From Dehalococcoidia bacterium (lineage in GTDB: Bacteria; Chloroflexota; Dehalococcoidia; Plut-88900): a stretch of DNA of 64,000 nt. Both the position numbers and the translations under genes were made by a program. Positions 1 through 64,000 of the stretch are shown here, piece by piece. Below the pieces are notes generated by a model. The model saw only the letters and a list, made by a program, of their open reading frames with translations, was not told where the DNA came from and searched no databases. Position 1 is the stretch's first letter, and each line of letters begins with the position of its first letter. The DNA is taken from NCBI GenBank assembly GCA_965249275.1, contig CBDFLQ010000006.1:544001-608000 (forward strand). The letters are read 5' to 3'.

Positions 1-796
1 AGAGGCTGGTCCATTCATCGTCGGTGAAGACGGCTATAGCGCACCAGGAGTCGTTGCCGAGGCAGGGGTAGGCGTTGTGAGGGGCGGCTCTCGGGTCACG
101 GTTGCCGTCACGAATCATTTCGTGATCGTTGAGTACGTAGTCCATCTGCACGGGGGCGATGAGCTGCAGGCCGCACTCCAACTGCGACAGGTCCAAGTGC
201 TGGCCCACGCCTGTCTTTCGTCGGTGGTCCAGTGCGGCTACCAAGGCTGCGGACCCGAAGAAAGGCGATATGAAGTCAGTGTAAGCGCCGTAGGGCGTGG
301 CAGGGTCGCGGTCGGGCCAGCCTGTGAGATGGGCGTAGCCGGAGAGGCTGGCCATCATCATGCCGAAGCCGATGAAGCCGCTATGGGGTCCGCCGTGGCC
401 CTGCTGGCTGGCGCTGTAGTAGATTATGTCGGGCTTGAGCTTGCGGATGGTCTCATAGTCGAGCCCCCACTTGGCCATGGCCCTGGGGCTGAAGGATTCG
501 GCGACGACGTCGGCCCATAGGATCAGCTTCCTGGCTATCTCGACACCTTTTGGCTTGTTGACGTCCAGGCTGACGCCGTATTTGCTGGTGTTGTAGTCGG
601 CCATGAAGGCGCTGTTGTTAACCCCCGCCACCCCATCCTTGAATGGGGGTGTCATGCGCAGGGTATCGAGGTGGGTGTGGGACTCGATGTGGACGACGGT
701 GGCGCCGTGGTCGGCGAGGTTCTTGATGGTAATGGGCCCTACGCCCACCCACGTGAAGTCGGCGACTTTAATCCCTTCGAAAATCTGTTCAGGCAA
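1..796 (-). CDS. CaiB/BaiF family (class III) CoA-transferase, 3'-truncated by window edge
   Basis: Reverse strand reads TTG-PEQIFEGIKVADFTWVGVGP..., a typical family N-terminus, after a GAGGAG RBS; not in ORF track because it runs off the window. Confidence 0.85.
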   Translation of the reverse strand, partial: MPEQIFEGIKVADFTWVGVGPITIKNLADHGATVVHIESHTHLDTLRMTPPFKDGVAGVNNSAFMADYNTSKYGVSLDVNKPKGVEIARKLILWADVVAESFSPRAMAKWGLDYETIRKLKPDIIYYSASQQGHGGPHSGFIGFGMMMASLSGYAHLTGWPDRDPATPYGAYTDFISPFFGSAALVAALDHRRKTGVGQHLDLSQLECGLQLIAPVQMDYVLNDHEMIRDGNRDPRAAPHNAYPCLGNDSWCAIAVFTDDEWTSL

Positions 797-808
797 ACCG
801 TTTGCTCC

Positions 809-2065
809 TCAGATAACTCCGGCGTTCTTAAGGCGGGCCATGTCCTCTGGTTTCAAGCCCAGTTCGCCGGCATAGATATCCTCGTTATGCTCCCCGACGT
901 GGGGGGCGCGGCGGGGCGGGGGGACGGGGTTCTCCGACTGTCGAATAGGCCATCCCGGATAGATGACGGTCTCCCCGATCTCCGGGTCGAAGACCTCTTG
1001 CCAGAAGCTGCGGGCCTCCAGTTGCCGGTTGACCATCTGGGTAGCGGGTGTGCCGATGGGAGCTATCCACACGCGTCGGGCCACGGCGCCTTCGTAGAGC
1101 TCTTCCATGGTGTGAGCTTTGAAGAAGGCACCGATGCTTTTCTCGAGCAATTGGCGGGTATCTGGGTCGGTGGGGACGAAGCCGAGGCTAGCCCAATCGA
1201 AGTCCTTGAGGTCGAGGCCCAGGCCTTCGCTGTTCATCCATTCGGTGAGAATCTGATTGACCCGGACCCCGGGGCCCGAGCCAACGATGAGGAAGTTGAC
1301 GTACCCGTCCTTGCATGGCCACGTGTATCGGACGGGAACGTCCATCGCTTTGCCGTCCCTGACCATTGAGAAGGTCTTGACCGCACCGCCCCTGAGGGTG
1401 TTCATGTGGGACAGGTCCCAGGTTATGGTCACGTTCATCTGCGTCCAGATAATCGATAGCTGCATTGAGGCGTCCACGTGCTGGCCCTTGCCGGTGGTCT
1501 CACGATAGTAGTAGGCGTTCATCGTTCCGACAGCGGCCTGAAGGGCTGCATGGCTCCACGCCTGGGGGTAACTGACCCGCACCGGTGGGCGGTCGTCGTC
1601 GCCACTGATGTACATGATGCCGCCCATAGCCATGCCGATCAGGTCGGTGGCCTTGTACCGGGCGTAGGGGCCGGTTTGCCCGAAGGGAGTGATGGAAGTC
1701 ATGACGAGGCCGGGATTTGACCTATTCAAGTCCCGGTACCCGAGACCCAAATCATCCATATAGCCGGGGGTATAGGACTCGATGACGATGTCGGCCTTTT
1801 CGGCGAGGCGGAGAAAGAGTGCTCGGCCCTCGAGGCTTTCGATGTTGAGGGTGATGCCCCTCTTGTTGGTGTTGAAGGCCCACCAATAGAGGCTTTTGTC
1901 GGGGTCTGGGGTGTTTTGGTAGAAGGGGTCCTGGAGTCGGCCCGGGTCTCCGCCCGGCTCCTCGATCTTGAGAACGTCACAACCGAGGTCGGCGAGGACT
2001 TTTCCACAGAGGAAGCCGTTTTCACGGGTGAGGTCCAGGACTCTGAGGGGACCGAGAAGGTTCAA
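809..2065 (-). CDS. CaiB/BaiF family CoA-transferase
   Basis: LRVLDL, LADLGCDVLKIEEPGGDP, NTNKRGITL, SITPFGQTGPY motifs; start moved to TTG at 2065 after GGGAGA. Confidence 0.9.
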   Translation of the reverse strand: MNLLGPLRVLDLTRENGFLCGKVLADLGCDVLKIEEPGGDPGRLQDPFYQNTPDPDKSLYWWAFNTNKRGITLNIESLEGRALFLRLAEKADIVIESYTPGYMDDLGLGYRDLNRSNPGLVMTSITPFGQTGPYARYKATDLIGMAMGGIMYISGDDDRPPVRVSYPQAWSHAALQAAVGTMNAYYYRETTGKGQHVDASMQLSIIWTQMNVTITWDLSHMNTLRGGAVKTFSMVRDGKAMDVPVRYTWPCKDGYVNFLIVGSGPGVRVNQILTEWMNSEGLGLDLKDFDWASLGFVPTDPDTRQLLEKSIGAFFKAHTMEELYEGAVARRVWIAPIGTPATQMVNRQLEARSFWQEVFDPEIGETVIYPGWPIRQSENPVPPPRRAPHVGEHNEDIYAGELGLKPEDMARLKNAGVI

Positions 2066-2334
2066 GCTGGAAGTCTCCCACGCAGTGATTACGGCAGGGC
2101 TAGTCGTTGATGGGGAAACCCTAAACGCGGGGTGTCGGGTTGTCAACGGCGCGTACCATTTCGCTATCATTGACGTGGAATGCCGAAACGGTCGACAGGA
2201 GACCCACGGCGTCCAGTGAAGTACGAGCACAGTCGTGGAGAACGGCCGCCCCCGATACTACCGTAAATGTATAATCACTCCACCCCCATCCCGCCAGCAC
2301 CAGAAGCCTTTCAGGCAAGGAGGCATACACCGAC

Positions 2335-2751
2335 ATGGACGACGTAAAGCGGATTGCAGCCCTCTACCTCGTACTGACCGCGCTGGCGGTCTTCTTCAAC
2401 CTCATCCTCACCCCCGTCTACCATGATGGCTCCCCAGACTATCCGGTCTGGGAGATCATTAACTACTTCATGGCCGCCGGGACCCTCCTCGCCCTGGCCG
2501 TGAGCTACCTGCGAAGGCGCGCCGCGGGAAACTCGGGCACCAGTACCGCCGAGTCAATATGGGCCAACGTCTTCTGCTACGCGGCCATAGCGCTTGCTAT
2601 GCTTTTCTTCTGGCAGTATCTCTGGCTCCAATTCCCCGACAGCGAGACAGGCGACGCCGTCACATCCCACGTAATCTACTTCCCCCTTGTCGATACTCTC
2701 TTTGTAGTGGTCGCGCTGGATGCGGCGCGCTGGCTGTGGAAGAGGGGGTAG
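2335..2751 (+). CDS. 4-TM membrane protein, unknown function
   Basis: AAGGAGG RBS; four hydrophobic segments. Confidence 0.75.
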   Translation: MDDVKRIAALYLVLTALAVFFNLILTPVYHDGSPDYPVWEIINYFMAAGTLLALAVSYLRRRAAGNSGTSTAESIWANVFCYAAIALAMLFFWQYLWLQFPDSETGDAVTSHVIYFPLVDTLFVVVALDAARWLWKRG

Positions 2752-2849
2752 GGAGCGATACTGTAGTCTCAACGGGATGCAGCGTTCCTTTGGGAGCGCC
2801 ATCTGAATTATGCTAAAGTTTGTCCTCTGGTCACGCGAAGGAGGCAGCA

Positions 2850-3140
2850 ATGACCCAACTAGATGAAGATGTCGCCCAAGTCGAAATAGAGATCGCCACT
2901 TACGAAGAAATGAAAGAGGCGCTTGAGAGGGACCATCTCGGAAAATGGGTCGTCTTTCATAACAGAAAGCTTGTGGAAAGCTACAAGGAATTCCAAGATG
3001 TCGCCACCGACGCCGTAAGGAAGTTTGGGCGCGGGCCATACCTAATCACACAGGTTGGCGAGCCTACCGAAATATCGTTCCCACCTTACATATCTTATAT
3101 GCCTGATAATGCCGACAACCAGCATAAGATTCAGGGATAA
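2850..3140 (+). CDS. DUF5678-like small protein (copy 1)
   Basis: AAGGAGG RBS; LERDHLGKWVVFHNRKLV resembles the DUF5678 core; overlaps protease gene. Confidence 0.7.
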   Translation: MTQLDEDVAQVEIEIATYEEMKEALERDHLGKWVVFHNRKLVESYKEFQDVATDAVRKFGRGPYLITQVGEPTEISFPPYISYMPDNADNQHKIQG

Positions 3141-3566
3141 GCCTGGTTTATCCGGCCGGGACTCTCTGACTCGGTTCGGTCCAACCATGCTGGTTTTGAT
3201 CGGCTTTGACTTGGCATTCAGCCTGAAGGCCCGACTCTACCGAAACTGTCAGATGAGCGGTATCCCGCCTTGGTGGACACGGGTGCATCGGAAAGTTGTA
3301 TTGATGCCGGATTGGCGACCCGCCTAGGTCTACCTGTAGTTGCACGCCAGACGATTGCGGGAGCCCAGGGGTCGAGTGTCGTAAACCTTCACTTGGCTCA
3401 GATATACATACCGGACTTGAAGTGGACGCTGTACGGGCGATTTGCCGGTATTCAACTCGGTGCCGGAGGGCAACCCCATCTCGCTCTGCTTGGAAGATCG
3501 TTCCTGACCAACTTTACGATGACGTATGAAGGCCGAGCTGGAGCGGTTACTATCAGCAACGATTAG
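3109..3566 (+). pseudogene. Retropepsin-like aspartyl protease with a frameshift near 3210-3250 (copy 1)
   Basis: N-part MPTTSIRF...GPTMLVLIGFD is in one frame; QPEGPTLPKLSDERYPALVDTGASESCID...LLGRSFL is in the -1 frame. Confidence 0.7.
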
Positions 3567-3695
3567 TTGGAAGTTGCAGTTCACAGCGGGCCATTGCTGT
3601 ACATCACAAGTTCCTACGGGCCCCCTCCCCCCATCGTGTATCATATATATCCCGTCTCTCTTGGCGGAAAGCACAGTACCCAGGAGTAGTTCCAA

Positions 3696-5489
3696 TTGCC
3701 TGCCGACATTACAGACCCCAGTGGCATCGAATACGCCTTAGAGTCCAAGAAGGGCCCCTCTGAGGAAAACGACCTCGTCCTCCGCCGCGAGTCCATCCGG
3801 CACTCTGCCTCACACATTATGGCCGAGGCCGTGCGCTCTATCTTCCCCGAGGCCAAGTTTGCAATCGGGCCCCCAACCGAGGATGGCTTCTACTACGACT
3901 TCCAGCTCCCCCGCGCCCTCACTGACGACGACCTACCCATCATCGAGAAGAAGATGGCAGAGACCGTCTTAGCAGATCTCCCATTTCAGCGCACCCAGGT
4001 ATCCCGCCCCGAGGCTGGGGACATGTTCCAAGACCAGCCTTTCAAGCTCGAAATCATCAATGCCATTAAGGACGACACCCTGGGCATCTACACCCACGGC
4101 CCATTCTCCGATCTCTGCAACGGGCCCCACGTCGAGTCCACGGGCGGAGTGCCCGCATTCAAGCTGCTGAGTGTCGCCGGGGCTTATTGGCGCGGCGACG
4201 AGAACCGACCCATGCTACAGCGCATCTATGGCACCGCCTTCGAATCTCAGGACGCCCTGGACCTATACCTGAACAGGCTGGAAGAGGCGGCCAAGCGTGA
4301 CCATCGGAAGCTGGGCCGAGACCTGGGGCTCTTCTCCGTCCACAACGAGCTTGGCGCGGGCCTGATCTGCTGGCATCCGAAAGGGGCCCGGGTGCGGAGC
4401 CTCGTGGAGGACTTCTGGCGTGAGCTTCACCTGGGCTCGGGATACTCGCTGGTCTACTCCCCCCATATCGGCAAGAGCAAGCTGTGGGAGACCAGCGGCC
4501 ACCTGCAGTTCTACAGCGAAAACATGTACGCCCCCGTGGAAATCGATGAGCAGGACTACTACCTGAAGCCGATGAACTGCCCTTTCCACATACTCATGTA
4601 CCGGTCCTCGCTCCGCAGCTACCGGGAGCTGCCCATGCGTCTCGCGGAGCTGGGCACCGTCTACCGATACGAAAGGACGGGTGTCCTCCACGGTCTGCTC
4701 CGCGTCCGAGGCTTCACCCAGGACGACGCCCATATCTTCTGCCGCCCCGACCAGCTGGAAGACGAGGTACGCGGGGTTCTCGACCTCACCTTCCGGCTTC
4801 TCGGCGCATTCGGGTTCAGCGACTACAAGATCTTCCTCTCCGACCGCCCCGAAAAGTATGTCGGTGAGCAATCCGAGTGGGACACTGCCACCTCAGCACT
4901 TCGCAACACCCTCGAGGACATGGGCATCAACTACCAGGTCGACAGCGGAGGCGGGGCATTCTACGGCCCCAAGATCGATGTCAAGATCGAAGACGCCATT
5001 GGTCGAGAGTGGCAATGCACCACCGTCCAGTTCGACTTCAACCTCCCCCGCCGCTTCGAGCTGTCTTATATAGCCGAAGATGGCCGGGAGCACAGGCCCT
5101 ACATGGTCCACCGGGCCATCCTCGGGTCCATGGAGCGCTTCATGGGCATACTCATCGAGCATTACGGCGGAGCGTTCCCCGTGTGGCTGGCGCCGACGCA
5201 GGCCTCGCTGGTCCCGATTACCGATCGCCACGTCGAATACGCCCGAGCCGCCGCCGCCCAATTGACTGCCGCCGGCCTGCGAGTCGAGGTCGATGACCGG
5301 GGCGAACGCATGAACCGCAAGATCCGGGACGCCCAGCTCAACAAGGTGCCCTACATGCTCATCGTCGGCGACAAAGAAGTTACCGCCGAGACCCTATCCG
5401 TCCGCAAACGCAACGGCGAGAACTTGGGCCCCCAGCCACTCACCTCCGTCATTGATATGCTCCAAACCGACATCGCATCCAGGACCTAA
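3696..5489 (+). CDS. thrS: Threonine--tRNA ligase
   Basis: RHSASH, DLCNGPH, AYWRGDE, RDHRKLG, KPMNCP, RVRGFTQDDAH motifs. Confidence 0.98.
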   Translation: MPADITDPSGIEYALESKKGPSEENDLVLRRESIRHSASHIMAEAVRSIFPEAKFAIGPPTEDGFYYDFQLPRALTDDDLPIIEKKMAETVLADLPFQRTQVSRPEAGDMFQDQPFKLEIINAIKDDTLGIYTHGPFSDLCNGPHVESTGGVPAFKLLSVAGAYWRGDENRPMLQRIYGTAFESQDALDLYLNRLEEAAKRDHRKLGRDLGLFSVHNELGAGLICWHPKGARVRSLVEDFWRELHLGSGYSLVYSPHIGKSKLWETSGHLQFYSENMYAPVEIDEQDYYLKPMNCPFHILMYRSSLRSYRELPMRLAELGTVYRYERTGVLHGLLRVRGFTQDDAHIFCRPDQLEDEVRGVLDLTFRLLGAFGFSDYKIFLSDRPEKYVGEQSEWDTATSALRNTLEDMGINYQVDSGGGAFYGPKIDVKIEDAIGREWQCTTVQFDFNLPRRFELSYIAEDGREHRPYMVHRAILGSMERFMGILIEHYGGAFPVWLAPTQASLVPITDRHVEYARAAAAQLTAAGLRVEVDDRGERMNRKIRDAQLNKVPYMLIVGDKEVTAETLSVRKRNGENLGPQPLTSVIDMLQTDIASRT

Positions 5490-5594
5490 TCCTCCCCCGT
5501 CGGGACAATCTCTTGCTGTTGGTTTGGGGTGGGGGTCACTCTCATCCTCCTCACCTTGAAGAGCCCCGTTCTTCGTGCTAAGCTACCGACTCGT

Positions 5595-5671
<77 letters not shown>

Positions 5672-5801
5672 TTTTCTCTCCCCCAACTCTTTCCCCGCCC
5701 TTAATCAAGGGCTTCTATTGGTGCCTCGGCCCATTGGCGAATGTCCCAATTTGCTCGTCTGCTATAATCGGTTCACGGCTGTATTCGACGGGAGTGTGAA
5801 C

Positions 5802-7010
5802 ATGGGAACGGCATTGGACGGCGTTCGGGTTATAGATCTCACCCAGTTCGAGGCTGGCACCACCTGCACCCAGGCCCTCGCCTGGCTTGGCGCCGACGTT
5901 ATAAAGGTCGAGGCACCGGGCCGCGGTGATCCGGGCCGCAAGGTGCGGCAGGACGGCACGGGCTTCGACAGCTACTACTTCATGACCCTCAATGCCAACA
6001 AGAAGAGCATCACCCTCGACCTGAAATCCGAGGAGGGCAAGCTAATCTTCTTCGATCTGGTCAGGAAGGGCGACATCGTCGCCGAGAACATGGGTCCCGG
6101 CACCCTGGAGCGTCTAGGTTTAGGCTACGACGTGCTTTCCAAAATCAACCCCCGCATCATCCTGGCCCGGGTCAAGGGCTTCGGGACCTACGGCCCTTAC
6201 AGCAACTACAAGAGCTTCGACATGATAGCCCTCACCACCGGCGGCGCCGTCGCCATGACCGGCGAGCCGGGCGGGCCACCACTGCTGCCCGGCATTACGG
6301 CAGGCGACATCGGGACGGGATACCATACCGCCCTTGGAATCATGGCCGCGCTGTGGCAGAGGGAGAAAACCGGCAAGGGGCAAGAGGTGGAAGTGTCCAT
6401 GCAGGATGCGGTGGTGAACTTCACCCGAGTCACCATGCACGGCTACTACTACGACAAGAAGTCCCCCGACCGCCGGGGGCGTGCCTCGCCAGGTTCCGCT
6501 CCCGCCGACCTATATAAGTGCAAGCCCGGCGGCAAGGATGACTACGTGTACCTGTTCGTCAACGGCATCGTCGGGTTGAAGGTCTGGGACCAATTCCTTC
6601 GGTTAATCGAGCGCGAAGACTTGATCGGCGACCCCCGCTTCTCCACCAACGACGGCCGTATAACCAACAAGGATGAGCTCGCCTGCATCATAGAGGCTTG
6701 GTCCGCCGACCATGACAAGCATGAGGTGATGAAGCTCATGGGGGAGATCGGCGTCACCGCCGGCGCTCTCCTCAACGCCGTGGACATCCATTCCGACCCC
6801 CACCTCATCGAACGCGATATGATTGTCACTGTCGACCACCCACAGCGCGGCGAATTCACCTTCCCCGGCAACCCCATCAAGCTGTCCGACTCTCCCACCA
6901 ACGTCGAGCCCTCACCTCTGCTCGGGCAGCACACCGAACAGGTGTTGTCCGAAGTCCTGGGATACGACGGGGAGCGCATCGGTAAGCTGCGGGAAGCGGG
7001 CGTGGTTTAA
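5802..7010 (+). CDS. Formyl-CoA transferase-like CaiB/BaiF CoA-transferase
   Basis: VRVIDLTQFEAGTTCTQALAWLGADVIKVE, NANKKSITL, VKGFG motifs. Confidence 0.92.
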   Translation: MGTALDGVRVIDLTQFEAGTTCTQALAWLGADVIKVEAPGRGDPGRKVRQDGTGFDSYYFMTLNANKKSITLDLKSEEGKLIFFDLVRKGDIVAENMGPGTLERLGLGYDVLSKINPRIILARVKGFGTYGPYSNYKSFDMIALTTGGAVAMTGEPGGPPLLPGITAGDIGTGYHTALGIMAALWQREKTGKGQEVEVSMQDAVVNFTRVTMHGYYYDKKSPDRRGRASPGSAPADLYKCKPGGKDDYVYLFVNGIVGLKVWDQFLRLIEREDLIGDPRFSTNDGRITNKDELACIIEAWSADHDKHEVMKLMGEIGVTAGALLNAVDIHSDPHLIERDMIVTVDHPQRGEFTFPGNPIKLSDSPTNVEPSPLLGQHTEQVLSEVLGYDGERIGKLREAGVV

Positions 7011-7060
7011 GGCCCTTGGCTTGGTCTGCGCCCCGTTCTCCGAGCTAAGGTAAACCCGGC

Positions 7061-7669
7061 GTGCCATTTTTCCGACGTAAAAAAGAGCCAAAGGAGCCGA
7101 AGTCCCTCCAGCAGCTCATTGAAGAGAGGGAGACCCGAGAGGGCAAGACCCGGCCTCTTCCCTTTGTGCCTCTTTATATCATCGGCGGGTTAACTGTATT
7201 CATCATTTTTATCTCCTCGTGCGGGTTGGCGGTCTTCTTCTTCGTCGGCCCCGATCTCGGGGAAGAGGAGCCTCTCCCCACCGCCGTGGCCGTCATCCCG
7301 GAGGAATTCCTTATCCGCGGCATCGCTTTTGCCGAAGAGGGACAGTTTGATTTGGCTATCCGGGACTTCACGGAGGCCATACACATGCGGCCCGACTACT
7401 CCTCCGCCTTCTACAACCGGGGCCTTACCTACACCAGGCTGGAACAATATGAGGATGGAATCCGGGACTACACTACTGCCATATCCATCGTCCCGGAGCA
7501 CCAGGGCGCCCATTTCTGGCGTGCCATGTCCTACACGCTGCTCGGTCGGGATTCCGAGGCGGAAGCCGACGTGACCCGCGCCATTGAATTAGGCGTAGAC
7601 GCCGACGAACTCCGAGCCAGAATCGAAGGCGCCAAACTGTCCCGCGACACCGCCACGGCCACCCCCTAA
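7061..7669 (+). CDS. Membrane-anchored TPR protein
   Basis: TM segment followed by TPR repeats (AIRDFTEAI, AFYNRG). Confidence 0.85.
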   Translation: MPFFRRKKEPKEPKSLQQLIEERETREGKTRPLPFVPLYIIGGLTVFIIFISSCGLAVFFFVGPDLGEEEPLPTAVAVIPEEFLIRGIAFAEEGQFDLAIRDFTEAIHMRPDYSSAFYNRGLTYTRLEQYEDGIRDYTTAISIVPEHQGAHFWRAMSYTLLGRDSEAEADVTRAIELGVDADELRARIEGAKLSRDTATATP

Positions 7670-7761
7670 GCCACCCACGCCACGTGGCCCCGAGGCCTCG
7701 CCAGGGACCTAGGACTTGGCCACACACACCTCTTGCAAACCAACTGCCCTGGCCACTAAAT

Positions 7762-8583
7762 CTAACAGTTCCCCTTCCCCCGCCCCACCCACACCCGATA
7801 CACCCTGTTCCTCCCCACCCCGTACTCTCGGGCCACCCTATCGACTGCCTCTCTTCCCGAAGCCCCCTCCGACTCAAGACGCTGGAATGCTGACTTCAAC
7901 TCCGTGTCGCTGACATCGGTGTCCGGTTGGGGTTTGGGCCCTATGACTAGCGTGAATTCGCCGCGGGGGTTGGTGAAGTGCGCCCGTGCCTCGGAGGGAG
8001 AGCCCCGGAACACCTCTTCGTGCAGCTTGGTAAGCTCTCGACACACGGCGATCTCCACATCGGGGGCTACCGCGGCGATGTCATCCAGCGCAGCGTGAAT
8101 TCGGTGAGGAGTCTCGAAGGCGACGGTAGTGCGCCCCTCGTCGATCACCGAGGATAGGAGCTTCCTACGCTCTGAACTCTTCCTCGGTAGAAACCCGACG
8201 AAGGTGAATTGAGAAGTCGGAAGCCCCGAAGCTACCAGAGCCGTGATAACCGCCGTGGCCCCGGGAATCGGCACTACGGGCACGGAGTTCTCTATCGCGG
8301 CTGCTATCAGCTCGTGGCCCGGGTCGTTGATGTTAGGCATCCCCGCGTCGGAGACCAGGGCCAGGTCATCGCTTCTCATGTGCTCCACCAGCCGAGACAG
8401 CTTTGCCTCGCCGCTGTGGTCGTGAAAGCTCGTAATGCGGGTCTTTATCCCGTGTCTTTCGAGAAGCCGTCTCGTCTTTCGGGTGTCCTCCGCGGCGATG
8501 AGCGGGACCTCACGCAGGACGCGCAGGGCCCTCAGCGTGATGTCTTCCATGTTACCTATGGGCGTCGCGACTACGTAGAGCAA
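7762..8583 (-). CDS. rsmI: 16S rRNA C1402 2'-O-methyltransferase
   Basis: LYVVATPIGN.EDIT.RA, AAEDTR, SDAGMPNINDPG, RELTKLHEE. Confidence 0.96.
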   Translation of the reverse strand: MLYVVATPIGNMEDITLRALRVLREVPLIAAEDTRKTRRLLERHGIKTRITSFHDHSGEAKLSRLVEHMRSDDLALVSDAGMPNINDPGHELIAAAIENSVPVVPIPGATAVITALVASGLPTSQFTFVGFLPRKSSERRKLLSSVIDEGRTTVAFETPHRIHAALDDIAAVAPDVEIAVCRELTKLHEEVFRGSPSEARAHFTNPRGEFTLVIGPKPQPDTDVSDTELKSAFQRLESEGASGREAVDRVAREYGVGRNRVYRVWVGRGKGNC

Positions 8584-8720
8584 CCTATCTCAACCTGCTA
8601 GAGCGGACACATCGGAATTCGGACAATAGTAGCATCCTCCTCAGTAGCAGGTCTTTGTAAAGGCTTTCATGGCGCTCATCGATGGCCCGGCTTGCGCGTA
8701 AACACCGCGTTCAATACACT

Positions 8721-8913
8721 ACGCAGTCAACGCGCTATTTTCGTGCGTGAGTCCTTCGTGGCCAGGGAGACGGAAAATTGAACAATCCCGATTCTTACGA
8801 CCCGTCAGCAAGGACTCACAGCGATTTCCTCGAAATAGCCGACGACGGCCTCATGTGTATGACTGCGTGAATGACGACGAGCTCCGCCGGATGCAGGAAT
8901 TCGCTGTGAGCGC
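8721..8913 (+). ncRNA. Candidate structured leader RNA with alternative pairings
   Basis: Nested inverted repeats ACGCAGTCA/TGACTGCGT, GCTATTTTCG/CGAAATAGC, GTGAGTCCTT/AAGGACTCAC, GACGG/CCGTC; competing helix CTCACAGCGATTTCCT/AGGAATTCGCTGTGAG. Confidence 0.45.
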
Positions 8914-8934
8914 CTTATCGGAGTAGGTACAGAC

Positions 8935-9741
8935 ATGACAAGCGACCAAGTTAAGCAACGGATCGAGGTTTCGAAGACGGAGTCGGCGCGGCTTGGGCAA
9001 CGGCTGAGAGGTCTGTCCGCCGAGGACCTAAACCGGCCCAGCGCCTGCGACCGGTGGGCGGTCGGGGACGTTGTGGCCCATCTCGTGTTCGTTGTGCAGT
9101 TCCAGAAAAACATGATTGTGCGCGGGCTGCAGGGGGAAGACAGCACCCCCGAAGGGGCTCGGAGGCCGGGGGCCGCGGACGTGCCCACAGAGGTGCGGAT
9201 AGCCCAAGGCGCCATAAGACTGAGAGAGAAGCTCGGGGAGGGGCTGCTGGACGCTTTTGACGAGAAGTACCGGGAAAGCTTCGAGCTTGTCGACTCCCTA
9301 AGCCCCGACGACTACACCAAGTCCTGCTGGCACCCATGGGGACCCATGAACGTCGCCGACTTCGTGGACCTGGTTGTCAACGAGCTTGCAATTCACGCCT
9401 GGGACGCCCTATCCCCCCTGGACCCCGACTACCACATGTCGCAGGAGTCGCTACCCGCGGCGCTGGCTATCGGAAGCAAGACGATGGCGCGAATGGCCGC
9501 TACAGGACCTGCGCGGTTCAGGTTTGAGCTGTCGGACGGGCATGAGGTGCCGGACCTGGTTGTCGGGGAAGACGCAGCCCCGGAGACTCCAAGCGCAACA
9601 CTTAACTGCGACGGCGAGGCGTTAGTGCTGATTTCCTGCGGCCGGTTGGGCTTGGAGGATGCGATGTCCTCCGGTCGGCTGAGCGTGTCGGGGGACGAGG
9701 GTCTGGCTCGGGGGCTGGGTCGGGGGCTTACGGGGTTGTAG
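8935..9741 (+). CDS. Maleylpyruvate isomerase (MDMPI)/DinB family protein with SCP2-like C-terminus
   Basis: PSACDRWAVGDVVAHL and ELAIHAWD motifs. Confidence 0.85.
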   Translation: MTSDQVKQRIEVSKTESARLGQRLRGLSAEDLNRPSACDRWAVGDVVAHLVFVVQFQKNMIVRGLQGEDSTPEGARRPGAADVPTEVRIAQGAIRLREKLGEGLLDAFDEKYRESFELVDSLSPDDYTKSCWHPWGPMNVADFVDLVVNELAIHAWDALSPLDPDYHMSQESLPAALAIGSKTMARMAATGPARFRFELSDGHEVPDLVVGEDAAPETPSATLNCDGEALVLISCGRLGLEDAMSSGRLSVSGDEGLARGLGRGLTGL

Positions 9742-9746
9742 GGGAC

Positions 9747-10142
9747 CTACGCAAACGGCAGCTGTATTAATTCAAGGCTGGAAATGCCAGAGAAGTCTCT
9801 GTCATGAGAGGCCAAAGGACATTGCAGCAATATTGCAGTTGCTGCTATCCAGGCGTCCGCTACATCTAAGCGGAGTCCGATAGACTCCCTTTCCCTACGC
9901 ACTTGAGCACAGATGTCCACCATTTCGAAGTTGGGCCAAACAATCTCATATTGGTCAATATGCTGCGATAGCTCGTTCTTGCGCCTTGCTCCCCAACCTT
10001 TCTTATAGGCCCCAAACCAGAGTTCCTCTAACGTTTGGAAAGACAAAAATGTGCGTAGGCCACTAATCATCGATAAGTAACGCAGGGCGCGGTAGTCCCC
10101 GCCAAAAATATACGAAACGATATTAGTATCCAGGATTATCAA
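9747..10142 (-). CDS. PIN-domain (VapC-like) nuclease
   Basis: ILDTNIVS, EEL, DAWIAATA, SHDRDF. Confidence 0.93.
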   Translation of the reverse strand: MIILDTNIVSYIFGGDYRALRYLSMISGLRTFLSFQTLEELWFGAYKKGWGARRKNELSQHIDQYEIVWPNFEMVDICAQVRRERESIGLRLDVADAWIAATAILLQCPLASHDRDFSGISSLELIQLPFA

Positions 10143-10999
10143 TTGGGAGTTTCCTCTAAGCGCGTATCCCTTGCTTCGTGGATGATACCTATGAACTCGT
10201 CAGCATCGAAGGGTTCACTTGCTCTAACTACTTTTTCAGGATCGAATATCTTGGGGTTGGGGTTATTTAGGAGCGTTTCCAAGCTAGTAGGGTCGCTCCA
10301 AGCTCGAGTAGCATTGAGTTGCTTAACCTGAACGGTGATCCATTCCCCCTTCACGTTGAGTCGGCCTAGCCCGCGTACATCCACGAATCCATTTGCTAAT
10401 TTCAGCATTTCTATGTCGAGATCACTATCGAAACGCAACTGAACAAATTTATCCCCATATTGATGGAGCTGTGCCGTCCCTTTATGCCAATTCACTTCCT
10501 TCAGCCAGCCGTGCACCAATGCTTTTTCTGTGTCTGAATTTCCAACCGGAGCACGACCTACGCTTTTTATCTTTACCTTACGAGGCTTTTCATCGCTGCC
10601 AATCCAGAGGCTAACATCATCAGGCAGCGCATGTGGTATTTCGTAAAGTCTTCCCGTCACTTCCCCAGGCAGGGTGGAATCCTCGCTCCCATCCCAGTTT
10701 CTTAAGGCATCAAACGCTTGTTGGCCAAAGTCCTCCAAATACCCCTGACGGTCAGGTGGATGTTCTAGGGTCAATTCGGCAACATAAGACCCAACATGAG
10801 TAGCATTCAGACGTAAGGTACTCTGTTCGCGAACCCACTTTGGCGGCTGTCCCGGACTCCGTTGACGTTCGCCTAGGTGTTCCACTATTAGGCGCATCGC
10901 ATCTTGGACACCCTGCATTGCAATCATGAATTCATTCAGGGGCACACTACCATCGCTAACTCGACCACCATCCAATGTTACGAAAAGTTTGTCATTCAC
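10139..10999 (-). CDS. Hypothetical 286-aa protein coupled to the PIN gene
   Basis: Long ORF, AT-richer than flanks, 4-nt overlap with the PIN gene start. Confidence 0.75.
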   Translation of the reverse strand: MNDKLFVTLDGGRVSDGSVPLNEFMIAMQGVQDAMRLIVEHLGERQRSPGQPPKWVREQSTLRLNATHVGSYVAELTLEHPPDRQGYLEDFGQQAFDALRNWDGSEDSTLPGEVTGRLYEIPHALPDDVSLWIGSDEKPRKVKIKSVGRAPVGNSDTEKALVHGWLKEVNWHKGTAQLHQYGDKFVQLRFDSDLDIEMLKLANGFVDVRGLGRLNVKGEWITVQVKQLNATRAWSDPTSLETLLNNPNPKIFDPEKVVRASEPFDADEFIGIIHEARDTRLEETPN

Positions 11000-11186
11000 C
11001 GTGACCCCCTTCCTGCACCCTAGGATACCGACATGGTGTTAAAGGAGCGCGTATTATATCCTGACCTAGTCTAGATTTCTCGATTTGGATTCTAACAACA
11101 ATTGTAGCCCTACCAAGAAACGCGGAAGTTCTTTCAGTCCTTGCTAGTGAAGTTCGCAGAGGCAGCAATCCCCACTATCAGAGTCC

Positions 11187-12608
11187 CTAGTTCGCGTGCG
11201 CCATCTGCACCGGCGCAGGCCCGATCTTGTTGTAGCAGTCCAGGGCGGCGACTTTGTAGCACTCGGCGAGGGTGGGGTAGTTGAAGACAGTGTTGACGAA
11301 GTAGTCGAGGGTGCCGCCGAAGGCCAGGACGGCTTGGCCTATGTGAATGAGCTCTGAGGCCTCGGCGCCGATGATGTGGATGCCCAGCAACTCCCGGGTG
11401 TCCCTGTGAAACAGCATCTTGAGCATCCCCGTGTCGTCCCCGAGAATGTTGCCCCGCGCTATCTCCCGGTACCTGGCAAGGCCAACCTCGTAAGGGACAC
11501 CGGCCTCGGTCAAAGCCTGCTCGGTGCCACCGACCATCGATAGCTCCGGCACGGAGTAGATGCCGAAGGGGTAGTGGTGGGGGGAGGAGTGGTAGTCGAT
11601 TCCGAAGGCGTGGCAGGCCGCGGCCCTGCCCTGTTCCATGGAGGTCGAGGCCAGGGAGGGGAAGCCCACTACGTCACCGACCGCGTATATGTGGGATTGT
11701 TCAGTCTGGTAGTGATCGCCGACGGGTATGCGGCCTCGGTGGTCGGAGGTCAGGCCGGCGAAGTCGAGGTTCAGGACACCTGTTGCGCCCATCCGCCCAA
11801 CGGAATACATGAGGAGGTCGGATGTGATTCTCTTTCCCGACTTTAGCGAGGCGACGGCCTTGCCGCCGATGGACTCCACGAGCTCCACTTCCTCGCCGAA
11901 CCGGAAGATGCAACCCATGTTGCGCATGTGGTAGACGAGGGCCTCGGTCAATTCCCTGTCGACGAAATCAAGGATGCCGGAACGTTTCTCCACAACGGTG
12001 ACATCCGAGCCGAGGGCGGCGAAGATCGAGGCGTACTCGATTCCTATTACACCCGCGCCGACTACGGTCATGGTGCGCGGAATGGTGTCCAGGCTGAGGA
12101 CGCCGTCAGAGTCGACGATCGCCTTGCTGTCAACGTCGAATCCCGGCAGGGACGCGGGCGTCGTGCCGGTAGCAATGACGATCTTTTCGGCTTCGACTCG
12201 GACCGTGCCCTTTCTCCCGGTGACCGTCAAGACGTTGGGAGATTCGAAGGAGGCCTCGCCCTGCAGGACATCTACGCGATTGCGCCTCATCTGGTGGCGG
12301 ATAACCTCGGTTTCCTGGACGATCACGTGGTTGCAGCGGAAGAGGAGGTCGTCCGCCATGGAGATGTCTTCTTTGACCGTGAAGGAAGAGCCGTAGATTC
12401 CCCGCTGTCGGAAGCCGGTCAGGTATAGCACGGCCTCACGAAAGGTCTTGGAGGGGATGGTACCGGTGTTGATGCACACACCGCCGACGACTTCTCTACG
12501 CTCGCAGATCCCGATCTTTTTGCCCAGCTTGGCAGCCTGGATTGCGGCGCGTTGCCCGGCAGGCCCGGTACCGATCACGAACATATCGTAGCGTCCGTTT
12601 TCGGCCAT
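11187..12608 (-). CDS. sthA: Soluble (Si-specific) NAD(P)+ transhydrogenase
   Basis: IGTGPAG, GGVCINTGTIPSKTFREA, FNYPTLAECYKVAA. Confidence 0.93.
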   Translation of the reverse strand: MAENGRYDMFVIGTGPAGQRAAIQAAKLGKKIGICERREVVGGVCINTGTIPSKTFREAVLYLTGFRQRGIYGSSFTVKEDISMADDLLFRCNHVIVQETEVIRHQMRRNRVDVLQGEASFESPNVLTVTGRKGTVRVEAEKIVIATGTTPASLPGFDVDSKAIVDSDGVLSLDTIPRTMTVVGAGVIGIEYASIFAALGSDVTVVEKRSGILDFVDRELTEALVYHMRNMGCIFRFGEEVELVESIGGKAVASLKSGKRITSDLLMYSVGRMGATGVLNLDFAGLTSDHRGRIPVGDHYQTEQSHIYAVGDVVGFPSLASTSMEQGRAAACHAFGIDYHSSPHHYPFGIYSVPELSMVGGTEQALTEAGVPYEVGLARYREIARGNILGDDTGMLKMLFHRDTRELLGIHIIGAEASELIHIGQAVLAFGGTLDYFVNTVFNYPTLAECYKVAALDCYNKIGPAPVQMAHAN

Positions 12609-13489
12609 GTTGCTCCAAAAAGCACGTGGGGGAATTGCCTATAACGCTCTGGCAGTGTAGTTGCCGCCCGCGCGTCGTGTCAATTGAGTGCACTCGTTCG
12701 GTAGGTTAGCGACACACCGGCCTTTTCTTCAGTCCTCCAGAGGCGGATGTTCCATCTTCGATTGTGGGGTTTCGGTTTCCGTTCTGTCTGTTAGGTTTTG
12801 GGAAGGCGATGAAAGACGCTTGCTGGATTAGGCTCCCTACATTTAGATAATGCGGGCTAGGAGTCGTCCCGGGAGCGTGGGACGGGTCTCCGCCGCCGCC
12901 TAGACCTGGAAGTATGGTCGGACGTACGGGTCCGTCATCCGTCATAGGCTCCAATGAAGGTTGGCTGCGCTGCGAGACATGCAGGAAGGGGAAAGTCCAG
13001 GGTCAGTTCCCCTCGCAGGAGTACGGGGTATCCAGTTAGCCGCCTGTATCCAGGAGCCGGGAGTGGCGGACAGTCCAGTTTATTTGAGGAAGCGGACGGA
13101 GAGCCGAGCGGGCCTCGGCTACGGGCTGCCCCGTTCCGCTCCATGGGTCGGGTTGCTCCGTGAGGAGACTTTTATGTACGGTCCAGGGCGTCTTCCATCG
13201 CCTAGTGGTCAGGGAAGGGGGAAGGGTACACGGGACCCGGTGGGAAGAGGAGATGGCGACTTTCGCTTGTGCCGCGGGCCTGCGCGAGGGCCGTTGGGAT
13301 GGGCTGAGGCGTTGAGTCCTCGGGTGGGTCGGGTGGGCTTCCCTGGGTTTTTGGTTCCTCCTTAAGGTGGTTGGGCTGGTGTTCGAACGGTGCGGATAGT
13401 AGCACGGGTGTTCAGGTAATGTCAATGGGTTCGTGTCACACTTGGGTGGACACCGCCCCAGCCCCACAGGGGAACCCTCACCCCCTTAA

Positions 13490-13628
13490 TCCCCCTCTCC
13501 CTTAGGGCCTTCAAGGGAGAGGGGGAGATAAGAATAGAGGCCCACGTGCGTGCAGAGCACGCACGTGGGCCTCTAATTCAGTACTGGGGGGAGGGGGATG
13601 GATTCCCGATAGGGGTCGGGGATGACGG
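13490..13628. repeat. Cluster of REP-like palindromes: CCCCCTCTCCC..GGGAGAGGGGG, a perfect GAGGCCCACGTGCGTGC hairpin, and a GGATTCCC..GGGATGAC element
   Basis: Three adjacent inverted repeats downstream of the lipoprotein gene. Confidence 0.75.
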
Positions 13629-13650
13629 AGAGGCTGCGGATGTTTATTGA

Positions 13651-14586
13651 CTAGTTGGAGAAAGACAGGAGTTCGTCGGGGGGTTCTAGCTCATAGGGCT
13701 CGTTGTAGCCGCTGTAGGTAATGGTGATGAAGTCCCGGGTCTCGCCGTCCGAGCCCTGTTCGGCGACTATGACTTTCCTGGTCAGGAAGTCGGTGGCGTC
13801 CACGGTCCTGGTTACGCTGCCTGCCGACCCCGGAGCCAATCCCGTCCCGCCACCCTGGCCTGCAAATTCCGAAATCAAGACGTAGCCTCGGGAGCCATCA
13901 TCCAGGTCCACGATGCCGTCGAAAGAAGCGGTTGGGTCGTTGGGGGCGATTAGGAAGCCGACCAGCTGCAGGGCGGTGAGGAATTCGGTGTCGGGGGGAT
14001 CGCCTTCGTACCATTCACTGGACTCAGGGTTTTGGAAATAAGTGTCGTTACCTATGAAGACTCCGTTAGTCGTGCTGGTTGCTCCCGCTATATTCAAGAC
14101 CATCTCGAATTGGAGGCGGCCGGCTCGGGCCACGATGCCGCTCAACGTCATGGAGAAGTCGGACCCGCCGGAGCCATCCACGGGGAAGAGAGACGGCAGA
14201 TCTACTTCAGCGACGAATGAGACGTTTTCAATCTGCTCGGCGGCAAGGATGCCGCACGACGTGACCACTGCGGCACTGTCCAAGGTGCCATCGGGGGCAC
14301 ATTGAGCGGAGAGGTACCCCGAGGTGTCGACGTCCGGGCTAAGGCCGGCTGCGGGGTCGGGGGTGGGGACGGAAGTTGGTGGGGTGGTGGGTTGATCTGT
14401 AGGGGGAGGAGGTGTGGCCTCGGCTGCCGGAGCGGAGGGTTGGGTGGTGGGTGGAATAGAGGGAACGTCTGTGGGTTCGGGAGTTGCGGTTGGCTCCGGA
14501 TCGCCGCCACAGGCTACGAGGATGACCGCCGCCATGAAAAGAGCGGCTGCCACATAGACTATTCTTTTCAATTTAAACCCCTTCAA
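13651..14586 (-). CDS. Putative lipoprotein with Pro/Thr linker (possibly LppX/LolA-like fold)
   Basis: Signal peptide with lipobox LVAC, PT-rich linker, beta-rich domain. Confidence 0.75.
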   Translation of the reverse strand: MKGFKLKRIVYVAAALFMAAVILVACGGDPEPTATPEPTDVPSIPPTTQPSAPAAEATPPPPTDQPTTPPTSVPTPDPAAGLSPDVDTSGYLSAQCAPDGTLDSAAVVTSCGILAAEQIENVSFVAEVDLPSLFPVDGSGGSDFSMTLSGIVARAGRLQFEMVLNIAGATSTTNGVFIGNDTYFQNPESSEWYEGDPPDTEFLTALQLVGFLIAPNDPTASFDGIVDLDDGSRGYVLISEFAGQGGGTGLAPGSAGSVTRTVDATDFLTRKVIVAEQGSDGETRDFITITYSGYNEPYELEPPDELLSFSN

Positions 14587-14665
14587 TCAGGTGGCCGACG
14601 ATTTTAAAGCTGGTCGGCGTTCCCTAAATCGTACCATTTTTTGAACAGGGCTTGGGGAAGTGTCA

Positions 14666-14974
14666 TCAAAAAGACATGTTCAGAGTGCGCTCCAGATTGG
14701 AGAGATATTCAGCGAAGGCGCGTCGGCCTGCGGATGTGGCCTCGACCCAGGTGCGGGGCTTGGCATCCACAAACTCCTTGGTCGTGGCTACGTACCCGGC
14801 CTCCTCCAACTTTCGCAAATGGATTGTCAGGTTGCCGCCAGTCAGGCCCAGGCTCTTCTGAATGAGGCCGTAGGCGACCCGATCAGTCTGGGACCGGTGC
14901 GCCAGGAGCGTCATGATGCGAAGGCGGGTTGATTGATGAATTATCTCGTCGAGGACGGCAGGCGCGTCACTCAT
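14666..14974 (-). CDS. Winged-helix transcriptional regulator (HTH_34/ArsR-like)
   Basis: IHQSTRLRIM, LTGGNLTIHLRKLEEAGYV, KPRTW. Confidence 0.9.
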   Translation of the reverse strand: MSDAPAVLDEIIHQSTRLRIMTLLAHRSQTDRVAYGLIQKSLGLTGGNLTIHLRKLEEAGYVATTKEFVDAKPRTWVEATSAGRRAFAEYLSNLERTLNMSF

Positions 14975-15606
14975 GCGACGCCGGTTTTGCGAATCCAAGT
15001 CCAGGCTATGGCCACGGCCGTCAACACGAGTACGGCTGATACAGCGTTAGAAAAATCTCCGGCGAAATAGGAAGGCGCGTAGTGAGCGGCGGCGATACCC
15101 ACGCCCATGAGTGCAATTGCCTTGTGATGCATGATGCCAAAAAGAATGTAACCGAGCGCTACAATCCCTACGGCTACACGGGATATGGCAAGCTCATTGG
15201 ACTCAATAGTCCACAAGCCGGACGCCGCCGGGATGACGAAAGCGGCCGTGATAACGGTCATCCAGAAGAAGAACACTCGGAGCCCGGCGCGGGTGGCAGT
15301 AGGACCGTCGGAGTTCGCGTGCCCGGCTCGGTACCCCAATATGGAGCTGCCGATCATGCCAATAGTCCCTAACACGCCCCACAAGGGGCCCGGAAACCAG
15401 GGATAGTCGTCTGCAAATGTCGGGAAAGCCACCTCCACTACGAATTGAGTCAGGTAGCCCACCGAAACGATGACTCCCCATAGCAACAAGATGGATGGCC
15501 AACCCGCCACATACATAAGGCTGCGGGACCTGTCCAAAGTTGCGTGAATGGACTCCCATGCGTCCTCTGAAGTAATGCGATGTTCTTCACGATCTTGATT
15601 CTTCAT
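14971..15606 (-). CDS. Multi-TM membrane protein coupled to the regulator
   Basis: About 6 hydrophobic segments; ATGA overlap. Confidence 0.8.
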   Translation of the reverse strand: MKNQDREEHRITSEDAWESIHATLDRSRSLMYVAGWPSILLLWGVIVSVGYLTQFVVEVAFPTFADDYPWFPGPLWGVLGTIGMIGSSILGYRAGHANSDGPTATRAGLRVFFFWMTVITAAFVIPAASGLWTIESNELAISRVAVGIVALGYILFGIMHHKAIALMGVGIAAAHYAPSYFAGDFSNAVSAVLVLTAVAIAWTWIRKTGVA

Positions 15607-15650
15607 GTTATCTCTCCCGGCAGCCTTGGTTTTTGCCCGTATGTGCAAAC

Positions 15651-15669
15651 TAGTTTGTAATACAAACTA
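15651..15669. promoter_or_regulatory. Palindromic operator TAGTTTGTA-A-TACAAACTA in the promoter of the membrane protein/wHTH operon
   Basis: Perfect 9-1-9 palindrome just downstream of minus-strand TTGACA (15675-15680). Confidence 0.6.
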
Positions 15670-16065
15670 TCTCGTGTCAAGAGGAGCACGGGTGGGCTGA
15701 GGTTCACGTGGGGGATAGATAAGGATCGGGCCGGGCTGCCGAGGGCAGATGAGGGGGTGGAATCAAGTGAAGGGGACGTCGGATTGTATGCCGTCAGCTG
15801 AACTCCGTAGCTTCTGCGTTCCGGCGGGTCTTCAGCGGTGGCCGGTAGGGACAAATGTCGGGTTCCAGAACGCACCTTTATTGCGGGAGCATCATATACG
15901 GCGCCGGCTTTATTAAAGCACTGGTTTGAAAATCATCGGCCACCGGAGTGCTGAATCCCACGCCACGCAAGGTCGATTCTAAGAGTGAGAATGCGTGATG
16001 TGCAGCTATCTAGGTCGAGGAGGTTCGCCGAACACGCGGTAGGCGGGGGGGCGGCCATGCGGAAA

Positions 16066-16142
16066 TGGTGGGCGATACTGGACTCGAACCAGTGACCTCT
16101 GCGATGTCAACGCAGCGCTCTAACCAACTGAGCTAACCGCCC
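16066..16142 (-). tRNA. tRNA-Val(GAC)
   Basis: Reverse complement GGGCGGTTAGCTCAG...TTGACAT...ATCGCCCACCA. Confidence 0.97.
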
Positions 16143-16288
16143 CGGTGTTCCGAGTCTAGCAAAGGGGATTTTGCGAGTCAACAAAGGCTCGGGCGGCAGG
16201 GGTCAAGGGCCTGAGGGAGGCACATAATTGCGATTACGTCAAGTTGAGGTAGGGACGGGCAAGAAAACAAGTAGCAGGTGGACAATCC

Positions 16289-16579
16289 TTAAAAGGATTC
16301 AGCTTCAACGAACAAGAATTTCTCTATCTGCTCGATTACCTGGTCGAAATTTGTAAATGCCAAAAGTGCGCACGTCCCACATAACACTGCCTTCTTTTTT
16401 TGGACGCTTTCAAAGGAGACCATAGCGTGGGATTTGCCAGCCGTCCCCGTGTCGGCCCGTTTAGTTGTCAGGGCGTAACGAAGGGCTTCTACAGGTATCT
16501 CTTGGCTACATCTATAGCAGGAGATAATAGATTCCTCTTTGGGGAGAGCGGTAAGGCGAATGGCAACTAGGTTTGTCAT
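16289..16579 (-). CDS. Small CxxC...CxxC protein
   Basis: CYRC...CGTC; same strand and close spacing after the kiwa genes. Confidence 0.55.
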   Translation of the reverse strand: MTNLVAIRLTALPKEESIISCYRCSQEIPVEALRYALTTKRADTGTAGKSHAMVSFESVQKKKAVLCGTCALLAFTNFDQVIEQIEKFLFVEAESF

Positions 16580-16619
16580 TTTTTAGTAATGGCGACCTAA
16601 CTTACGAGATGGAAACTCG

Positions 16620-16847
16620 CTACCATCCGGCGTCCGTAAGCCTGTTGCCGCAGGGGCATTGAATGATCGTAGTTTCGTGATGGTGTTCTCCGTGGTTAAT
16701 CACTGTAAATCCCTCTGGCACACTGCGAATGTGTCTACCTCGGCTCCCCTTAACAAATGACCAACCGTCGTTCTCTCTAACTTCAACGACACCACCACGA
16801 CCGCAATCAGGGCATCTGAGATCCCTGCTGTACCTGTCAGTTGCCAT
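16620..16847 (-). CDS. Small Zn-ribbon-like protein
   Basis: AAGGAG RBS; CPDC...CPC. Confidence 0.65.
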   Translation of the reverse strand: MATDRYSRDLRCPDCGRGGVVEVRENDGWSFVKGSRGRHIRSVPEGFTVINHGEHHHETTIIQCPCGNRLTDAGW

Positions 16848-16879
16848 TGGCCGTTACTCCTTGCAGGTGGATCGGCTGG

Positions 16880-17803
16880 TTAATTTAGGGGCGGAGCTGG
16901 GCGCTGGGAGTTGGTAATGAACGGGGTTCCCGAAAACGCTCCACGCCAGCGGCTGTCCGATATGAATTGCAAAAACGCTTTAAGTAGGTACCGCTCTGCA
17001 GGTATCTGTACTTTTCCGTCACTGACGCGGATAGGAAACTCTGTCTGGTCGGCCACCTCCTGACTGTATTTGGTGGTTAGGTTAGTCAGAATTCCGCGTG
17101 TTTGTATTTCTGTTATGCGTTTACGGTCGAGTTGGTCTAGGGCATCCACCACATACTCGATGTTGGTGTTGTCAAATACTTCGGCTTGAACAAAGGCCAT
17201 CACCTCTTTTTCCGTCGCTGCCTTGTATCGTTCCTTTAGGTCAAAAATGGGGCGTACCGCCTGCAGGCCCTTAAAAAGCATCTGTTGTTCTTCAACAATA
17301 CAGACCAGGGAGCGTCCCAGGGTTAAAACAGGGTCGGACAAACGGTCAAATCTGTCGTGCTGGAGAACCATTGCTATTAGGTCGCGACGTTGGAGTAATT
17401 GTTGAGCCGTAAACCCCTGTACTAAGACCCGTGTGCCGTCGATGGGGTAGGAGGGGACACACAAGGCTTTGATGTTGCCCCTAGATAGGTCTTCTGTATC
17501 TAGTTCCTCAACCGCCAATGAACCACCTGTAATCTGGTTAAAAATACTGGCGGCATCGGGGGTTAGTGGGGTGACAAACGTTTCGTCAGGACCCGCTTTC
17601 CAGGTACCCGACGTTTCGTACGGTATATCCTCGACGTTGCCCTCTCTAAAACTCTCGGCTTGTCTTTCAAACATGCGGCCAACTGCAACCTGGAGGCGCG
17701 AGGTTAGCCTTATGCGCCGAGCAACCACTTCCCCTTTCCTGGGCTTACAGATCGCAAAGAGATTCGGGGCATTGTCCTCGGTTATCTCTGTCCTTGTCGT
17801 CAA
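16880..17803 (-). CDS. kwaB: Kiwa anti-phage protein KwaB-like (DUF4868)
   Basis: ~300 aa; VLVQGFTAQQLL, FDLKERYKAAT, FL.FI.D..W.G.FS...FITNS.R pattern; follows a 4-TM gene. Confidence 0.75.
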   Translation of the reverse strand: MTTRTEITEDNAPNLFAICKPRKGEVVARRIRLTSRLQVAVGRMFERQAESFREGNVEDIPYETSGTWKAGPDETFVTPLTPDAASIFNQITGGSLAVEELDTEDLSRGNIKALCVPSYPIDGTRVLVQGFTAQQLLQRRDLIAMVLQHDRFDRLSDPVLTLGRSLVCIVEEQQMLFKGLQAVRPIFDLKERYKAATEKEVMAFVQAEVFDNTNIEYVVDALDQLDRKRITEIQTRGILTNLTTKYSQEVADQTEFPIRVSDGKVQIPAERYLLKAFLQFISDSRWRGAFSGTPFITNSQRPAPPLN

Positions 17804-18323
17804 GTGAGTGAGTCTCCCCTCTGTCCATTAGGGTGTAGGTGGAAAGCTCGATCACATTAACGTATTTTGTTACATTGCGCAATTTTTGCCTTGATAACAA
17901 GATATACGATATGCCTTCGGGAGTACTAACTTTGTAAAAGTGCCAACCCATTATGACCAGTAGGGGGTTAAGGTGGTGATAGTGCCCTGTCACCATCCAA
18001 GCTAAGAACAATGCCCCCGCTGGAATCAGTATGACCCAATTGGTTTGCAGTGTTGGAGTTTCAAGAAGGGGAACCAGGTACAGTACCAAGATACCTAACG
18101 ATTCTTGGTCAGCGGCCTCGGCTCCGGTTAGCTGTAGGGGTATACGCTCGGCGTTGCTATGGTAGTAACGCAGTAAGAGGATTCCGCCAACCAAGAACAA
18201 GACCCCAACGCCCCCCACACAACTGGCCCGTATGTAGTGACCTCCTATTGCTCCCACAATTCCGTACACCCACAACACGGGCGCAACGGACATACCTGTC
18301 AAGATAAAACTACTTAAGTTCAT
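17745..18323 (-). CDS. kwaA: Kiwa anti-phage membrane protein KwaA-like
   Basis: Four TM segments; YLVPL and NPLLVIMGWHFYKV motifs; overlaps kwaB. Confidence 0.75.
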   Translation of the reverse strand: MNLSSFILTGMSVAPVLWVYGIVGAIGGHYIRASCVGGVGVLFLVGGILLLRYYHSNAERIPLQLTGAEAADQESLGILVLYLVPLLETPTLQTNWVILIPAGALFLAWMVTGHYHHLNPLLVIMGWHFYKVSTPEGISYILLSRQKLRNVTKYVNVIELSTYTLMDRGETHSLDDKDRDNRGQCPESLCDL

Positions 18324-18725
18324 CGTCGAATGGGTGGGATTCCAGGGGGTGGCTGTTTGTGGGTTCCAGTATACAACACCGCCACAATCTCGCTGTACCC
18401 AAAAGGTCGGTTTTGGACCACACCTTACCTCCGTTTGTCAAGTGCCCGCCACCCCCCTGTCCTCGTGTCTTAGACACACCGCCCGCCATGTCCTGAGCTA
18501 GCTTATTTTCCCGCCCTTTTTCGCCCCTATTTAGGCCTGTAGCCATGTGATAAGCAACTCTTTTAGTATTGTCATAGCGGCGGCCATAGTTGCTAAAGTT
18601 GACACTTTAGCGTATCATAACAAGTACATCAAAGAAAAACCCCGACAGGTTGCAGCCCGTCGGGGTTCTAAAAGGTCACTGTCATTACCAGTGGCCTTCC
18701 ACCCACAAGGAAGTATCGGTTCCCA

Positions 18726-19955
18726 GTGGTCACGCTAAAGTATACAGCAAACATAGCAGATGAGCAAAACACTCGCTCATATTGCGAACTGAAAAAGGAG
18801 CTTTCCAGCCTGAACGACACCGGTCTACTTCAACGGCTGGAAGCCTACCGCCTGGTGGGGCGTAAAGGTTACTCGCTCCGTGCTCTCTGGCGGGCCTACG
18901 CCTGTTCCTACCTGTTAAACCTTCCCAGTACCAACACCCTTATTCGTAGACTCCGCAATGACTTCGAACTCCGGAAACTATGTGGCTTTACCAGACTTCC
19001 CCACCGAATGACCTTTAACCGCTTCGTAAACCGGTTGTCCCACCACCCCAGCCTTGTGGAGCAGGCATTTGCGGGGGTTACCAATGAACTTAAGGGCTTC
19101 CTGCCCGACCTGGGCGAGGAAGTGGCGGTGGACTCCACGGTTGTGAAGAGTTACAGCCGACCACACCATAAAGACCTCAGTGATCCCGAAGCCTCGTGGA
19201 CGGCCAAGAACAGTCCCCGGGCCAAAAAGGACGGCAAGGAATGGTTTTGGGGATACAAGGTTCACATGGTGGCCGATGCCAACCACGGACTACCCCTTGC
19301 CCAGTACGTCACAACAGCCAGCCGTAATGACAGCCCGGAGCTACCCAATGTCATAGCACAGGCCGAGAGCCTGTACTCATGGTTTATGCCGGAGGCCGCT
19401 ATGGCTGACAGGGGGTACGACTCCAAAGCCAACCATGAATACCTTTGGGGTAAGGGTATTCTCCCAATTATCCACATAAGGCGAAAGGGGGGTATACGAC
19501 CGAAGGGTGGTAGTGAGTTTTATGACGACACCTTTACCAAGGAGGGAGTACCCGTATGTCTGGGCAGAATCCCCATGCGGTACATTTGCAGTGATCCCAA
19601 GCGGGGCCACCTGTACCGGTGCGTGGGTTGCCACCTGGCGGAGTCATTTAGGGGTGGCATAAGGCACTGTGATACCGAGATATGGCAGGACCCGACCGAA
19701 AACCTTCGGTTGTTTGGAGCCATTAGACGGGAGGGGCCGGAGTGGAAAGCCCGGTATGCCAAACGGCAGGCCATAGAACGGGTCTTCAAGTCCATGAAAG
19801 AGTCCCGGAGGCTAGATCGTCACTACCTCCGAAGGTTGCGCAAGATCAGCCTTCACGCCCTTATGTCGGTACTGACTTTTCAGGTGACGGCCCTGGTAAA
19901 GGCCCGGCAAGGGCGGTTTGGCGAGCTTAGGTGGCAGGTCGAGAAGGTAGCCTAA
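18726..19955 (+). CDS. DDE transposase, IS1182/IS5-like (DUF772 + DDE_Tnp_1)
   Basis: GRKGYS, LCGF..LPH..TFNRF, AVDSTVV, DPEASW, WGYKVH, ADRGYDS, Y..RQAIERVF. Confidence 0.9.
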   Translation: MVTLKYTANIADEQNTRSYCELKKELSSLNDTGLLQRLEAYRLVGRKGYSLRALWRAYACSYLLNLPSTNTLIRRLRNDFELRKLCGFTRLPHRMTFNRFVNRLSHHPSLVEQAFAGVTNELKGFLPDLGEEVAVDSTVVKSYSRPHHKDLSDPEASWTAKNSPRAKKDGKEWFWGYKVHMVADANHGLPLAQYVTTASRNDSPELPNVIAQAESLYSWFMPEAAMADRGYDSKANHEYLWGKGILPIIHIRRKGGIRPKGGSEFYDDTFTKEGVPVCLGRIPMRYICSDPKRGHLYRCVGCHLAESFRGGIRHCDTEIWQDPTENLRLFGAIRREGPEWKARYAKRQAIERVFKSMKESRRLDRHYLRRLRKISLHALMSVLTFQVTALVKARQGRFGELRWQVEKVA

Positions 19956-20159
19956 ACGAGTCGAGTTTCTGATTGACACGACCCCATGTCCGGCGTAGTC
20001 TAGTCTTAGCGACAGTGGTTCACTGGTTACACATACCCAATTCCCGTTATTCCATGCTTGGCCAGGAGAGTGGCCACATGCTCCCTCCTGGCTGGAATAA
20101 CGAGGGCTGGGCCACTGTCGCAAGTACCCACTCTTCTGCTGGAGGGAGCACTTCGCGTT

Positions 20160-21692
20160 ATGTCCCTGAAAGTTAAGTTTGTATTCGCCGTCCTACTATT
20201 AGTGAGTATCTGTGTACTGGCCTCCTGCCGTGGACAGGAGGCCGTTCCTCTGGACACACCCACAGCCCCAGTACTCACGCCTACGGCACAATCCACACCG
20301 AACACACCGGCTACCGCGCAGGCAAGCCCTCTCCCAACCGCCGCTCCTCCGTCCGTTTCGCCGCCACCCTCCCCAACTCCTCTTCCTACCTACACAACCG
20401 CCACGGTCACCCCTATTCCCATTTACACTCCTGTGCCCAAACCAGCCGCAACCCCAGCCACCACGCCGATCCCAACCCCGACCTCAACGCCTATTCTTGT
20501 TCCCACGCCCACACCTACCCCGATAGTCTTATACGTCCAGGGCTGGGACAGACTCCGCAATTGGGGGTGGGTGGAGAGTATTCGTCCCCTGCTAGCGTCC
20601 GCGATTAAGTCAACATCGTGGATAGAAGACGGGATAAGCGACGAGGTTGAACGTAAGGCCGCACAAAACCTTTTGGATATGGCTTCCTGGACTGATATGG
20701 ACCTACCCACCCTCGTACATATTCTTGAATCCCCTTTTCTCGAAACCCTGACACCTTCCGATGCCTGGACATTGCACGAGTTGAGGAACTACGCCGAATA
20801 CGAACAGGACTACTTTGCCCGACTTATGGAGCTACCGTCTATTCAAGACGGAATAGACGATACCGAGGCCAAGATTATCGGTGCCCTGTGGCCGTTTGAC
20901 TACGACAGGAATTTGCGGGCAATGATAGAACCGGCGTACACAATTGAGCGTAGTATCGACTTTCCAATATCAGGCCCCACAGACCTAACGGTGTTGCGAT
21001 TGGGACAACCACCTGCCGAGATGACCTTTAACCGTCTGGAAGAGGTAATTCGCCATATGGAGGCGGTACTGCAACAGCCTCTACCCGACAACAATATCTT
21101 ACTCATACTTTCCGACAAGGTTTATAACAGTCGTGGAGGGCCGCCTTTGGAGGGCGATTACTCAGGACTCAAGTTCGGGGGGCAAATGGTAATACTAGAG
21201 ACGTTTGACACGACTGCAACTAACATTCTGGGCGCAACCGGCATCATTGCACATGAGACGGCCCACTACTACTTTTTAAGAGGCCCCCACTGGCTGGTCG
21301 AAGGTTTTGCCGAGGGTGCGCGGGCAGTCGTGGAGTCGTCTATCACAGGGAAACCCTTGGACTTAAATGACCCAAGCCTAGCACTATGTCCCGATGTCAG
21401 TACCTTTAGGGAGCTAGAGGATGCGCGCATAAGGGTAAATGATGATGAAGACGCCATTGTGTCCAAACTGGATGTTTGGGGTTCAGCTAACGGAGGTGGT
21501 CTCGGTCATTGCTCAGGACATTTTGGCAAACGTGCTTTTGTACAGCTATACCTTGAACTGGACTCCGACCAGTTCCACAAGGGGCTGCAAGAACTGTTGA
21601 CCAAAACGGCTGTATTTACTAACACGGAAGAGGCCACAGTAGAGGATGTTATTTCAGCATTTGGTCCAGTGGCAGAAAAGATATTTGGATGA
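20160..21692 (+). CDS. Lipoprotein with PT linker and gluzincin-like metallopeptidase domain
   Basis: Lipobox VLASC, PT repeats, IAHETAHYY...WLVEGFAE; upstream TTGACA-17-TAGTCT (19973-20001). Confidence 0.8.
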   Translation: MSLKVKFVFAVLLLVSICVLASCRGQEAVPLDTPTAPVLTPTAQSTPNTPATAQASPLPTAAPPSVSPPPSPTPLPTYTTATVTPIPIYTPVPKPAATPATTPIPTPTSTPILVPTPTPTPIVLYVQGWDRLRNWGWVESIRPLLASAIKSTSWIEDGISDEVERKAAQNLLDMASWTDMDLPTLVHILESPFLETLTPSDAWTLHELRNYAEYEQDYFARLMELPSIQDGIDDTEAKIIGALWPFDYDRNLRAMIEPAYTIERSIDFPISGPTDLTVLRLGQPPAEMTFNRLEEVIRHMEAVLQQPLPDNNILLILSDKVYNSRGGPPLEGDYSGLKFGGQMVILETFDTTATNILGATGIIAHETAHYYFLRGPHWLVEGFAEGARAVVESSITGKPLDLNDPSLALCPDVSTFRELEDARIRVNDDEDAIVSKLDVWGSANGGGLGHCSGHFGKRAFVQLYLELDSDQFHKGLQELLTKTAVFTNTEEATVEDVISAFGPVAEKIFG

Positions 21693-21756
21693 GGTCTTAA
21701 TGATTACCAGGTCGCTAGGTCATGTACCAATAAGCTAACAATAGGGAAGGCAAAGA

Positions 21757-22044
21757 ATGTGCATCTTAAAGAACCAGTTCAAGACATATCGACGCCGACG
21801 CTGGCGAGGCGGTTCCAGACGACAGGGGCCTCCCTGGGAGGCGGTGGCAATAGCCGCAGTGCCCGACTGGGTAAAGCGTGCTACCAGTCGGGCAACAAGT
21901 TTGCAGGAAGGGCAGTCCCGAGAAATGACCGTCAACGGCAGGACGTTCCAGTACAAGGTATCGGCCACCCAACACCCTCAGCGATGGCAGGGGGATTCGG
22001 GCCTGGAAGTGAACTACTACAAGAGATTACGGCGAGGCCGATAA
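21757..22044 (+). CDS. Hypothetical basic protein
   Basis: ORF in a run of same-strand small ORFs. Confidence 0.4.
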   Translation: MCILKNQFKTYRRRRWRGGSRRQGPPWEAVAIAAVPDWVKRATSRATSLQEGQSREMTVNGRTFQYKVSATQHPQRWQGDSGLEVNYYKRLRRGR

Positions 22045-22083
22045 CACCACCACCCTGCCCGCGTGGTCGGCCGAGGGATACCA

Positions 22084-22251
22084 GTGATAAAGCGCATCCT
22101 AAAATATGTGTGGGGCAGTTCCTGCATCCTCTACGCCCTAAGCGTAGTGTCAGCCCTGCTCCTGGGTTACTGGGATTGGTGGGTGCTACTGGTAGCCGTG
22201 TTGGGGGTGGTTACCTTTGGGATATGGCGGCGGGTTTCACGGGGCCAGTAA
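22084..22251 (+). CDS. Small 2-TM protein
   Basis: GAGGG RBS before GTG; hydrophobic hairpin. Confidence 0.5.
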   Translation: MIKRILKYVWGSSCILYALSVVSALLLGYWDWWVLLVAVLGVVTFGIWRRVSRGQ

Positions 22252-22255
22252 CAGC

Positions 22256-22552
22256 ATGACGCAACCCTGGGAAAACACCAAGCTTCCGGAACCCCATGAC
22301 CCGATGTACACGTGCCCCGGCCCCGGCTGGCACAGCGAAGGGCTCTACTATGACCATGACCTCCGGTGGATGCAGGGTAAGCCTGATACCCGCCATCCCC
22401 AAGACGGCTTTTACTGCGATTCCTGTATTCATGCCGCGGAGCGAGAGGCTGGAAAGGGCAGCCGACCGGAAGTTGTATTGGGGCCGACATTGTATGAGGC
22501 GGTACTGCGGAAGCGGGGGCTGGCAACCACTAAACAGGCGACCAACATATAG
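22256..22552 (+). CDS. Small Cys/His protein
   Basis: YTCPGPGWH...FYCDSC. Confidence 0.55.
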   Translation: MTQPWENTKLPEPHDPMYTCPGPGWHSEGLYYDHDLRWMQGKPDTRHPQDGFYCDSCIHAAEREAGKGSRPEVVLGPTLYEAVLRKRGLATTKQATNI

Positions 22553-22573
22553 TTAGGAAAGGCGGGGGGTTAA

Positions 22574-23461
22574 ATGGGTGTACCGGACATTTCTTATGCG
22601 GCCGAGGTGGCAAAAAAAGTCGCCCATGATTTTTACACCGACCAGTTAGACCTATCCGACAGGGCTGCGGGACCGGGACGGGCATGGTCCCGTATGCCAG
22701 AAGTTGAATGTGTAACCCGCCTGCGTAGGTCGGGAGTGTCACCCAGAACCATTCGGTTGTTTTTGACGTTTATTGCGGCCATGAACCGTCCCCGGGACTC
22801 CGCCCGCCTTTGGAATAACGGTGTCCAGTTGTTTTACCAGTACCCGGAACTATTTGACCCCGCGGAGACCTCGGTGATGCCGCTTGCCAGTGTCCGCCGG
22901 TACCTCTCGCAATATGGGGTTAGTCTACGTCACGAATCAGACTCTTTTGCATGGCACGTTATTGCCCGCAACCTTACCCATGACAACCCAATACGTCGGG
23001 TGGTAAATGATGGGGTTGGAAACGCCGGTGAGTTGCTCCAGTACCTTCATACCAGCTCCCAGGAGCAAACCCGATTCCCATTGCTTAGAGGGCCGAAAAT
23101 TGGCCCCATGTGGATGCGTATGCTGGTTGCTCCGGGTGGGGCCACCATAGCCAACATGGACATCATTCCGGTTGCGGTAGACGTGCATGTTTGCCGCGCT
23201 ACCAAGAACCTTGGAGTGGCTGACACTGGGGGTTTGTCTAGGCGGGCGTCCAGACAACTGGTTCAGGACACATGGCAGGCCGCTGTAGCCAAAACGGATA
23301 TTGGAGGCCCGCCAGGTATAGCCAACACTTGTGCCGCCCTTGATCCGGCTCTTTGGGTGTTTGGGAAATTTGGGTGCGGGTATTGTATGCGGTTGCCGGA
23401 GCCGATACCTATTGGTCGGGCCTGCGATCACTGCCAGCTTCGTGGTTCAAGCGATAGCTGA
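22574..23461 (+). CDS. HhH-GPD superfamily DNA glycosylase-like protein
   Basis: LRGPKIGPMW (HhH Lys), PVAVDVHV (catalytic Asp), LDPALW, C-terminal CxxC-x12-CxxC. Confidence 0.75.
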   Translation: MGVPDISYAAEVAKKVAHDFYTDQLDLSDRAAGPGRAWSRMPEVECVTRLRRSGVSPRTIRLFLTFIAAMNRPRDSARLWNNGVQLFYQYPELFDPAETSVMPLASVRRYLSQYGVSLRHESDSFAWHVIARNLTHDNPIRRVVNDGVGNAGELLQYLHTSSQEQTRFPLLRGPKIGPMWMRMLVAPGGATIANMDIIPVAVDVHVCRATKNLGVADTGGLSRRASRQLVQDTWQAAVAKTDIGGPPGIANTCAALDPALWVFGKFGCGYCMRLPEPIPIGRACDHCQLRGSSDS

Positions 23462-23481
23462 ACCGATGGTAGTGGTTATTC

Positions 23482-24009
23482 TTATCGTTTGCGTTTATTT
23501 TGTCGTCGACGTGGCCCTCGAAGTTGACTCTTTAGCTTTATTTGAGACATGCCGACCACATTACTATCGTGTAAGCGTAGAGTGACGGTCTGATTAACAA
23601 AGTCGACAAGTAAATTCACCACTCCCAGGACATCCATTCCCAATAGCGACGGCGCCCCTTTATTTCGAACTATGGCATAATGGTTTTTAACAGTGGGGCC
23701 TATACCAATGGCTCGTCGAACCTGTACGTTGCCCATGTGTAAAATCACGTCTTCTTTTGCGTACTTAGTTGTACCTCCTACACCCGTCGCCTCTAATTGT
23801 GCGGAATACAAGTTTCCCATAGGGATTCCTAGGTTTTCGATATCCCCAGGGTGAAGGGTTGTGGTATCTGCGCCAGTGTCCACTAGAAATGACACTGGGG
23901 CTTTAATGTTAAACCTCGGAATCTCCAGTAAGATAGAAACGAAAGGCCGACCGCTAATTTGGCCAGCCCTTGTTAGTTTTAATCCAAAGTACCCGTTAAT
24001 AATGGTCAC
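23482..24009 (-). CDS. Retropepsin-like aspartyl protease (copy 2)
   Basis: FLVDTGADTT, GVGG flap, SLLGMDVL. Confidence 0.88.
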   Translation of the reverse strand: MTIINGYFGLKLTRAGQISGRPFVSILLEIPRFNIKAPVSFLVDTGADTTTLHPGDIENLGIPMGNLYSAQLEATGVGGTTKYAKEDVILHMGNVQVRRAIGIGPTVKNHYAIVRNKGAPSLLGMDVLGVVNLLVDFVNQTVTLRLHDSNVVGMSQIKLKSQLRGPRRRQNKRKR

Positions 24010-24248
24010 AAAATAAAGTCACTGGGTGTTCTAGTGAGAAACACCACTGCCAAGTTTTTGTTGTCGTGCTTTGATCGAGCTTTTTTCAGGGCTACAGTAA
24101 GTTCGGGGTGTTGACTGACGATTTTTCCACCATAAGCCACTACCCATGACTCCGGGTATTTCTCCAGTAACTCCGGGCGCTTAGCCTGAATTAAGATTTG
24201 GTCTTTGTCAAACTGTTCTACAATAGCCCGCGTAGAAACTTCGGCCAT
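24006..24248 (-). CDS. DUF5678-like small protein (copy 2)
   Basis: ELLEKYPESWVVAYGGKIV; GTGA overlap with protease. Confidence 0.8.
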   Translation of the reverse strand: MAEVSTRAIVEQFDKDQILIQAKRPELLEKYPESWVVAYGGKIVSQHPELTVALKKARSKHDNKNLAVVFLTRTPSDFIL

Positions 24249-24540
24249 GTCAACCCCCTATCAGCAAAAAATAAAAGACATTTACTATAATACCGCAGTC
24301 AAGACCCTAATTAAAGTAAGGGCATTTGCCTTAAACTAAAGCATTTGCCTTTGAAAACACTGTATTTGGCACAGTGGAAAAACAATGATGGGTACCTTTC
24401 AACACCCTCCAAAAACCCCGCACCTGCCAGCCGCCTACCCCGATTACTCCGCTTGCCAGATAGACTAACATGGGTTAGTTTTATACCTGTAGCTTAACGT
24501 AACCGCAATTATGTGCCTCCCTCAAGGGCCTCAATCTGCC

Positions 24541-24625
24541 TTGCAATAAGTCGGCTCCCTCTGATATAATCGGCCCAACTTAAGGCCAGTTCGTGGAAGA
24601 AGTGGGGAGCACCCCACTTTTTTTA
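24541..24625 (+). promoter_or_regulatory. nusA operon promoter and rimP-type leader hairpin
   Basis: TTGCAA..TATAAT, then AAGTGGGG-AGCA-CCCCACTT followed by a T-run. Confidence 0.7.
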
Positions 24626-24664
24626 ATACGGCCCAAAAGTCCGGATTGGAGGGTATAGGCCGGT

Positions 24665-26386
24665 ATGAAAAGCGATTTCCTAATCGCGGTAACTCAGCTT
24701 GCCTCTGAGAGAAATTTGCCGCGCGAAGTGGTTATTTCCGCTATCGAAGCTGCCCTCGTCTCCGTCTACAAGAGAGAGGGCGAGACCGCAGGCCAGAACC
24801 TGTCGGTCAAGATCCTCCCCACCACCGGCGAGGTGAAAGTCGCCGCGCTGAAGACGGTCGTCGAAGAGGTGACCGATACAGACCTGGAAATTACTTCCAA
24901 AGAGGCGAACAAATACAAGAAGGGCGCGGCCATCGGCGAGATCATCGAGATTGAGTCGACGGGCCAATTCGCCGGCAGGATCGCTGCCCAGACGGCCAAA
25001 CAGGTCGTTATGCAGCGCCTTCGGGAAGCCGAGCGTGAACTGGTCTACCAGGAGTTCTCCGACAAGGAGGGCGAGATAGCCAGCGCCATCGTCCAGCGCC
25101 TCGAGCCCAGGCAGGTGATCGTCGACATCGACAAGACGGAAGCCGTTATGCCCGCGCCCGAGATTCCACCCAATGAGCGGTGCCGACCGGGACAGAGAAT
25201 GAAGGTCCTGGTACTTGAAGTAAGCCGCAGTGTGAAGGGCCCGCAGGTTATCGTATCCCGGACCCACAAAGACCTGGTCAAACGCCTATTCGAGTTGGAA
25301 GTGCCGGAGGTCTACAACGGCACGGTGGAGATCCGTTCCATCGCCCGGGAGGCGGGTTACCGGACCAAGGTGGCGGTCTCGGCGCGGCAGGAGGGCATAG
25401 ACCCCGTCGGGTCATGCGTGGGCCTGCGAGGTATCCGAATACAGAACATAGTCAACGAGCTCCACGGCGAAAAGATTGACGTAGTGCAGTGGGACAGGGA
25501 TCCATCCGCCTTCATTGCCAACTCCCTAAGCCCGGCCCAGGTGGCTCGGGTGGAGATCGAAGAAGAGGAAGAGTCCGCAGTAGTAGTCGTGGCAGATCGG
25601 CACCTGTCTCTGGCCATAGGCAAGGAAGGGCAGAACGCCCGGCTAGCCGCAAAACTCACGGGGTGGCGCATCGACATCAAGGGTGTCAGCGACGCCGGTG
25701 AGAGCAAGATACGAGCGGCAGCCATCGCAGCCCTTACCCGGCCGGCGCCCACGGTTGAAGAGCCTACCCCCGACCCCGTGGCCCTCGAGGTTGAGACTCC
25801 CGAGCCGGAGGAATTGGCCGCAGTAGCTGCAGGGGTGCTCGAAGAGGCAGCAGCCGTAGTTGAAGAGGCCGCCGCTGCACTGGCCGAACCGGTCATTGAA
25901 GTGGAGCCCGCGGAACTGCTGGATATTGAAGAGGCCCCGGCGCCGGAAGAGCTGGCCCCGGTAGCCGAGTTGGCGCCCATCGCCGAACCCGAGCCGGTAT
26001 TCGAAGAGGTGGCCGTGCCCGCCTTCCCCGAACCCGCTCCCCAAGCCATTGAGGATATCTGGCCAAGCACCGAGCAAGAGATTTATCGCCCTGCTACCGA
26101 GCTCAGGTTCGCTGAGGACCTGGACATCTTCATTCCAGGCCGTGGTGGCAACAAATCCAAGGGCAAGAAGCGCAAAGGTGCGAAGAGAGGAAGAGGTCCG
26201 GGCGGCGGGCCGTCCAGAGGCCCGGGCGGCGGGATGTCCAGAGGTCCAGGTGGTGGTGGACCGTCCAGAGGCCCGGGTGGTGGAGGTGGACCGTCCAGAG
26301 GTTCGGGGGGTGGAGGCGGGCCATCCAGAGGTCCGGGGGGTGGCAGCTTCGCTCCATTCCCCATCTCGCCAAGGACCCGTCGGTAG
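24665..26386 (+). CDS. nusA: Transcription termination factor NusA with long low-complexity tail
   Basis: [44 protein letters not shown]. Confidence 0.97.
26192..26345 (+). repeat. In-frame tandem repeat encoding about six (S)RGPGGG(G)P units
   Basis: TCCAGAGG recurs five times at 24-30 bp spacing. Confidence 0.9.
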
Positions 26387-26437
26387 CCGGGTTGGAGGGG
26401 TCGGATTTTCCGACCCAGGCAGAAACGGTAAGTAAGG

Positions 26438-26755
26438 TTGGCTAAGAATATCGCTGTAAAACAGAAACGTTTGCCGCCGCAGCGCACCTGCGTCTCATGC
26501 CGCAGGGTGATGGACAAGCGTACATTGGTCAGGCTCGTACGCACGCCCGAGGGGGAAATCGAAATAGACGCTAGCGGCAAGATGTCGGGCAGGGGAGCAT
26601 ACCTGTGTTCTGACTACCAATGCTGGCACGGCGCAGTCGGCTCCCAGCGTCTGGCACGCGCCCTAAAGTGCAGCATCCCCCCAGACTCCTTGAACGCCTT
26701 TAAGGATTACGCAGAGAAGCTAAATCCAGAGGTGTTGGCAACTTCAAAGAATTGA
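26438..26755 (+). CDS. ylxR: YlxR/RnpM family protein
   Basis: PQRTCVSCR, LVRLVR, GRGAYLC. Confidence 0.93.
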   Translation: MAKNIAVKQKRLPPQRTCVSCRRVMDKRTLVRLVRTPEGEIEIDASGKMSGRGAYLCSDYQCWHGAVGSQRLARALKCSIPPDSLNAFKDYAEKLNPEVLATSKN

Positions 26756-26799
26756 AATAGCAGGTCCGGGCCTAGAACCCGGAGCATCCGAGCAATATA

Positions 26800-28629
26800 T
26801 TGGTTTCAAGACAGTCCAATCCCCCAAGAAGCAGGACGGTCCGACAAGGTGTTAACGTCGAGACCCGGCCGGTGTCTGGGCCTCCCTTGGAGATCCCGAG
26901 CGCCATAGCGGTCCAGTCCTTATCCGAACTCATGCGGGCCAGCGGCATCGAGGTCATCAAGCAGTTGATGCGCCGCGGGGTAATGGCGAATATCACCCAG
27001 GTGATCGACTACGAGACCGCCTCTATCATCGCCACAGACTTTGGTTTCTCTCCACAACTGGAGGAGAGAAAGGGCACGAGTGTCAGGGATACCAGCGACG
27101 CGGAAGCAGCGGACGAAGATGAAAATCTCGTGCCGCGGGCCCCGATAGTCACCATCCTGGGCCACGTAGACCACGGAAAGACTTCGCTGCTGGACGTTAT
27201 CAGAAACACCTCCGTTACCACTTCCGAAAAGGGAGGCATAACCCAGCACATCGGCGCCTACCAGGTGAGCGTGGACGGTCAGCCCGTCACCTTCCTGGAC
27301 ACGCCGGGCCACCAGGCCTTTACGGCCATGAGGGCCCGCGGGGCCCAGGTAACGGACATAGCTATCCTAGTTGTTGCCGCGGACGACGGCGTTATGCCGC
27401 AAACCCGAGAGGCCATTGACCACGCCAAGGCGGCGAAGGTCCCGATCATCGTAGCCATAAACAAGATGGACATGGCCGGGGCCAATCCGGACCGAATAAA
27501 ACAGCAGCTTTCCGAACTAGGGCTTATCCCGGAGGAGTGGGGCGGGGACACGATAGTCGTGCCCTTATCGGCGAAAACCCAGGAGGGGATACCGGACCTG
27601 CTGGAAAACATCGTCCTGGTCGCCGAGGTAGGCGAGTTGAAGAGCAATCCGGATGGGATGGCCCGGGGCGTAGTGGTTGAGGCTAAGCTGGACTCGGCCA
27701 GAGGACCTATCGCCACCGTGTTAATCCAATCCGGCACCCTAAAGGCGGGAGCCCGATTCTTCGCCGGTGAGACTAAGGGTAAAGTCCGCGCCCTGTTCGA
27801 CCATCAGGGGCAGCGGCTCTGGGAGGCCGGCCCCGCATTCCCCGTCGAGGTGCTGGGGTTCGACAGCGTACCCAGGACGGGGGACATCCTGACCGGTGTG
27901 GAGGCGGGGCGAAAGTCTACCTCTGCTTCAGAGCGGCGTGAGCGTCAGATGGCAGTCCGGGACGAATGGCACGGTGACGCCGAGGCCCTCCAAGCCCAGG
28001 TCCGTGTCGGTTACAGCAAGGAGCTCAACGTAATCCTGAAGACGGACGTGGAGGGCAGCGGAGAGGCACTGCGAAGCGCCCTGGAAGATCTATCCACGGA
28101 TGAGGTGGCGGTCAAGATCATTCGCACCAGCAGTGGAATAGTCACCGAGACCGACGTCCTTCTAGCTTCCGCCTCTGACGCAGTGATCCTGGGATTCAAC
28201 ACCAAGGACGATGCCGGGGCCAGGCGATTGGCCGACCTTGAGGATGTGAACATCCGCCACTATGACATCATCTACGGCATGCTGGACTTCGTTTCCGCCG
28301 CCGTATCCGGGATGCTGGAGCCGGTCTACAAGGAGACGGTCGAGGCCAGGGCGTTGGTCAAGGAAGTGTTCGAGGTGAAGGGTGGCAAGGCGGCAGGTAT
28401 AGGCGTAGGCGAAGGCAGGTTGAGCCGCAACGCTCTAATCCGCGTCTTACGGAAGGGCAGCGTAGTCCACGAGGGCAGGATAAAGAGCTTGCGCCACTTC
28501 AAGGACAACGTCAGGGAGATCGCCTCGGGGTCCGAGGGAGGCCTCGGGTTGGACGGGTTCGACAGCTTCGAAGCCGGAGACGAATTGGTCGCCTTCCGTA
28601 AAGAGCTGGTTCCCAACACAGCCAACTGA
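26800..28629 (+). CDS. infB: Translation initiation factor IF-2
   Basis: [27 protein letters not shown]. Confidence 0.98.
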
Positions 28630-28688
28630 TCCCAACCCCATGTCCCCGTTCATCCCCGACCATCCGGCGCGCCACGGGAGCCCCAACC

Positions 28689-29063
28689 ATGAGTAGGCGA
28701 ACTCTAAGAATCAATGAGCTTCTGCGCGAGGAGCTGAGCGTTCTGCTCCAGAGGAACGTGCGGGACCCAAGGCTCAACCGAATGCTCTCCATAACCTCCG
28801 TGTCAGTGTCCAACGATCACAAGGCGGCTACGGTCCACGTGAGCGCCATGGGCACTGACGACGAGAAGTCGGAGGTTTTTCAAGGGCTTAAGGCCGCCGG
28901 CAGCTATCTACGCAAAAGCCTGGGGGACCGGCTCTCGCTCCGATACATACCCCGTCTCGACTTCCAGATGGACGACTCTATCGAACGCGGGGCGAGGCTA
29001 AACAGCATCATAAACAACCTTGATCTCCCCGAAGAAGACCCGGAGGCGGCAAGCGAGATTTGA
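28689..29063 (+). CDS. rbfA: Ribosome-binding factor A
   Basis: RINELL, VRDPRL, LRYIPRL.F..DDSIE. Confidence 0.95.
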   Translation: MSRRTLRINELLREELSVLLQRNVRDPRLNRMLSITSVSVSNDHKAATVHVSAMGTDDEKSEVFQGLKAAGSYLRKSLGDRLSLRYIPRLDFQMDDSIERGARLNSIINNLDLPEEDPEAASEI

Positions 29064-30016
29064 GCGTTTCAGGAATACTAAACCTCAACAAGCCAATCGA
29101 TTGCACGTCTTTCGACATGGTGAAGCGTATCAGAAGGCTGTCCGGGGAGAAGAAGGTGGGCCACGGGGGAACTCTCGACCCCCTGGCCTCGGGGGTGCTG
29201 CCCATATGTATGGGCCGGGCGACCCGGGTGAGCGAGTTTCTAGCCGACTCCAGCAAGACCTACCGCGCCGTCGTTACCTTTGGCGCCGCCACGGACACCT
29301 ATGACGCCGAGGGTAAGGTAACCGAGGAAAAGGATGCCTCCCACCTTACTCGGGAGATAGTGGAGGAGTCGCTAGGCCCGTTCCGCGGCATCATCATGCA
29401 GGAACCCCCTATGTACAGCGCCCTCAAGCACGAGGGCAAGCGTCTCTACGAGCTGGCACGGGAGGGGATAACGGTAGAGCGACCCAAACGTGAGACGGCC
29501 GTACACAAGCTGGAAATCATAGACTGGGACCCGCCCCGTGCAACTATTTACGTAGACTGCGGCCGAGGCACGTACGTGCGGTCACTGGCCCATGACATAG
29601 GCCAGGACCTGGAGGTGGGGGCGCATCTGACGGAGCTCGTGAGGCTGCGTACTGGGCCCTTCGATATACAGGACTCGGTCACACTCGAGCAGTTCGAGGA
29701 GGCCGTGGACAACGGGCGTTGGGAGGACCTTATTTTCCCGACGGACTTCGCTATGTCCAACATGCCCGCCGCAATACTTGACCGGAAGGGGGAAAGAGCC
29801 GCAACCAACGGCCAGCCGATCCCAGTCTCCTACCCCGACTACGACAGGATAACCACCGCGGCGGCACAACTATCGAACGCCTTCCGAGAGCCCGGCGAGC
29901 TGATCCTCTGTCGAGCCTATTCACTGGACGGCCGTTTTCTCGCCGTGATCTCGGCGCCCACGCCCCGGGGCCCGTGGAGCCCCAAGCGGGTCTTCGCCCC
30001 GCAGGAAGAGGGCTGA
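29060..30016 (+). CDS. truB: tRNA pseudouridine(55) synthase
   Basis: KVGHGGTLDPLASGVL, PPMYSALK, GTYVRSL. Confidence 0.97.
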   Translation: MSVSGILNLNKPIDCTSFDMVKRIRRLSGEKKVGHGGTLDPLASGVLPICMGRATRVSEFLADSSKTYRAVVTFGAATDTYDAEGKVTEEKDASHLTREIVEESLGPFRGIIMQEPPMYSALKHEGKRLYELAREGITVERPKRETAVHKLEIIDWDPPRATIYVDCGRGTYVRSLAHDIGQDLEVGAHLTELVRLRTGPFDIQDSVTLEQFEEAVDNGRWEDLIFPTDFAMSNMPAAILDRKGERAATNGQPIPVSYPDYDRITTAAAQLSNAFREPGELILCRAYSLDGRFLAVISAPTPRGPWSPKRVFAPQEEG

Positions 30017-30434
30017 GCTTCGCCTTGTTCGCTGGCTCTGAGACCGGGAGCAGGGAAGGGGAGTCGGGGCGGTTAAACTTGACAGTAAAGGATGCCATTG
30101 CTAAAGTCACAGCGAGACAGACGGTGGTCCAATGGCGGTCGAGAAAGGCACCGGCGCAAGTAATCGGAGTGGTCCTGCAGGGTAAACTTCGCAAATCTAT
30201 CAAATGTCAGGGTCTCGAAGGGCGGGCGGAAAGCGTTTCGCTACCGATCCCGTACGATAGAGACCCGTATACCCCTCCCACCAGCCCGTCTATGACCAAT
30301 TACAAGTCCCACTAAATCCCAGCACTTCCGGCTGCCAGGCATGGCCACCCCGAAACCGGGGACGAATACAACGCCTGGTTCCGGCCCCAATATCCTCTAG
30401 GACAAAGGTTACCGACACCCCACTCGAAAGACCA

Positions 30435-31442
30435 ATGCTTTGGAAGTATGTGGCGTTTCTTATCGCACTGGCCTTCGTCGCTCCCCTGCCTAGAAGAGCG
30501 GGCTATTCTATTGCCCGCATAGTTGCGGACCTGTCCTTCTTGACCTCAAAGCGCGCCAAGAAGAACCTCTCCGAAAACTTGCGCAACGTCCTGGGTCCCG
30601 ATGCCAGTGAAGACCTTGTCAACCACTGCGCCCTGGAAGTGTCCCGCAACATGTCTCGAAACATCTTTGACTTGATCAACATGCCGCGTTTGGACCCTCA
30701 ATCTCTTGAAAAGCCAATTTCTATTAACGGCTGGGAGCACATGGAAGAAGCACTGTCCCGGGGCAAGGGAGTAGTGCTGGCCTCTATCCACATGGGAAAC
30801 ATGGATATGTCGATCCAGGTGATGAGGGCCCGGGGCGTGGATTTGACCATCATCGCCGAGGTCGAGGAACCGAAGCAGCTATACCAGCTGACCCACCGCC
30901 TGAGAGGGTACAATGGCATATCCATCCTCCCGGTGACTTACTCGGGGATCAAGCAGGCCATGAAGAAGCTGCGACAGGGAGAAGTCGTGGCCATAGCCTG
31001 TGACCGAGCAATCCAGGGCAGTGGCGAATACCGGGATTTCTTCGGCAAGAAGGCGTTACTGCCCATCGGAGGCGTTGAAATGGCGTACCGGACCGGCGCC
31101 GCCATATTGCCGGCCTTCACAGTAAGGACCGGGGGAAACAGTTTCTCAATGTATTTCGAGCCACCCATCATTCTCGACCGGCAAGATGGAAAAGCCAAGA
31201 GCATTCAGTCGGGGCTGGAAAAGATCGGAGCTCTCATGGAGCAGTACATTTCCCGGCACCCCGACCAATGGATGGTCTTCGAACCAGTCTGGCATGAGGA
31301 GTCCTTAGCCCCAAGGAAGACCGCCTCCCTCGGCGACGGTCGGAGAGCTGTGAATGGTGTAGCCGCCAGGACATCAGATTCCAACGGACGCCGACCCGGG
31401 ACCGGGGCTTCAATCCCCTCTGGCCCACCCTCAAAACATTGA
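30435..31442 (+). CDS. Lysophospholipid acyltransferase (PatA/LpxL-like)
   Basis: H.GN.D, ACDR, FFG, HPDQW motifs. Confidence 0.88.
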   Translation: MLWKYVAFLIALAFVAPLPRRAGYSIARIVADLSFLTSKRAKKNLSENLRNVLGPDASEDLVNHCALEVSRNMSRNIFDLINMPRLDPQSLEKPISINGWEHMEEALSRGKGVVLASIHMGNMDMSIQVMRARGVDLTIIAEVEEPKQLYQLTHRLRGYNGISILPVTYSGIKQAMKKLRQGEVVAIACDRAIQGSGEYRDFFGKKALLPIGGVEMAYRTGAAILPAFTVRTGGNSFSMYFEPPIILDRQDGKAKSIQSGLEKIGALMEQYISRHPDQWMVFEPVWHEESLAPRKTASLGDGRRAVNGVAARTSDSNGRRPGTGASIPSGPPSKH

Positions 31443-32617
31443 ACATAGGATTCGTATCGATATATGACTTTGGATATCCCGGAGGAGTCAACCTCCACGT
31501 CGCTAACCTTGCAGAGCAGTTCTCGAAGGAGGGGCACCGGGTCCGGATAATTGCACCCTGCTCCAAGGATACCGACCAATTTGGCAAGGACAAGCTGATC
31601 CCGCTCGGCTGGTCGATCCCCCTGCACACCGCCGGCACCACTGCCCGGATCGTCCTGTCCATGAGGCTCGCCAACAAGGTCAAGCCGCTCCTCGAACGGG
31701 AGAACTTCGATCTGATCCATTACCATGAACCCCTCTGCCCCACCCTTCCCACCACCATCCTGAGAAACTCCAAGGCTGTTAACGTGGCTACCTTTCATGC
31801 CTTCCACGGCGCCCGCAGGATCGTAGGGGTGTCCTGTGCGGACAGGGCATACACGATCTTCAACGGATACGTCCGGAAGCACTGGCTAAGTCGTCTTCAC
31901 GCGAAGATAGCGGTCTCCCAGGCGGCGCTGGAATTCGTATCGAGACACTTCCCCGGGGACTACACCATCATCCCCAACGGTATAGACCTGGAGAGGTTCC
32001 ACCCCGACGTAAAGCCCATAGAGAAATTCAACGATGGATATGTGAATATCCTGTTCGTCGGGAGGATGGAGAAGCGTAAGGGGCTCAAGTACCTGCTCAA
32101 CGCCTACTCCAAGTTGAAGTGGGACTACCCCAAGATCCGGCTGCTGATAGTCGGGCCGGGGAATATGGACTCCGATTCCGAAAGAATAATGGGCGAGCGA
32201 AGCCTGGAGGACAAGGACGTAAAGGTGATCGGAAACGTGTCCCATGATGAGCTACCCCGTTATTACCGGACCGCCGATATCTACTGCTCACCCGCAACCG
32301 GCAAGGAGAGCTTCGGAATCGTGCTGCTGGAGGGTATGGCCTCCAGGGCGGCGGTAGTAGCTTCAGACATCATCGGCTATGCCGGTGTCATGAGCGACGG
32401 CGTACAGGGCTTCCTGGTGCCGCCGAAAGACGACGCGGCGTTGGCATCGGCGCTAGCCCGACTCATCGAAGACAATGATCTGAGAAAAGCCATGGCTGAC
32501 CGAGGCCTGGCCCACGTGCAGGAGTTCAGCTGGGACAAGGTGTCCACGAGCGTTATGCGTGTCTATCACGAGGCCACGGCCGCGCGCAGGGATGGAGCCC
32601 TGTCGACGTCAAACTAG
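31439..32617 (+). CDS. GT4 glycosyltransferase, PimA-like
   Basis: YDFGYPGGV, HYHEP, GRMEKRKG, ESFGIVLLEGMA. Confidence 0.9.
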   Translation: MNIGFVSIYDFGYPGGVNLHVANLAEQFSKEGHRVRIIAPCSKDTDQFGKDKLIPLGWSIPLHTAGTTARIVLSMRLANKVKPLLERENFDLIHYHEPLCPTLPTTILRNSKAVNVATFHAFHGARRIVGVSCADRAYTIFNGYVRKHWLSRLHAKIAVSQAALEFVSRHFPGDYTIIPNGIDLERFHPDVKPIEKFNDGYVNILFVGRMEKRKGLKYLLNAYSKLKWDYPKIRLLIVGPGNMDSDSERIMGERSLEDKDVKVIGNVSHDELPRYYRTADIYCSPATGKESFGIVLLEGMASRAAVVASDIIGYAGVMSDGVQGFLVPPKDDAALASALARLIEDNDLRKAMADRGLAHVQEFSWDKVSTSVMRVYHEATAARRDGALSTSN

Positions 32618-32674
32618 GCTCATCCGCAACCTTGCCTGCTATAATGCAACGCCACGCGCCCATGAGACTCCGCT

Positions 32675-33313
32675 ATGAAGAATGATAAAGGCCCTTCCGG
32701 CTTCTTCGACACAGCCCGCCTGCGGGACAGGGCAAAAGACTTCCTAACCGAACGGTTCTCGAACCCCACTGCGCGGGTCTTGTCCGGAGTCGGATTTACA
32801 CCGAACAAAGTCACCATAGCCGGAGGGTTAATCGCCGTGGCCGCGGGGGCGGTGGCTGCCAAGGGTCGGCTCCCGGAAGCCGGGGCCCTGGTCCTGGCAG
32901 CCGGGGCCCTGGACCTGGTCGACGGTGCGATGGCGAGGTTGACGGGTAAGCAGTCCAAGTTCGGGGCAGTACTGGATTCCACCTTCGACAGGCTGGGCGA
33001 GGCAGCCGTCCTATTCGGCCTGCTGGCCTTGTACAGCGGCCTCGGGCAGACACCCTACGTGCTGCTAGTATTCGCGGCGATGTTCGGCTCGGTGCTGGTC
33101 AGCTACATAAAGGCCCGGGCCGAGGGTGAGGGGATCGACTGCAGCGTGGGGCTGCTGTCGCGGGGGGAGCGGGTGGTGTTAATGGGCCTGGGGCTGTTGA
33201 TAAATCAGGTCCCCGCCGTGCTCGTGATACTGACCTTCTTTTCGTACGTGACCGCGGCGCAGCGGCTCTGGCGGGTAAAGAGGGCCACGGAAGAGGCGGC
33301 CCAGGACTCCTAG
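32675..33313 (+). CDS. CDP-alcohol phosphatidyltransferase (PI(P) synthase-like)
   Basis: TPNKVT, DLVDGAMAR..G..SKFGAVLDSTFDR, SYIKARAE. Confidence 0.92.
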   Translation: MKNDKGPSGFFDTARLRDRAKDFLTERFSNPTARVLSGVGFTPNKVTIAGGLIAVAAGAVAAKGRLPEAGALVLAAGALDLVDGAMARLTGKQSKFGAVLDSTFDRLGEAAVLFGLLALYSGLGQTPYVLLVFAAMFGSVLVSYIKARAEGEGIDCSVGLLSRGERVVLMGLGLLINQVPAVLVILTFFSYVTAAQRLWRVKRATEEAAQDS

Positions 33314-34420
33314 CTTGCCGTGCCTGACCCGATCATCGCCATGAGATAGGCATCCAGAAGCGGGTCAATGTCTCCTTCCAGAACGGCATCCGGGTTGGTA
33401 GATTCAAAACCCGAGCGATGGTCCTTCACCATCTTGTAAGGGTGCAGAACGTAGGAACGGATCTGGTTTCCCCATCCCGTGTCGACGTGCTCACCCTTTA
33501 GCCTCGCCTGCTCCTCCGCTTTCTTGTTCAGCTCTATCTCCAGCAGCCGGGCGCGGAGCACCTTCATGGCGGCTTCCCGATTCTGAAGCTGGGAGCGTTC
33601 GTTCTGGCAGGTCACCACTATACCCGTGGGCAGGTGGGTAATTCTGACCGCCGTCAGGTTTTTCTGGACGTGCTGACCACCGGCGCCGCTGGCCTTGAAG
33701 AAGTCGGTCTTAATGTCGTCCGGGTCTATGGTTATGTCGATGTCATCATCAGCCTGGGGCAGGACTTCAACCAGGGCGAAGGATGTGTGACGCAGGTGGT
33801 CGGCGTCGAAGGGAGAGAGCCTGACGAGACGGTGGACGCCCCTTTCGGACTTCAGGTAGCCGTATGCCCAGGCGCCGTCTATCTCCAGCGTCACGCTCTT
33901 GATGCCGGCCTCTTCTCCGGGAGAGAGGTCCAGGATGCGAGTCGGGCGGCCCTTAGCGTCACCCCAACGGAGATACATGCGCATAAGGGTCTCCGCCCAG
34001 TCCTGGGACTCGGTGCCACCGGCCCCGGAGTGGATAGCGACCAAGGCAGCATCTCGGTCGTACTTTCCGTTAAGGGCGAGGTTGAATTCAAGGCGCTTGA
34101 GGCGGGAGTGGAGATCAGATATCTCCTCGATGATCTGAGACTCAAGGGACAGGTCTCCCGTCTCGACGGAAAGGTCTATGAGCCCGGCGAGGTTGTCTAC
34201 ACTGCTCTCAAGACCGCTCCAAAGGGTGATCTCTTCATTGAGTCCGGAGAGGCGGCGCATTGTGGACTGGGCGGATCTGGTGTCATTCCACAAGTCGGGT
34301 TTGGACGCCTCTTTCTCCAGCCGCTCTACTTCTAGTTTTTTGCCCTCGATGTCAAAGGCGGTCCAGAAGATATGTGGTCCTGGCTCGGAGCTGTTCTACC
34401 TCTTGTTTTAGTTCTTCCAT
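33310..34420 (-). CDS. prfB: Peptide chain release factor 2, programmed +1 frameshift at CTT TGA C (34351-34357)
   Basis: ATG at 34420 gives MEELKQEV...DRL then CTT-TGA-C; downstream frame has SPF and GGQ motifs. Confidence 0.96.
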
Positions 34421-34483
34421 TTCGTTCTCTTCCGGAGGCCCTCTACCCGAAGGGCGAGGGGAATTTATTGCAATCTAATTTTA

Positions 34484-35173
34484 TCACTGATTTGCTGGTC
34501 CGAACGGCGCTATCCTGCCAGCCGCAGCGAAGTGGGCCCTCCTGGTAGGCTCAGGAATACGGAATTTGCCGACACACCTCAGGACGATGCGCAGGGCAGA
34601 CTCCAAGTCAACCTTGTGCCCTATGGATACGAATATGGGCTTGGTCCCGTCTCGGGTCCTGAGCGCCGCGCCTATGACCTCCTCTCCATCCTTGAGCTCA
34701 GTGTGGGAGCCCTTGGCCCGGCCAGGCTCCTCGAACTTGCCGGTCAGCCTGGACTTCGCGCATCCTATGGTAGGTATGTCGAATAGGAGGCCCAGGTGGC
34801 AGGCAATGCCAAAACGCCTCGGGTGGGCGATCCCTTGGCCATCCACCAGCAGTATGTCGGGGCGAAGGGTAATGCTCTCCAGGACGGGGATCAAGACGGG
34901 TATCTCCCGGAAGGAGAGCAGGCCCGGCACGTAGGGGAAAGTGACCTCCGTCCTCGCGATCCGGCACTCTACCGTCTCCAGAGTCGGATAGCTCAACACC
35001 ACTACAGCCGCCGTGGCCCGTCCATCCATCCCAACCCCTGAGATATCCAGTCCTGCAACGAATCGAGGCTGAAGATCGGTGGGGGTGGTGTTTACTCGGG
35101 AGGCCAAGCGGCGTTGGACGGCTGCGGCCTCGGAGGGAGAGAGGTCCCAGGGATGGATATCTCGGGCTTTCAC
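34484..35173 (-). CDS. nfi: Endonuclease V
   Basis: AGLD, FPYVPGLLSFRE, DGQGIAHPR, GCAKS, IPEPTR. Confidence 0.96.
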   Translation of the reverse strand: MKARDIHPWDLSPSEAAAVQRRLASRVNTTPTDLQPRFVAGLDISGVGMDGRATAAVVVLSYPTLETVECRIARTEVTFPYVPGLLSFREIPVLIPVLESITLRPDILLVDGQGIAHPRRFGIACHLGLLFDIPTIGCAKSRLTGKFEEPGRAKGSHTELKDGEEVIGAALRTRDGTKPIFVSIGHKVDLESALRIVLRCVGKFRIPEPTRRAHFAAAGRIAPFGPANQ

Positions 35174-35353
35174 AGGGGTGATGGTAGCATAGGAAGTGAA
35201 ATCTGAAGTCTTTTTGAGCAACTAGTGGTAACATATGGACACGGTATTGATATATGGCTGTGGGGCGCCGGAGGAAATTGACGCCCCTATAGCCTTGTGT
35301 TATATTCCCGCCACTTTCGGGTACGACGTAAGAGCTAATGAGAGGGAATACAC

Positions 35354-35911
35354 ATAGTCCGAGAATATAAAACCAACGGCAGGATACGAGCACGCGAGAT
35401 CCTGGTGATCGGGTTGGACAACGAGCAGATCGGTGTTATGCCCGTGCCAGAGGCAATCAGGATAGCCCGCGAGAGCGGTGTCGACGTCGTGGAGGTATCC
35501 CCAAGCGCCGATCCCCCGGTCTGCCGCCTGATGGATTACGGAAAATTCCGTTACGAACAGGCGAAAAAAGAGCGGGAAGCCAAGAAGACTCAAAAGTCTT
35601 CCAGCTTGCGGGAAGTCCGCATGAGAACCCGGATCGGTGAAAGCGACATGCAGCGCAAGACCAACAAGATCCGCGAATTTCTGACGGGAGGGGACAAGGT
35701 CAAGGTCTCGGTGCAGTTCAGGGGAAGAGAGATGACGCACCCGGAGATCGGGAACCAGCTCCTTGGCAAAGTTGCGAGGTCGCTCTTGGAAACCGCTCGA
35801 GTCGAGTCTCCACCCATATTGGAACGACGAATGATGAGCATGGTGCTGGTACCAGGGCGCAAGGACGTGCCTCGGGCCACCGCCCCACAAACTACAGATG
35901 CCAAAGCTTAA
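35354..35911 (+). CDS. infC: Translation initiation factor IF-3 (ATA start)
   Basis: GAGGG RBS then in-frame [15 protein letters not shown]; [17 protein letters not shown]. Confidence 0.93.
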
Positions 35912-36101
35912 AACGCATAAAGGCGCCAAACGGCGCTTCCACATAACAGGTACGGGGAAAATATTGCGCGCCAAAGGTGGGAAGAGTCATCTCCGGCGAA
36001 AGAAGCCCAAACGGGTCAAGCGCCTATATTCCGAGATGCACCCTATTTCCCCCAGCGACGTTCGCAAGATAGCCAAGATGCTGCCTTACGGCCTCCCGTA
36101 G
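35898..36101 (+). CDS. rpmI: 50S ribosomal protein L35
   Basis: [19 protein letters not shown]. Confidence 0.97.
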
Positions 36102-36155
36102 GACCAGCCTCGACGCTCTTCCAGTGCCCATGAAAACCAATTTCGGAGAGTTATA

Positions 36156-36506
36156 TTGCCACGGGTAAAAGGCGGTCCCACAACCCGACGAAGACACAAG
36201 AAAATCCTTAAGCTCACTCGTGGGCAGAGGGCCACCAGTAGCACTTTGTTCCGCAGGGCCAACGAGGCGATGCTGCATGCCCTGAGCTACGCCTACAGGC
36301 ACCGCAGGGAGAAGAAGCGTGACTTCAGGCGACTGTGGATTACTCGGATCAATGCCGCCGCCCGGAGTGAGGGACTCTCCTATAGCGCTTTCATGCACAT
36401 GCTGAAAGAGCGGGACATCCAGCTCGACCGCAAGACTCTGGCGGACATAGCGCTTCGGGACCCGGCGGCATTTTCCAAGCTTGCCGCCGAGGTGCGCGAG
36501 GCCTGA
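36156..36506 (+). CDS. rplT: 50S ribosomal protein L20
   Basis: MPRVK, KKRDFRRLWITRINAA. Confidence 0.97.
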   Translation: MPRVKGGPTTRRRHKKILKLTRGQRATSSTLFRRANEAMLHALSYAYRHRREKKRDFRRLWITRINAAARSEGLSYSAFMHMLKERDIQLDRKTLADIALRDPAAFSKLAAEVREA

Positions 36507-36704
36507 TCCCCGGCCTGTCCGTTCGTACTTCGACTGACCCCACCTGGGCGGCTAACGCACCCCCCAGCCCTCAGTTTTATCTCACCAAGCTCATCACGAG
36601 CGACCCGGCCCCTGCTAGCACCAATATTTCAACAGGCCTAGCATGGGGAAAACCGGCTCTCTTGACGCCCATAAAGGGTCGTTCTAAAATTGGGTCGCCG
36701 CGAG

Positions 36705-36722
36705 GTATGATTTTTTTCACAA
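36705..36722. promoter_or_regulatory. Putative Rex operator upstream of rex
   Basis: GTATGATTTTTTTCACAA, downstream of TTGACG-17-TAAAAT. Confidence 0.6.
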
Positions 36723-36803
36723 TCGCTGCAGTACCCGGTCTGCGCGACCTTTTGCGTAGCCGTTCCCAGACTGTGGTGTAAGAGAGGACTAGGCTGCTCC
36801 GCC

Positions 36804-37442
36804 ATGGATGGCTCTATACCGGATGTAGTGGTGCTGCGGTTACCGCTTTACGTCAGAGCTTTAACTCAACTGCACGATTCCGGCATCGAGGTCGTAAGTT
36901 CTCACGCGCTCGGGGACAAGCTGCAGATAACGCCGGCCCAGATCCGCAAAGACCTGAGCTATTTCGGACGGTTCGGGAAGCAGGGCCGGGGGTACAACGT
37001 CGGCTACCTGCTCCGGGAGCTGAGGACTATCATGGGCCTGGACCAGGAATGGAAGGCGGCATTGGTCGGGTTGGGAAGGCTGGGCCGGGCGATAATCAGC
37101 TACCCCGGTTTTGCCAGGGAGGGCTTCCAGGTCGTGGCAATATTCGACGCTTCTCCCAACGTCGTGGGGACTGAACTGGACGGCATTGGCGTGAGGGATA
37201 TGAGTGACCTGGGGCCCGTGATCCGAGACCTTGGGGTTCACATCGGCATTGTGGCCGTCCCAGAGGAACACGCTCAGAGCGTGGTGGAGCTACTGGTCGA
37301 GAGTGGGATCAAGGGAATCCTGAACTACGCGCCAATCTCACCGCAGGTGCCGGAGGGTGTGTGGGTCCGAAACATCGACCCGGTGTTATCCCTACAGACT
37401 TTGACTTTCCACCTTAAGACGCCCGAAGGGCAGTCTGAATAG
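36804..37442 (+). CDS. rex: Redox-sensing repressor Rex
   Basis: RLPLY.R, QIRKDLSYFG.FGKQG.GY, GLGRLG, ILNYAP. Confidence 0.96.
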   Translation: MDGSIPDVVVLRLPLYVRALTQLHDSGIEVVSSHALGDKLQITPAQIRKDLSYFGRFGKQGRGYNVGYLLRELRTIMGLDQEWKAALVGLGRLGRAIISYPGFAREGFQVVAIFDASPNVVGTELDGIGVRDMSDLGPVIRDLGVHIGIVAVPEEHAQSVVELLVESGIKGILNYAPISPQVPEGVWVRNIDPVLSLQTLTFHLKTPEGQSE

Positions 37443-37477
37443 CCGATCCTGTAGGTCTTGAAACAGCCGGGGACCGG

Positions 37478-37918
37478 CTATGCCTGGGAAGACGGCGCTC
37501 CGCCCCCACCCCGCCTCCGACGCCGTTCCGCTACCTTCACCCTGAGCTGCGACCGCCTGATCGCTGCAAGGGCGACAGCCAAGTCTGCATCCGATGCCCC
37601 GGTCTTTACCTGCTCCTGGGCACGGGCCAACGCTCGTTCCGCACGTTCCACGTCGATCTCATCGGCCCTTTCTGCGGCGTCGGCCAAGACGGTGAGCTTG
37701 TTCTGGAACATCTCCAGGAAACCGCCAGTGACGGCTATGGCTACCTCCTCGCTTCCCTTTTTGATACGCAGTTCGCCGGGCTGAAGAGGGGTCAACAGGG
37801 GTGCGTGGTTGGGCAGTATGCCCAGCTCACCCAGCTGGCCGGGTGCTACCACCATATCTACTTCGTCGGAGTAGACCCGACGCTCAGCGGTGAGTATTTC
37901 GAATTGAAGAGGCGCCAT
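37478..37918 (-). CDS. atpC: ATP synthase epsilon subunit
   Basis: GELGILPNHAPL, GGFLE. Confidence 0.96.
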   Translation of the reverse strand: MAPLQFEILTAERRVYSDEVDMVVAPGQLGELGILPNHAPLLTPLQPGELRIKKGSEEVAIAVTGGFLEMFQNKLTVLADAAERADEIDVERAERALARAQEQVKTGASDADLAVALAAIRRSQLRVKVAERRRRRGGGGAPSSQA

Positions 37919-37933
37919 TTAGGTTCTCGCCTT

Positions 37934-39343
<1,410 letters not shown>

Positions 39344-39358
39344 TCATTATCATTTCGA

Positions 39359-39586
39359 TTAAGACCTGTGGGAGTAGTGCTTCTTGCCGTCAAATATTCT
39401 GGTGATCACCGATCCCGAGGATTCCAACGATTGCAACGCTTTTTGAAAGTCGATGTCCTTCAGGTCCATCAATCCCCCGGTCTTCCGACCCCTGACCCTC
39501 GTGGCCAAGGAGCGGGGATCGAAGGCCTGGGTCTGATTGTCGGCCAGATAGCCTGTTATTTCTTTTAGCCAACGCTGAACGCTCAT
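39359..39586 (-). CDS. Small hypothetical protein (winged-helix-like) inside the atp operon
   Basis: Fills the atpG-atpD gap on the same strand; ALQSLESSGSVITRIFDGKKHY resembles a helix plus wing. Confidence 0.6.
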   Translation of the reverse strand: MSVQRWLKEITGYLADNQTQAFDPRSLATRVRGRKTGGLMDLKDIDFQKALQSLESSGSVITRIFDGKKHYSHRS

Positions 39587-39601
39587 AAGGGGTCGCTGGG
39601 G

Positions 39602-40465
39602 TTATCCTCCCAGGGCCACGACGCCGCCGGTTATGTCCAGAAGCTCGTTGGTGATCATCTCCTGTCGGACCTTGTTATATATCAGGGTCAGGTCCTGAAT
39701 CATATCGTCCGCGTTGTCCGTTGCACTGCGCATCGCCACCATGCGGGCCGACTGCTCACTGGCTATGGACTCCAGTACGGCGTGGTAGACCTGCATCTCC
39801 ACGAAGCGAGGCAGGAGCTCGCTGAGGGCGGTAGCGCTGTCGGGTTCGTAAATATAGCCCGCCTGCTTCATTCCCTCTATCTTGGCGGGTTCCACCGGGA
39901 GGATCTGTCTCAAAACGGGGGTCTGGTTGGTGGTGGTAACAAACCGGCTGTACGCCAGGTAGACCATATCCACGCTTGCGTCGGAATACTCTTCGATGAT
40001 AATCCGGGCGATGGGCAGGATATCTTCGACACCCGGCCTGTCCCCCAAGTCCGAGAATACAGCCTTAATCTCCCGTCCGAAGCGGCCCATGAAGTCGCGG
40101 CCTTTCTTACCGACGGTGACCAGGGACACGGCAGCGCCGGCGGAGCCAAGGATGAAGCTGCTGGTTGACCTGTTCACGTTGGCATTCAGGCCGCCGCAGA
40201 GTCCCCTGTCAGGGGTGATGTGGACTACGGAAATCCGGTCGCCGTCCCGCTTCTGGAGCAGAGGGTGGACGACGTAATCCTCGGTGGGTTGAGAGGCGAG
40301 GTGGCTGAGGATTTCGGCCATTTTCTCGGCGTAGGGCCTGGCAGCGAGGACCCGGTCCTGAGCGCGCTTCATCTTGGAAGCCGCTACCATCTCCATAGCC
40401 TTGGTTATCTTGGCAGTGTTTTCGACACTGCTGATTCTTCTTCGGATTTCCCTGGTGCTTGGCAA
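39602..40465 (-). CDS. atpG: ATP synthase gamma subunit
   Basis: KITKAMEMVAASK, DRGLCG, SEQSARMVAM. Confidence 0.98.
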   Translation of the reverse strand: MPSTREIRRRISSVENTAKITKAMEMVAASKMKRAQDRVLAARPYAEKMAEILSHLASQPTEDYVVHPLLQKRDGDRISVVHITPDRGLCGGLNANVNRSTSSFILGSAGAAVSLVTVGKKGRDFMGRFGREIKAVFSDLGDRPGVEDILPIARIIIEEYSDASVDMVYLAYSRFVTTTNQTPVLRQILPVEPAKIEGMKQAGYIYEPDSATALSELLPRFVEMQVYHAVLESIASEQSARMVAMRSATDNADDMIQDLTLIYNKVRQEMITNELLDITGGVVALGG

Positions 40466-40484
40466 AGCTGCTTCTCGTGCCGGA

Positions 40485-41993
<1,509 letters not shown>

Positions 41994-42053
41994 CGCGCCT
42001 CACCTCTAACCAGTTTCTTTCTATTTTAGATCTTGCGCGTCCGCTCCCGACCT

Positions 42054-42593
42054 CTACACCCGCCGCTCGGCAAGGGCGCTTCGCATTGCCGAGAGCTTAG
42101 TCTTGGTGCTGCCGTCTATCAGACTGTCCCCGATCTTGATGACGATACCGCCCACGATATCCGGGTCCACCCGCGACGTCAGCTTTATCTGCCTTCCGGT
42201 AGCTTCCGTCATCTGGTCCGCTATCCGTTTTTCTGCCTCGGCGTCCAGGGCAACGGCGGTGGTAACCTCTGCATTCCCGACTCCCCGATAGTCGTCCACA
42301 AGTTCCCGATACTCCGCGGCGATGCCTTCCGCCAGTGCGACCCGGCCCTTGGATACCAGAAGGCTGACCAGATTCCGGGGGAGGGGATCAAGCCCCGCCA
42401 ACCGTTGAGCGGCCAACTCCTGCTTCTGGTCGGGCCTGACTTTCGGGCTTTCCAGCACCCTGCGGAGGTCCGGGTCGCCAAAAGCGGAAGCGAGCTCGGC
42501 CAGGTCCTCCTGCCACTTGTCCAGGCTGTCCTGGTCCCGGGCAATCTGGAAGACAGCCTGGGCATGCCTTCGTGCCGAAGAGCCTGCAGCCAT
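42054..42593 (-). CDS. atpH: ATP synthase delta subunit
   Basis: ARRHAQA, VDPDIVGG, IDGS. Confidence 0.95.
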   Translation of the reverse strand: MAAGSSARRHAQAVFQIARDQDSLDKWQEDLAELASAFGDPDLRRVLESPKVRPDQKQELAAQRLAGLDPLPRNLVSLLVSKGRVALAEGIAAEYRELVDDYRGVGNAEVTTAVALDAEAEKRIADQMTEATGRQIKLTSRVDPDIVGGIVIKIGDSLIDGSTKTKLSAMRSALAERRV

Positions 42594-42596
42594 GTG

Positions 42597-43103
42597 CTAG
42601 CTCCCGTCCTTTCGGGAGGAAACGCTTTCCTCAAGAACGTCGTCGATCAGCTTGCGGTGGCGATCTTCGTCCAACTCGGAGTTGATGACCTTCTCCGCCG
42701 CCGAAATGGCGAGTCCGGCGAATTCGCTGCGGACTTTCTCGACGGCATCGTCACGCTCACGAGCGATCTCGCTCCTGGCCCGCACGATCATTGCCTCGCC
42801 TTCCTTCTTAGCGTCCTCGCGAGCATCCAGTTTCAGACGCTCCCCCATCTCGGACGCCTGGCCTATGAGGCGCTGACCTTCTTGTCGGGCCTCACCCAAG
42901 GTCTTGCGGACCTCTTCTTCGCTGCGGGCGGACTGGGCCTTGGCGGCCTCAGCAGCCTCCAGGTTTTCCTTTATCCTGGAAGACCGGTTTTCCAGCAGCC
43001 TAAGTATGGGTTTGTAGAGGACCAGGCGCAGGATTATCAGCACCAGGGCGACATTGATGATCTGCACCAGAAGCCCCGGCAGGTTGATTCCCAGCTCTCC
43101 CAA
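42597..43103 (-). CDS. atpF: ATP synthase subunit b
   Basis: N-terminal TM, YKPI, coiled coil. Confidence 0.95.
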   Translation of the reverse strand: MGELGINLPGLLVQIINVALVLIILRLVLYKPILRLLENRSSRIKENLEAAEAAKAQSARSEEEVRKTLGEARQEGQRLIGQASEMGERLKLDAREDAKKEGEAMIVRARSEIARERDDAVEKVRSEFAGLAISAAEKVINSELDEDRHRKLIDDVLEESVSSRKDGS

Positions 43104-43140
43104 TGGCCTCTCCTTTCGGAAGTTAGTACGTGTGCGCCGC

Positions 43141-43434
<294 letters not shown>

Positions 43435-43505
43435 CTACCGATCTTTTACCGTGTGAGTCGTCAGAAGCCGTCGTCAGTACAGAGAGCGTTCCTTGAGATT
43501 CTCCG

Positions 43506-44777
43506 CTATCGAGCGCTTCCGCTCACCTCTTCCGGGCCCGTTCCTTCCACCTGGGCCGGTATTCCTGCCTCCGCCTCGGAGTGCTCGTCATGGCCGTGAG
43601 CCGTGACTGCTATGACAGCAAACATCAAGGTGAGCACGGCGAAGATGGTGGCCTGGATGAACCCGACAAACAGCTCCAACCCGTAGAAAGGCACCGCTAG
43701 GCCCAGGGGAATCAGGAACATCATTACGAAAATCAGGATTTCCCCGGCGAACATGTTGCCAAAAAGCCGGAAGGTGAAGCTGATCAGTCTAGCGATCTCG
43801 CTGACGCCCTCCAGCATTCCAACCAACAGGTCTAAGAACCCCGTGCTGATCCCGCGTCTGAATCCACTCAAATTAATGAATTTGCCGCCGTAGCCTAAGA
43901 AGCCGAGAGACCTGATACCCCAGAATTCAATGAAAAACATAGCTATTAAGGCGATGGCCAGGGTTGTGTTCAGTCCCGTGTTGGCGTTCCTGAACAGCGG
44001 TATCAGCAGACCGACGTTTTGGCCCTCAGGCTGGCCATACTCGATATGGCCGTCCTCGAAGTGGATGTGATCATCGGCGTATTCCGCCGCGGACATGCTC
44101 TGTTCGAAGAGGGCGAAGGGCATTACCCGGAAGGGGCCGACCTCGTCCCAGACATGGAGGTCCTTACCTTCCAACTCAGAGTAGATCTGCTTGCCGACGT
44201 GGTCGTTCGGGGCCGCGGACCTCTCGGACTCGTCCCAGTCCAGGAAGACTTCGAGTTCGTGCTCCGCCTCGGTGAGGGTGAGGTGAGGTTCGACCTCTTC
44301 GGCTTTCTCCTCGATGATGTGGTGGACCACTTCCTCCGCCGCCTCCATTCGCCCGACAGTGCCGAAGCCCGGAACCAGGCTGATCCAGTTATTGATAATT
44401 ATGAAGATGAAGATAGTGACGACAAGGGGATAGAAGCGCCGGCCATTTTTTGCTCCGGCTATCGACTCCACCAGTCCTAGCAGCCAGGATAGCACGGCCT
44501 CGACAAGGTTCTGCAGGCCCCGGGGCACCATGCCCAGCTTCCGGGTCGCGAAGTAGGCGAGAATGAAGATGACGGCGAGACCGACCCAAGAAGAGAGGAT
44601 GGTGTTGGTGAGGTTGAAGTCGCCGATTGGGCCGAGGGGGATGAGTTCCTTGCCGAGATTCTCGGGCTTGATCTGGATGGCGGGGAAGGGGAAGCGGAGG
44701 ATGGTGTGACTGATAATAAGAGATAGGATGACCAGGACGAGGGCCAGAAGGAACTTAGGTCGGCGAATTAATCCCAC
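43506..44777 (-). CDS. atpB: ATP synthase subunit a with large acidic/His-rich insertion
   Basis: PRGLQN..E, SFTFRLFGN.FAGE, FIQA.IF; GTG start overlaps the upstream stop. Confidence 0.93.
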   Translation of the reverse strand: MGLIRRPKFLLALVLVILSLIISHTILRFPFPAIQIKPENLGKELIPLGPIGDFNLTNTILSSWVGLAVIFILAYFATRKLGMVPRGLQNLVEAVLSWLLGLVESIAGAKNGRRFYPLVVTIFIFIIINNWISLVPGFGTVGRMEAAEEVVHHIIEEKAEEVEPHLTLTEAEHELEVFLDWDESERSAAPNDHVGKQIYSELEGKDLHVWDEVGPFRVMPFALFEQSMSAAEYADDHIHFEDGHIEYGQPEGQNVGLLIPLFRNANTGLNTTLAIALIAMFFIEFWGIRSLGFLGYGGKFINLSGFRRGISTGFLDLLVGMLEGVSEIARLISFTFRLFGNMFAGEILIFVMMFLIPLGLAVPFYGLELFVGFIQATIFAVLTLMFAVIAVTAHGHDEHSEAEAGIPAQVEGTGPEEVSGSAR

Positions 44778-45010
44778 TAACGGTCTTCCTTGCGGTCGGT
44801 ATTTCTCTTCAGCAGGGGGGACACCATCCGGAACATACCCCAAAAGGCCGCCAGTATGCCTAGAGCCAGTCCTACAAGGGTCAAGATCGGGGCGGTATCA
44901 GCCCAACGATCTATTAGAAGACCGCCTGCCACACCTATCCCGATGGCCGTGACTACATACCAACCCAAGCCCAAAAGCCGCAGAATATCCAGCCACTGCC
45001 TTCTGTCCAA
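44777..45010 (-). CDS. AtpZ/AtpI family protein
   Basis: Two TMs with G..ID.W..T.P; first gene of the atp operon. Confidence 0.88.
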   Translation of the reverse strand: MDRRQWLDILRLLGLGWYVVTAIGIGVAGGLLIDRWADTAPILTLVGLALGILAAFWGMFRMVSPLLKRNTDRKEDR

Positions 45011-45028
45011 GACCCCCTCCCGTTCCGG

Positions 45029-45046
45029 TCGTGCATTATATCACAA
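45029..45046. promoter_or_regulatory. Putative Rex operator over the -10 box of the atp promoter
   Basis: Minus strand TTGTGATATAATGCACGA. Confidence 0.5.
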
Positions 45047-45161
45047 TGAAAATTGGAGAGGCAAGGCCGGGTGAGACCAAGTTTGGAAAACGAATAGGTT
45101 TGGGGGGAGTCCTCCTAAAACTTGTCTTTGATTTGGACCACGTGAGTGACGACAACGCTAC

Positions 45162-45193
45162 TGGATTCCAGTGTCGGGGCACGGGGATAACGG
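45162..45193. repeat. GGATTCC..GGGAT(A/G)AC REP-like element
   Basis: Near-identical to 61694-61725 (inverted) and similar to 13599-13628. Confidence 0.75.
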
Positions 45194-45234
45194 AGAGAAA
45201 TGGGGCAAGGGGAGGGGAGATTGGAGGATAGGGG

Positions 45235-45446
45235 TCATGCGTTGTCAAGGTCTCTTTTGGATATGCCCAAGTTGCGGATGATCCTTAGAAGCGTTCCCGG
45301 TTTAAATTAGCGATTGCCGTGGTGTGGTATGGGCGATGTGGCTCCCGTCTTGTCGTTCGCCCATATTTCGTGGCTCCCCCCGTGCTTGACGGAAAATCAC
45401 GCAAACCCAGCCGTCGGAGTTTGCGCGTCAACTCCCTATGGGTCAA
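45235..45446 (-). pseudogene. HicA toxin pseudogene
   Basis: MTHRELTRKLRRLG / frameshift / GSHEIW...IPHHGNR*FKPGTLLRIIRNLGI. Confidence 0.8.
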
Positions 45447-45504
45447 ACGGAAATCTTGCGCACACTCGGCTGAGAAGAACGGTGGGCATCGGTCTCCAAG
45501 GGCA

Positions 45505-45720
45505 TCACACGGGGGGTAAAGCGTATCCCCGTTCCTGATAGGTCAGAATGGTGGCCGCCACAACGCTTTCCAATATGGCGATGGTCTCTTCAGGAGTATC
45601 CCCCCATGCGACACAGCTGGGGAAAGACGAGACCTCTGCCATGTACTTGTCCGGTTCTGTTGATTCCGCTGGAGCGTACATGGCGCAAAGCAGGCGGTAG
45701 CGTTTATTGCTTGTAGTCAC
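45505..45720 (-). CDS. HicB-like antitoxin (possibly truncated)
   Basis: YMAEV..FPSCVAWGDTPEE. Confidence 0.8.
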   Translation of the reverse strand: MTTSNKRYRLLCAMYAPAESTEPDKYMAEVSSFPSCVAWGDTPEETIAILESVVAATILTYQERGYALPPV

Positions 45721-45864
45721 CTCAGACCTCCCGGCTCGGGGAATAGAGAAACCGGTTCGTAAAGCAAGTATTCCGCAATCTCCGCGCGCTGGTCAAGGAG
45801 GGCAACTGGCATAGCGGCCATGGGTGTTATGCAAAACGTAGGGAGGTCAGGGGAGGAGTAGAGC

Positions 45865-46416
45865 CTATTCGGACTCTGCCGACTTCTTTTTGCCGAAGTC
45901 TTCCAAGTCCAGGCTGTCCACGAAGTCCCGGAACGCCGACAGCCGTTTCAGCTCTGCCTCATCGACGGGTTTAATGTCCGCAGCGTCGGCGGCAATGATC
46001 GGTTTGCCCGTCTCCTTGTCCAGGATGACCCCTGCCTTCTCCAGGACGATCTCCTCCACGAAGATGGGGGCTTTGACCCGAACCGCGAGGGCCAGGGCGT
46101 CGCTGGGGCGGGAGTCGACTTCCACCGTCTTGCCGTTGCTTTCGATCATGATCTTGGCGAAGAATGTCTCGTTGTTCAGGTCTGAGACGACAATCGAGTT
46201 GACCGCCGCGCCCAAGTCCCCGATGACCGACTGCAACAGATCGTGGGTCAAGGGCCGGGGCACGGACACGTCCTGAAGTTTGACGGCAATAGCGTCTGCC
46301 TCGGCAGGGCCGATCCATATGGGAAGGTAACGGTCTGCGTCCTTCTCCTTAAGGATGACCACCCGCTGATAGTTCATCAGGCTGACGCGGATGCTTTCTA
46401 TGGTGACTTCAAGCAT
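45865..46416 (-). CDS. Bifunctional nuclease family protein (DUF151)
   Basis: LPIWIG..EA, RPLTHDL, DSRPSDA. Confidence 0.95.
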   Translation of the reverse strand: MLEVTIESIRVSLMNYQRVVILKEKDADRYLPIWIGPAEADAIAVKLQDVSVPRPLTHDLLQSVIGDLGAAVNSIVVSDLNNETFFAKIMIESNGKTVEVDSRPSDALALAVRVKAPIFVEEIVLEKAGVILDKETGKPIIAADAADIKPVDEAELKRLSAFRDFVDSLDLEDFGKKKSAESE

Positions 46417-46475
46417 GGTATGGCTCTTCGCAACGAGGGCTATGAGTCCATTCTAGCTTACACAATTTTTGGGTG

Positions 46476-47645
46476 TCAATCGACTTTTGGCGCACCCGAC
46501 CCGAGAAACTTGCCAAGCACCTCTTCCGTATCCCCTCCGTGAAGGGGCGCGGCTCCCGTGACATCGGCTTGGGTGCGGGAAAATCTGATGGGGTTGTTTA
46601 CCATCTTCACCGTTCCCGACTCCGGGTGGGGCACGTCGATAATCATGCCGCGCGCCTTAGTATGCTCGTCGGCGACAACGTCGGCGATGTTGTTCACGGG
46701 GCCGCAGGGGATTTGGGCCTCGGTGAGCTCTTCGAGCCACTGGGCCGTCGATTTCCTGCGCATCCCCTCTTCGATTATGGGGTTCAGGTCATCATAGTTG
46801 AGTGTTCGATCCCAACTGGTCGTAAATCTCTCATCGTCAATGAGGTCCACTCTGTCAATGAGGGCACAGAAAATGGGCCACTGGTCCTTGGCCCCGCCGA
46901 CAAATGCGAGAGCTACATATCCATCGCTGGTGGCGTACACCTGGAATGGAGTCGTGACCGGGTGCCGGGTGCCGATGGGCGTAGGCACCTCACCGGTGGT
47001 GAAGTATCGGGCGAAGGCGTTTTCCAACACGGCCATCTGGCAGTCAAGCATGGCCACGTCGATCATCTGGCCGACGCCGCTCCGGTCTCGTTCGTGGAGG
47101 GCAGACAGGATTCCGATGGTGGTGAAGAGGCCTGCGGTGATGTCGCCGAGAGAGGAGCCGGGCCTGACCGGCGGGCGTCCGGGCTCGCCGGTGATACTCA
47201 TAATACCGCCCATCGCCTGAACTATTATGTCTAGTGCTGGGCGTTTTGTGTAGGGCCCCCACTGCCCGAACCCCGAGACCGCTGCATAAATCAACTTCGG
47301 GTGGCGCTGACTTAAGACTTCGTAGTCCAGGCCGAGGCGCTTCATCACGCCGGGGACAAAGTTCTCGACCAGCACGTCGAAGTGGTCCAGCAATTCCAGA
47401 AATGTCTGCTTGTCGCCTTCGTCCTTGAGATCCAGGATGACGCTCTTCTTGCCCCGGTTGATGCTCATGAAATAGGAGCTTTGGCCATCGACGAAGGGCC
47501 CCGTGCCCCGGGCCATGTCTCCGCCCTCGGGGCGTTCCACCTTGATAACCTCCGCCCCGAGATCGGACATGACCATCGTTGCATAGGGCCCGGCAAGCAC
47601 CCTGGTAAGGTCTAGAACTTTCACACCATCTAGTGGACCGGCCAA
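46476..47645 (-). CDS. CaiB/BaiF family CoA-transferase
   Basis: VLDLTRVLAGP, NRGKKS, SGFGQ.GP. Confidence 0.94.
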   Translation of the reverse strand: MAGPLDGVKVLDLTRVLAGPYATMVMSDLGAEVIKVERPEGGDMARGTGPFVDGQSSYFMSINRGKKSVILDLKDEGDKQTFLELLDHFDVLVENFVPGVMKRLGLDYEVLSQRHPKLIYAAVSGFGQWGPYTKRPALDIIVQAMGGIMSITGEPGRPPVRPGSSLGDITAGLFTTIGILSALHERDRSGVGQMIDVAMLDCQMAVLENAFARYFTTGEVPTPIGTRHPVTTPFQVYATSDGYVALAFVGGAKDQWPIFCALIDRVDLIDDERFTTSWDRTLNYDDLNPIIEEGMRRKSTAQWLEELTEAQIPCGPVNNIADVVADEHTKARGMIIDVPHPESGTVKMVNNPIRFSRTQADVTGAAPLHGGDTEEVLGKFLGSGAPKVD

Positions 47646-47739
47646 ATCGTCCTCCTCCGGGGAGCCTGCACTCCCGAATAAGTCACGGATAAAGAAAGTT
47701 TACTACAGGGGCGTTGGGGCGCGGGATGGATGCAACCCT

Positions 47740-49035
47740 TTATTCGTCCCCGACGAGTTGCAGAAGGTCATCATAGCTGGAGACCCGTGACATAGTTTCT
47801 ATGAATTCCTTGAGAGTGGCGCTTTGCTCACGCACTTGCTGCACCTGATCACCGATGGGGCTTACGGCAGTCGGTCGGTCGGCATAGGAGCCATGGAATG
47901 CGAAATAGGCCTGGTTCAGCTTGCGGAGAAAGTAGCCGTTGTCGGCAAAGACTAGCCGCCGAGCCTCCATATGGGATTCCGCTTCCTCGATTCTCCCTTC
48001 GGCCAGAAGACGGTCGGCCTCCAGCCGGGTCTCCCGCATCTCGCGGTTGAAACTGAAGGCGGGGGGAGCGGGGATGGATTCCGGCTCGGGGGCCGGAATG
48101 ACGGAGGGGGTGGGGGGTGGGGGCTGTGGGGTGTCTTCCATGTAATATCTTTCGTAGGCGGCGTTACCGACCTCGTCCCCCGTGATGTTCGCGACGGTCT
48201 CGTTGATCGTGACCATCTCGCCGGACGACCAGTAGTTCCGGCCCAGGGGGTAGAAGACGAGGTAGTGATGGAACCATTCGTGGGCCACAGTGCGCAACGT
48301 GTATTGCACGTTGGCAGACGCACCGACGACAGCTGGAAAGGTCGCCACTCCCCCGGTGTCGACGACCAGGGCGGAGTATTCGCCTTCCACCCCCTCTACC
48401 TCATTCTCGATATCCTCCCTGGCGCCGAGGCCTAAACCGGGGGTCAGAAGGCGCGTCGACTCAAGCTCTATCCTGTCTCTCGGTGAGATGACCAGTACAG
48501 GAGGAGAGTTTTCGTACTTGAAGTCGACGGGCGGGAACAGGTAGCCGTCCGCGTCCAGGAATCCTATGCGCCAGGACATGCCTTCCTCGGCCAGAATGCC
48601 GCTTACCTGTCCTTCTATAAGCTCTTCGACACGGGACTGGATTTCCAGCCTCTGCCCGTCCGTCTCTGCCCGCTCGTTCTCCAGATCTGACACGGGTACG
48701 CCGAGGGCCACGGCCCGTGTTATTTCTCCATCTATGCGATTCACTTCGCCGGTCAGTCGGGCGTATTCCCGGACCTCCGCGATGGCGTCCTCTTCGGACA
48801 ATCCCTCATCGAAGAGCGAGGAAGCCCTGGAGAGCCACTTGTCGAAGAAATTCCTCAGCTCCCAGGCAACAACGTCGTGGTCATGGCCGTGGATTGCAAT
48901 CCCGACGCGGTCTCGGGTCTGGGGAGAGGAGGACAGCAGCAAAACCAATGCGAACAAGATCAGGCAGAGGGCGGCTAGTCGGGCCCGCCTGTTGCGCAAA
49001 AGGAGCTTGGCAGAATATCCCAATTTGGTAAGCAT
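47740..49035 (-). CDS. Membrane-anchored protein with zincin HExxH motif
   Basis: N-terminal TM; AHEWFHH...INETVA; LNQAYFAF. Confidence 0.75.
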   Translation of the reverse strand: MLTKLGYSAKLLLRNRRARLAALCLILFALVLLLSSSPQTRDRVGIAIHGHDHDVVAWELRNFFDKWLSRASSLFDEGLSEEDAIAEVREYARLTGEVNRIDGEITRAVALGVPVSDLENERAETDGQRLEIQSRVEELIEGQVSGILAEEGMSWRIGFLDADGYLFPPVDFKYENSPPVLVISPRDRIELESTRLLTPGLGLGAREDIENEVEGVEGEYSALVVDTGGVATFPAVVGASANVQYTLRTVAHEWFHHYLVFYPLGRNYWSSGEMVTINETVANITGDEVGNAAYERYYMEDTPQPPPPTPSVIPAPEPESIPAPPAFSFNREMRETRLEADRLLAEGRIEEAESHMEARRLVFADNGYFLRKLNQAYFAFHGSYADRPTAVSPIGDQVQQVREQSATLKEFIETMSRVSSYDDLLQLVGDE

Positions 49036-49185
49036 GATCTCGCCCGGGCCGAGGGTGCTCGGCCACTTTTCAGGATAGCACCCCGATGCCTGTCTATCTG
49101 ACCTCTGAGGGCCGGTATTGCAGGGATGCCGTACTTTTCCATACAATGACCCTGTTCTACAGATCAGGGGGAGGTCTGAGCAGTT

Positions 49186-51249
49186 ATGCAGAGCTACAAG
49201 TCCGAGTCAATCAGAAACGTGGCGCTCCTTTCCCACAGCAAGGCAGGCAAGACATCACTGTCCGAGGCCATACTCTTCAACGCTGGGCACACTACCCGGT
49301 TGGGCAGGGTTGAAGACGGGAACACCACCTCCGACTACGAGCCGGAGGAGGTGAATCGGGGAGGAAGCATCCAACTGACCCTCCTTCCCTATGAATGGAA
49401 CGGCACGAAGGTCAACTTGATAGACACGCCGGGCTATGCTGACTTCTTCGGGGAGGTGGTAGCCGCCCTGAAGGTCGCCGACTCCGCTCTGCTGGTGGTC
49501 TGCGCAGCCTCCGGCATAGAGGTAGGAACCGAGCTTATGTGGGGGGAAATCTCCGCCCGCGAACTGCCGGCGATGATACTGCTCAACAAGATGGACCGGG
49601 AAAACGCAGACTTTGCAGCCGTGCTGGAAAAGATCCAGGACCAGTTCGGCCGGAAGTGCGTGGCCATTCAGCTACCAATCGGTGCAGAGTCAGATTTCAA
49701 AGGCGTGATAGACCTCATAACCATGAAGGCCAAGGGGCCCGAGGACCAGGACATAGAAATTCCCGCCGACCTCGCCGACCAGGCCCGGATCCTCCGGGAC
49801 GCCATGGCCGAGGCCGTAGCCGAGGGCGATGACGACCTTACCATGAAGTACCTGGAGGGAGAGGAGCTAACGCAAGAGGAGCTGGTGAAAGGCCTCGCCG
49901 AAGGTGTGAAATCAGGGGCCATAGTCCCGGTTATGGCGGCTGCGGCCCAGTCCAACACCTGTGTGAAGGCGATTATGGACAACATCAGCGCCTACATGCC
50001 CTCCCCCATCGACAGGGGGGGTGTGACCGCGAAGGACCTCGTGTCCGAGGAAACGATCACCCTCAACGGCGACGGCAACAGCCCACTAACCGCCTTCGTT
50101 TTCAAGACCGCCGCCGACCCCTTCGTCGGCAAGTTGTCCTATTTCCGGGTGTACTCCGACATTCTGCACAGCGACTCCCAGGTCTGGAACTCGGGCAAGA
50201 ACTCCGGCGAGAAGATAAGCCAACTCTTCATGGCCAGGGGCAAATCCCAGGAGAACGTGACCGAGGTAGTCACAGGAGACATCGGCTCGGTGGCGAAGCT
50301 GTCGGCGACTAACAGTGGTGACACGTTGTGCAACCGAGACAGGCCCCTGGACCTCGGCGGAATCGATTTCCCGTCCTCACCCCTCTCCGTCGCTGTGCTG
50401 GCCAAGTCCAAGTCGGACATCGACAAGCTGGGCTCCTCCCTCGCCCGCCTGGTGGAAGAAGACCCGACTCTGAAACTCGGAATTGATCCCGACACCGGAC
50501 AGATGCTGCTGTGGGGAATGGGAGAGGCCCATATCGACACGACGCTGCAGAAATTGGAGCGAAAGTTCTCGGTGGAGGTGGTCACCGAGATACCCCGGAT
50601 ACCGTACAAGGAAACCATCACCATGCCCATCAAGTCCGAGTACAAGCACAAGAAGCAGACCGGTGGGCACGGGCAGTACGGGCACGTGAAGATACAGTTG
50701 GAGCCCATGCCGCCGGGATCCGGGATAGAGTTTGCGCAGAAGGTAGTCGGGGGCAACGTGCCGAAGAACTACATACCGGCAGTTGAGAAGGGCGTTATGG
50801 AAGCGGCGCAGGGTGGCGTGCTCACCGACTTCCCAATGGTCGACGTGAAGGTGACCCTGTACGACGGCAGCTCCCATCCCGTGGACTCATCCGACATGTC
50901 CTTTAAGATAGCCGGGGCACAGGCCTTCAGAAAAGGAGCGACCCAGGGCAACCCCGCCCTCCTGGAACCGGTGATGCACGTGAAGATCACCGTCCCTGAC
51001 ACTTACACGGGAGACGTTATAGGCGACCTGAACACGAAGCGGGGCCGGGTGCTGGGGATGGAGCCTCAGAACGGGAAGACGGTGATTGAAGCGGAAGTCC
51101 CGCAGGCCGAGATAGTCCGCTACGCCGTGGACCTGAGATCGATTACCCAGGGGCGCGGGACCTACGCCACGGAGTTCGCGCACTACGACGAGCTGCCCGC
51201 TCACCTGACCCAAAAAATCGTCGAGAAGCTGCAGAAGGAGAGCGGGTAA
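49186..51249 (+). CDS. fusA: Elongation factor G paralogue (EF-G2-like)
   Basis: SHSKAGKTS, DTPG, NKMD, KKQTGGHGQYG, DSS. Confidence 0.93.
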   Translation: MQSYKSESIRNVALLSHSKAGKTSLSEAILFNAGHTTRLGRVEDGNTTSDYEPEEVNRGGSIQLTLLPYEWNGTKVNLIDTPGYADFFGEVVAALKVADSALLVVCAASGIEVGTELMWGEISARELPAMILLNKMDRENADFAAVLEKIQDQFGRKCVAIQLPIGAESDFKGVIDLITMKAKGPEDQDIEIPADLADQARILRDAMAEAVAEGDDDLTMKYLEGEELTQEELVKGLAEGVKSGAIVPVMAAAAQSNTCVKAIMDNISAYMPSPIDRGGVTAKDLVSEETITLNGDGNSPLTAFVFKTAADPFVGKLSYFRVYSDILHSDSQVWNSGKNSGEKISQLFMARGKSQENVTEVVTGDIGSVAKLSATNSGDTLCNRDRPLDLGGIDFPSSPLSVAVLAKSKSDIDKLGSSLARLVEEDPTLKLGIDPDTGQMLLWGMGEAHIDTTLQKLERKFSVEVVTEIPRIPYKETITMPIKSEYKHKKQTGGHGQYGHVKIQLEPMPPGSGIEFAQKVVGGNVPKNYIPAVEKGVMEAAQGGVLTDFPMVDVKVTLYDGSSHPVDSSDMSFKIAGAQAFRKGATQGNPALLEPVMHVKITVPDTYTGDVIGDLNTKRGRVLGMEPQNGKTVIEAEVPQAEIVRYAVDLRSITQGRGTYATEFAHYDELPAHLTQKIVEKLQKESG

Positions 51250-51294
51250 CAGGCGGCGGGACTGGGGAGTTCCTCTCCTACAACGGTAAATTTT

Positions 51295-51333
51295 AAAAGA
51301 GGCCGCCACGCTAAGCGTGGCGGCCTCTTTTTT
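51295..51333. terminator. Bidirectional rho-independent terminator
   Basis: AAAAGAGGCCGCCACGC-TAA-GCGTGGCGGCCTCTTTT between convergent genes. Confidence 0.9.
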
Positions 51334-51357
51334 GTTTTCGGAAGTGGCGGGAATAGC

Positions 51358-51795
51358 CTACTTGGGCGCTTCCCAAAGGGTGTAGTAGTTCTTGCCCGTA
51401 ATTACTGCGGCAATTTCCTCGGCGTCAAGCTGTAGCAGCTTCTCGTAGCAGGTGGTGCACTTGCCGATGATTTCCCGGTTCCCGGTACTCATCATCCGCT
51501 CGATGATCTTGCCCCAGAGGCCCAGGCGCTTGAGGCTCCTGACCTGCTTGGGCCAGGGAATGATGGTGACGCTTTCGGGGCGGGGGAAGCGGGGGCGCAT
51601 TCGCTTTATGGAACGGAGCCGATCATCGACGGATTCGGCCATGGGAACGACACGGGCCATAGGGCCGTCTTCCAAGTCCGACCGGGTGTCGAGCACCAGG
51701 GACTTGCGAAGCATGGGGAAAAGTATAGAGATCACTTCGGCGGTCTCTATGGTTGTGGATATCTCGTCCAGGTCGATGCGAAATTCACCGTCCAT
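51358..51795 (-). CDS. Hypothetical protein
   Basis: GGAGGG RBS; follows etfA on the same strand. Confidence 0.75.
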   Translation of the reverse strand: MDGEFRIDLDEISTTIETAEVISILFPMLRKSLVLDTRSDLEDGPMARVVPMAESVDDRLRSIKRMRPRFPRPESVTIIPWPKQVRSLKRLGLWGKIIERMMSTGNREIIGKCTTCYEKLLQLDAEEIAAVITGKNYYTLWEAPK

Positions 51796-51834
51796 CTGTT
51801 CCCTCCTGCCTGCTAAAAGACCAGGGAAGCCGAT

Positions 51835-52839
51835 TTACGAAGAAGCCAAAAGTTCTTTGCATTTTTCGTGGAACGCCGGCATGACCTGTTTGAAATCGCC
51901 AACTGCCCCGTACCTGGAATCCTTGAAGACGTTGGCATCCGCGTCCTTGTTGACTGCGACGATGACCTTGGAGCCGAGGCAACCAGACATGTGCTGGCTT
52001 GCTCCCGACAGGGCGACGGCGATGTACAGGTCGGGGCTGACTACCCGGCCGGTTATGCCTATCTGCACGGAGGGGGATATGTATCCGGAGTCGCAGGCGG
52101 CCCTGGTTGCACCTATCAGCCCGCCGAGGGTCTTGGCAACTTCGGCCAACTCTTGGAACGCCTCGGCGCTGCCGACGCCCCGGCCCCCGGAGATGATAGC
52201 CGGGGCTTCTTCCAGTTTCATGCCCGCAGCCTCCGCCTTGACCCGGTCAACGACCTTGGTCTTTGCCACAGATGCGTCCAAGGAAGGCTGCCAGTCAACT
52301 ATCTCACCGGACAGGGAATCGTCGTGCTCCGAGGGTTGAAGCGTCTTGGGTCGGACCGTGGCCATCTGCGGACTGGATCCCTCAACTACTACCTGAGCCT
52401 GGGCGTTGCCGCCATACACAGGTCGAGTCTGGATCATCAGATTGGATTCGGGGTCAATGTTTAGGTCGGTGCAGTCGGTGCCGATGCCCGTGTCGAGACG
52501 GAATGCGAGCCTGGGCCCGAGGTCTCGGCCAATCTCCGAGTGCGCCATGAGCACTATTGACGGCGAAGTCTCACCGATCAGGGCGGCAAGAGCTGCGGTG
52601 TATAAATCAGAATCATAGGTGCCCAGTACGCCGCCCTCGGCGCAGTAGACCTTGCCTGCCCCATGAGCGACCATCTCTTCGGCTGCGGCCTTGGCCCCTG
52701 CGCCTGCCACCACCCCTACCACGCTTTCGCCCAAGGTCCCGGCCATCTCAGAGGCCTTGCCCAGAATCTCCTTGGAAGTTCCGCTCAATCCGTCATCGGC
52801 GACTTCGCCAAAAACCAGGATTCCACTGTTCTCCACCAT
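51835..52839 (-). CDS. etfA: Electron transfer flavoprotein alpha
   Basis: TRPVYGG, SGGRGV, QIGITG, SGASQH, NKD. Confidence 0.96.
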   Translation of the reverse strand: MVENSGILVFGEVADDGLSGTSKEILGKASEMAGTLGESVVGVVAGAGAKAAAEEMVAHGAGKVYCAEGGVLGTYDSDLYTAALAALIGETSPSIVLMAHSEIGRDLGPRLAFRLDTGIGTDCTDLNIDPESNLMIQTRPVYGGNAQAQVVVEGSSPQMATVRPKTLQPSEHDDSLSGEIVDWQPSLDASVAKTKVVDRVKAEAAGMKLEEAPAIISGGRGVGSAEAFQELAEVAKTLGGLIGATRAACDSGYISPSVQIGITGRVVSPDLYIAVALSGASQHMSGCLGSKVIVAVNKDADANVFKDSRYGAVGDFKQVMPAFHEKCKELLASS

Positions 52840-52875
52840 TGTTAAGACCCTCCTGATACGTACGGGCTGAGTCGG

Positions 52876-53676
52876 TTAGATGATTTTGTCTTCTCGTAGC
52901 TTGAGAGCGAGGTTTGCGCCGATCTCGGCAGGACTGTCGCCCGGAATGAACTCGCACTGGGAGACCTTTTCGGGCTGGAAGAGTTTCATAATCTTCACCT
53001 TGGAGCCCGAGAGCCCGACGCCCGAGGCGTCTAGCCCCAGGTCCTCGGCAGACCAGACGGTGGGCTTCTTGCGTCCCGCTGCCATTATGCCGCGAAGGGT
53101 CGGGTAGCGGGGTTCGCCCAGCTCGTTACTGACGGTGACGACCACCGGAGGCGCGGCCTCAACGACTTCATAACCGTCGGCAACAACCTTCTCCACCCTG
53201 ACGACTCCGTCGTTCATTTTTACGTCTCGTGCTATGGGAATGATGGGAATGCCAAGCATCTCGGCGATGCCGGCCCCGACCAGACCCGTGTCGAAGTCCG
53301 AAGACTGTCGGCCACAGATGATCATGTCGAAATCGGCAATCTTGCGAATTGCCGCCGTCAGAACTCGGGCGGTGGCGTAGTCATCTGAATCTTCGAAAGC
53401 GTCGTCTTGAAGGAGGACGAGCTCGTCGGCGCCCATGGACAGAGGCTTCTTTATGACATCGGAGACTAGGTTAGTGCCCATGGACAGGACGGTGATCTTG
53501 ACGTCTCCGGCCTCTTTCAGCCGAAGCGCGGCCTCGACGGCCTGCTCGTCATACCCGTTGATAACGGGGGGGATGCCGGGGGCGGGGACGAGTTTGTTGG
53601 TGGCCGGGTCAATTCTGAAGCTGGCCATTGGCATCTGGGGATCGGGCACCTGCTTGACGCAGACGATGATATTCAT
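52876..53676 (-). CDS. etfB: Electron transfer flavoprotein beta
   Basis: IVCVKQVPD, AVEAAL, CGRQSSD.DTG, PRYP. Confidence 0.96.
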   Translation of the reverse strand: MNIIVCVKQVPDPQMPMASFRIDPATNKLVPAPGIPPVINGYDEQAVEAALRLKEAGDVKITVLSMGTNLVSDVIKKPLSMGADELVLLQDDAFEDSDDYATARVLTAAIRKIADFDMIICGRQSSDFDTGLVGAGIAEMLGIPIIPIARDVKMNDGVVRVEKVVADGYEVVEAAPPVVVTVSNELGEPRYPTLRGIMAAGRKKPTVWSAEDLGLDASGVGLSGSKVKIMKLFQPEKVSQCEFIPGDSPAEIGANLALKLREDKII

Positions 53677-53750
53677 TGAGGTTTTCCTCCGCGCCCTGAT
53701 AGGGGCAGAACGAGGCTCGGAAAGGTCCGTCTAAAGTGGCTGCGGAAAGT

Positions 53751-53768
53751 GTGTGATAACGCTCACAA
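53751..53768. promoter_or_regulatory. Putative Rex operator upstream of etfB
   Basis: GTGTGATAACGCTCACAA matches TTGTGA-N6-TCACAA with one mismatch. Confidence 0.6.
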
Positions 53769-54240
53769 TTGTAGCACCAGCCCCATTTTTGTGTCAATAG
53801 AAATGGAAGGCCGAAGGCGGCCGCAGCGTGCCTTCAGACCAATCCATTCAGGCCGAGCCGTAGCCGCTAGTCAGCCTCTTTGAGCTGGATGTTGTTGCCC
53901 TGTGCGGTAACCCTCACGTTGACGTTGGTGACGTTGTGAATAGTGAAGGGAATTCCCGGCATGAAGGGCAAGGGTTTCAGCGCAATCTGCGCGCTGGAAT
54001 TGGGAGGGACTATTATCTGGGGCATCGAGACCTCCTGTCTCAACATAGCTCCGTGCCGTTTGCCGGTGCGGAGTGGAATTACGGCGGTAATTGTGCCTAT
54101 CCGGTCGGTTGGCCGTCAAGTGCGCTTTGGAGGAATCTCCCCGGCAAATGCGGGTCCAGGCCCGTGCTATAATCCGGCCTCACAGTCCCGGATTCCCACC
54201 CCTCCACGCCCTACATGCATTCCATGAAAGTACACATGCC

Positions 54241-55278
54241 ATGAAAGCCACTTACATCGAACAACAAGGCGCTCCTGAAGTTCTCACCTACGGTGACCTG
54301 CCCGATCCCTCGCCATCGGCCGGTGAGGCGGTAATTCGAGTGCGGGCCACGGCCCTGAACCACCTGGACACTTTCGCAAGAGCCGGGAGGAACGGCGTCA
54401 TCATCGACAAGTTTCCTCACGTGCTGGGTTGCGACCTTGCAGGAGAGGTGGCGGATCTCGGGGCAGGGGTGGAGGGGCTGAGAGTCGGGGACCGGGTCAT
54501 GGTCGACTACTCGCTGCCGTGCGGGAAGTGCAGCTACTGCGTTGCAGGCCAGGACCAACTCTGCGCGACCGGCAGGAGTATCGGCATATCGGTCAACGGC
54601 GGATATGCCCAATACGTGGCCGTCCCTGCAGCTAATGCCCACGTACTCCCGGACGGCATGGACTTCGAGGAGGCAGCGGCGATCCCGCTAGTCTACAAGA
54701 CGGCTTGGCACTGCCTGATTACCCGGTGTGGGATGCAAGCCGGGGAAGACGTGCTAGTGATGGCGGCGGGCAGCGGAGTCGGGAGTGCGGCGATACGGGT
54801 GGCGAAGATGGTCGGGGCGCGGGTTATCACGACGGCCAGCACGGAAGAAAAGTTGGCCAAGGCCCGAGCCCTGGGCGCCGACGAAACGATCAACTACGTC
54901 GAAAACCCCGCCTACAGCGCAACCGTCAGGGAGATGACGGGAGGCAAGGGTGTCGACCTGGTCTTCGACAGCATCGGGGGCTCGGTGTGGGACGAGAACT
55001 TCAAGTCGCTCAGGCCGGGGGGCAGGTTGGTCAACTGCGGTGTTACGGGCGGGCACCGGGCGTCACTGCGGATAGGCCGATTGTTCACCGAACAGGTGAC
55101 GCTGATGGGCGCCTCGACGGGGAACCGGGCCGACTTCTTGAAGGTCGCTAACCTCGTGCGCCAGGGCGCTATCAGGGGCATCGTGAGCCGGACGTTCCCG
55201 CTGAAGGACGCCGCCGAGGCGCACCGGGCGATGGAGGGTCGGGACGTGTTCGGGAAGCTGGTGCTGGTGGTGCCTTAG
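54241..55278 (+). CDS. Zn-binding alcohol dehydrogenase/quinone oxidoreductase family protein
   Basis: LNHLD, CGKCSYC...C, GSGVG, FGKLVL. Confidence 0.92.
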   Translation: MKATYIEQQGAPEVLTYGDLPDPSPSAGEAVIRVRATALNHLDTFARAGRNGVIIDKFPHVLGCDLAGEVADLGAGVEGLRVGDRVMVDYSLPCGKCSYCVAGQDQLCATGRSIGISVNGGYAQYVAVPAANAHVLPDGMDFEEAAAIPLVYKTAWHCLITRCGMQAGEDVLVMAAGSGVGSAAIRVAKMVGARVITTASTEEKLAKARALGADETINYVENPAYSATVREMTGGKGVDLVFDSIGGSVWDENFKSLRPGGRLVNCGVTGGHRASLRIGRLFTEQVTLMGASTGNRADFLKVANLVRQGAIRGIVSRTFPLKDAAEAHRAMEGRDVFGKLVLVVP

Positions 55279-55336
55279 AGCCGGTCCTCGGACTCCAGCC
55301 GGTAGTCCCGCCCTTCTTCGGTGGCGGACATGGGGC
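55275..55336 (-). repeat. Orphan diverged duplicate of the 3' end of the methyltransferase gene (cf. 56078-56139)
   Basis: Encodes PMSATEEGRDYRLESEDRL* vs PMSATEEWRDYRLESGERL*. Confidence 0.9.
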
Positions 55337-55384
55337 CGTGTTGTCGAAGGTAGCCCTTTATGTGCGAGGAGGAACTCCCCTCCA

Positions 55385-55984
55385 TTAGTTAAAGGGCCAG
55401 CCGTAACGTTTTGTTAGCTGTTGGTGAGTTTGTCTCAAACTCCAATTCATGTCTTGCCTACTCGTGCTTCCACCTTCTTCTGAACCCAGGCTTATTGTTA
55501 AATCGCTAGCTACGAAGGCATCATCAATGAATCCAATGTCCCAGCCGATACTGCTCGCCATTAGATCAGCTGGGGTATCGTCTTTCCGAGGATCCGCGAA
55601 TGCGGAATGGGCTCCGAACTTGTTGCGCCATGTCCGTACCTCTGGCATTACCGCAACCATGTATTCCCAAGCTCTCTTAGTGTCCTCACCGTTGGTTAGC
55701 CAACCAATGATCCTTACGTAGTCACAGGCTGTCACCGAGTACCATCTAAAGGCACACGAGATAAGATTGAATGGTATGTCCTTTAGCTTGGGGTTATTGC
55801 CATATGACACGACGAATTGATTCTTAGTGTCAAGTCTTTCATTTACCTCGTCTTCTACTTTTCTGACCTGGCGATATAGATAGTCAAGGCCTGTAGCTAG
55901 TGTATGCAAGAGTTGGAGTTGATTGTGATATTTTTCAACATTCTTCTCTGACAGTTCGAGTCGATCGATATGGTCCAATATCAC
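55385..55984 (-). CDS. Hypothetical protein with HEPN-like RNKxxAH motif
   Basis: AT-richer ORF; WRNKFGAH. Confidence 0.7.
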   Translation of the reverse strand: MILDHIDRLELSEKNVEKYHNQLQLLHTLATGLDYLYRQVRKVEDEVNERLDTKNQFVVSYGNNPKLKDIPFNLISCAFRWYSVTACDYVRIIGWLTNGEDTKRAWEYMVAVMPEVRTWRNKFGAHSAFADPRKDDTPADLMASSIGWDIGFIDDAFVASDLTISLGSEEGGSTSRQDMNWSLRQTHQQLTKRYGWPFN

Positions 55985-56077
55985 AAGTTACCCCGTACAG
56001 CGGTTCCCTTTGACTCGAGCTTTGATGTCCTTCCAAGGTTTTCGAACCCCGTGCGATGCCGCAGGGTTGCTAACCTC

Positions 56078-57076
56078 CTAAAGCCGCTCCCCGGACTCCA
56101 GCCGGTAATCCCTCCACTCCTCTGTGGCGGACATGGGGCTGGCGTAGTCGGCGGACCAGACTTTTCTTTCCTGAACAGGCTTGCCCAGGACCCGAGCCAT
56201 CTCCCTGATGTGCACGGCCACCGAGCCGCAGCACCCGCCGATGTAGTTGATGCCCATGTCCTTGGCGCGCTGGGCATAGTCGGCCATGACGAAGCGGTTG
56301 ACCTGGTAGGGCTCCATGCCGTCGGGGAAGCCGGGGAGGCCGCCGCAGAAGGGTACCTCGTCGGTGGTGGCGTAGGCCGTGGCCTGGATGGCAACGTAGC
56401 CGTCGATGGCATCCCGCATCTCCTTGACGAGAGGCAGCATCTGGTTGGGCCCGCGCCCGCAGTTTATTCCGACGATATCGCAGCCGTTCTGGCTGAGGGC
56501 AATGGCGCACTCGGCGGGGTCCTTGCCCTCTCGGCTGTACCTGTCCTTGAAATACGACATGGTCATCATCACGGGCAGGCCCGTGGCCTTGGCGACGTCG
56601 AGGGCGATGAGGGTTTCTTCGAGATCGAAGAAGAGCTCGCCGATGATGAAATCGACACCCTCGTCGACCTGTACACGCAGCTGCTCTTCGAACTGGCGTC
56701 GGGCGATTTGTCGTGAGTCGGCGTCACCCTGCTTGAATGACCATGTCGTGCTGAGGTTGCCGGCGACCAGAACGTCGTCACCCGCTACTTCACGGGCGAT
56801 TTTCACGGCCTGTCTGTTGAGGTCCAGCACCTTCTCGCCGTAGCCGACGTTGGCCAGCTTTTCGCGGCTGGCGTAGAAGGCAAAGGCCTGTATGACCTCG
56901 CTGCCGGAGCGGATGAACTCCCTGTGCATCTGCTTAACGGCCTCGGGGTGATCGAGGACCACCTCCGGGGTGAAGGGACCAGCGATGACGTAGCCCCGCT
57001 TTTCGAGCTCAAGGACGTAACCGCCGTCGCCGAGAACCACACCTTCGGCAAGCCGCTCAAGTATTCCCTTCTTCAT
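56078..57076 (-). CDS. Homocysteine S-methyltransferase family protein (BHMT-like)
   Basis: LGDGG, FTPE, GINC, YIGGCCG. Confidence 0.92.
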   Translation of the reverse strand: MKKGILERLAEGVVLGDGGYVLELEKRGYVIAGPFTPEVVLDHPEAVKQMHREFIRSGSEVIQAFAFYASREKLANVGYGEKVLDLNRQAVKIAREVAGDDVLVAGNLSTTWSFKQGDADSRQIARRQFEEQLRVQVDEGVDFIIGELFFDLEETLIALDVAKATGLPVMMTMSYFKDRYSREGKDPAECAIALSQNGCDIVGINCGRGPNQMLPLVKEMRDAIDGYVAIQATAYATTDEVPFCGGLPGFPDGMEPYQVNRFVMADYAQRAKDMGINYIGGCCGSVAVHIREMARVLGKPVQERKVWSADYASPMSATEEWRDYRLESGERL

Positions 57077-57095
57077 GGCGATCTCCTTATTCGTA

Positions 57096-57554
57096 TTAGG
57101 TGCCGAGGTTCCGCTCGTATTCCCAGGGCTGGTGGTCGTCGTCCTCGTGGGCGAAGTCCCAGCGCATGATGCGGGTGGGCTTGAACTTCATGACGAGCCG
57201 GTTGTCGCGGGAGTTGGAGTAGTTGGCGTACTTGTCACCCTCGACAGCGCCGTCATACTTGAGGGCGAGACGGCGGAAGAGCTCGGGGCCTCCCTCGGGA
57301 GTGACTTCCGCAATGCCTTCCAAGACGACTTCTTTGTAGGGGTGTTCATTGGCAGTGACCGCAAGGGAGACCCTAGGGTCGCGCATTACATTCTTGTACT
57401 TGACGCGGGTGTCGGTGACGGTGAGAAGGACTTCGCCGTCCGCCCACTCGTACCAGACGACGGTCAGGTGTGGGGAGCCGTCCTTGCGCAGGGTGGCAAG
57501 GATACCCAGGTTAGGTTTCTCCAGGAACTCTTCCAAGCGTTCGCTCAATACCAT
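57096..57554 (-). CDS. PPOX class F420-dependent oxidoreductase
   Basis: LATLRKDGSPH, KYKNVMRDPRVSL. Confidence 0.9.
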   Translation of the reverse strand: MVLSERLEEFLEKPNLGILATLRKDGSPHLTVVWYEWADGEVLLTVTDTRVKYKNVMRDPRVSLAVTANEHPYKEVVLEGIAEVTPEGGPELFRRLALKYDGAVEGDKYANYSNSRDNRLVMKFKPTRIMRWDFAHEDDDHQPWEYERNLGT

Positions 57555-57759
57555 TGGTCCACCTCTCTCTGTCACATTTACGAATAGGAGAAAAGTGTAG
57601 GGGACGGGTTGTGGGGCGTCAACGGGAGTCGGGAAATGTGAGAATGGAGTGCGTTTGGTTGAAATCGGGTTTTCAGGGAATTGGCGGTCTACTTTAGACC
57701 GGCGTCTACGCTGCAACCCGATGGATCACAACTCCCTTACTCAGTAATAGCGCACTGCC

Positions 57760-58203
57760 CTACATCACTCCAGGACGCAGCGGGTGCTGACATCGAAGTC
57801 CTGGGAATCGACTAAAGTCAGAATCGGTCGACACCAGGGTGCAGCCATGCTCTATTGCAACCGCCGCATGCTGGGCGTCGGCGACCAGTTTCCCAGTTGC
57901 TCCCGACTCTCGGCACAGTCTCTCGAATATCTCCATGTGATCGGGGCCGGGACCGACGATGCGCGCCGTCGGGCGTTCCATCAGCGAGGAAACGAATGCA
58001 AAAGACTGGCCCAGGGTGGATGGCGGGTCGAAGATTCGAGGATTGGTTGCTATGCGAACGAAGCCAGACAGTACAAGGACCGAGAGAGCGAACGGCTCCG
58101 GCCCAGTCGCCAAGCGAGTGATCCAGGCCGCATATTCGGCGTGCTCAACGGTGGAATCCTCAATGTGAGCATATATCAGCACATTGACATCGGGGAGCAG
58201 CAT
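57760..58203 (-). CDS. vapC: VapC toxin (PIN domain)
   Basis: DVNVLIYA, RIATNPR, DAQHAA, TDSDF. Confidence 0.95.
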   Translation of the reverse strand: MLLPDVNVLIYAHIEDSTVEHAEYAAWITRLATGPEPFALSVLVLSGFVRIATNPRIFDPPSTLGQSFAFVSSLMERPTARIVGPGPDHMEIFERLCRESGATGKLVADAQHAAVAIEHGCTLVSTDSDFSRFPGLRCQHPLRPGVM

Positions 58204-58209
58204 CTCGAA

Positions 58210-58461
58210 TTACCGGCTCCCAAACCGGGCCTCGTCATCCCGCGCATCAAGCGCCCTGGGCCGGTCGAGGTCAACTCCGGGGCGGACATGAACGCCACGC
58301 ACAGTCACCAGCCGGAATGGCGGCGGCTGTGATGGCTCGCCACGCTTCAGTACGTCGTCCAGCATCTTGGCGATAAAAGCGCTGACGCTTATGCCTCTAG
58401 CTTCCGCTGCGCGACGCACCTGTTTCGCAAGCTGGTCGTCTAGCGAAATTGTCGTTCTCAT
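58210..58461 (-). CDS. vapB: VapB antitoxin (RHH)
   Basis: MRTTISLDD; RPGVDLD; upstream GATGCAGT-N11-ACTGCATC palindrome (58462-58488). Confidence 0.92.
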   Translation of the reverse strand: MRTTISLDDQLAKQVRRAAEARGISVSAFIAKMLDDVLKRGEPSQPPPFRLVTVRGVHVRPGVDLDRPRALDARDDEARFGSR

Positions 58462-58693
58462 GATGCAGTAGCATAACAGAACTGCATCTCTGCATCAAAA
58501 CCGTAAGAGTCTCTGTCAAGACCCCTCAGATGCCGGCCTGCCTCCTATGATAATCGAGGGAGCCGGATACCAAGACCGCGAAATTGTTGGGCGAACATCT
58601 GTCTGAGTGATTTCAAGATTGCCAGCCCATTGCGCCCCGTGGCCCTGTGTTAACATTCTCCCGACACGCCAGCCCCGCCTCCGAGGAGCTCAC

Positions 58694-60364
58694 ATGGCAA
58701 AGATGACAGGCATAGACGCGTTGATGGCCGTGCTCGATTCTTATGACGTTGAGTACGTGTTCGGCAATCCCGGCTCCACGGAGGTCGTCTTCATGGACGC
58801 CCTCTATCAGCACCCGCGCATCAAGTACATGCTGGCCCTCCACGAAACGGTGGCGATGGGAATGGCAGGCGGCTATTCGTGGGCGTCGGGGAAGACGGGG
58901 TTCGTGAACGTGCACACTGCGCCGGGCGTGGCAAATGCCATTAGCGCCCTGTACAACGCCAACGTCGCCGACTTCAACATAGTTTTGACCGCAGGCCAGC
59001 AGGACACCCGGCTCATCCAGCGGGAGCCTGGCCTTACCGGTGACCTGGTCGGCATGACCAAGCCCTTCACCAAGTGGAGCGCAGAGGTGCAGCACCCGCA
59101 GGACGTACCGCTAATGATGCACCGGGCCTTCAAGATGTCGGGGCAAACGCCCCAGGGCCCGACCTTTCTGTCTCTCCCGCAGGACGTGCTAAGCCGGGAA
59201 GCCGACATAGAGGTCGGGCGACCATCGTGGATACCCTCGGGCCTGCGCCCTGACCCCAAGGCGATTGACAGGGCGGCGACGCTGCTGGCCGGGGCCAAGA
59301 GCCCGGTGCTGTTCCTCGGGTTTCGGGTCTCGCGGTGCGGGGCGCTGGGGGAGGCGGTAGAGTTGGCCGAGCTGATCGGGGCGCGGGTGACGGAGAACCG
59401 CATCAGGGCCGAGACCGCGTTTCCCTCCGACCATCCCCTCTTCGAGGGCGGCATGTGGACCGACGTGCCCAATGCCCCGGACGTACTGAAGGATGCCGAC
59501 GTGGTCATGGCCATCGGCGCGAACTTCATCTCGCAGCTCTTCTACACCTCCGACCAGATCGTGAACCCCGCCTCCAAAGTCATACACCTGGACACCGACC
59601 CTTGGGAGATAGGAAAGAACCAACCGACTGATATCGGGATACTGGCAGACATCAAGGCCGCGCTAAGGGAACTCTTAACTGCGGTATCAGAGAAGATGAC
59701 GGGGGACGACCGGGCCGGGGCCCGGGAGCGTGTCTCCAGCATCTCCGACGCCAACCGCAGAAGGAGAGAAGTCATCTGGGAGCGGGCCCAAAGCGGTGGT
59801 AACGCCCAGCCGATGCGTGACTCAAGCCTCATGCTGGGACTGAAGGAAGCCATCCCTCCCGACACGGTCATCGTGGATGGGGGGATCACGTCGTCGATGG
59901 CTCTGAGAGACCTGCTGGACTTCGGGGATGCAGAGTCATACCTGGCAGTAAGAGACAACGACGGCAGTCTCGGGGATGCCTTGCCGATGGCTATGGGCGT
60001 CAAACTAGCTCTGCCCGACAGGCCAGTGGTGGGCGTGGTGGGTGATGGGAACGCCATGTACTCGATACAAGGGTTGTGGACTGCGGCCCATCACCAGATA
60101 CCCGTGGTCTGGGTTATATGTAACAACGCCACGTACCGCATCCTGAAGCTGAACAGTATGCGAGTCCTCGGCCCCGAGGCCCGGGAGAAGCTCCACTCCG
60201 TCGACCTGGGCGGACCGCCATTGAACTTCGCCAAGATCGCCGAGAGCCTGGGGATAGACGGCGTGCAGGTCACCCGGGGAGATGAAGTGCGCCCGGCAAT
60301 TGAGAGGGCGTTGGCCCTCGGGAAGCCGGCGTTGGTGGACGCGGTAATCGACGGCTCTTTCTAA
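58694..60364 (+). CDS. ThDP-dependent enzyme, benzoylformate decarboxylase-like
   Basis: FGNPGSTE, LHE, GDG...NN ThDP motif. Confidence 0.92.
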   Translation: MAKMTGIDALMAVLDSYDVEYVFGNPGSTEVVFMDALYQHPRIKYMLALHETVAMGMAGGYSWASGKTGFVNVHTAPGVANAISALYNANVADFNIVLTAGQQDTRLIQREPGLTGDLVGMTKPFTKWSAEVQHPQDVPLMMHRAFKMSGQTPQGPTFLSLPQDVLSREADIEVGRPSWIPSGLRPDPKAIDRAATLLAGAKSPVLFLGFRVSRCGALGEAVELAELIGARVTENRIRAETAFPSDHPLFEGGMWTDVPNAPDVLKDADVVMAIGANFISQLFYTSDQIVNPASKVIHLDTDPWEIGKNQPTDIGILADIKAALRELLTAVSEKMTGDDRAGARERVSSISDANRRRREVIWERAQSGGNAQPMRDSSLMLGLKEAIPPDTVIVDGGITSSMALRDLLDFGDAESYLAVRDNDGSLGDALPMAMGVKLALPDRPVVGVVGDGNAMYSIQGLWTAAHHQIPVVWVICNNATYRILKLNSMRVLGPEAREKLHSVDLGGPPLNFAKIAESLGIDGVQVTRGDEVRPAIERALALGKPALVDAVIDGSF

Positions 60365-60396
60365 GAAATCAATTAACTAATTTGGAGGCAGGCCCG

Positions 60397-61632
60397 ATGC
60401 CCAATCTAGACCGGTTCAGGAAAGACATGCAGGCACTGGCCCAGATAGGCCGGGTGGCGGAGGGTGGGGTGTCCCGCTTCTCGCTATCGCCCGCGGACAT
60501 CGAGGGTCGGAAGCTGACGATGGGGATAATGGAGAGCATCGGACTGTCGGTGCGCGTGGATGCGATTGGGAACATCCGGGCACGGCGCGAAGGTCGAGAC
60601 CCGTCGGCGCCCATAGTCATGATGGGGTCGCACATCGATAGCGTACCCAACGGCGGCGACTACGATGGCCCGACGGGCGTCATGGGTCCACTGGAGATCG
60701 TTCGTACTCTCAACGACGAGGGGATCGATACCCTTCATCCCATTGAGGTGGTGGTGTTCACCGACGAGGAGGGCGCCCGGTTCCGCAAAGGCACCCTGGG
60801 CAGCGCAGTGATGGCGGGGCGGATCCCGTGGGACGAGGTGAAGGACATCAAGGACGATGCAGGCGTCACCCTGACAGAGGCTCTACAAGGCATCGAGACA
60901 TCGGGAACGCCGAAGGAGATAGTCCTCCGCAGGGGAGAGATGAAGTCCTTTGTTGAGTTGCACGTAGAGCAGAGCGGTCGGCTGGAAGAGCAGTCCAAGG
61001 CCATCGGCGTGGTGCAGGCGATCACGGGGTCGAGCCACAAGCGGATCAGGGTGTTTGGAGTCGCCGATCACGCGGGGACCACACCCATGGACCGGAGGAC
61101 CGACGCGTTGGTACCCGCGGCCCGCATGGTGCAGGAAATGGAGCGGATCGGGAGGTCGGACCCTGAGGGGTCGCTGGTATGCACGGTCGGGATCCTGCAG
61201 GTGAAGCCGGGGGCCATGAACATCGTACCCAACGAGGTGACTTTCACTACCGACGTCCGTGACACGTCCCCTGCGACTCTCGATGAAGCGATCAAAGACA
61301 TCGACGACATGATCGCCGCGGTGGCCCTGGAGCGGGGGGTGGAGTTCGATATCGAGAATCTGGAATACATACCGGCAGTAGAGATGTCGGAGGACGTGAA
61401 ATCGGTCATTGCCTCGGCGTGCGACAAACTGGGGCTGGACCGGATGGATGCCTACAGCCGGGCTGTGCACGACACGTCCCACATGGCGCAAGTGACGAAT
61501 GGGGGGATGATCTTCGTGCCGAGCGTTGGGGGGAAGAGCCACTCGCCGGACGAGTTGACCTATTGGGAAGACATCCAGCCCGGCCTGGACGTGCTATACG
61601 AGGTTACGCTAGCCTTGGCGAAGGCAGATTGA
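60397..61632 (+). CDS. M20 hydantoinase/carbamoylase family amidohydrolase
   Basis: GSHIDSVPNGG.YDG, DEEG.RF, ELHVEQ, HAGTTPM, SHSPDE. Confidence 0.93.
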   Translation: MPNLDRFRKDMQALAQIGRVAEGGVSRFSLSPADIEGRKLTMGIMESIGLSVRVDAIGNIRARREGRDPSAPIVMMGSHIDSVPNGGDYDGPTGVMGPLEIVRTLNDEGIDTLHPIEVVVFTDEEGARFRKGTLGSAVMAGRIPWDEVKDIKDDAGVTLTEALQGIETSGTPKEIVLRRGEMKSFVELHVEQSGRLEEQSKAIGVVQAITGSSHKRIRVFGVADHAGTTPMDRRTDALVPAARMVQEMERIGRSDPEGSLVCTVGILQVKPGAMNIVPNEVTFTTDVRDTSPATLDEAIKDIDDMIAAVALERGVEFDIENLEYIPAVEMSEDVKSVIASACDKLGLDRMDAYSRAVHDTSHMAQVTNGGMIFVPSVGGKSHSPDELTYWEDIQPGLDVLYEVTLALAKAD

Positions 61633-61693
61633 CCCTCAAGGATCACCCTAGCCCCCCCCATAGAAATAAGAGCGGCCACCCATCCCGCCTTCT

Positions 61694-61725
61694 CCGTCAT
61701 TCCCGTGCCCCGACACGGGAATCCA
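61694..61725. repeat. GTCATTCCCGTG..CACGGGAATCC REP-like element
   Basis: Inverted repeat; related copies at 13599 and 45162. Confidence 0.8.
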
Positions 61726-61804
61726 TCCTTGGGAGAGAGGGAGGTGGGAGAAATTGACGGGATTTTGACTGGGGTGATAAAATCTAATGCTGCAAGGCCC
61801 CTGT

Positions 61805-61880
61805 AGGAGTGTAGCTCAGTTGGAAGAGCAGCGGTCTCCAAAACCGCAGGTCGGGGGTTCGAGCCCTCCCACTCCTGCCA
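61805..61880 (+). tRNA. tRNA-Trp(CCA)
   Basis: Anticodon loop CTCCAAA; CCA end. Confidence 0.97.
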
Positions 61881-61965
61881 ATCCAAGAGGCCGCGTTGAA
61901 GGTGATATTATTGTCATAGTCTCGGCAGTAAGTTGAAGGGGCGAGTGGGGGAAGATATTATGCTT

Positions 61966-62052
61966 GCCGAGGTGGTGGAATCGGTAGACACGCTGTCTTG
62001 AGGGGGCAGTGAGCGAAAGCTCGTAGGAGTTCAAATCTCCTCCTCGGCACCA
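61966..62052 (+). tRNA. tRNA-Leu(GAG)
   Basis: Loop TTGAGGG; long variable arm. Confidence 0.97.
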
Positions 62053-62071
62053 TATTAAAGACATACGATAA

Positions 62072-62146
62072 GCGGAAGTGGCTCAGTGGTAGAGCATCAC
62101 CTTGCCAAGGTGAGGGTCGCGGGTTCGAATCCCGTCTTCCGCTCCA
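62072..62146 (+). tRNA. tRNA-Gly(GCC)
   Basis: Loop TTGCCAA. Confidence 0.97.
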
Positions 62147-62147
62147 G

Positions 62148-62222
62148 GGCGACGTAGCCAAGTGGTCAAGGCGGGGGTCTGCAAAACCTCTATCGGCGGT
62201 TCGAATCCGCCCGTCGCCTCCA
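62148..62222 (+). tRNA. tRNA-Cys(GCA)
   Basis: Loop CTGCAAA. Confidence 0.97.
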
Positions 62223-62287
62223 AACATACAAACAAGCGCAGGCCCGGGACCCCCGGCCTGCGCCTCTTTTAATCAGACCGTTCTCGG

Positions 62288-62374
62288 GCCGAGGTGGCGG
62301 AATTGGCAGACGCGACGGACTTAAAATCCGTTGGGAGTACTCCCATAAGGGTTCGAGTCCCTTCCTCGGCACCA
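62288..62374 (+). tRNA. tRNA-Leu(TAA)
   Basis: Loop CTTAAAA; long variable arm. Confidence 0.97.
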
Positions 62375-62407
62375 GGACTTTCTTGCGCGGGACTGAACGA
62401 ATACGGT

Positions 62408-62875
62408 CTAGGGGGCGTCCGGGTGAATAGGCAAACTGTAGTCGGCGCTATTGACGCGAAACTCTAGTCGGTCTTTGCTGGGGCTATACAGCATTTCCCA
62501 CCGGTTGAGGATGTCGCGTCCCAAGAGTGACGGAACTCCTGCCTGGTCTAGATGCTCGTTAGGATCAAATACTACCAAGTTGATCCTGTAAACTTGGATG
62601 CCAGCTCCCTGCTCTTCGAATGCGACAAAGGCGGGAGTAATATGATTATGCGCTCTTCCACCTACCCCAACAGAAGTACGAGGATCCCTGGTAAGGGTGT
62701 TACAGTCAATTCCCATTCTCCCGACATCGTCAGGCATCAACGCGGTACTGTGAGCACCAGTATCTACCAGGAACTGCACCTCGCCAACAATATGCGAATC
62801 CGGAGATGCGCCTGGTATGGCCAAGCGGCCAGTTAGACGGGGCTGCTTAAGGAGGTCAAACTTACCGACCAACAT
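62408..62875 (-). CDS. Retropepsin-like aspartyl protease (copy 3)
   Basis: FLVDTGAHST, GVGG, SLLGRDIL. Confidence 0.88.
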   Translation of the reverse strand: MLVGKFDLLKQPRLTGRLAIPGASPDSHIVGEVQFLVDTGAHSTALMPDDVGRMGIDCNTLTRDPRTSVGVGGRAHNHITPAFVAFEEQGAGIQVYRINLVVFDPNEHLDQAGVPSLLGRDILNRWEMLYSPSKDRLEFRVNSADYSLPIHPDAP

Positions 62876-62878
62876 ATA

Positions 62879-63157
62879 TCAAAGCAACATTACCGGTGCG
62901 TCCGTTCGCATGAATTCGATGATGGTCTGTCCTCTCGGCAACCTCTTCGCATCTATATCACGTAAAACCTCATCCAGGTTCTCGCCATGTGCATGGATCT
63001 CACCTCGATAGAAGGCGATATATTGGTCCGGATATCTTTCAAGGAAGTCAGAGCGGCACTCCTCCAGCCGAACCGAGTCCTCACCGAACTCTCGAATCTC
63101 CTTCGCTACCTTGTGAGGGTCTCCGATGATCTCCTGTACCTTAGTCGCATCTATCAT
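62879..63157 (-). CDS. DUF5678-like small protein (copy 3)
   Basis: GGAGGG RBS; FLERYPDQYIAFYRGEIHAHG. Confidence 0.82.
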   Translation of the reverse strand: MIDATKVQEIIGDPHKVAKEIREFGEDSVRLEECRSDFLERYPDQYIAFYRGEIHAHGENLDEVLRDIDAKRLPRGQTIIEFMRTDAPVMLL

Positions 63158-63176
63158 TCTTACCCTCCCATTCCCA

Positions 63177-64000
63177 CTAATCCGGCCTAAGCACGTTTAT
63201 CGGATTCCCATTCAGATAAGCCCGAATCGTGTCTGCAGCAATGTTGGACATGTTGATTATGGCGGCAGGGGTGTCGTAGGCGATGTGGGGCGTGATGACG
63301 ACGTTGTCGAAGTGGCGAAGGGGTTCGTCGGTGGCAGGTTCTTCGGCGTAGACGTCGGTGGCAAAACCGGCCAGCCTCCCCGACTCCAATGCCTTTATCA
63401 CGGCGTCCTGCCGCACCACCTGGCCCCGAGACACGTTGACCAGGTAGGCCCCATCCTTCATCAACCCAAGCTCCCGCTCGCCGATGATTCCCATAGTGTC
63501 GTCGTTGAGCACCGGCGCGAGCTGGATATAATCTGACCGAGACATTAGCTCATCCAGGCCGACGAACTCGACGTTGTGGGCCTTGGCCCGCTCTTCCGAA
63601 GGATTCCTGGTAGTGCAAATTATATTCATCCCCAGCCCGTTCCCGATTGCTGCCAGCTCCGACCCCAGCCCCCCGAGTCCCAGGATGCCCATGGTCGCCC
63701 CCCGGATGGGGGTACCGCCGAACCGCTCCCACTTGCTCTCCCGCATCGACTTGTCGGCTTTGACCACCTGCCGTGCGAGGGCCAGCATCAGCGCAATCCC
63801 GTGCTCTGCGACGGCCTCATCACCATAGTGAGGTGTGTTGCACAGGGTGATCCCCTTGCTCCAGGCGTACTTCATGTCGATCTGGGTCTGCGGCCCGATG
63901 CCGAGGTAGCAGATCATCTTGAGGTCGGGCATGGCGTCGAGCATTTCGTGGGTGAGGTTGATCCAGCTCCAGACTATGGCCTCGGCGCCCTGGCAGCGCT
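63177..64000 (-). CDS. D-isomer 2-hydroxyacid dehydrogenase, 5'-truncated by window edge
   Basis: AVAEH, GLGGLG, NVSRG, DVY.EEP, TPHIA. Confidence 0.93.
   Translation of the reverse strand, partial: RCQGAEAIVWSWINLTHEMLDAMPDLKMICYLGIGPQTQIDMKYAWSKGITLCNTPHYGDEAVAEHGIALMLALARQVVKADKSMRESKWERFGGTPIRGATMGILGLGGLGSELAAIGNGLGMNIICTTRNPSEERAKAHNVEFVGLDELMSRSDYIQLAPVLNDDTMGIIGERELGLMKDGAYLVNVSRGQVVRQDAVIKALESGRLAGFATDVYAEEPATDEPLRHFDNVVITPHIAYDTPAAIINMSNIAADTIRAYLNGNPINVLRPD

Follow-up and report, generated by a model that had tools for sequence, protein, structure and literature searches.

A probable unit transposon with an anti-phage cargo between tRNA-Val and nusA in a Dehalococcoidia bacterium

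Positions 16213–24523 of the window, the whole 64,000-nucleotide stretch of Dehalococcoidia DNA analysed here, very probably constitute a unit transposon, or 'transporter IS'. The element is bounded by terminal inverted repeats (IRs), is flanked by a target-site duplication (TSD), has a matching empty site in close relatives, and encodes a transposase with an intact catalytic signature. IRs of the same family bound homologous transposases elsewhere, and whole cargo units have transposed in relatives. In the presumed reaction chemistry, a single DDE transposase from a deeply diverged IS1182/IS5-like clade would recognise both 32-bp IRs, 8.3 kb apart, and move all DNA between them as a single piece, with insertion at a staggered cut leaving a 6–8 bp duplication. 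The family may pick targets at a fixed 8–10 bp upstream of a sigma-70-type −35 hexamer, here 9 bp upstream of that of nusA within the gap of the divergent tRNA-Val and nusA promoters; such a choice would let the element land without breaking a gene or core promoter. Only one copy exists in the genome, so its past or present movement by the transposase it encodes is inferred.

Element ends and insertion site

An inverted-repeat search identifies two 32-nt arms, IRL at 16212–16243 (+ strand) and IRR at 24493–24524 (− strand), that are 94% complementary (30/32) and lie 8249 nt apart. The second-best candidate in these 10 kb has 22-nt arms at 77%, and the best 32-nt IR in 30 mononucleotide shuffles of 15500–25500 reaches at most 25/32. 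IRR is also evident on reading the sequence, and alignment of IRL with the ends of related elements places its family-aligned tip, GAGGG, from 16213. As originally predicted, the repeats bound an AT-richer block, whose GC content is 0.523, compared with 0.578 and 0.595 for the adjoining 8 kb on the two sides. The left junction passes from GGTCAAGGGCCT into GAGGGAGG and the right junction from CCTCCCTC into AAGGGCCTCAATC. The flank duplication can be parsed as AGGGCC (6 bp, TG...CA ends) or as AAGGGCCT (8 bp, GAGG ends; copies at 16205–16212 and 24524–24531), an ambiguity that had been foreseen and is real on direct reading; the TSD length is thus 6–8 bp, set by the placement of the element tip.

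Comparison with relatives provides evidence of the site before insertion. The predicted empty site GGTCAAGGGCCTCAATC, in which the duplicated bases occur once between tRNA-Val and nusA, is found exactly in three genomes of the same genus (G002, G005 and G003), and a fourth congener (G001) has a variant of it in the same gap. Flank identity to the three is 95–97%, which implies a recent insertion. The corresponding joint, 16202 to 24522, is present in metagenome contigs of 4/4 runs examined, from three studies, and ten letters at the joint are compatible with either side when the contigs are aligned to the window. The source sample contains empty-site contigs alongside contigs that span the two junctions of the occupied site; the former carry a relative-like variant at 16164 and so probably derive from related strains.

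The element is flanked on the left by tRNA-Val(gac) (16066–16142, − strand) and on the right by nusA (24665–26386). A consensus scan identifies a promoter-like site for each, TTGACT-17-TAGACT for tRNA-Val (16153–16181, − strand), 23 bp past the TSD, and TTGCAA-18-TATAAT for nusA (24541–24570, + strand), whose −35 starts 9 bp past the TSD. Both lie unbroken outside the element, in agreement with the original prediction that neither divergent promoter is disrupted.

The proximity of tRNA-Val and a GC content below that of the surroundings would also suit an integrase-dependent genomic island at a tRNA gene in which the short repeat serves as att core, an alternative that had been raised at the outset. 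This reading is effectively refuted: the element ORFs include no integrase or recombinase, the insertion lies upstream of the tRNA promoter and outside the tRNA 3' end, the ends are 32-bp inverted and not direct repeats, and IRs of this family enclose homologous DDE transposases at numerous unrelated sites.

Transposase and cargo

The sole mobility gene of the element (18726–19955, + strand) encodes a 409-aa transposase with DUF772 (PF05598) and DDE_Tnp_1 (PF01609) domains. It belongs to an unclassified IS1182/IS5-like clade; its best NCBIfam models, IS1182 and IS5, both score under the curated cut-off (136 against 270 bits and 89.5 against 140 bits). Residues D136, D228 and E351, together with Y344, R347 and K358, are invariant among 19 homologues (D-D-E/YREK signature), and the alignment places a Cys-rich insertion between the second D and the E. 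At E ≤ 1e-20 there are 673 homologues, of which the closest are P0001 (88%) and P0002 (82%); annotated plasmid-borne relatives are at best ≤29% identical. The gene is preceded by a candidate promoter-like site, TTGCTA-17-TATCAT (18590–18618, + strand; consensus scan), in a region where the count of such sites is not above that in shuffles. A strong intrinsic-terminator-like hairpin (18636–18669, − strand; 14 pairs, T-tail) separates the transposase gene from the Kiwa operon, and the Rfam NsiR1 match at this hairpin, below gathering (29.9 < 39), probably reflects its terminator shape.

Cargo flanks the transposase gene on both sides. On the left, all on the − strand, lie two listed ORFs and the two genes of the Kiwa anti-phage system. 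The first ORF, of 96 aa and Cys-containing (16289–16579), has no Pfam or PADLOC match and only a weak NCBIfam ferredoxin-like match far under cut-off; the second, of 75 aa and Cys-rich (16620–16847), has no family match in Pfam, NCBIfam or PADLOC. The kwaB gene (DUF4868; 16880–17803) is matched over its full length by PADLOC KwaB (E 1.8e-72) and exceeds the Pfam KwaB cut-off (30.5 against 26.3 bits). The gene for the membrane component, kwaA (17745–18323), is assigned by PADLOC KwaA (E 4.3e-41), and its product scores 36 bits against NCBIfam KwaA, under the cut-off of 100.

Directly to the right of the transposase gene is a structured intergenic insert (19956–20159, + strand) with a long imperfect hairpin at ~20009–20127 (fold −80.8 kcal/mol, z −3.07). 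A stretch of 96 nt of this insert has an 84% copy at another place in G005, and in run X6 its position in a related element is taken by 548 different letters. The following gene (20160–21692, + strand; listed ORF start 20058) encodes a probable lipoprotein whose signal peptide begins at ATG 20160 (MSLKVKFVFAVLLLVSICVLASC...). The protein contains a linker rich in Pro and Thr and an HExxH motif (HETAH), and has no match in Pfam, NCBIfam or PADLOC and no PDB relative; the motif suggests a putative secreted metallopeptidase. Two small conserved genes (22045–22552, + strand), for a small hydrophobic protein and then a ~100-aa Cys-containing protein, share 62% and 50% aa identity with a module that follows the transposase gene of the G005 element on its 3' side.

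The remaining cargo comprises a DNA-glycosylase-like protein and a protease pair. The former (22574–23461, + strand), with a C-terminal 4-Cys cluster, has no Pfam match and is assigned to the HhH-GPD superfamily at the level of fold: its nearest Atlas clusters are AGOG/HhH-GPD (score 0.95), and Foldseek with its AF2 model (pLDDT 86.8) gives top PDB matches that are weak (E ~1e-2, TM 0.37–0.52) and nearly all EndoIII/AGOG/MutY DNA glycosylases, plus the queuine-salvage enzyme DUF2419. The pair, on the − strand, consists of a retropepsin-like aspartyl protease (23482–24009; Pfam gag-asp_proteas, 1.3e-9, and Asp_protease_2), which also has a weak PADLOC match to PDC-M08B and a homologue within the cargo of element L170, and its upstream partner, a small DUF5678 protein (24006–24248; Pfam 23.7 bits, cut-off 23.2). 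The predicted defence cargo is therefore borne out for Kiwa by PADLOC and for the protease pair by Pfam, with fold-level support for the glycosylase.

Related elements in Dehalococcoidia

Homologous transposases of other Dehalococcoidia sit within IR pairs of the window's sequence family (consensus GAGGGAAGTGCAAAAC). Among 36 homologue loci, 17 gave an IR pair with a TSD ≥5 bp, L151 was resolved via a 4-mismatch IRR, and five (L161–L165) were resolved by copy-to-copy comparison. The resolved set comprises 19 distinct elements in 26 insertion events, of 3188–13380 bp, with TSDs of 5 bp (one event), 6 bp (seven), 7 bp (14), 8 bp (two), 9 bp (one) and 10 bp (one). Genes beyond the transposase are carried by 19/19, and a compact ~1.5-kb IS with IRs of its own, which the original prediction had named as contrary evidence, was not found among them. 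Cargo thus appears to be the rule for this transposase clade; compact forms could hide among the 13 loci without resolved ends (L154, L157, L158, L159, L166, L168, L172, L173, L174, L176, L177, L179 and L181).

Movement of whole units is evident from near-identical cargo-bearing copies at 2–5 sites per genome. Segments common to locus pairs within a genome measure 4529 bp (99.93% identical) and 3351 bp (100%), other sets share 10404 bp at 100% or 3188 bp in five copies, and flanks and TSDs differ among the copies. The transposase alone is common to all 18 clustered elements, and the cargo of the family is exchangeable. Elsewhere it consists mostly of secreted proteases, lipoproteins and unknowns; 'defence transposon' fits the window copy and not the family.

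The only further IR found that is nearly identical to the window's is one solo end, in G006. The window IR (GAGGGAGGCACATAAT) matches the consensus at 11/16 positions and differs at 5/16, and is the most divergent of the family; under a PWM derived from the remaining elements, a chance site in nusA does at least as well. This divergence and the single copy would suit a fossil or non-autonomous element that arrived by transposition and is now immobile or depends on a transposase acting in trans; the one it carries would then be a passenger or serve other ends. Relatives contain IR-bounded elements that lack a transposase (686 bp, with a 6-bp TSD, 925, 2036 and 4879 bp), so trans-mobilisation does occur in the family, and neither a second copy, a circle junction nor same-strain excision was seen in the window's own genome and the metagenome contigs. 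We nevertheless consider this explanation unlikely: the transposase ORF is full-length with every catalytic residue present, the IRs match at 30/32 with a perfect TSD, and the empty sites in closely similar flanks imply a recent insertion. The genome's only other member of the clade, in a second element (6980 bp, 10-bp TSD), is a poorer candidate source of activity on the window ends, given the A-type IRs of that element and the 61% identity of the two transposases.

A nested origin, in which a compact IS with the transposase entered an older transposase-less IR cassette and the outer IRs are unrelated to it, is highly improbable. Nesting or stacking does occur in the family, as several extra right-end-like IRs are stacked within the outer pair of the G005 element, and two related elements contain nested IS1595-type transposases. 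However, the window transposase has no inner IR-like ends nearby, either within 4 mismatches of 16 or by a generic IR search, as the original prediction had also noted, and no compact form is present in the resolved set. In L146, L148 and L151 only 70–250 bp separate the start of the transposase gene from an outer IR of this family, and the related element in run X6 conserves the gene order (transposase, lipoprotein, small module) at ~89–96% identity.

Promoter-adjacent insertion and known systems

A new observation of this analysis is that half of the family's insertion events lie next to promoters. Promoter-like sites were scored at ≥9/12, with each hexamer ≥4/6 and the −35 start 7–10 bp past the TSD, reading away from the element. 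Such a sigma-70-type site accompanies 13/26 events (13/52 half-sites), against 50/40000 random half-sites of the same loci (0.125%), and the window instance is the nusA promoter. At that score the −35 offsets are 7 (one), 8 (three), 9 (eight) and 10 (one), with one each at 2, 18, 23 and 29; 13 of the 17 matches within 0–35 bp therefore fall at +7 to +10, with a mode of +9. The first 21 events (10/21) gave rise to the hypothesis; three of five events added afterwards show the geometry, as do 3/3 later-found transposase-less IR pairs, which have no exact TSD.

There is about an even chance that this geometry reflects a mechanistic target choice. Selection against gene-disrupting insertions must contribute, and that it acts alone, on insertion blind to promoters or reading a short TTGAC-like word, is a serious possibility that falls a little short of even. 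Replication at single ends is weak (1/15 Chloroflexota ends and 1/6 solo ends, where about a quarter is expected), the 686-bp element has TTGAC at +9 and no −10, and around half of the events (11–13 of 26) have no such promoter. Some insertions lie in hairpin loops (L178, L171 and L146); a general hairpin preference was not detected (Mann-Whitney p 0.57). Survivorship alone, however, predicts broad −35 distances and not the narrow peak observed, and it must also accommodate the low control rate, the −10 hexamers at 16–18 bp spacing, and the several matches that precede long outward ORFs.

The IS1595 family gives examples of transporter IS. As defined by ISfinder/ISsaga (PMC3129680), these combine an IS-type transposase and passenger genes unrelated to transposition within one TSD-flanked IR pair, as the window element does. 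Unlike known examples, it belongs to a different transposase clade in which carrying cargo, up to ~12 kb, is apparently the rule (19/19 resolved), and its own cargo includes a complete defence system. TnSha1 of staphylococci (IS1272 + sh-fabI; IS1182 family; Furi et al. 2016, PMC4923244) is similar in that a single IS1182-type DDE transposase moves a passenger-bearing unit using an IR beyond the passenger, with no accessory transposition genes. TnSha1 is reported to use a degenerate surrogate IRL' (69% identity) and to insert in hairpin stems with no TSD and with part of the target deleted; in contrast, the window IRs are near-perfect, the family has TSDs of 5–10 bp, and hairpins are not generally preferred. 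The window cargo, unlike that of TnSha1, lies on both sides of the transposase gene, IS1272 normally occurs bare, a form not seen among the resolved elements of the window's clade, and the two transposases are only distantly related (IS1182 model 136 bits, cut-off 270).

The window element shares with IS5 (NF033581) and IS1182 (NF033551) a single ORF with a DUF772 N-terminus and a PF01609 DDE domain with YREK, and terminal IRs. It differs in its scores below both curated cut-offs, in the Cys-rich insertion between the second D and the E, and in family element sizes of 3.2–13.4 kb. Members of the IS5 and IS1182 families are ~1–2 kb. Tn7-like transposons also deliver anti-phage systems to 'safe' sites without gene disruption, and their machinery is multi-protein (TnsABC plus a target selector) and uses a specific att site or guide RNA. 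Unlike these, the window element has one DDE transposase, and its candidate 'safe site' would be generic promoter-upstream DNA.

Ends and empty site of the element

The window element is a discrete insertion of about 8.3 kb (16213-24523) between a tRNA-Val(gac) gene on its left (16066-16142, minus strand) and nusA on its right (start at 24665). An inverted-repeat search recovers arms of 32 nt at 16212-16243 and 24493-24524 that are complementary at 30 of 32 positions. The second-best inverted pair within 15500-25500 is 22 nt at 77%, and the best 32-nt inverted match in 30 shuffles of this interval reaches 25/32, bearing out the 32-bp inverted repeats (IRs) of the original prediction. Read directly, the left junction is ...GGTCAAGGGCCT followed by GAGGGAGG..., and the right junction is ...CCTCCCTC followed by AAGGGCCTCAATC. 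These sequences allow a target-site duplication (TSD) of 6 bp (AGGGCC, with ends TG..CA) or of 8 bp (AAGGGCCT, with ends GAGG..CCTC), so both of the readings first proposed fit. The block is also AT-richer, as originally noted, with a GC content of 0.523 versus 0.578 and 0.595 on either side.

A search of the eight other genomes of the genus with the 876 bases adjoining the element on its right gave alignments that reach the junction (query base 1) in four of them, G002, G005, G003 and G001. The order in the first three is tRNA-Val, ...GGGGTCAAGGGC[C/G]T[C/T]AATCTGCC..., nusA leader, and the duplicated bases occur there once, without intervening DNA; the anticipated empty site is thus present in these three genomes and as a variant in G001. 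Contigs from four public runs in three studies, mapped onto 15700-25100, join 16202 to 24522 and skip 8319 bases in all four runs. The source sample of the window holds the occupied form, with contigs that cross the left junction at depth 6.5 (16116-19283) and the right one at depth 5.1 (19260-24551), beside empty-site contigs at depth 22.7. Since the latter share a variant at 16164 with related genomes, they are taken to derive from related strains rather than from excision in the same strain. As in a unit transposon, the whole unit is enclosed by a TSD, and the unit is missing from the otherwise identical empty site.

The element is single-copy in its genome. A genome-contig scan with an exact 21-mer of its IR gave a single match, in an Actinomycetaceae MAG, a number equal to the chance expectation. 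A solo end with 94% identity to the left IR over 34 nt lies at 10240-10273 of locus L012 (G006:C5); it has no partner IR within 10 kb (the nearest candidate, with three mismatches, is 56 kb off), and neither the cargo nor the transposase of the window element is nearby. Separately, a terminator-like hairpin followed by a T-run (24596-24625; GTGGGGAGCACCCCAC TTTTTTT) lies in the nusA leader, after the promoter-like site and ahead of the gene start. All four aligned relatives conserve this hairpin, which may be a leader attenuator of nusA.

The transposase and its related elements

The single transposase gene of the element (18726-19955, plus strand) was originally described as IS1182/IS5-like and of the DDE type. 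The Pfam matches are DDE_Tnp_1 (PF01609; 2e-20, 73.9 bits) and DUF772 (PF05598; 8.1e-13), and PF13751 scores 25.5 bits, barely over its cut-off of 25.1, such that the IS1182-type pair of an N-terminal DUF772 and a C-terminal DDE_Tnp_1_6-type domain is present. The likeness stands at the level of best models and domains, but membership of either family does not: the top-ranked NCBIfam model, IS1182 (NF033551), aligns in two stretches only and gives 136 bits against a cut-off of 270, and the best of the IS5 models (NF033581, NF033578-80), second in rank, gives 89.5 bits against 140. Among annotated plasmid-borne transposases the closest is at most 29% identical. In an alignment with 18 homologues (19 sequences), D136, D228, E351, Y344, R347 and K358 are invariant. 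These columns are assigned to the D-D-E catalytic triad by way of the Y-x2-R-x3-E-x6-K motif, and the invariant D/D/E and YREK residues suggest that the enzyme is intact. A composite transposon was considered and rejected, as there is one transposase gene, no second IS copy and, in line with the original observation that this gene lacks IRs of its own, no inner IR pair. Twelve places on contigs C5, C6 and C7 of the same genome (e.g. C7:682403-682885; L005-L010) weakly match a different, distantly related transposase at 22-23 bits, eleven of them at 26-27% identity in 318-aa frames and one at 34% in a 333-aa frame; these are a separate multi-copy IS.

Public data hold 673 homologues of the window transposase at E<=1e-20, and the best of them (P0001, 88% identical; P0002, 82%) come from metagenome assemblies. 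Matches at E<=1e-60 occur in 3 of 301 sampled genomes of the class, all within the genus of the window. The species-representative collection yielded 36 homologue loci, all in Dehalococcoidia or Chloroflexota MAGs, and a metagenome-contig scan with the transposase alignment added two short, uninformative loci. In 17 of the 36 loci the IRs are paired and the TSD measures 5 bp or more, one locus has a right end with four mismatches, and five were delimited by comparison of copies. The other 13 did not yield both ends; some of them lie at contig ends, some contain partial genes and some have a single end. Flanks of 6 kb gave one end only at L031 and no IR pairs at L032-L034; with 10-kb flanks (as L155), the L031 locus resolves into an 11,159-bp element. 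A second element in the genome of the window is 6980 bp long with a 10-bp TSD, and the element of the related genome G005 (L140, G005:C1:921500-941499, at 3992-17371) is 13380 bp long with IRs of about 50 bp and the TSD GACCGT.

Including these and the window element, 19 distinct elements and 26 insertion events were resolved. The TSDs are 7 bp in 14 events, 6 bp in seven, 8 bp in two, and 5, 9 and 10 bp in one each. Several cargo-bearing units have moved within single genomes: units of 4529 bp (99.93% identity), 3351 bp (100%) and 10404 bp (100%) are each present twice and a 3188-bp unit five times, with a separate TSD for each copy and IRs that start GAGGGAAGTGCAAAAC or near variants. The window end, GAGGGAGGCACATAAT, shares 11 of 16 positions with the GAGGGAAGTGCAAAAC consensus, and intermediates between the two are the ends of L171, one of the internal ends in the G005 element, and the solo G006 end. 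The IS1182 family consists of compact IS of about 1.3-2 kb with short IRs. The 19 resolved elements range from 3188 to 13380 bp and none is a bare IS; the compact ~1.5-kb form with its own IRs, which the original prediction held to speak against a unit transposon, is not among them. The occurrence of homologues within IR pairs and the moved units instead support the prediction of a unit transposon with one transposase and distant IRs.

Derivatives of these elements are also present. A 686-bp transposase-less pair at L039 (6652-7337) has perfect family IR tips and the 6-bp TSD ATTCAG, and three further transposase-less IR pairs span 925, 2036 and 4879 bp, indicating that non-autonomous derivatives exist. 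Inside the G005 element, three extra right-end-like IRs share one orientation and end at positions 13107, 15041 and 16347 of L140; no left partner was found for them, and a single left end may work with several right ends. A scan with the 16-mer family consensus returned, among the matches listed, mostly chance matches in unrelated phyla. Seven repeat copies in one 'delta proteobacterium' MAG (L043, L070, L075, L106, L113, L120) contain this 16-mer, and conservation extends outside it, indicating that the 16-mer is internal to another repeated element.

Cargo of the window element and of its relatives

At least 11 non-transposase ORFs lie between the window IRs. Two small Cys-containing ORFs without a family match occupy the left end on the minus strand, followed by kwaB (16880-17803, minus strand; PADLOC 1.8e-72, with Pfam KwaB above cut-off) and kwaA (17745-18323, minus strand; PADLOC 4.3e-41). 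The membrane protein KwaA and the DUF4868 protein KwaB are encoded by adjacent, overlapping genes on the same strand, which is the Kiwa gene arrangement, and the Kiwa cargo first proposed is thus confirmed at the level of sequence. A strong terminator-like hairpin on the minus strand (18636-18669) separates kwaA from the transposase gene. Between the transposase and lipoprotein genes is a structured spacer of about 200 nt (19956-20159) with an imperfect hairpin of about 120 nt (RNA fold -80.8 kcal/mol, z -3.07). Elsewhere in G005 (C1:2367216-2367310) there is a 96-nt copy at 84%, a related element in sequencing run X6 has 548 other letters in place of the spacer, and the hairpin may be a small palindromic mobile repeat. 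An Rfam scan gave no match above gathering inside the element; the flanking tRNA alone passes.

The product of the gene that follows (20160-21692) is probably a lipoprotein, in which a Pro/Thr-rich linker and an HExxH motif are recognizable; it has no family match, and its putative function is read from the motif. Two small conserved genes (22045-22552) code for a small hydrophobic protein and a Cys-containing protein of ~100 aa, and after them comes a gene for a 295-aa protein. At the right end, the originally described protease pair is recovered by Pfam as a retropepsin-like protease (23482-24009, minus strand) and its DUF5678 partner (24006-24248, minus strand). The 295-aa protein had been called a glycosylase. 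Its family of 591 homologues is without a Pfam domain, and a PDB sequence search with this protein and with the 544-aa lipoprotein ORF gave no useful match. The PDB fold matches of its AlphaFold model (pLDDT 86.8) are almost all HhH-GPD glycosylases (EndoIII, AGOG, MutY), plus DUF2419, at weak scores (E about 1e-2, TM 0.37-0.52); the protein-atlas lead, AGOG/HhH-GPD, agrees with the fold search, and an AVDVHV segment may resemble the catalytic-Asp motif of EndoIII. The glycosylase assignment is therefore kept as likely but not secure.

When the ORFs of 18 elements were clustered (the 3188-bp element omitted), the transposase was the sole ORF shared by every element, and singletons made up 131 of the 177 ORFs. 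Some kinds of cargo recur. At least four elements (L148, L156, L169, L178) encode trypsin-like peptidases, and several of these proteins have collagen repeats; two further elements (L151, L155) encode collagen-repeat proteins that lack a peptidase domain. CAP-domain proteins and Pro/Thr-rich lipoproteins adjoining the transposase gene also recur, and in four elements the transposase is preceded by a DUF4145-like ORF. Defense-type cargo is a minority across the family: the window carries Kiwa, the G005 element an Eco57I-like enzyme of 968 aa, and two other elements a D12 methyltransferase and a methyltransferase-HNH fusion. A contig of run X6 carries a transposase about 89% identical to that of the window over 18702-19948; after it come the lipoprotein gene and the small module, both at about 96%, and the contig departs from the window on the Kiwa side and past 22532. 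The G005 element shares with the window cargo the small two-gene module only (window 22045-22552; L140 11993-12485), at 50-62% aa identity and downstream of the transposase in both. On this pattern of sharing, the transposase, lipoprotein and small genes appear to form an older core, with Kiwa apparently gained later.

Target sites, proposed mechanism and known systems

In the reconstructed empty sites, where the pattern was first noticed, TTGAC lies at a constant distance from the duplication. Outward-reading promoter-like sites were scored as TTGACA-N16-18-TATAAT with at least 9/12 matches and at least four per hexamer, with the -35 start 7-10 bp outside the TSD, and random half-sites from the same loci served as controls. 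The first 21 events gave 10 matches, versus 28 among 20000 random half-sites; of the five 3188-bp copies, which were analyzed afterwards, three match. Over all events, 13 of 26 match (13/52 half-sites), versus 50 of 40000 controls, with offsets of 7 (one), 8 (three), 9 (eight) and 10 bp (one) and singles at 2, 18, 23 and 29. In the window, the match is the nusA promoter-like site (TTGCAA at +9, TATAAT 18 bp on), which an independent consensus scanner also finds, and on the opposite side, at a distance of 23 bp, is a promoter-like site for tRNA-Val, so the predicted position between these two promoters holds. Long outward ORFs follow several of the matches.

Follow-up checks were mixed. The three later transposase-less pairs all have a promoter-like site at the equivalent distance, without an exact TSD, and the 686-bp element has TTGAC 9 bp past its TSD with no -10 hexamer after it. 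Single IR ends from the 16-mer scan carry such a site, among the matches listed, in 1 of 15 Chloroflexota cases and in 0 of 78 chance matches from other phyla, a negative control; solo ends have it in 1 of 6, below the roughly one in four expected. A preference for hairpins, by analogy with IS1272, was rejected, as folding energies at 21 empty sites and in random flanking windows were alike (Mann-Whitney p 0.57). Insertions into hairpin loops are seen at three sites (L178, L171, L146); at L178 (OZ244707.1, around 9163 and 14918) the insertion is in the loop of a hairpin with a perfect 25-bp stem (DNA fold of the reconstructed site, -28.7 kcal/mol).

A sharp positional preference relative to the promoter exists in the resolved set. 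TTGAC may be read directly, polymerase bound at the promoter may be contacted, or selection may act together with either. The IRs and TSD, the intact DDE transposase, the cognate-type IRs at homologues and the movement of cargo units in relatives point to a mechanism in which the window transposase would bind its own 32-bp IRs, pair them over 8.3 kb and integrate by a staggered cut of about 6-8 bp. A tentative and somewhat doubtful extension is that this clade reads promoter architecture, inserts 8-10 bp upstream of the -35 box, and captures cargo through stacked ends. The transposase might read the promoter alone or via contact with promoter-bound RNA polymerase or sigma, and the position upstream of the -35 box would be a generic, gene-sparing 'safe harbor', of which each genome would offer hundreds. 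Ends would pile up where elements land repeatedly at this type of site, and the outermost pair would then take the DNA in between, a route to cargo gain suggested by the one left end and four right ends of the G005 element. Such stacking, if true, would explain why cargo is found in every member and on both sides of the transposase, and how defense systems (Kiwa, restriction-modification genes) are picked up.

The evidence supports the window element as a passenger-carrying single-transposase transposon, a kind already known but treated as an exception. The transposase clade, so far found only in Chloroflexota, carries cargo in every resolved case and thus offers a natural system for how IS-like elements become gene vehicles; it also provides a simple route for moving a complete anti-phage system and restriction-modification genes among little-studied, uncultured Dehalococcoidia. 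Term searches within an open-access library gave no report of passenger-carrying IS in Dehalococcoidia and no relevant title or abstract on promoter-upstream target selection, which does not prove absence. If mechanistic, this constant spacing from the -35 box would be a target choice not found described in these searches and could be a new feature.

The nearest published case is TnSha1, in which IS1272 of the IS1182 family mobilizes fabI via a surrogate IRL'; it is reported to enter hairpin stems, making no TSD and deleting target DNA (PMC4923244). IS1182-type elements are described as moving alone or together with passengers, and duplication may or may not accompany the move (PMC12056078); 'transporter IS' is an ISfinder category (PMC3129680). 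The window element works like these systems and, as in a transporter IS, has passengers between its IRs, a single transposase and no flanking IS copies. Its transposase falls under the curated protein thresholds of both IS1182 and IS5. Unlike those systems, it makes TSDs and has near-perfect IRs, and its clade combines cargo in every resolved member with apparent promoter-proximal targeting.
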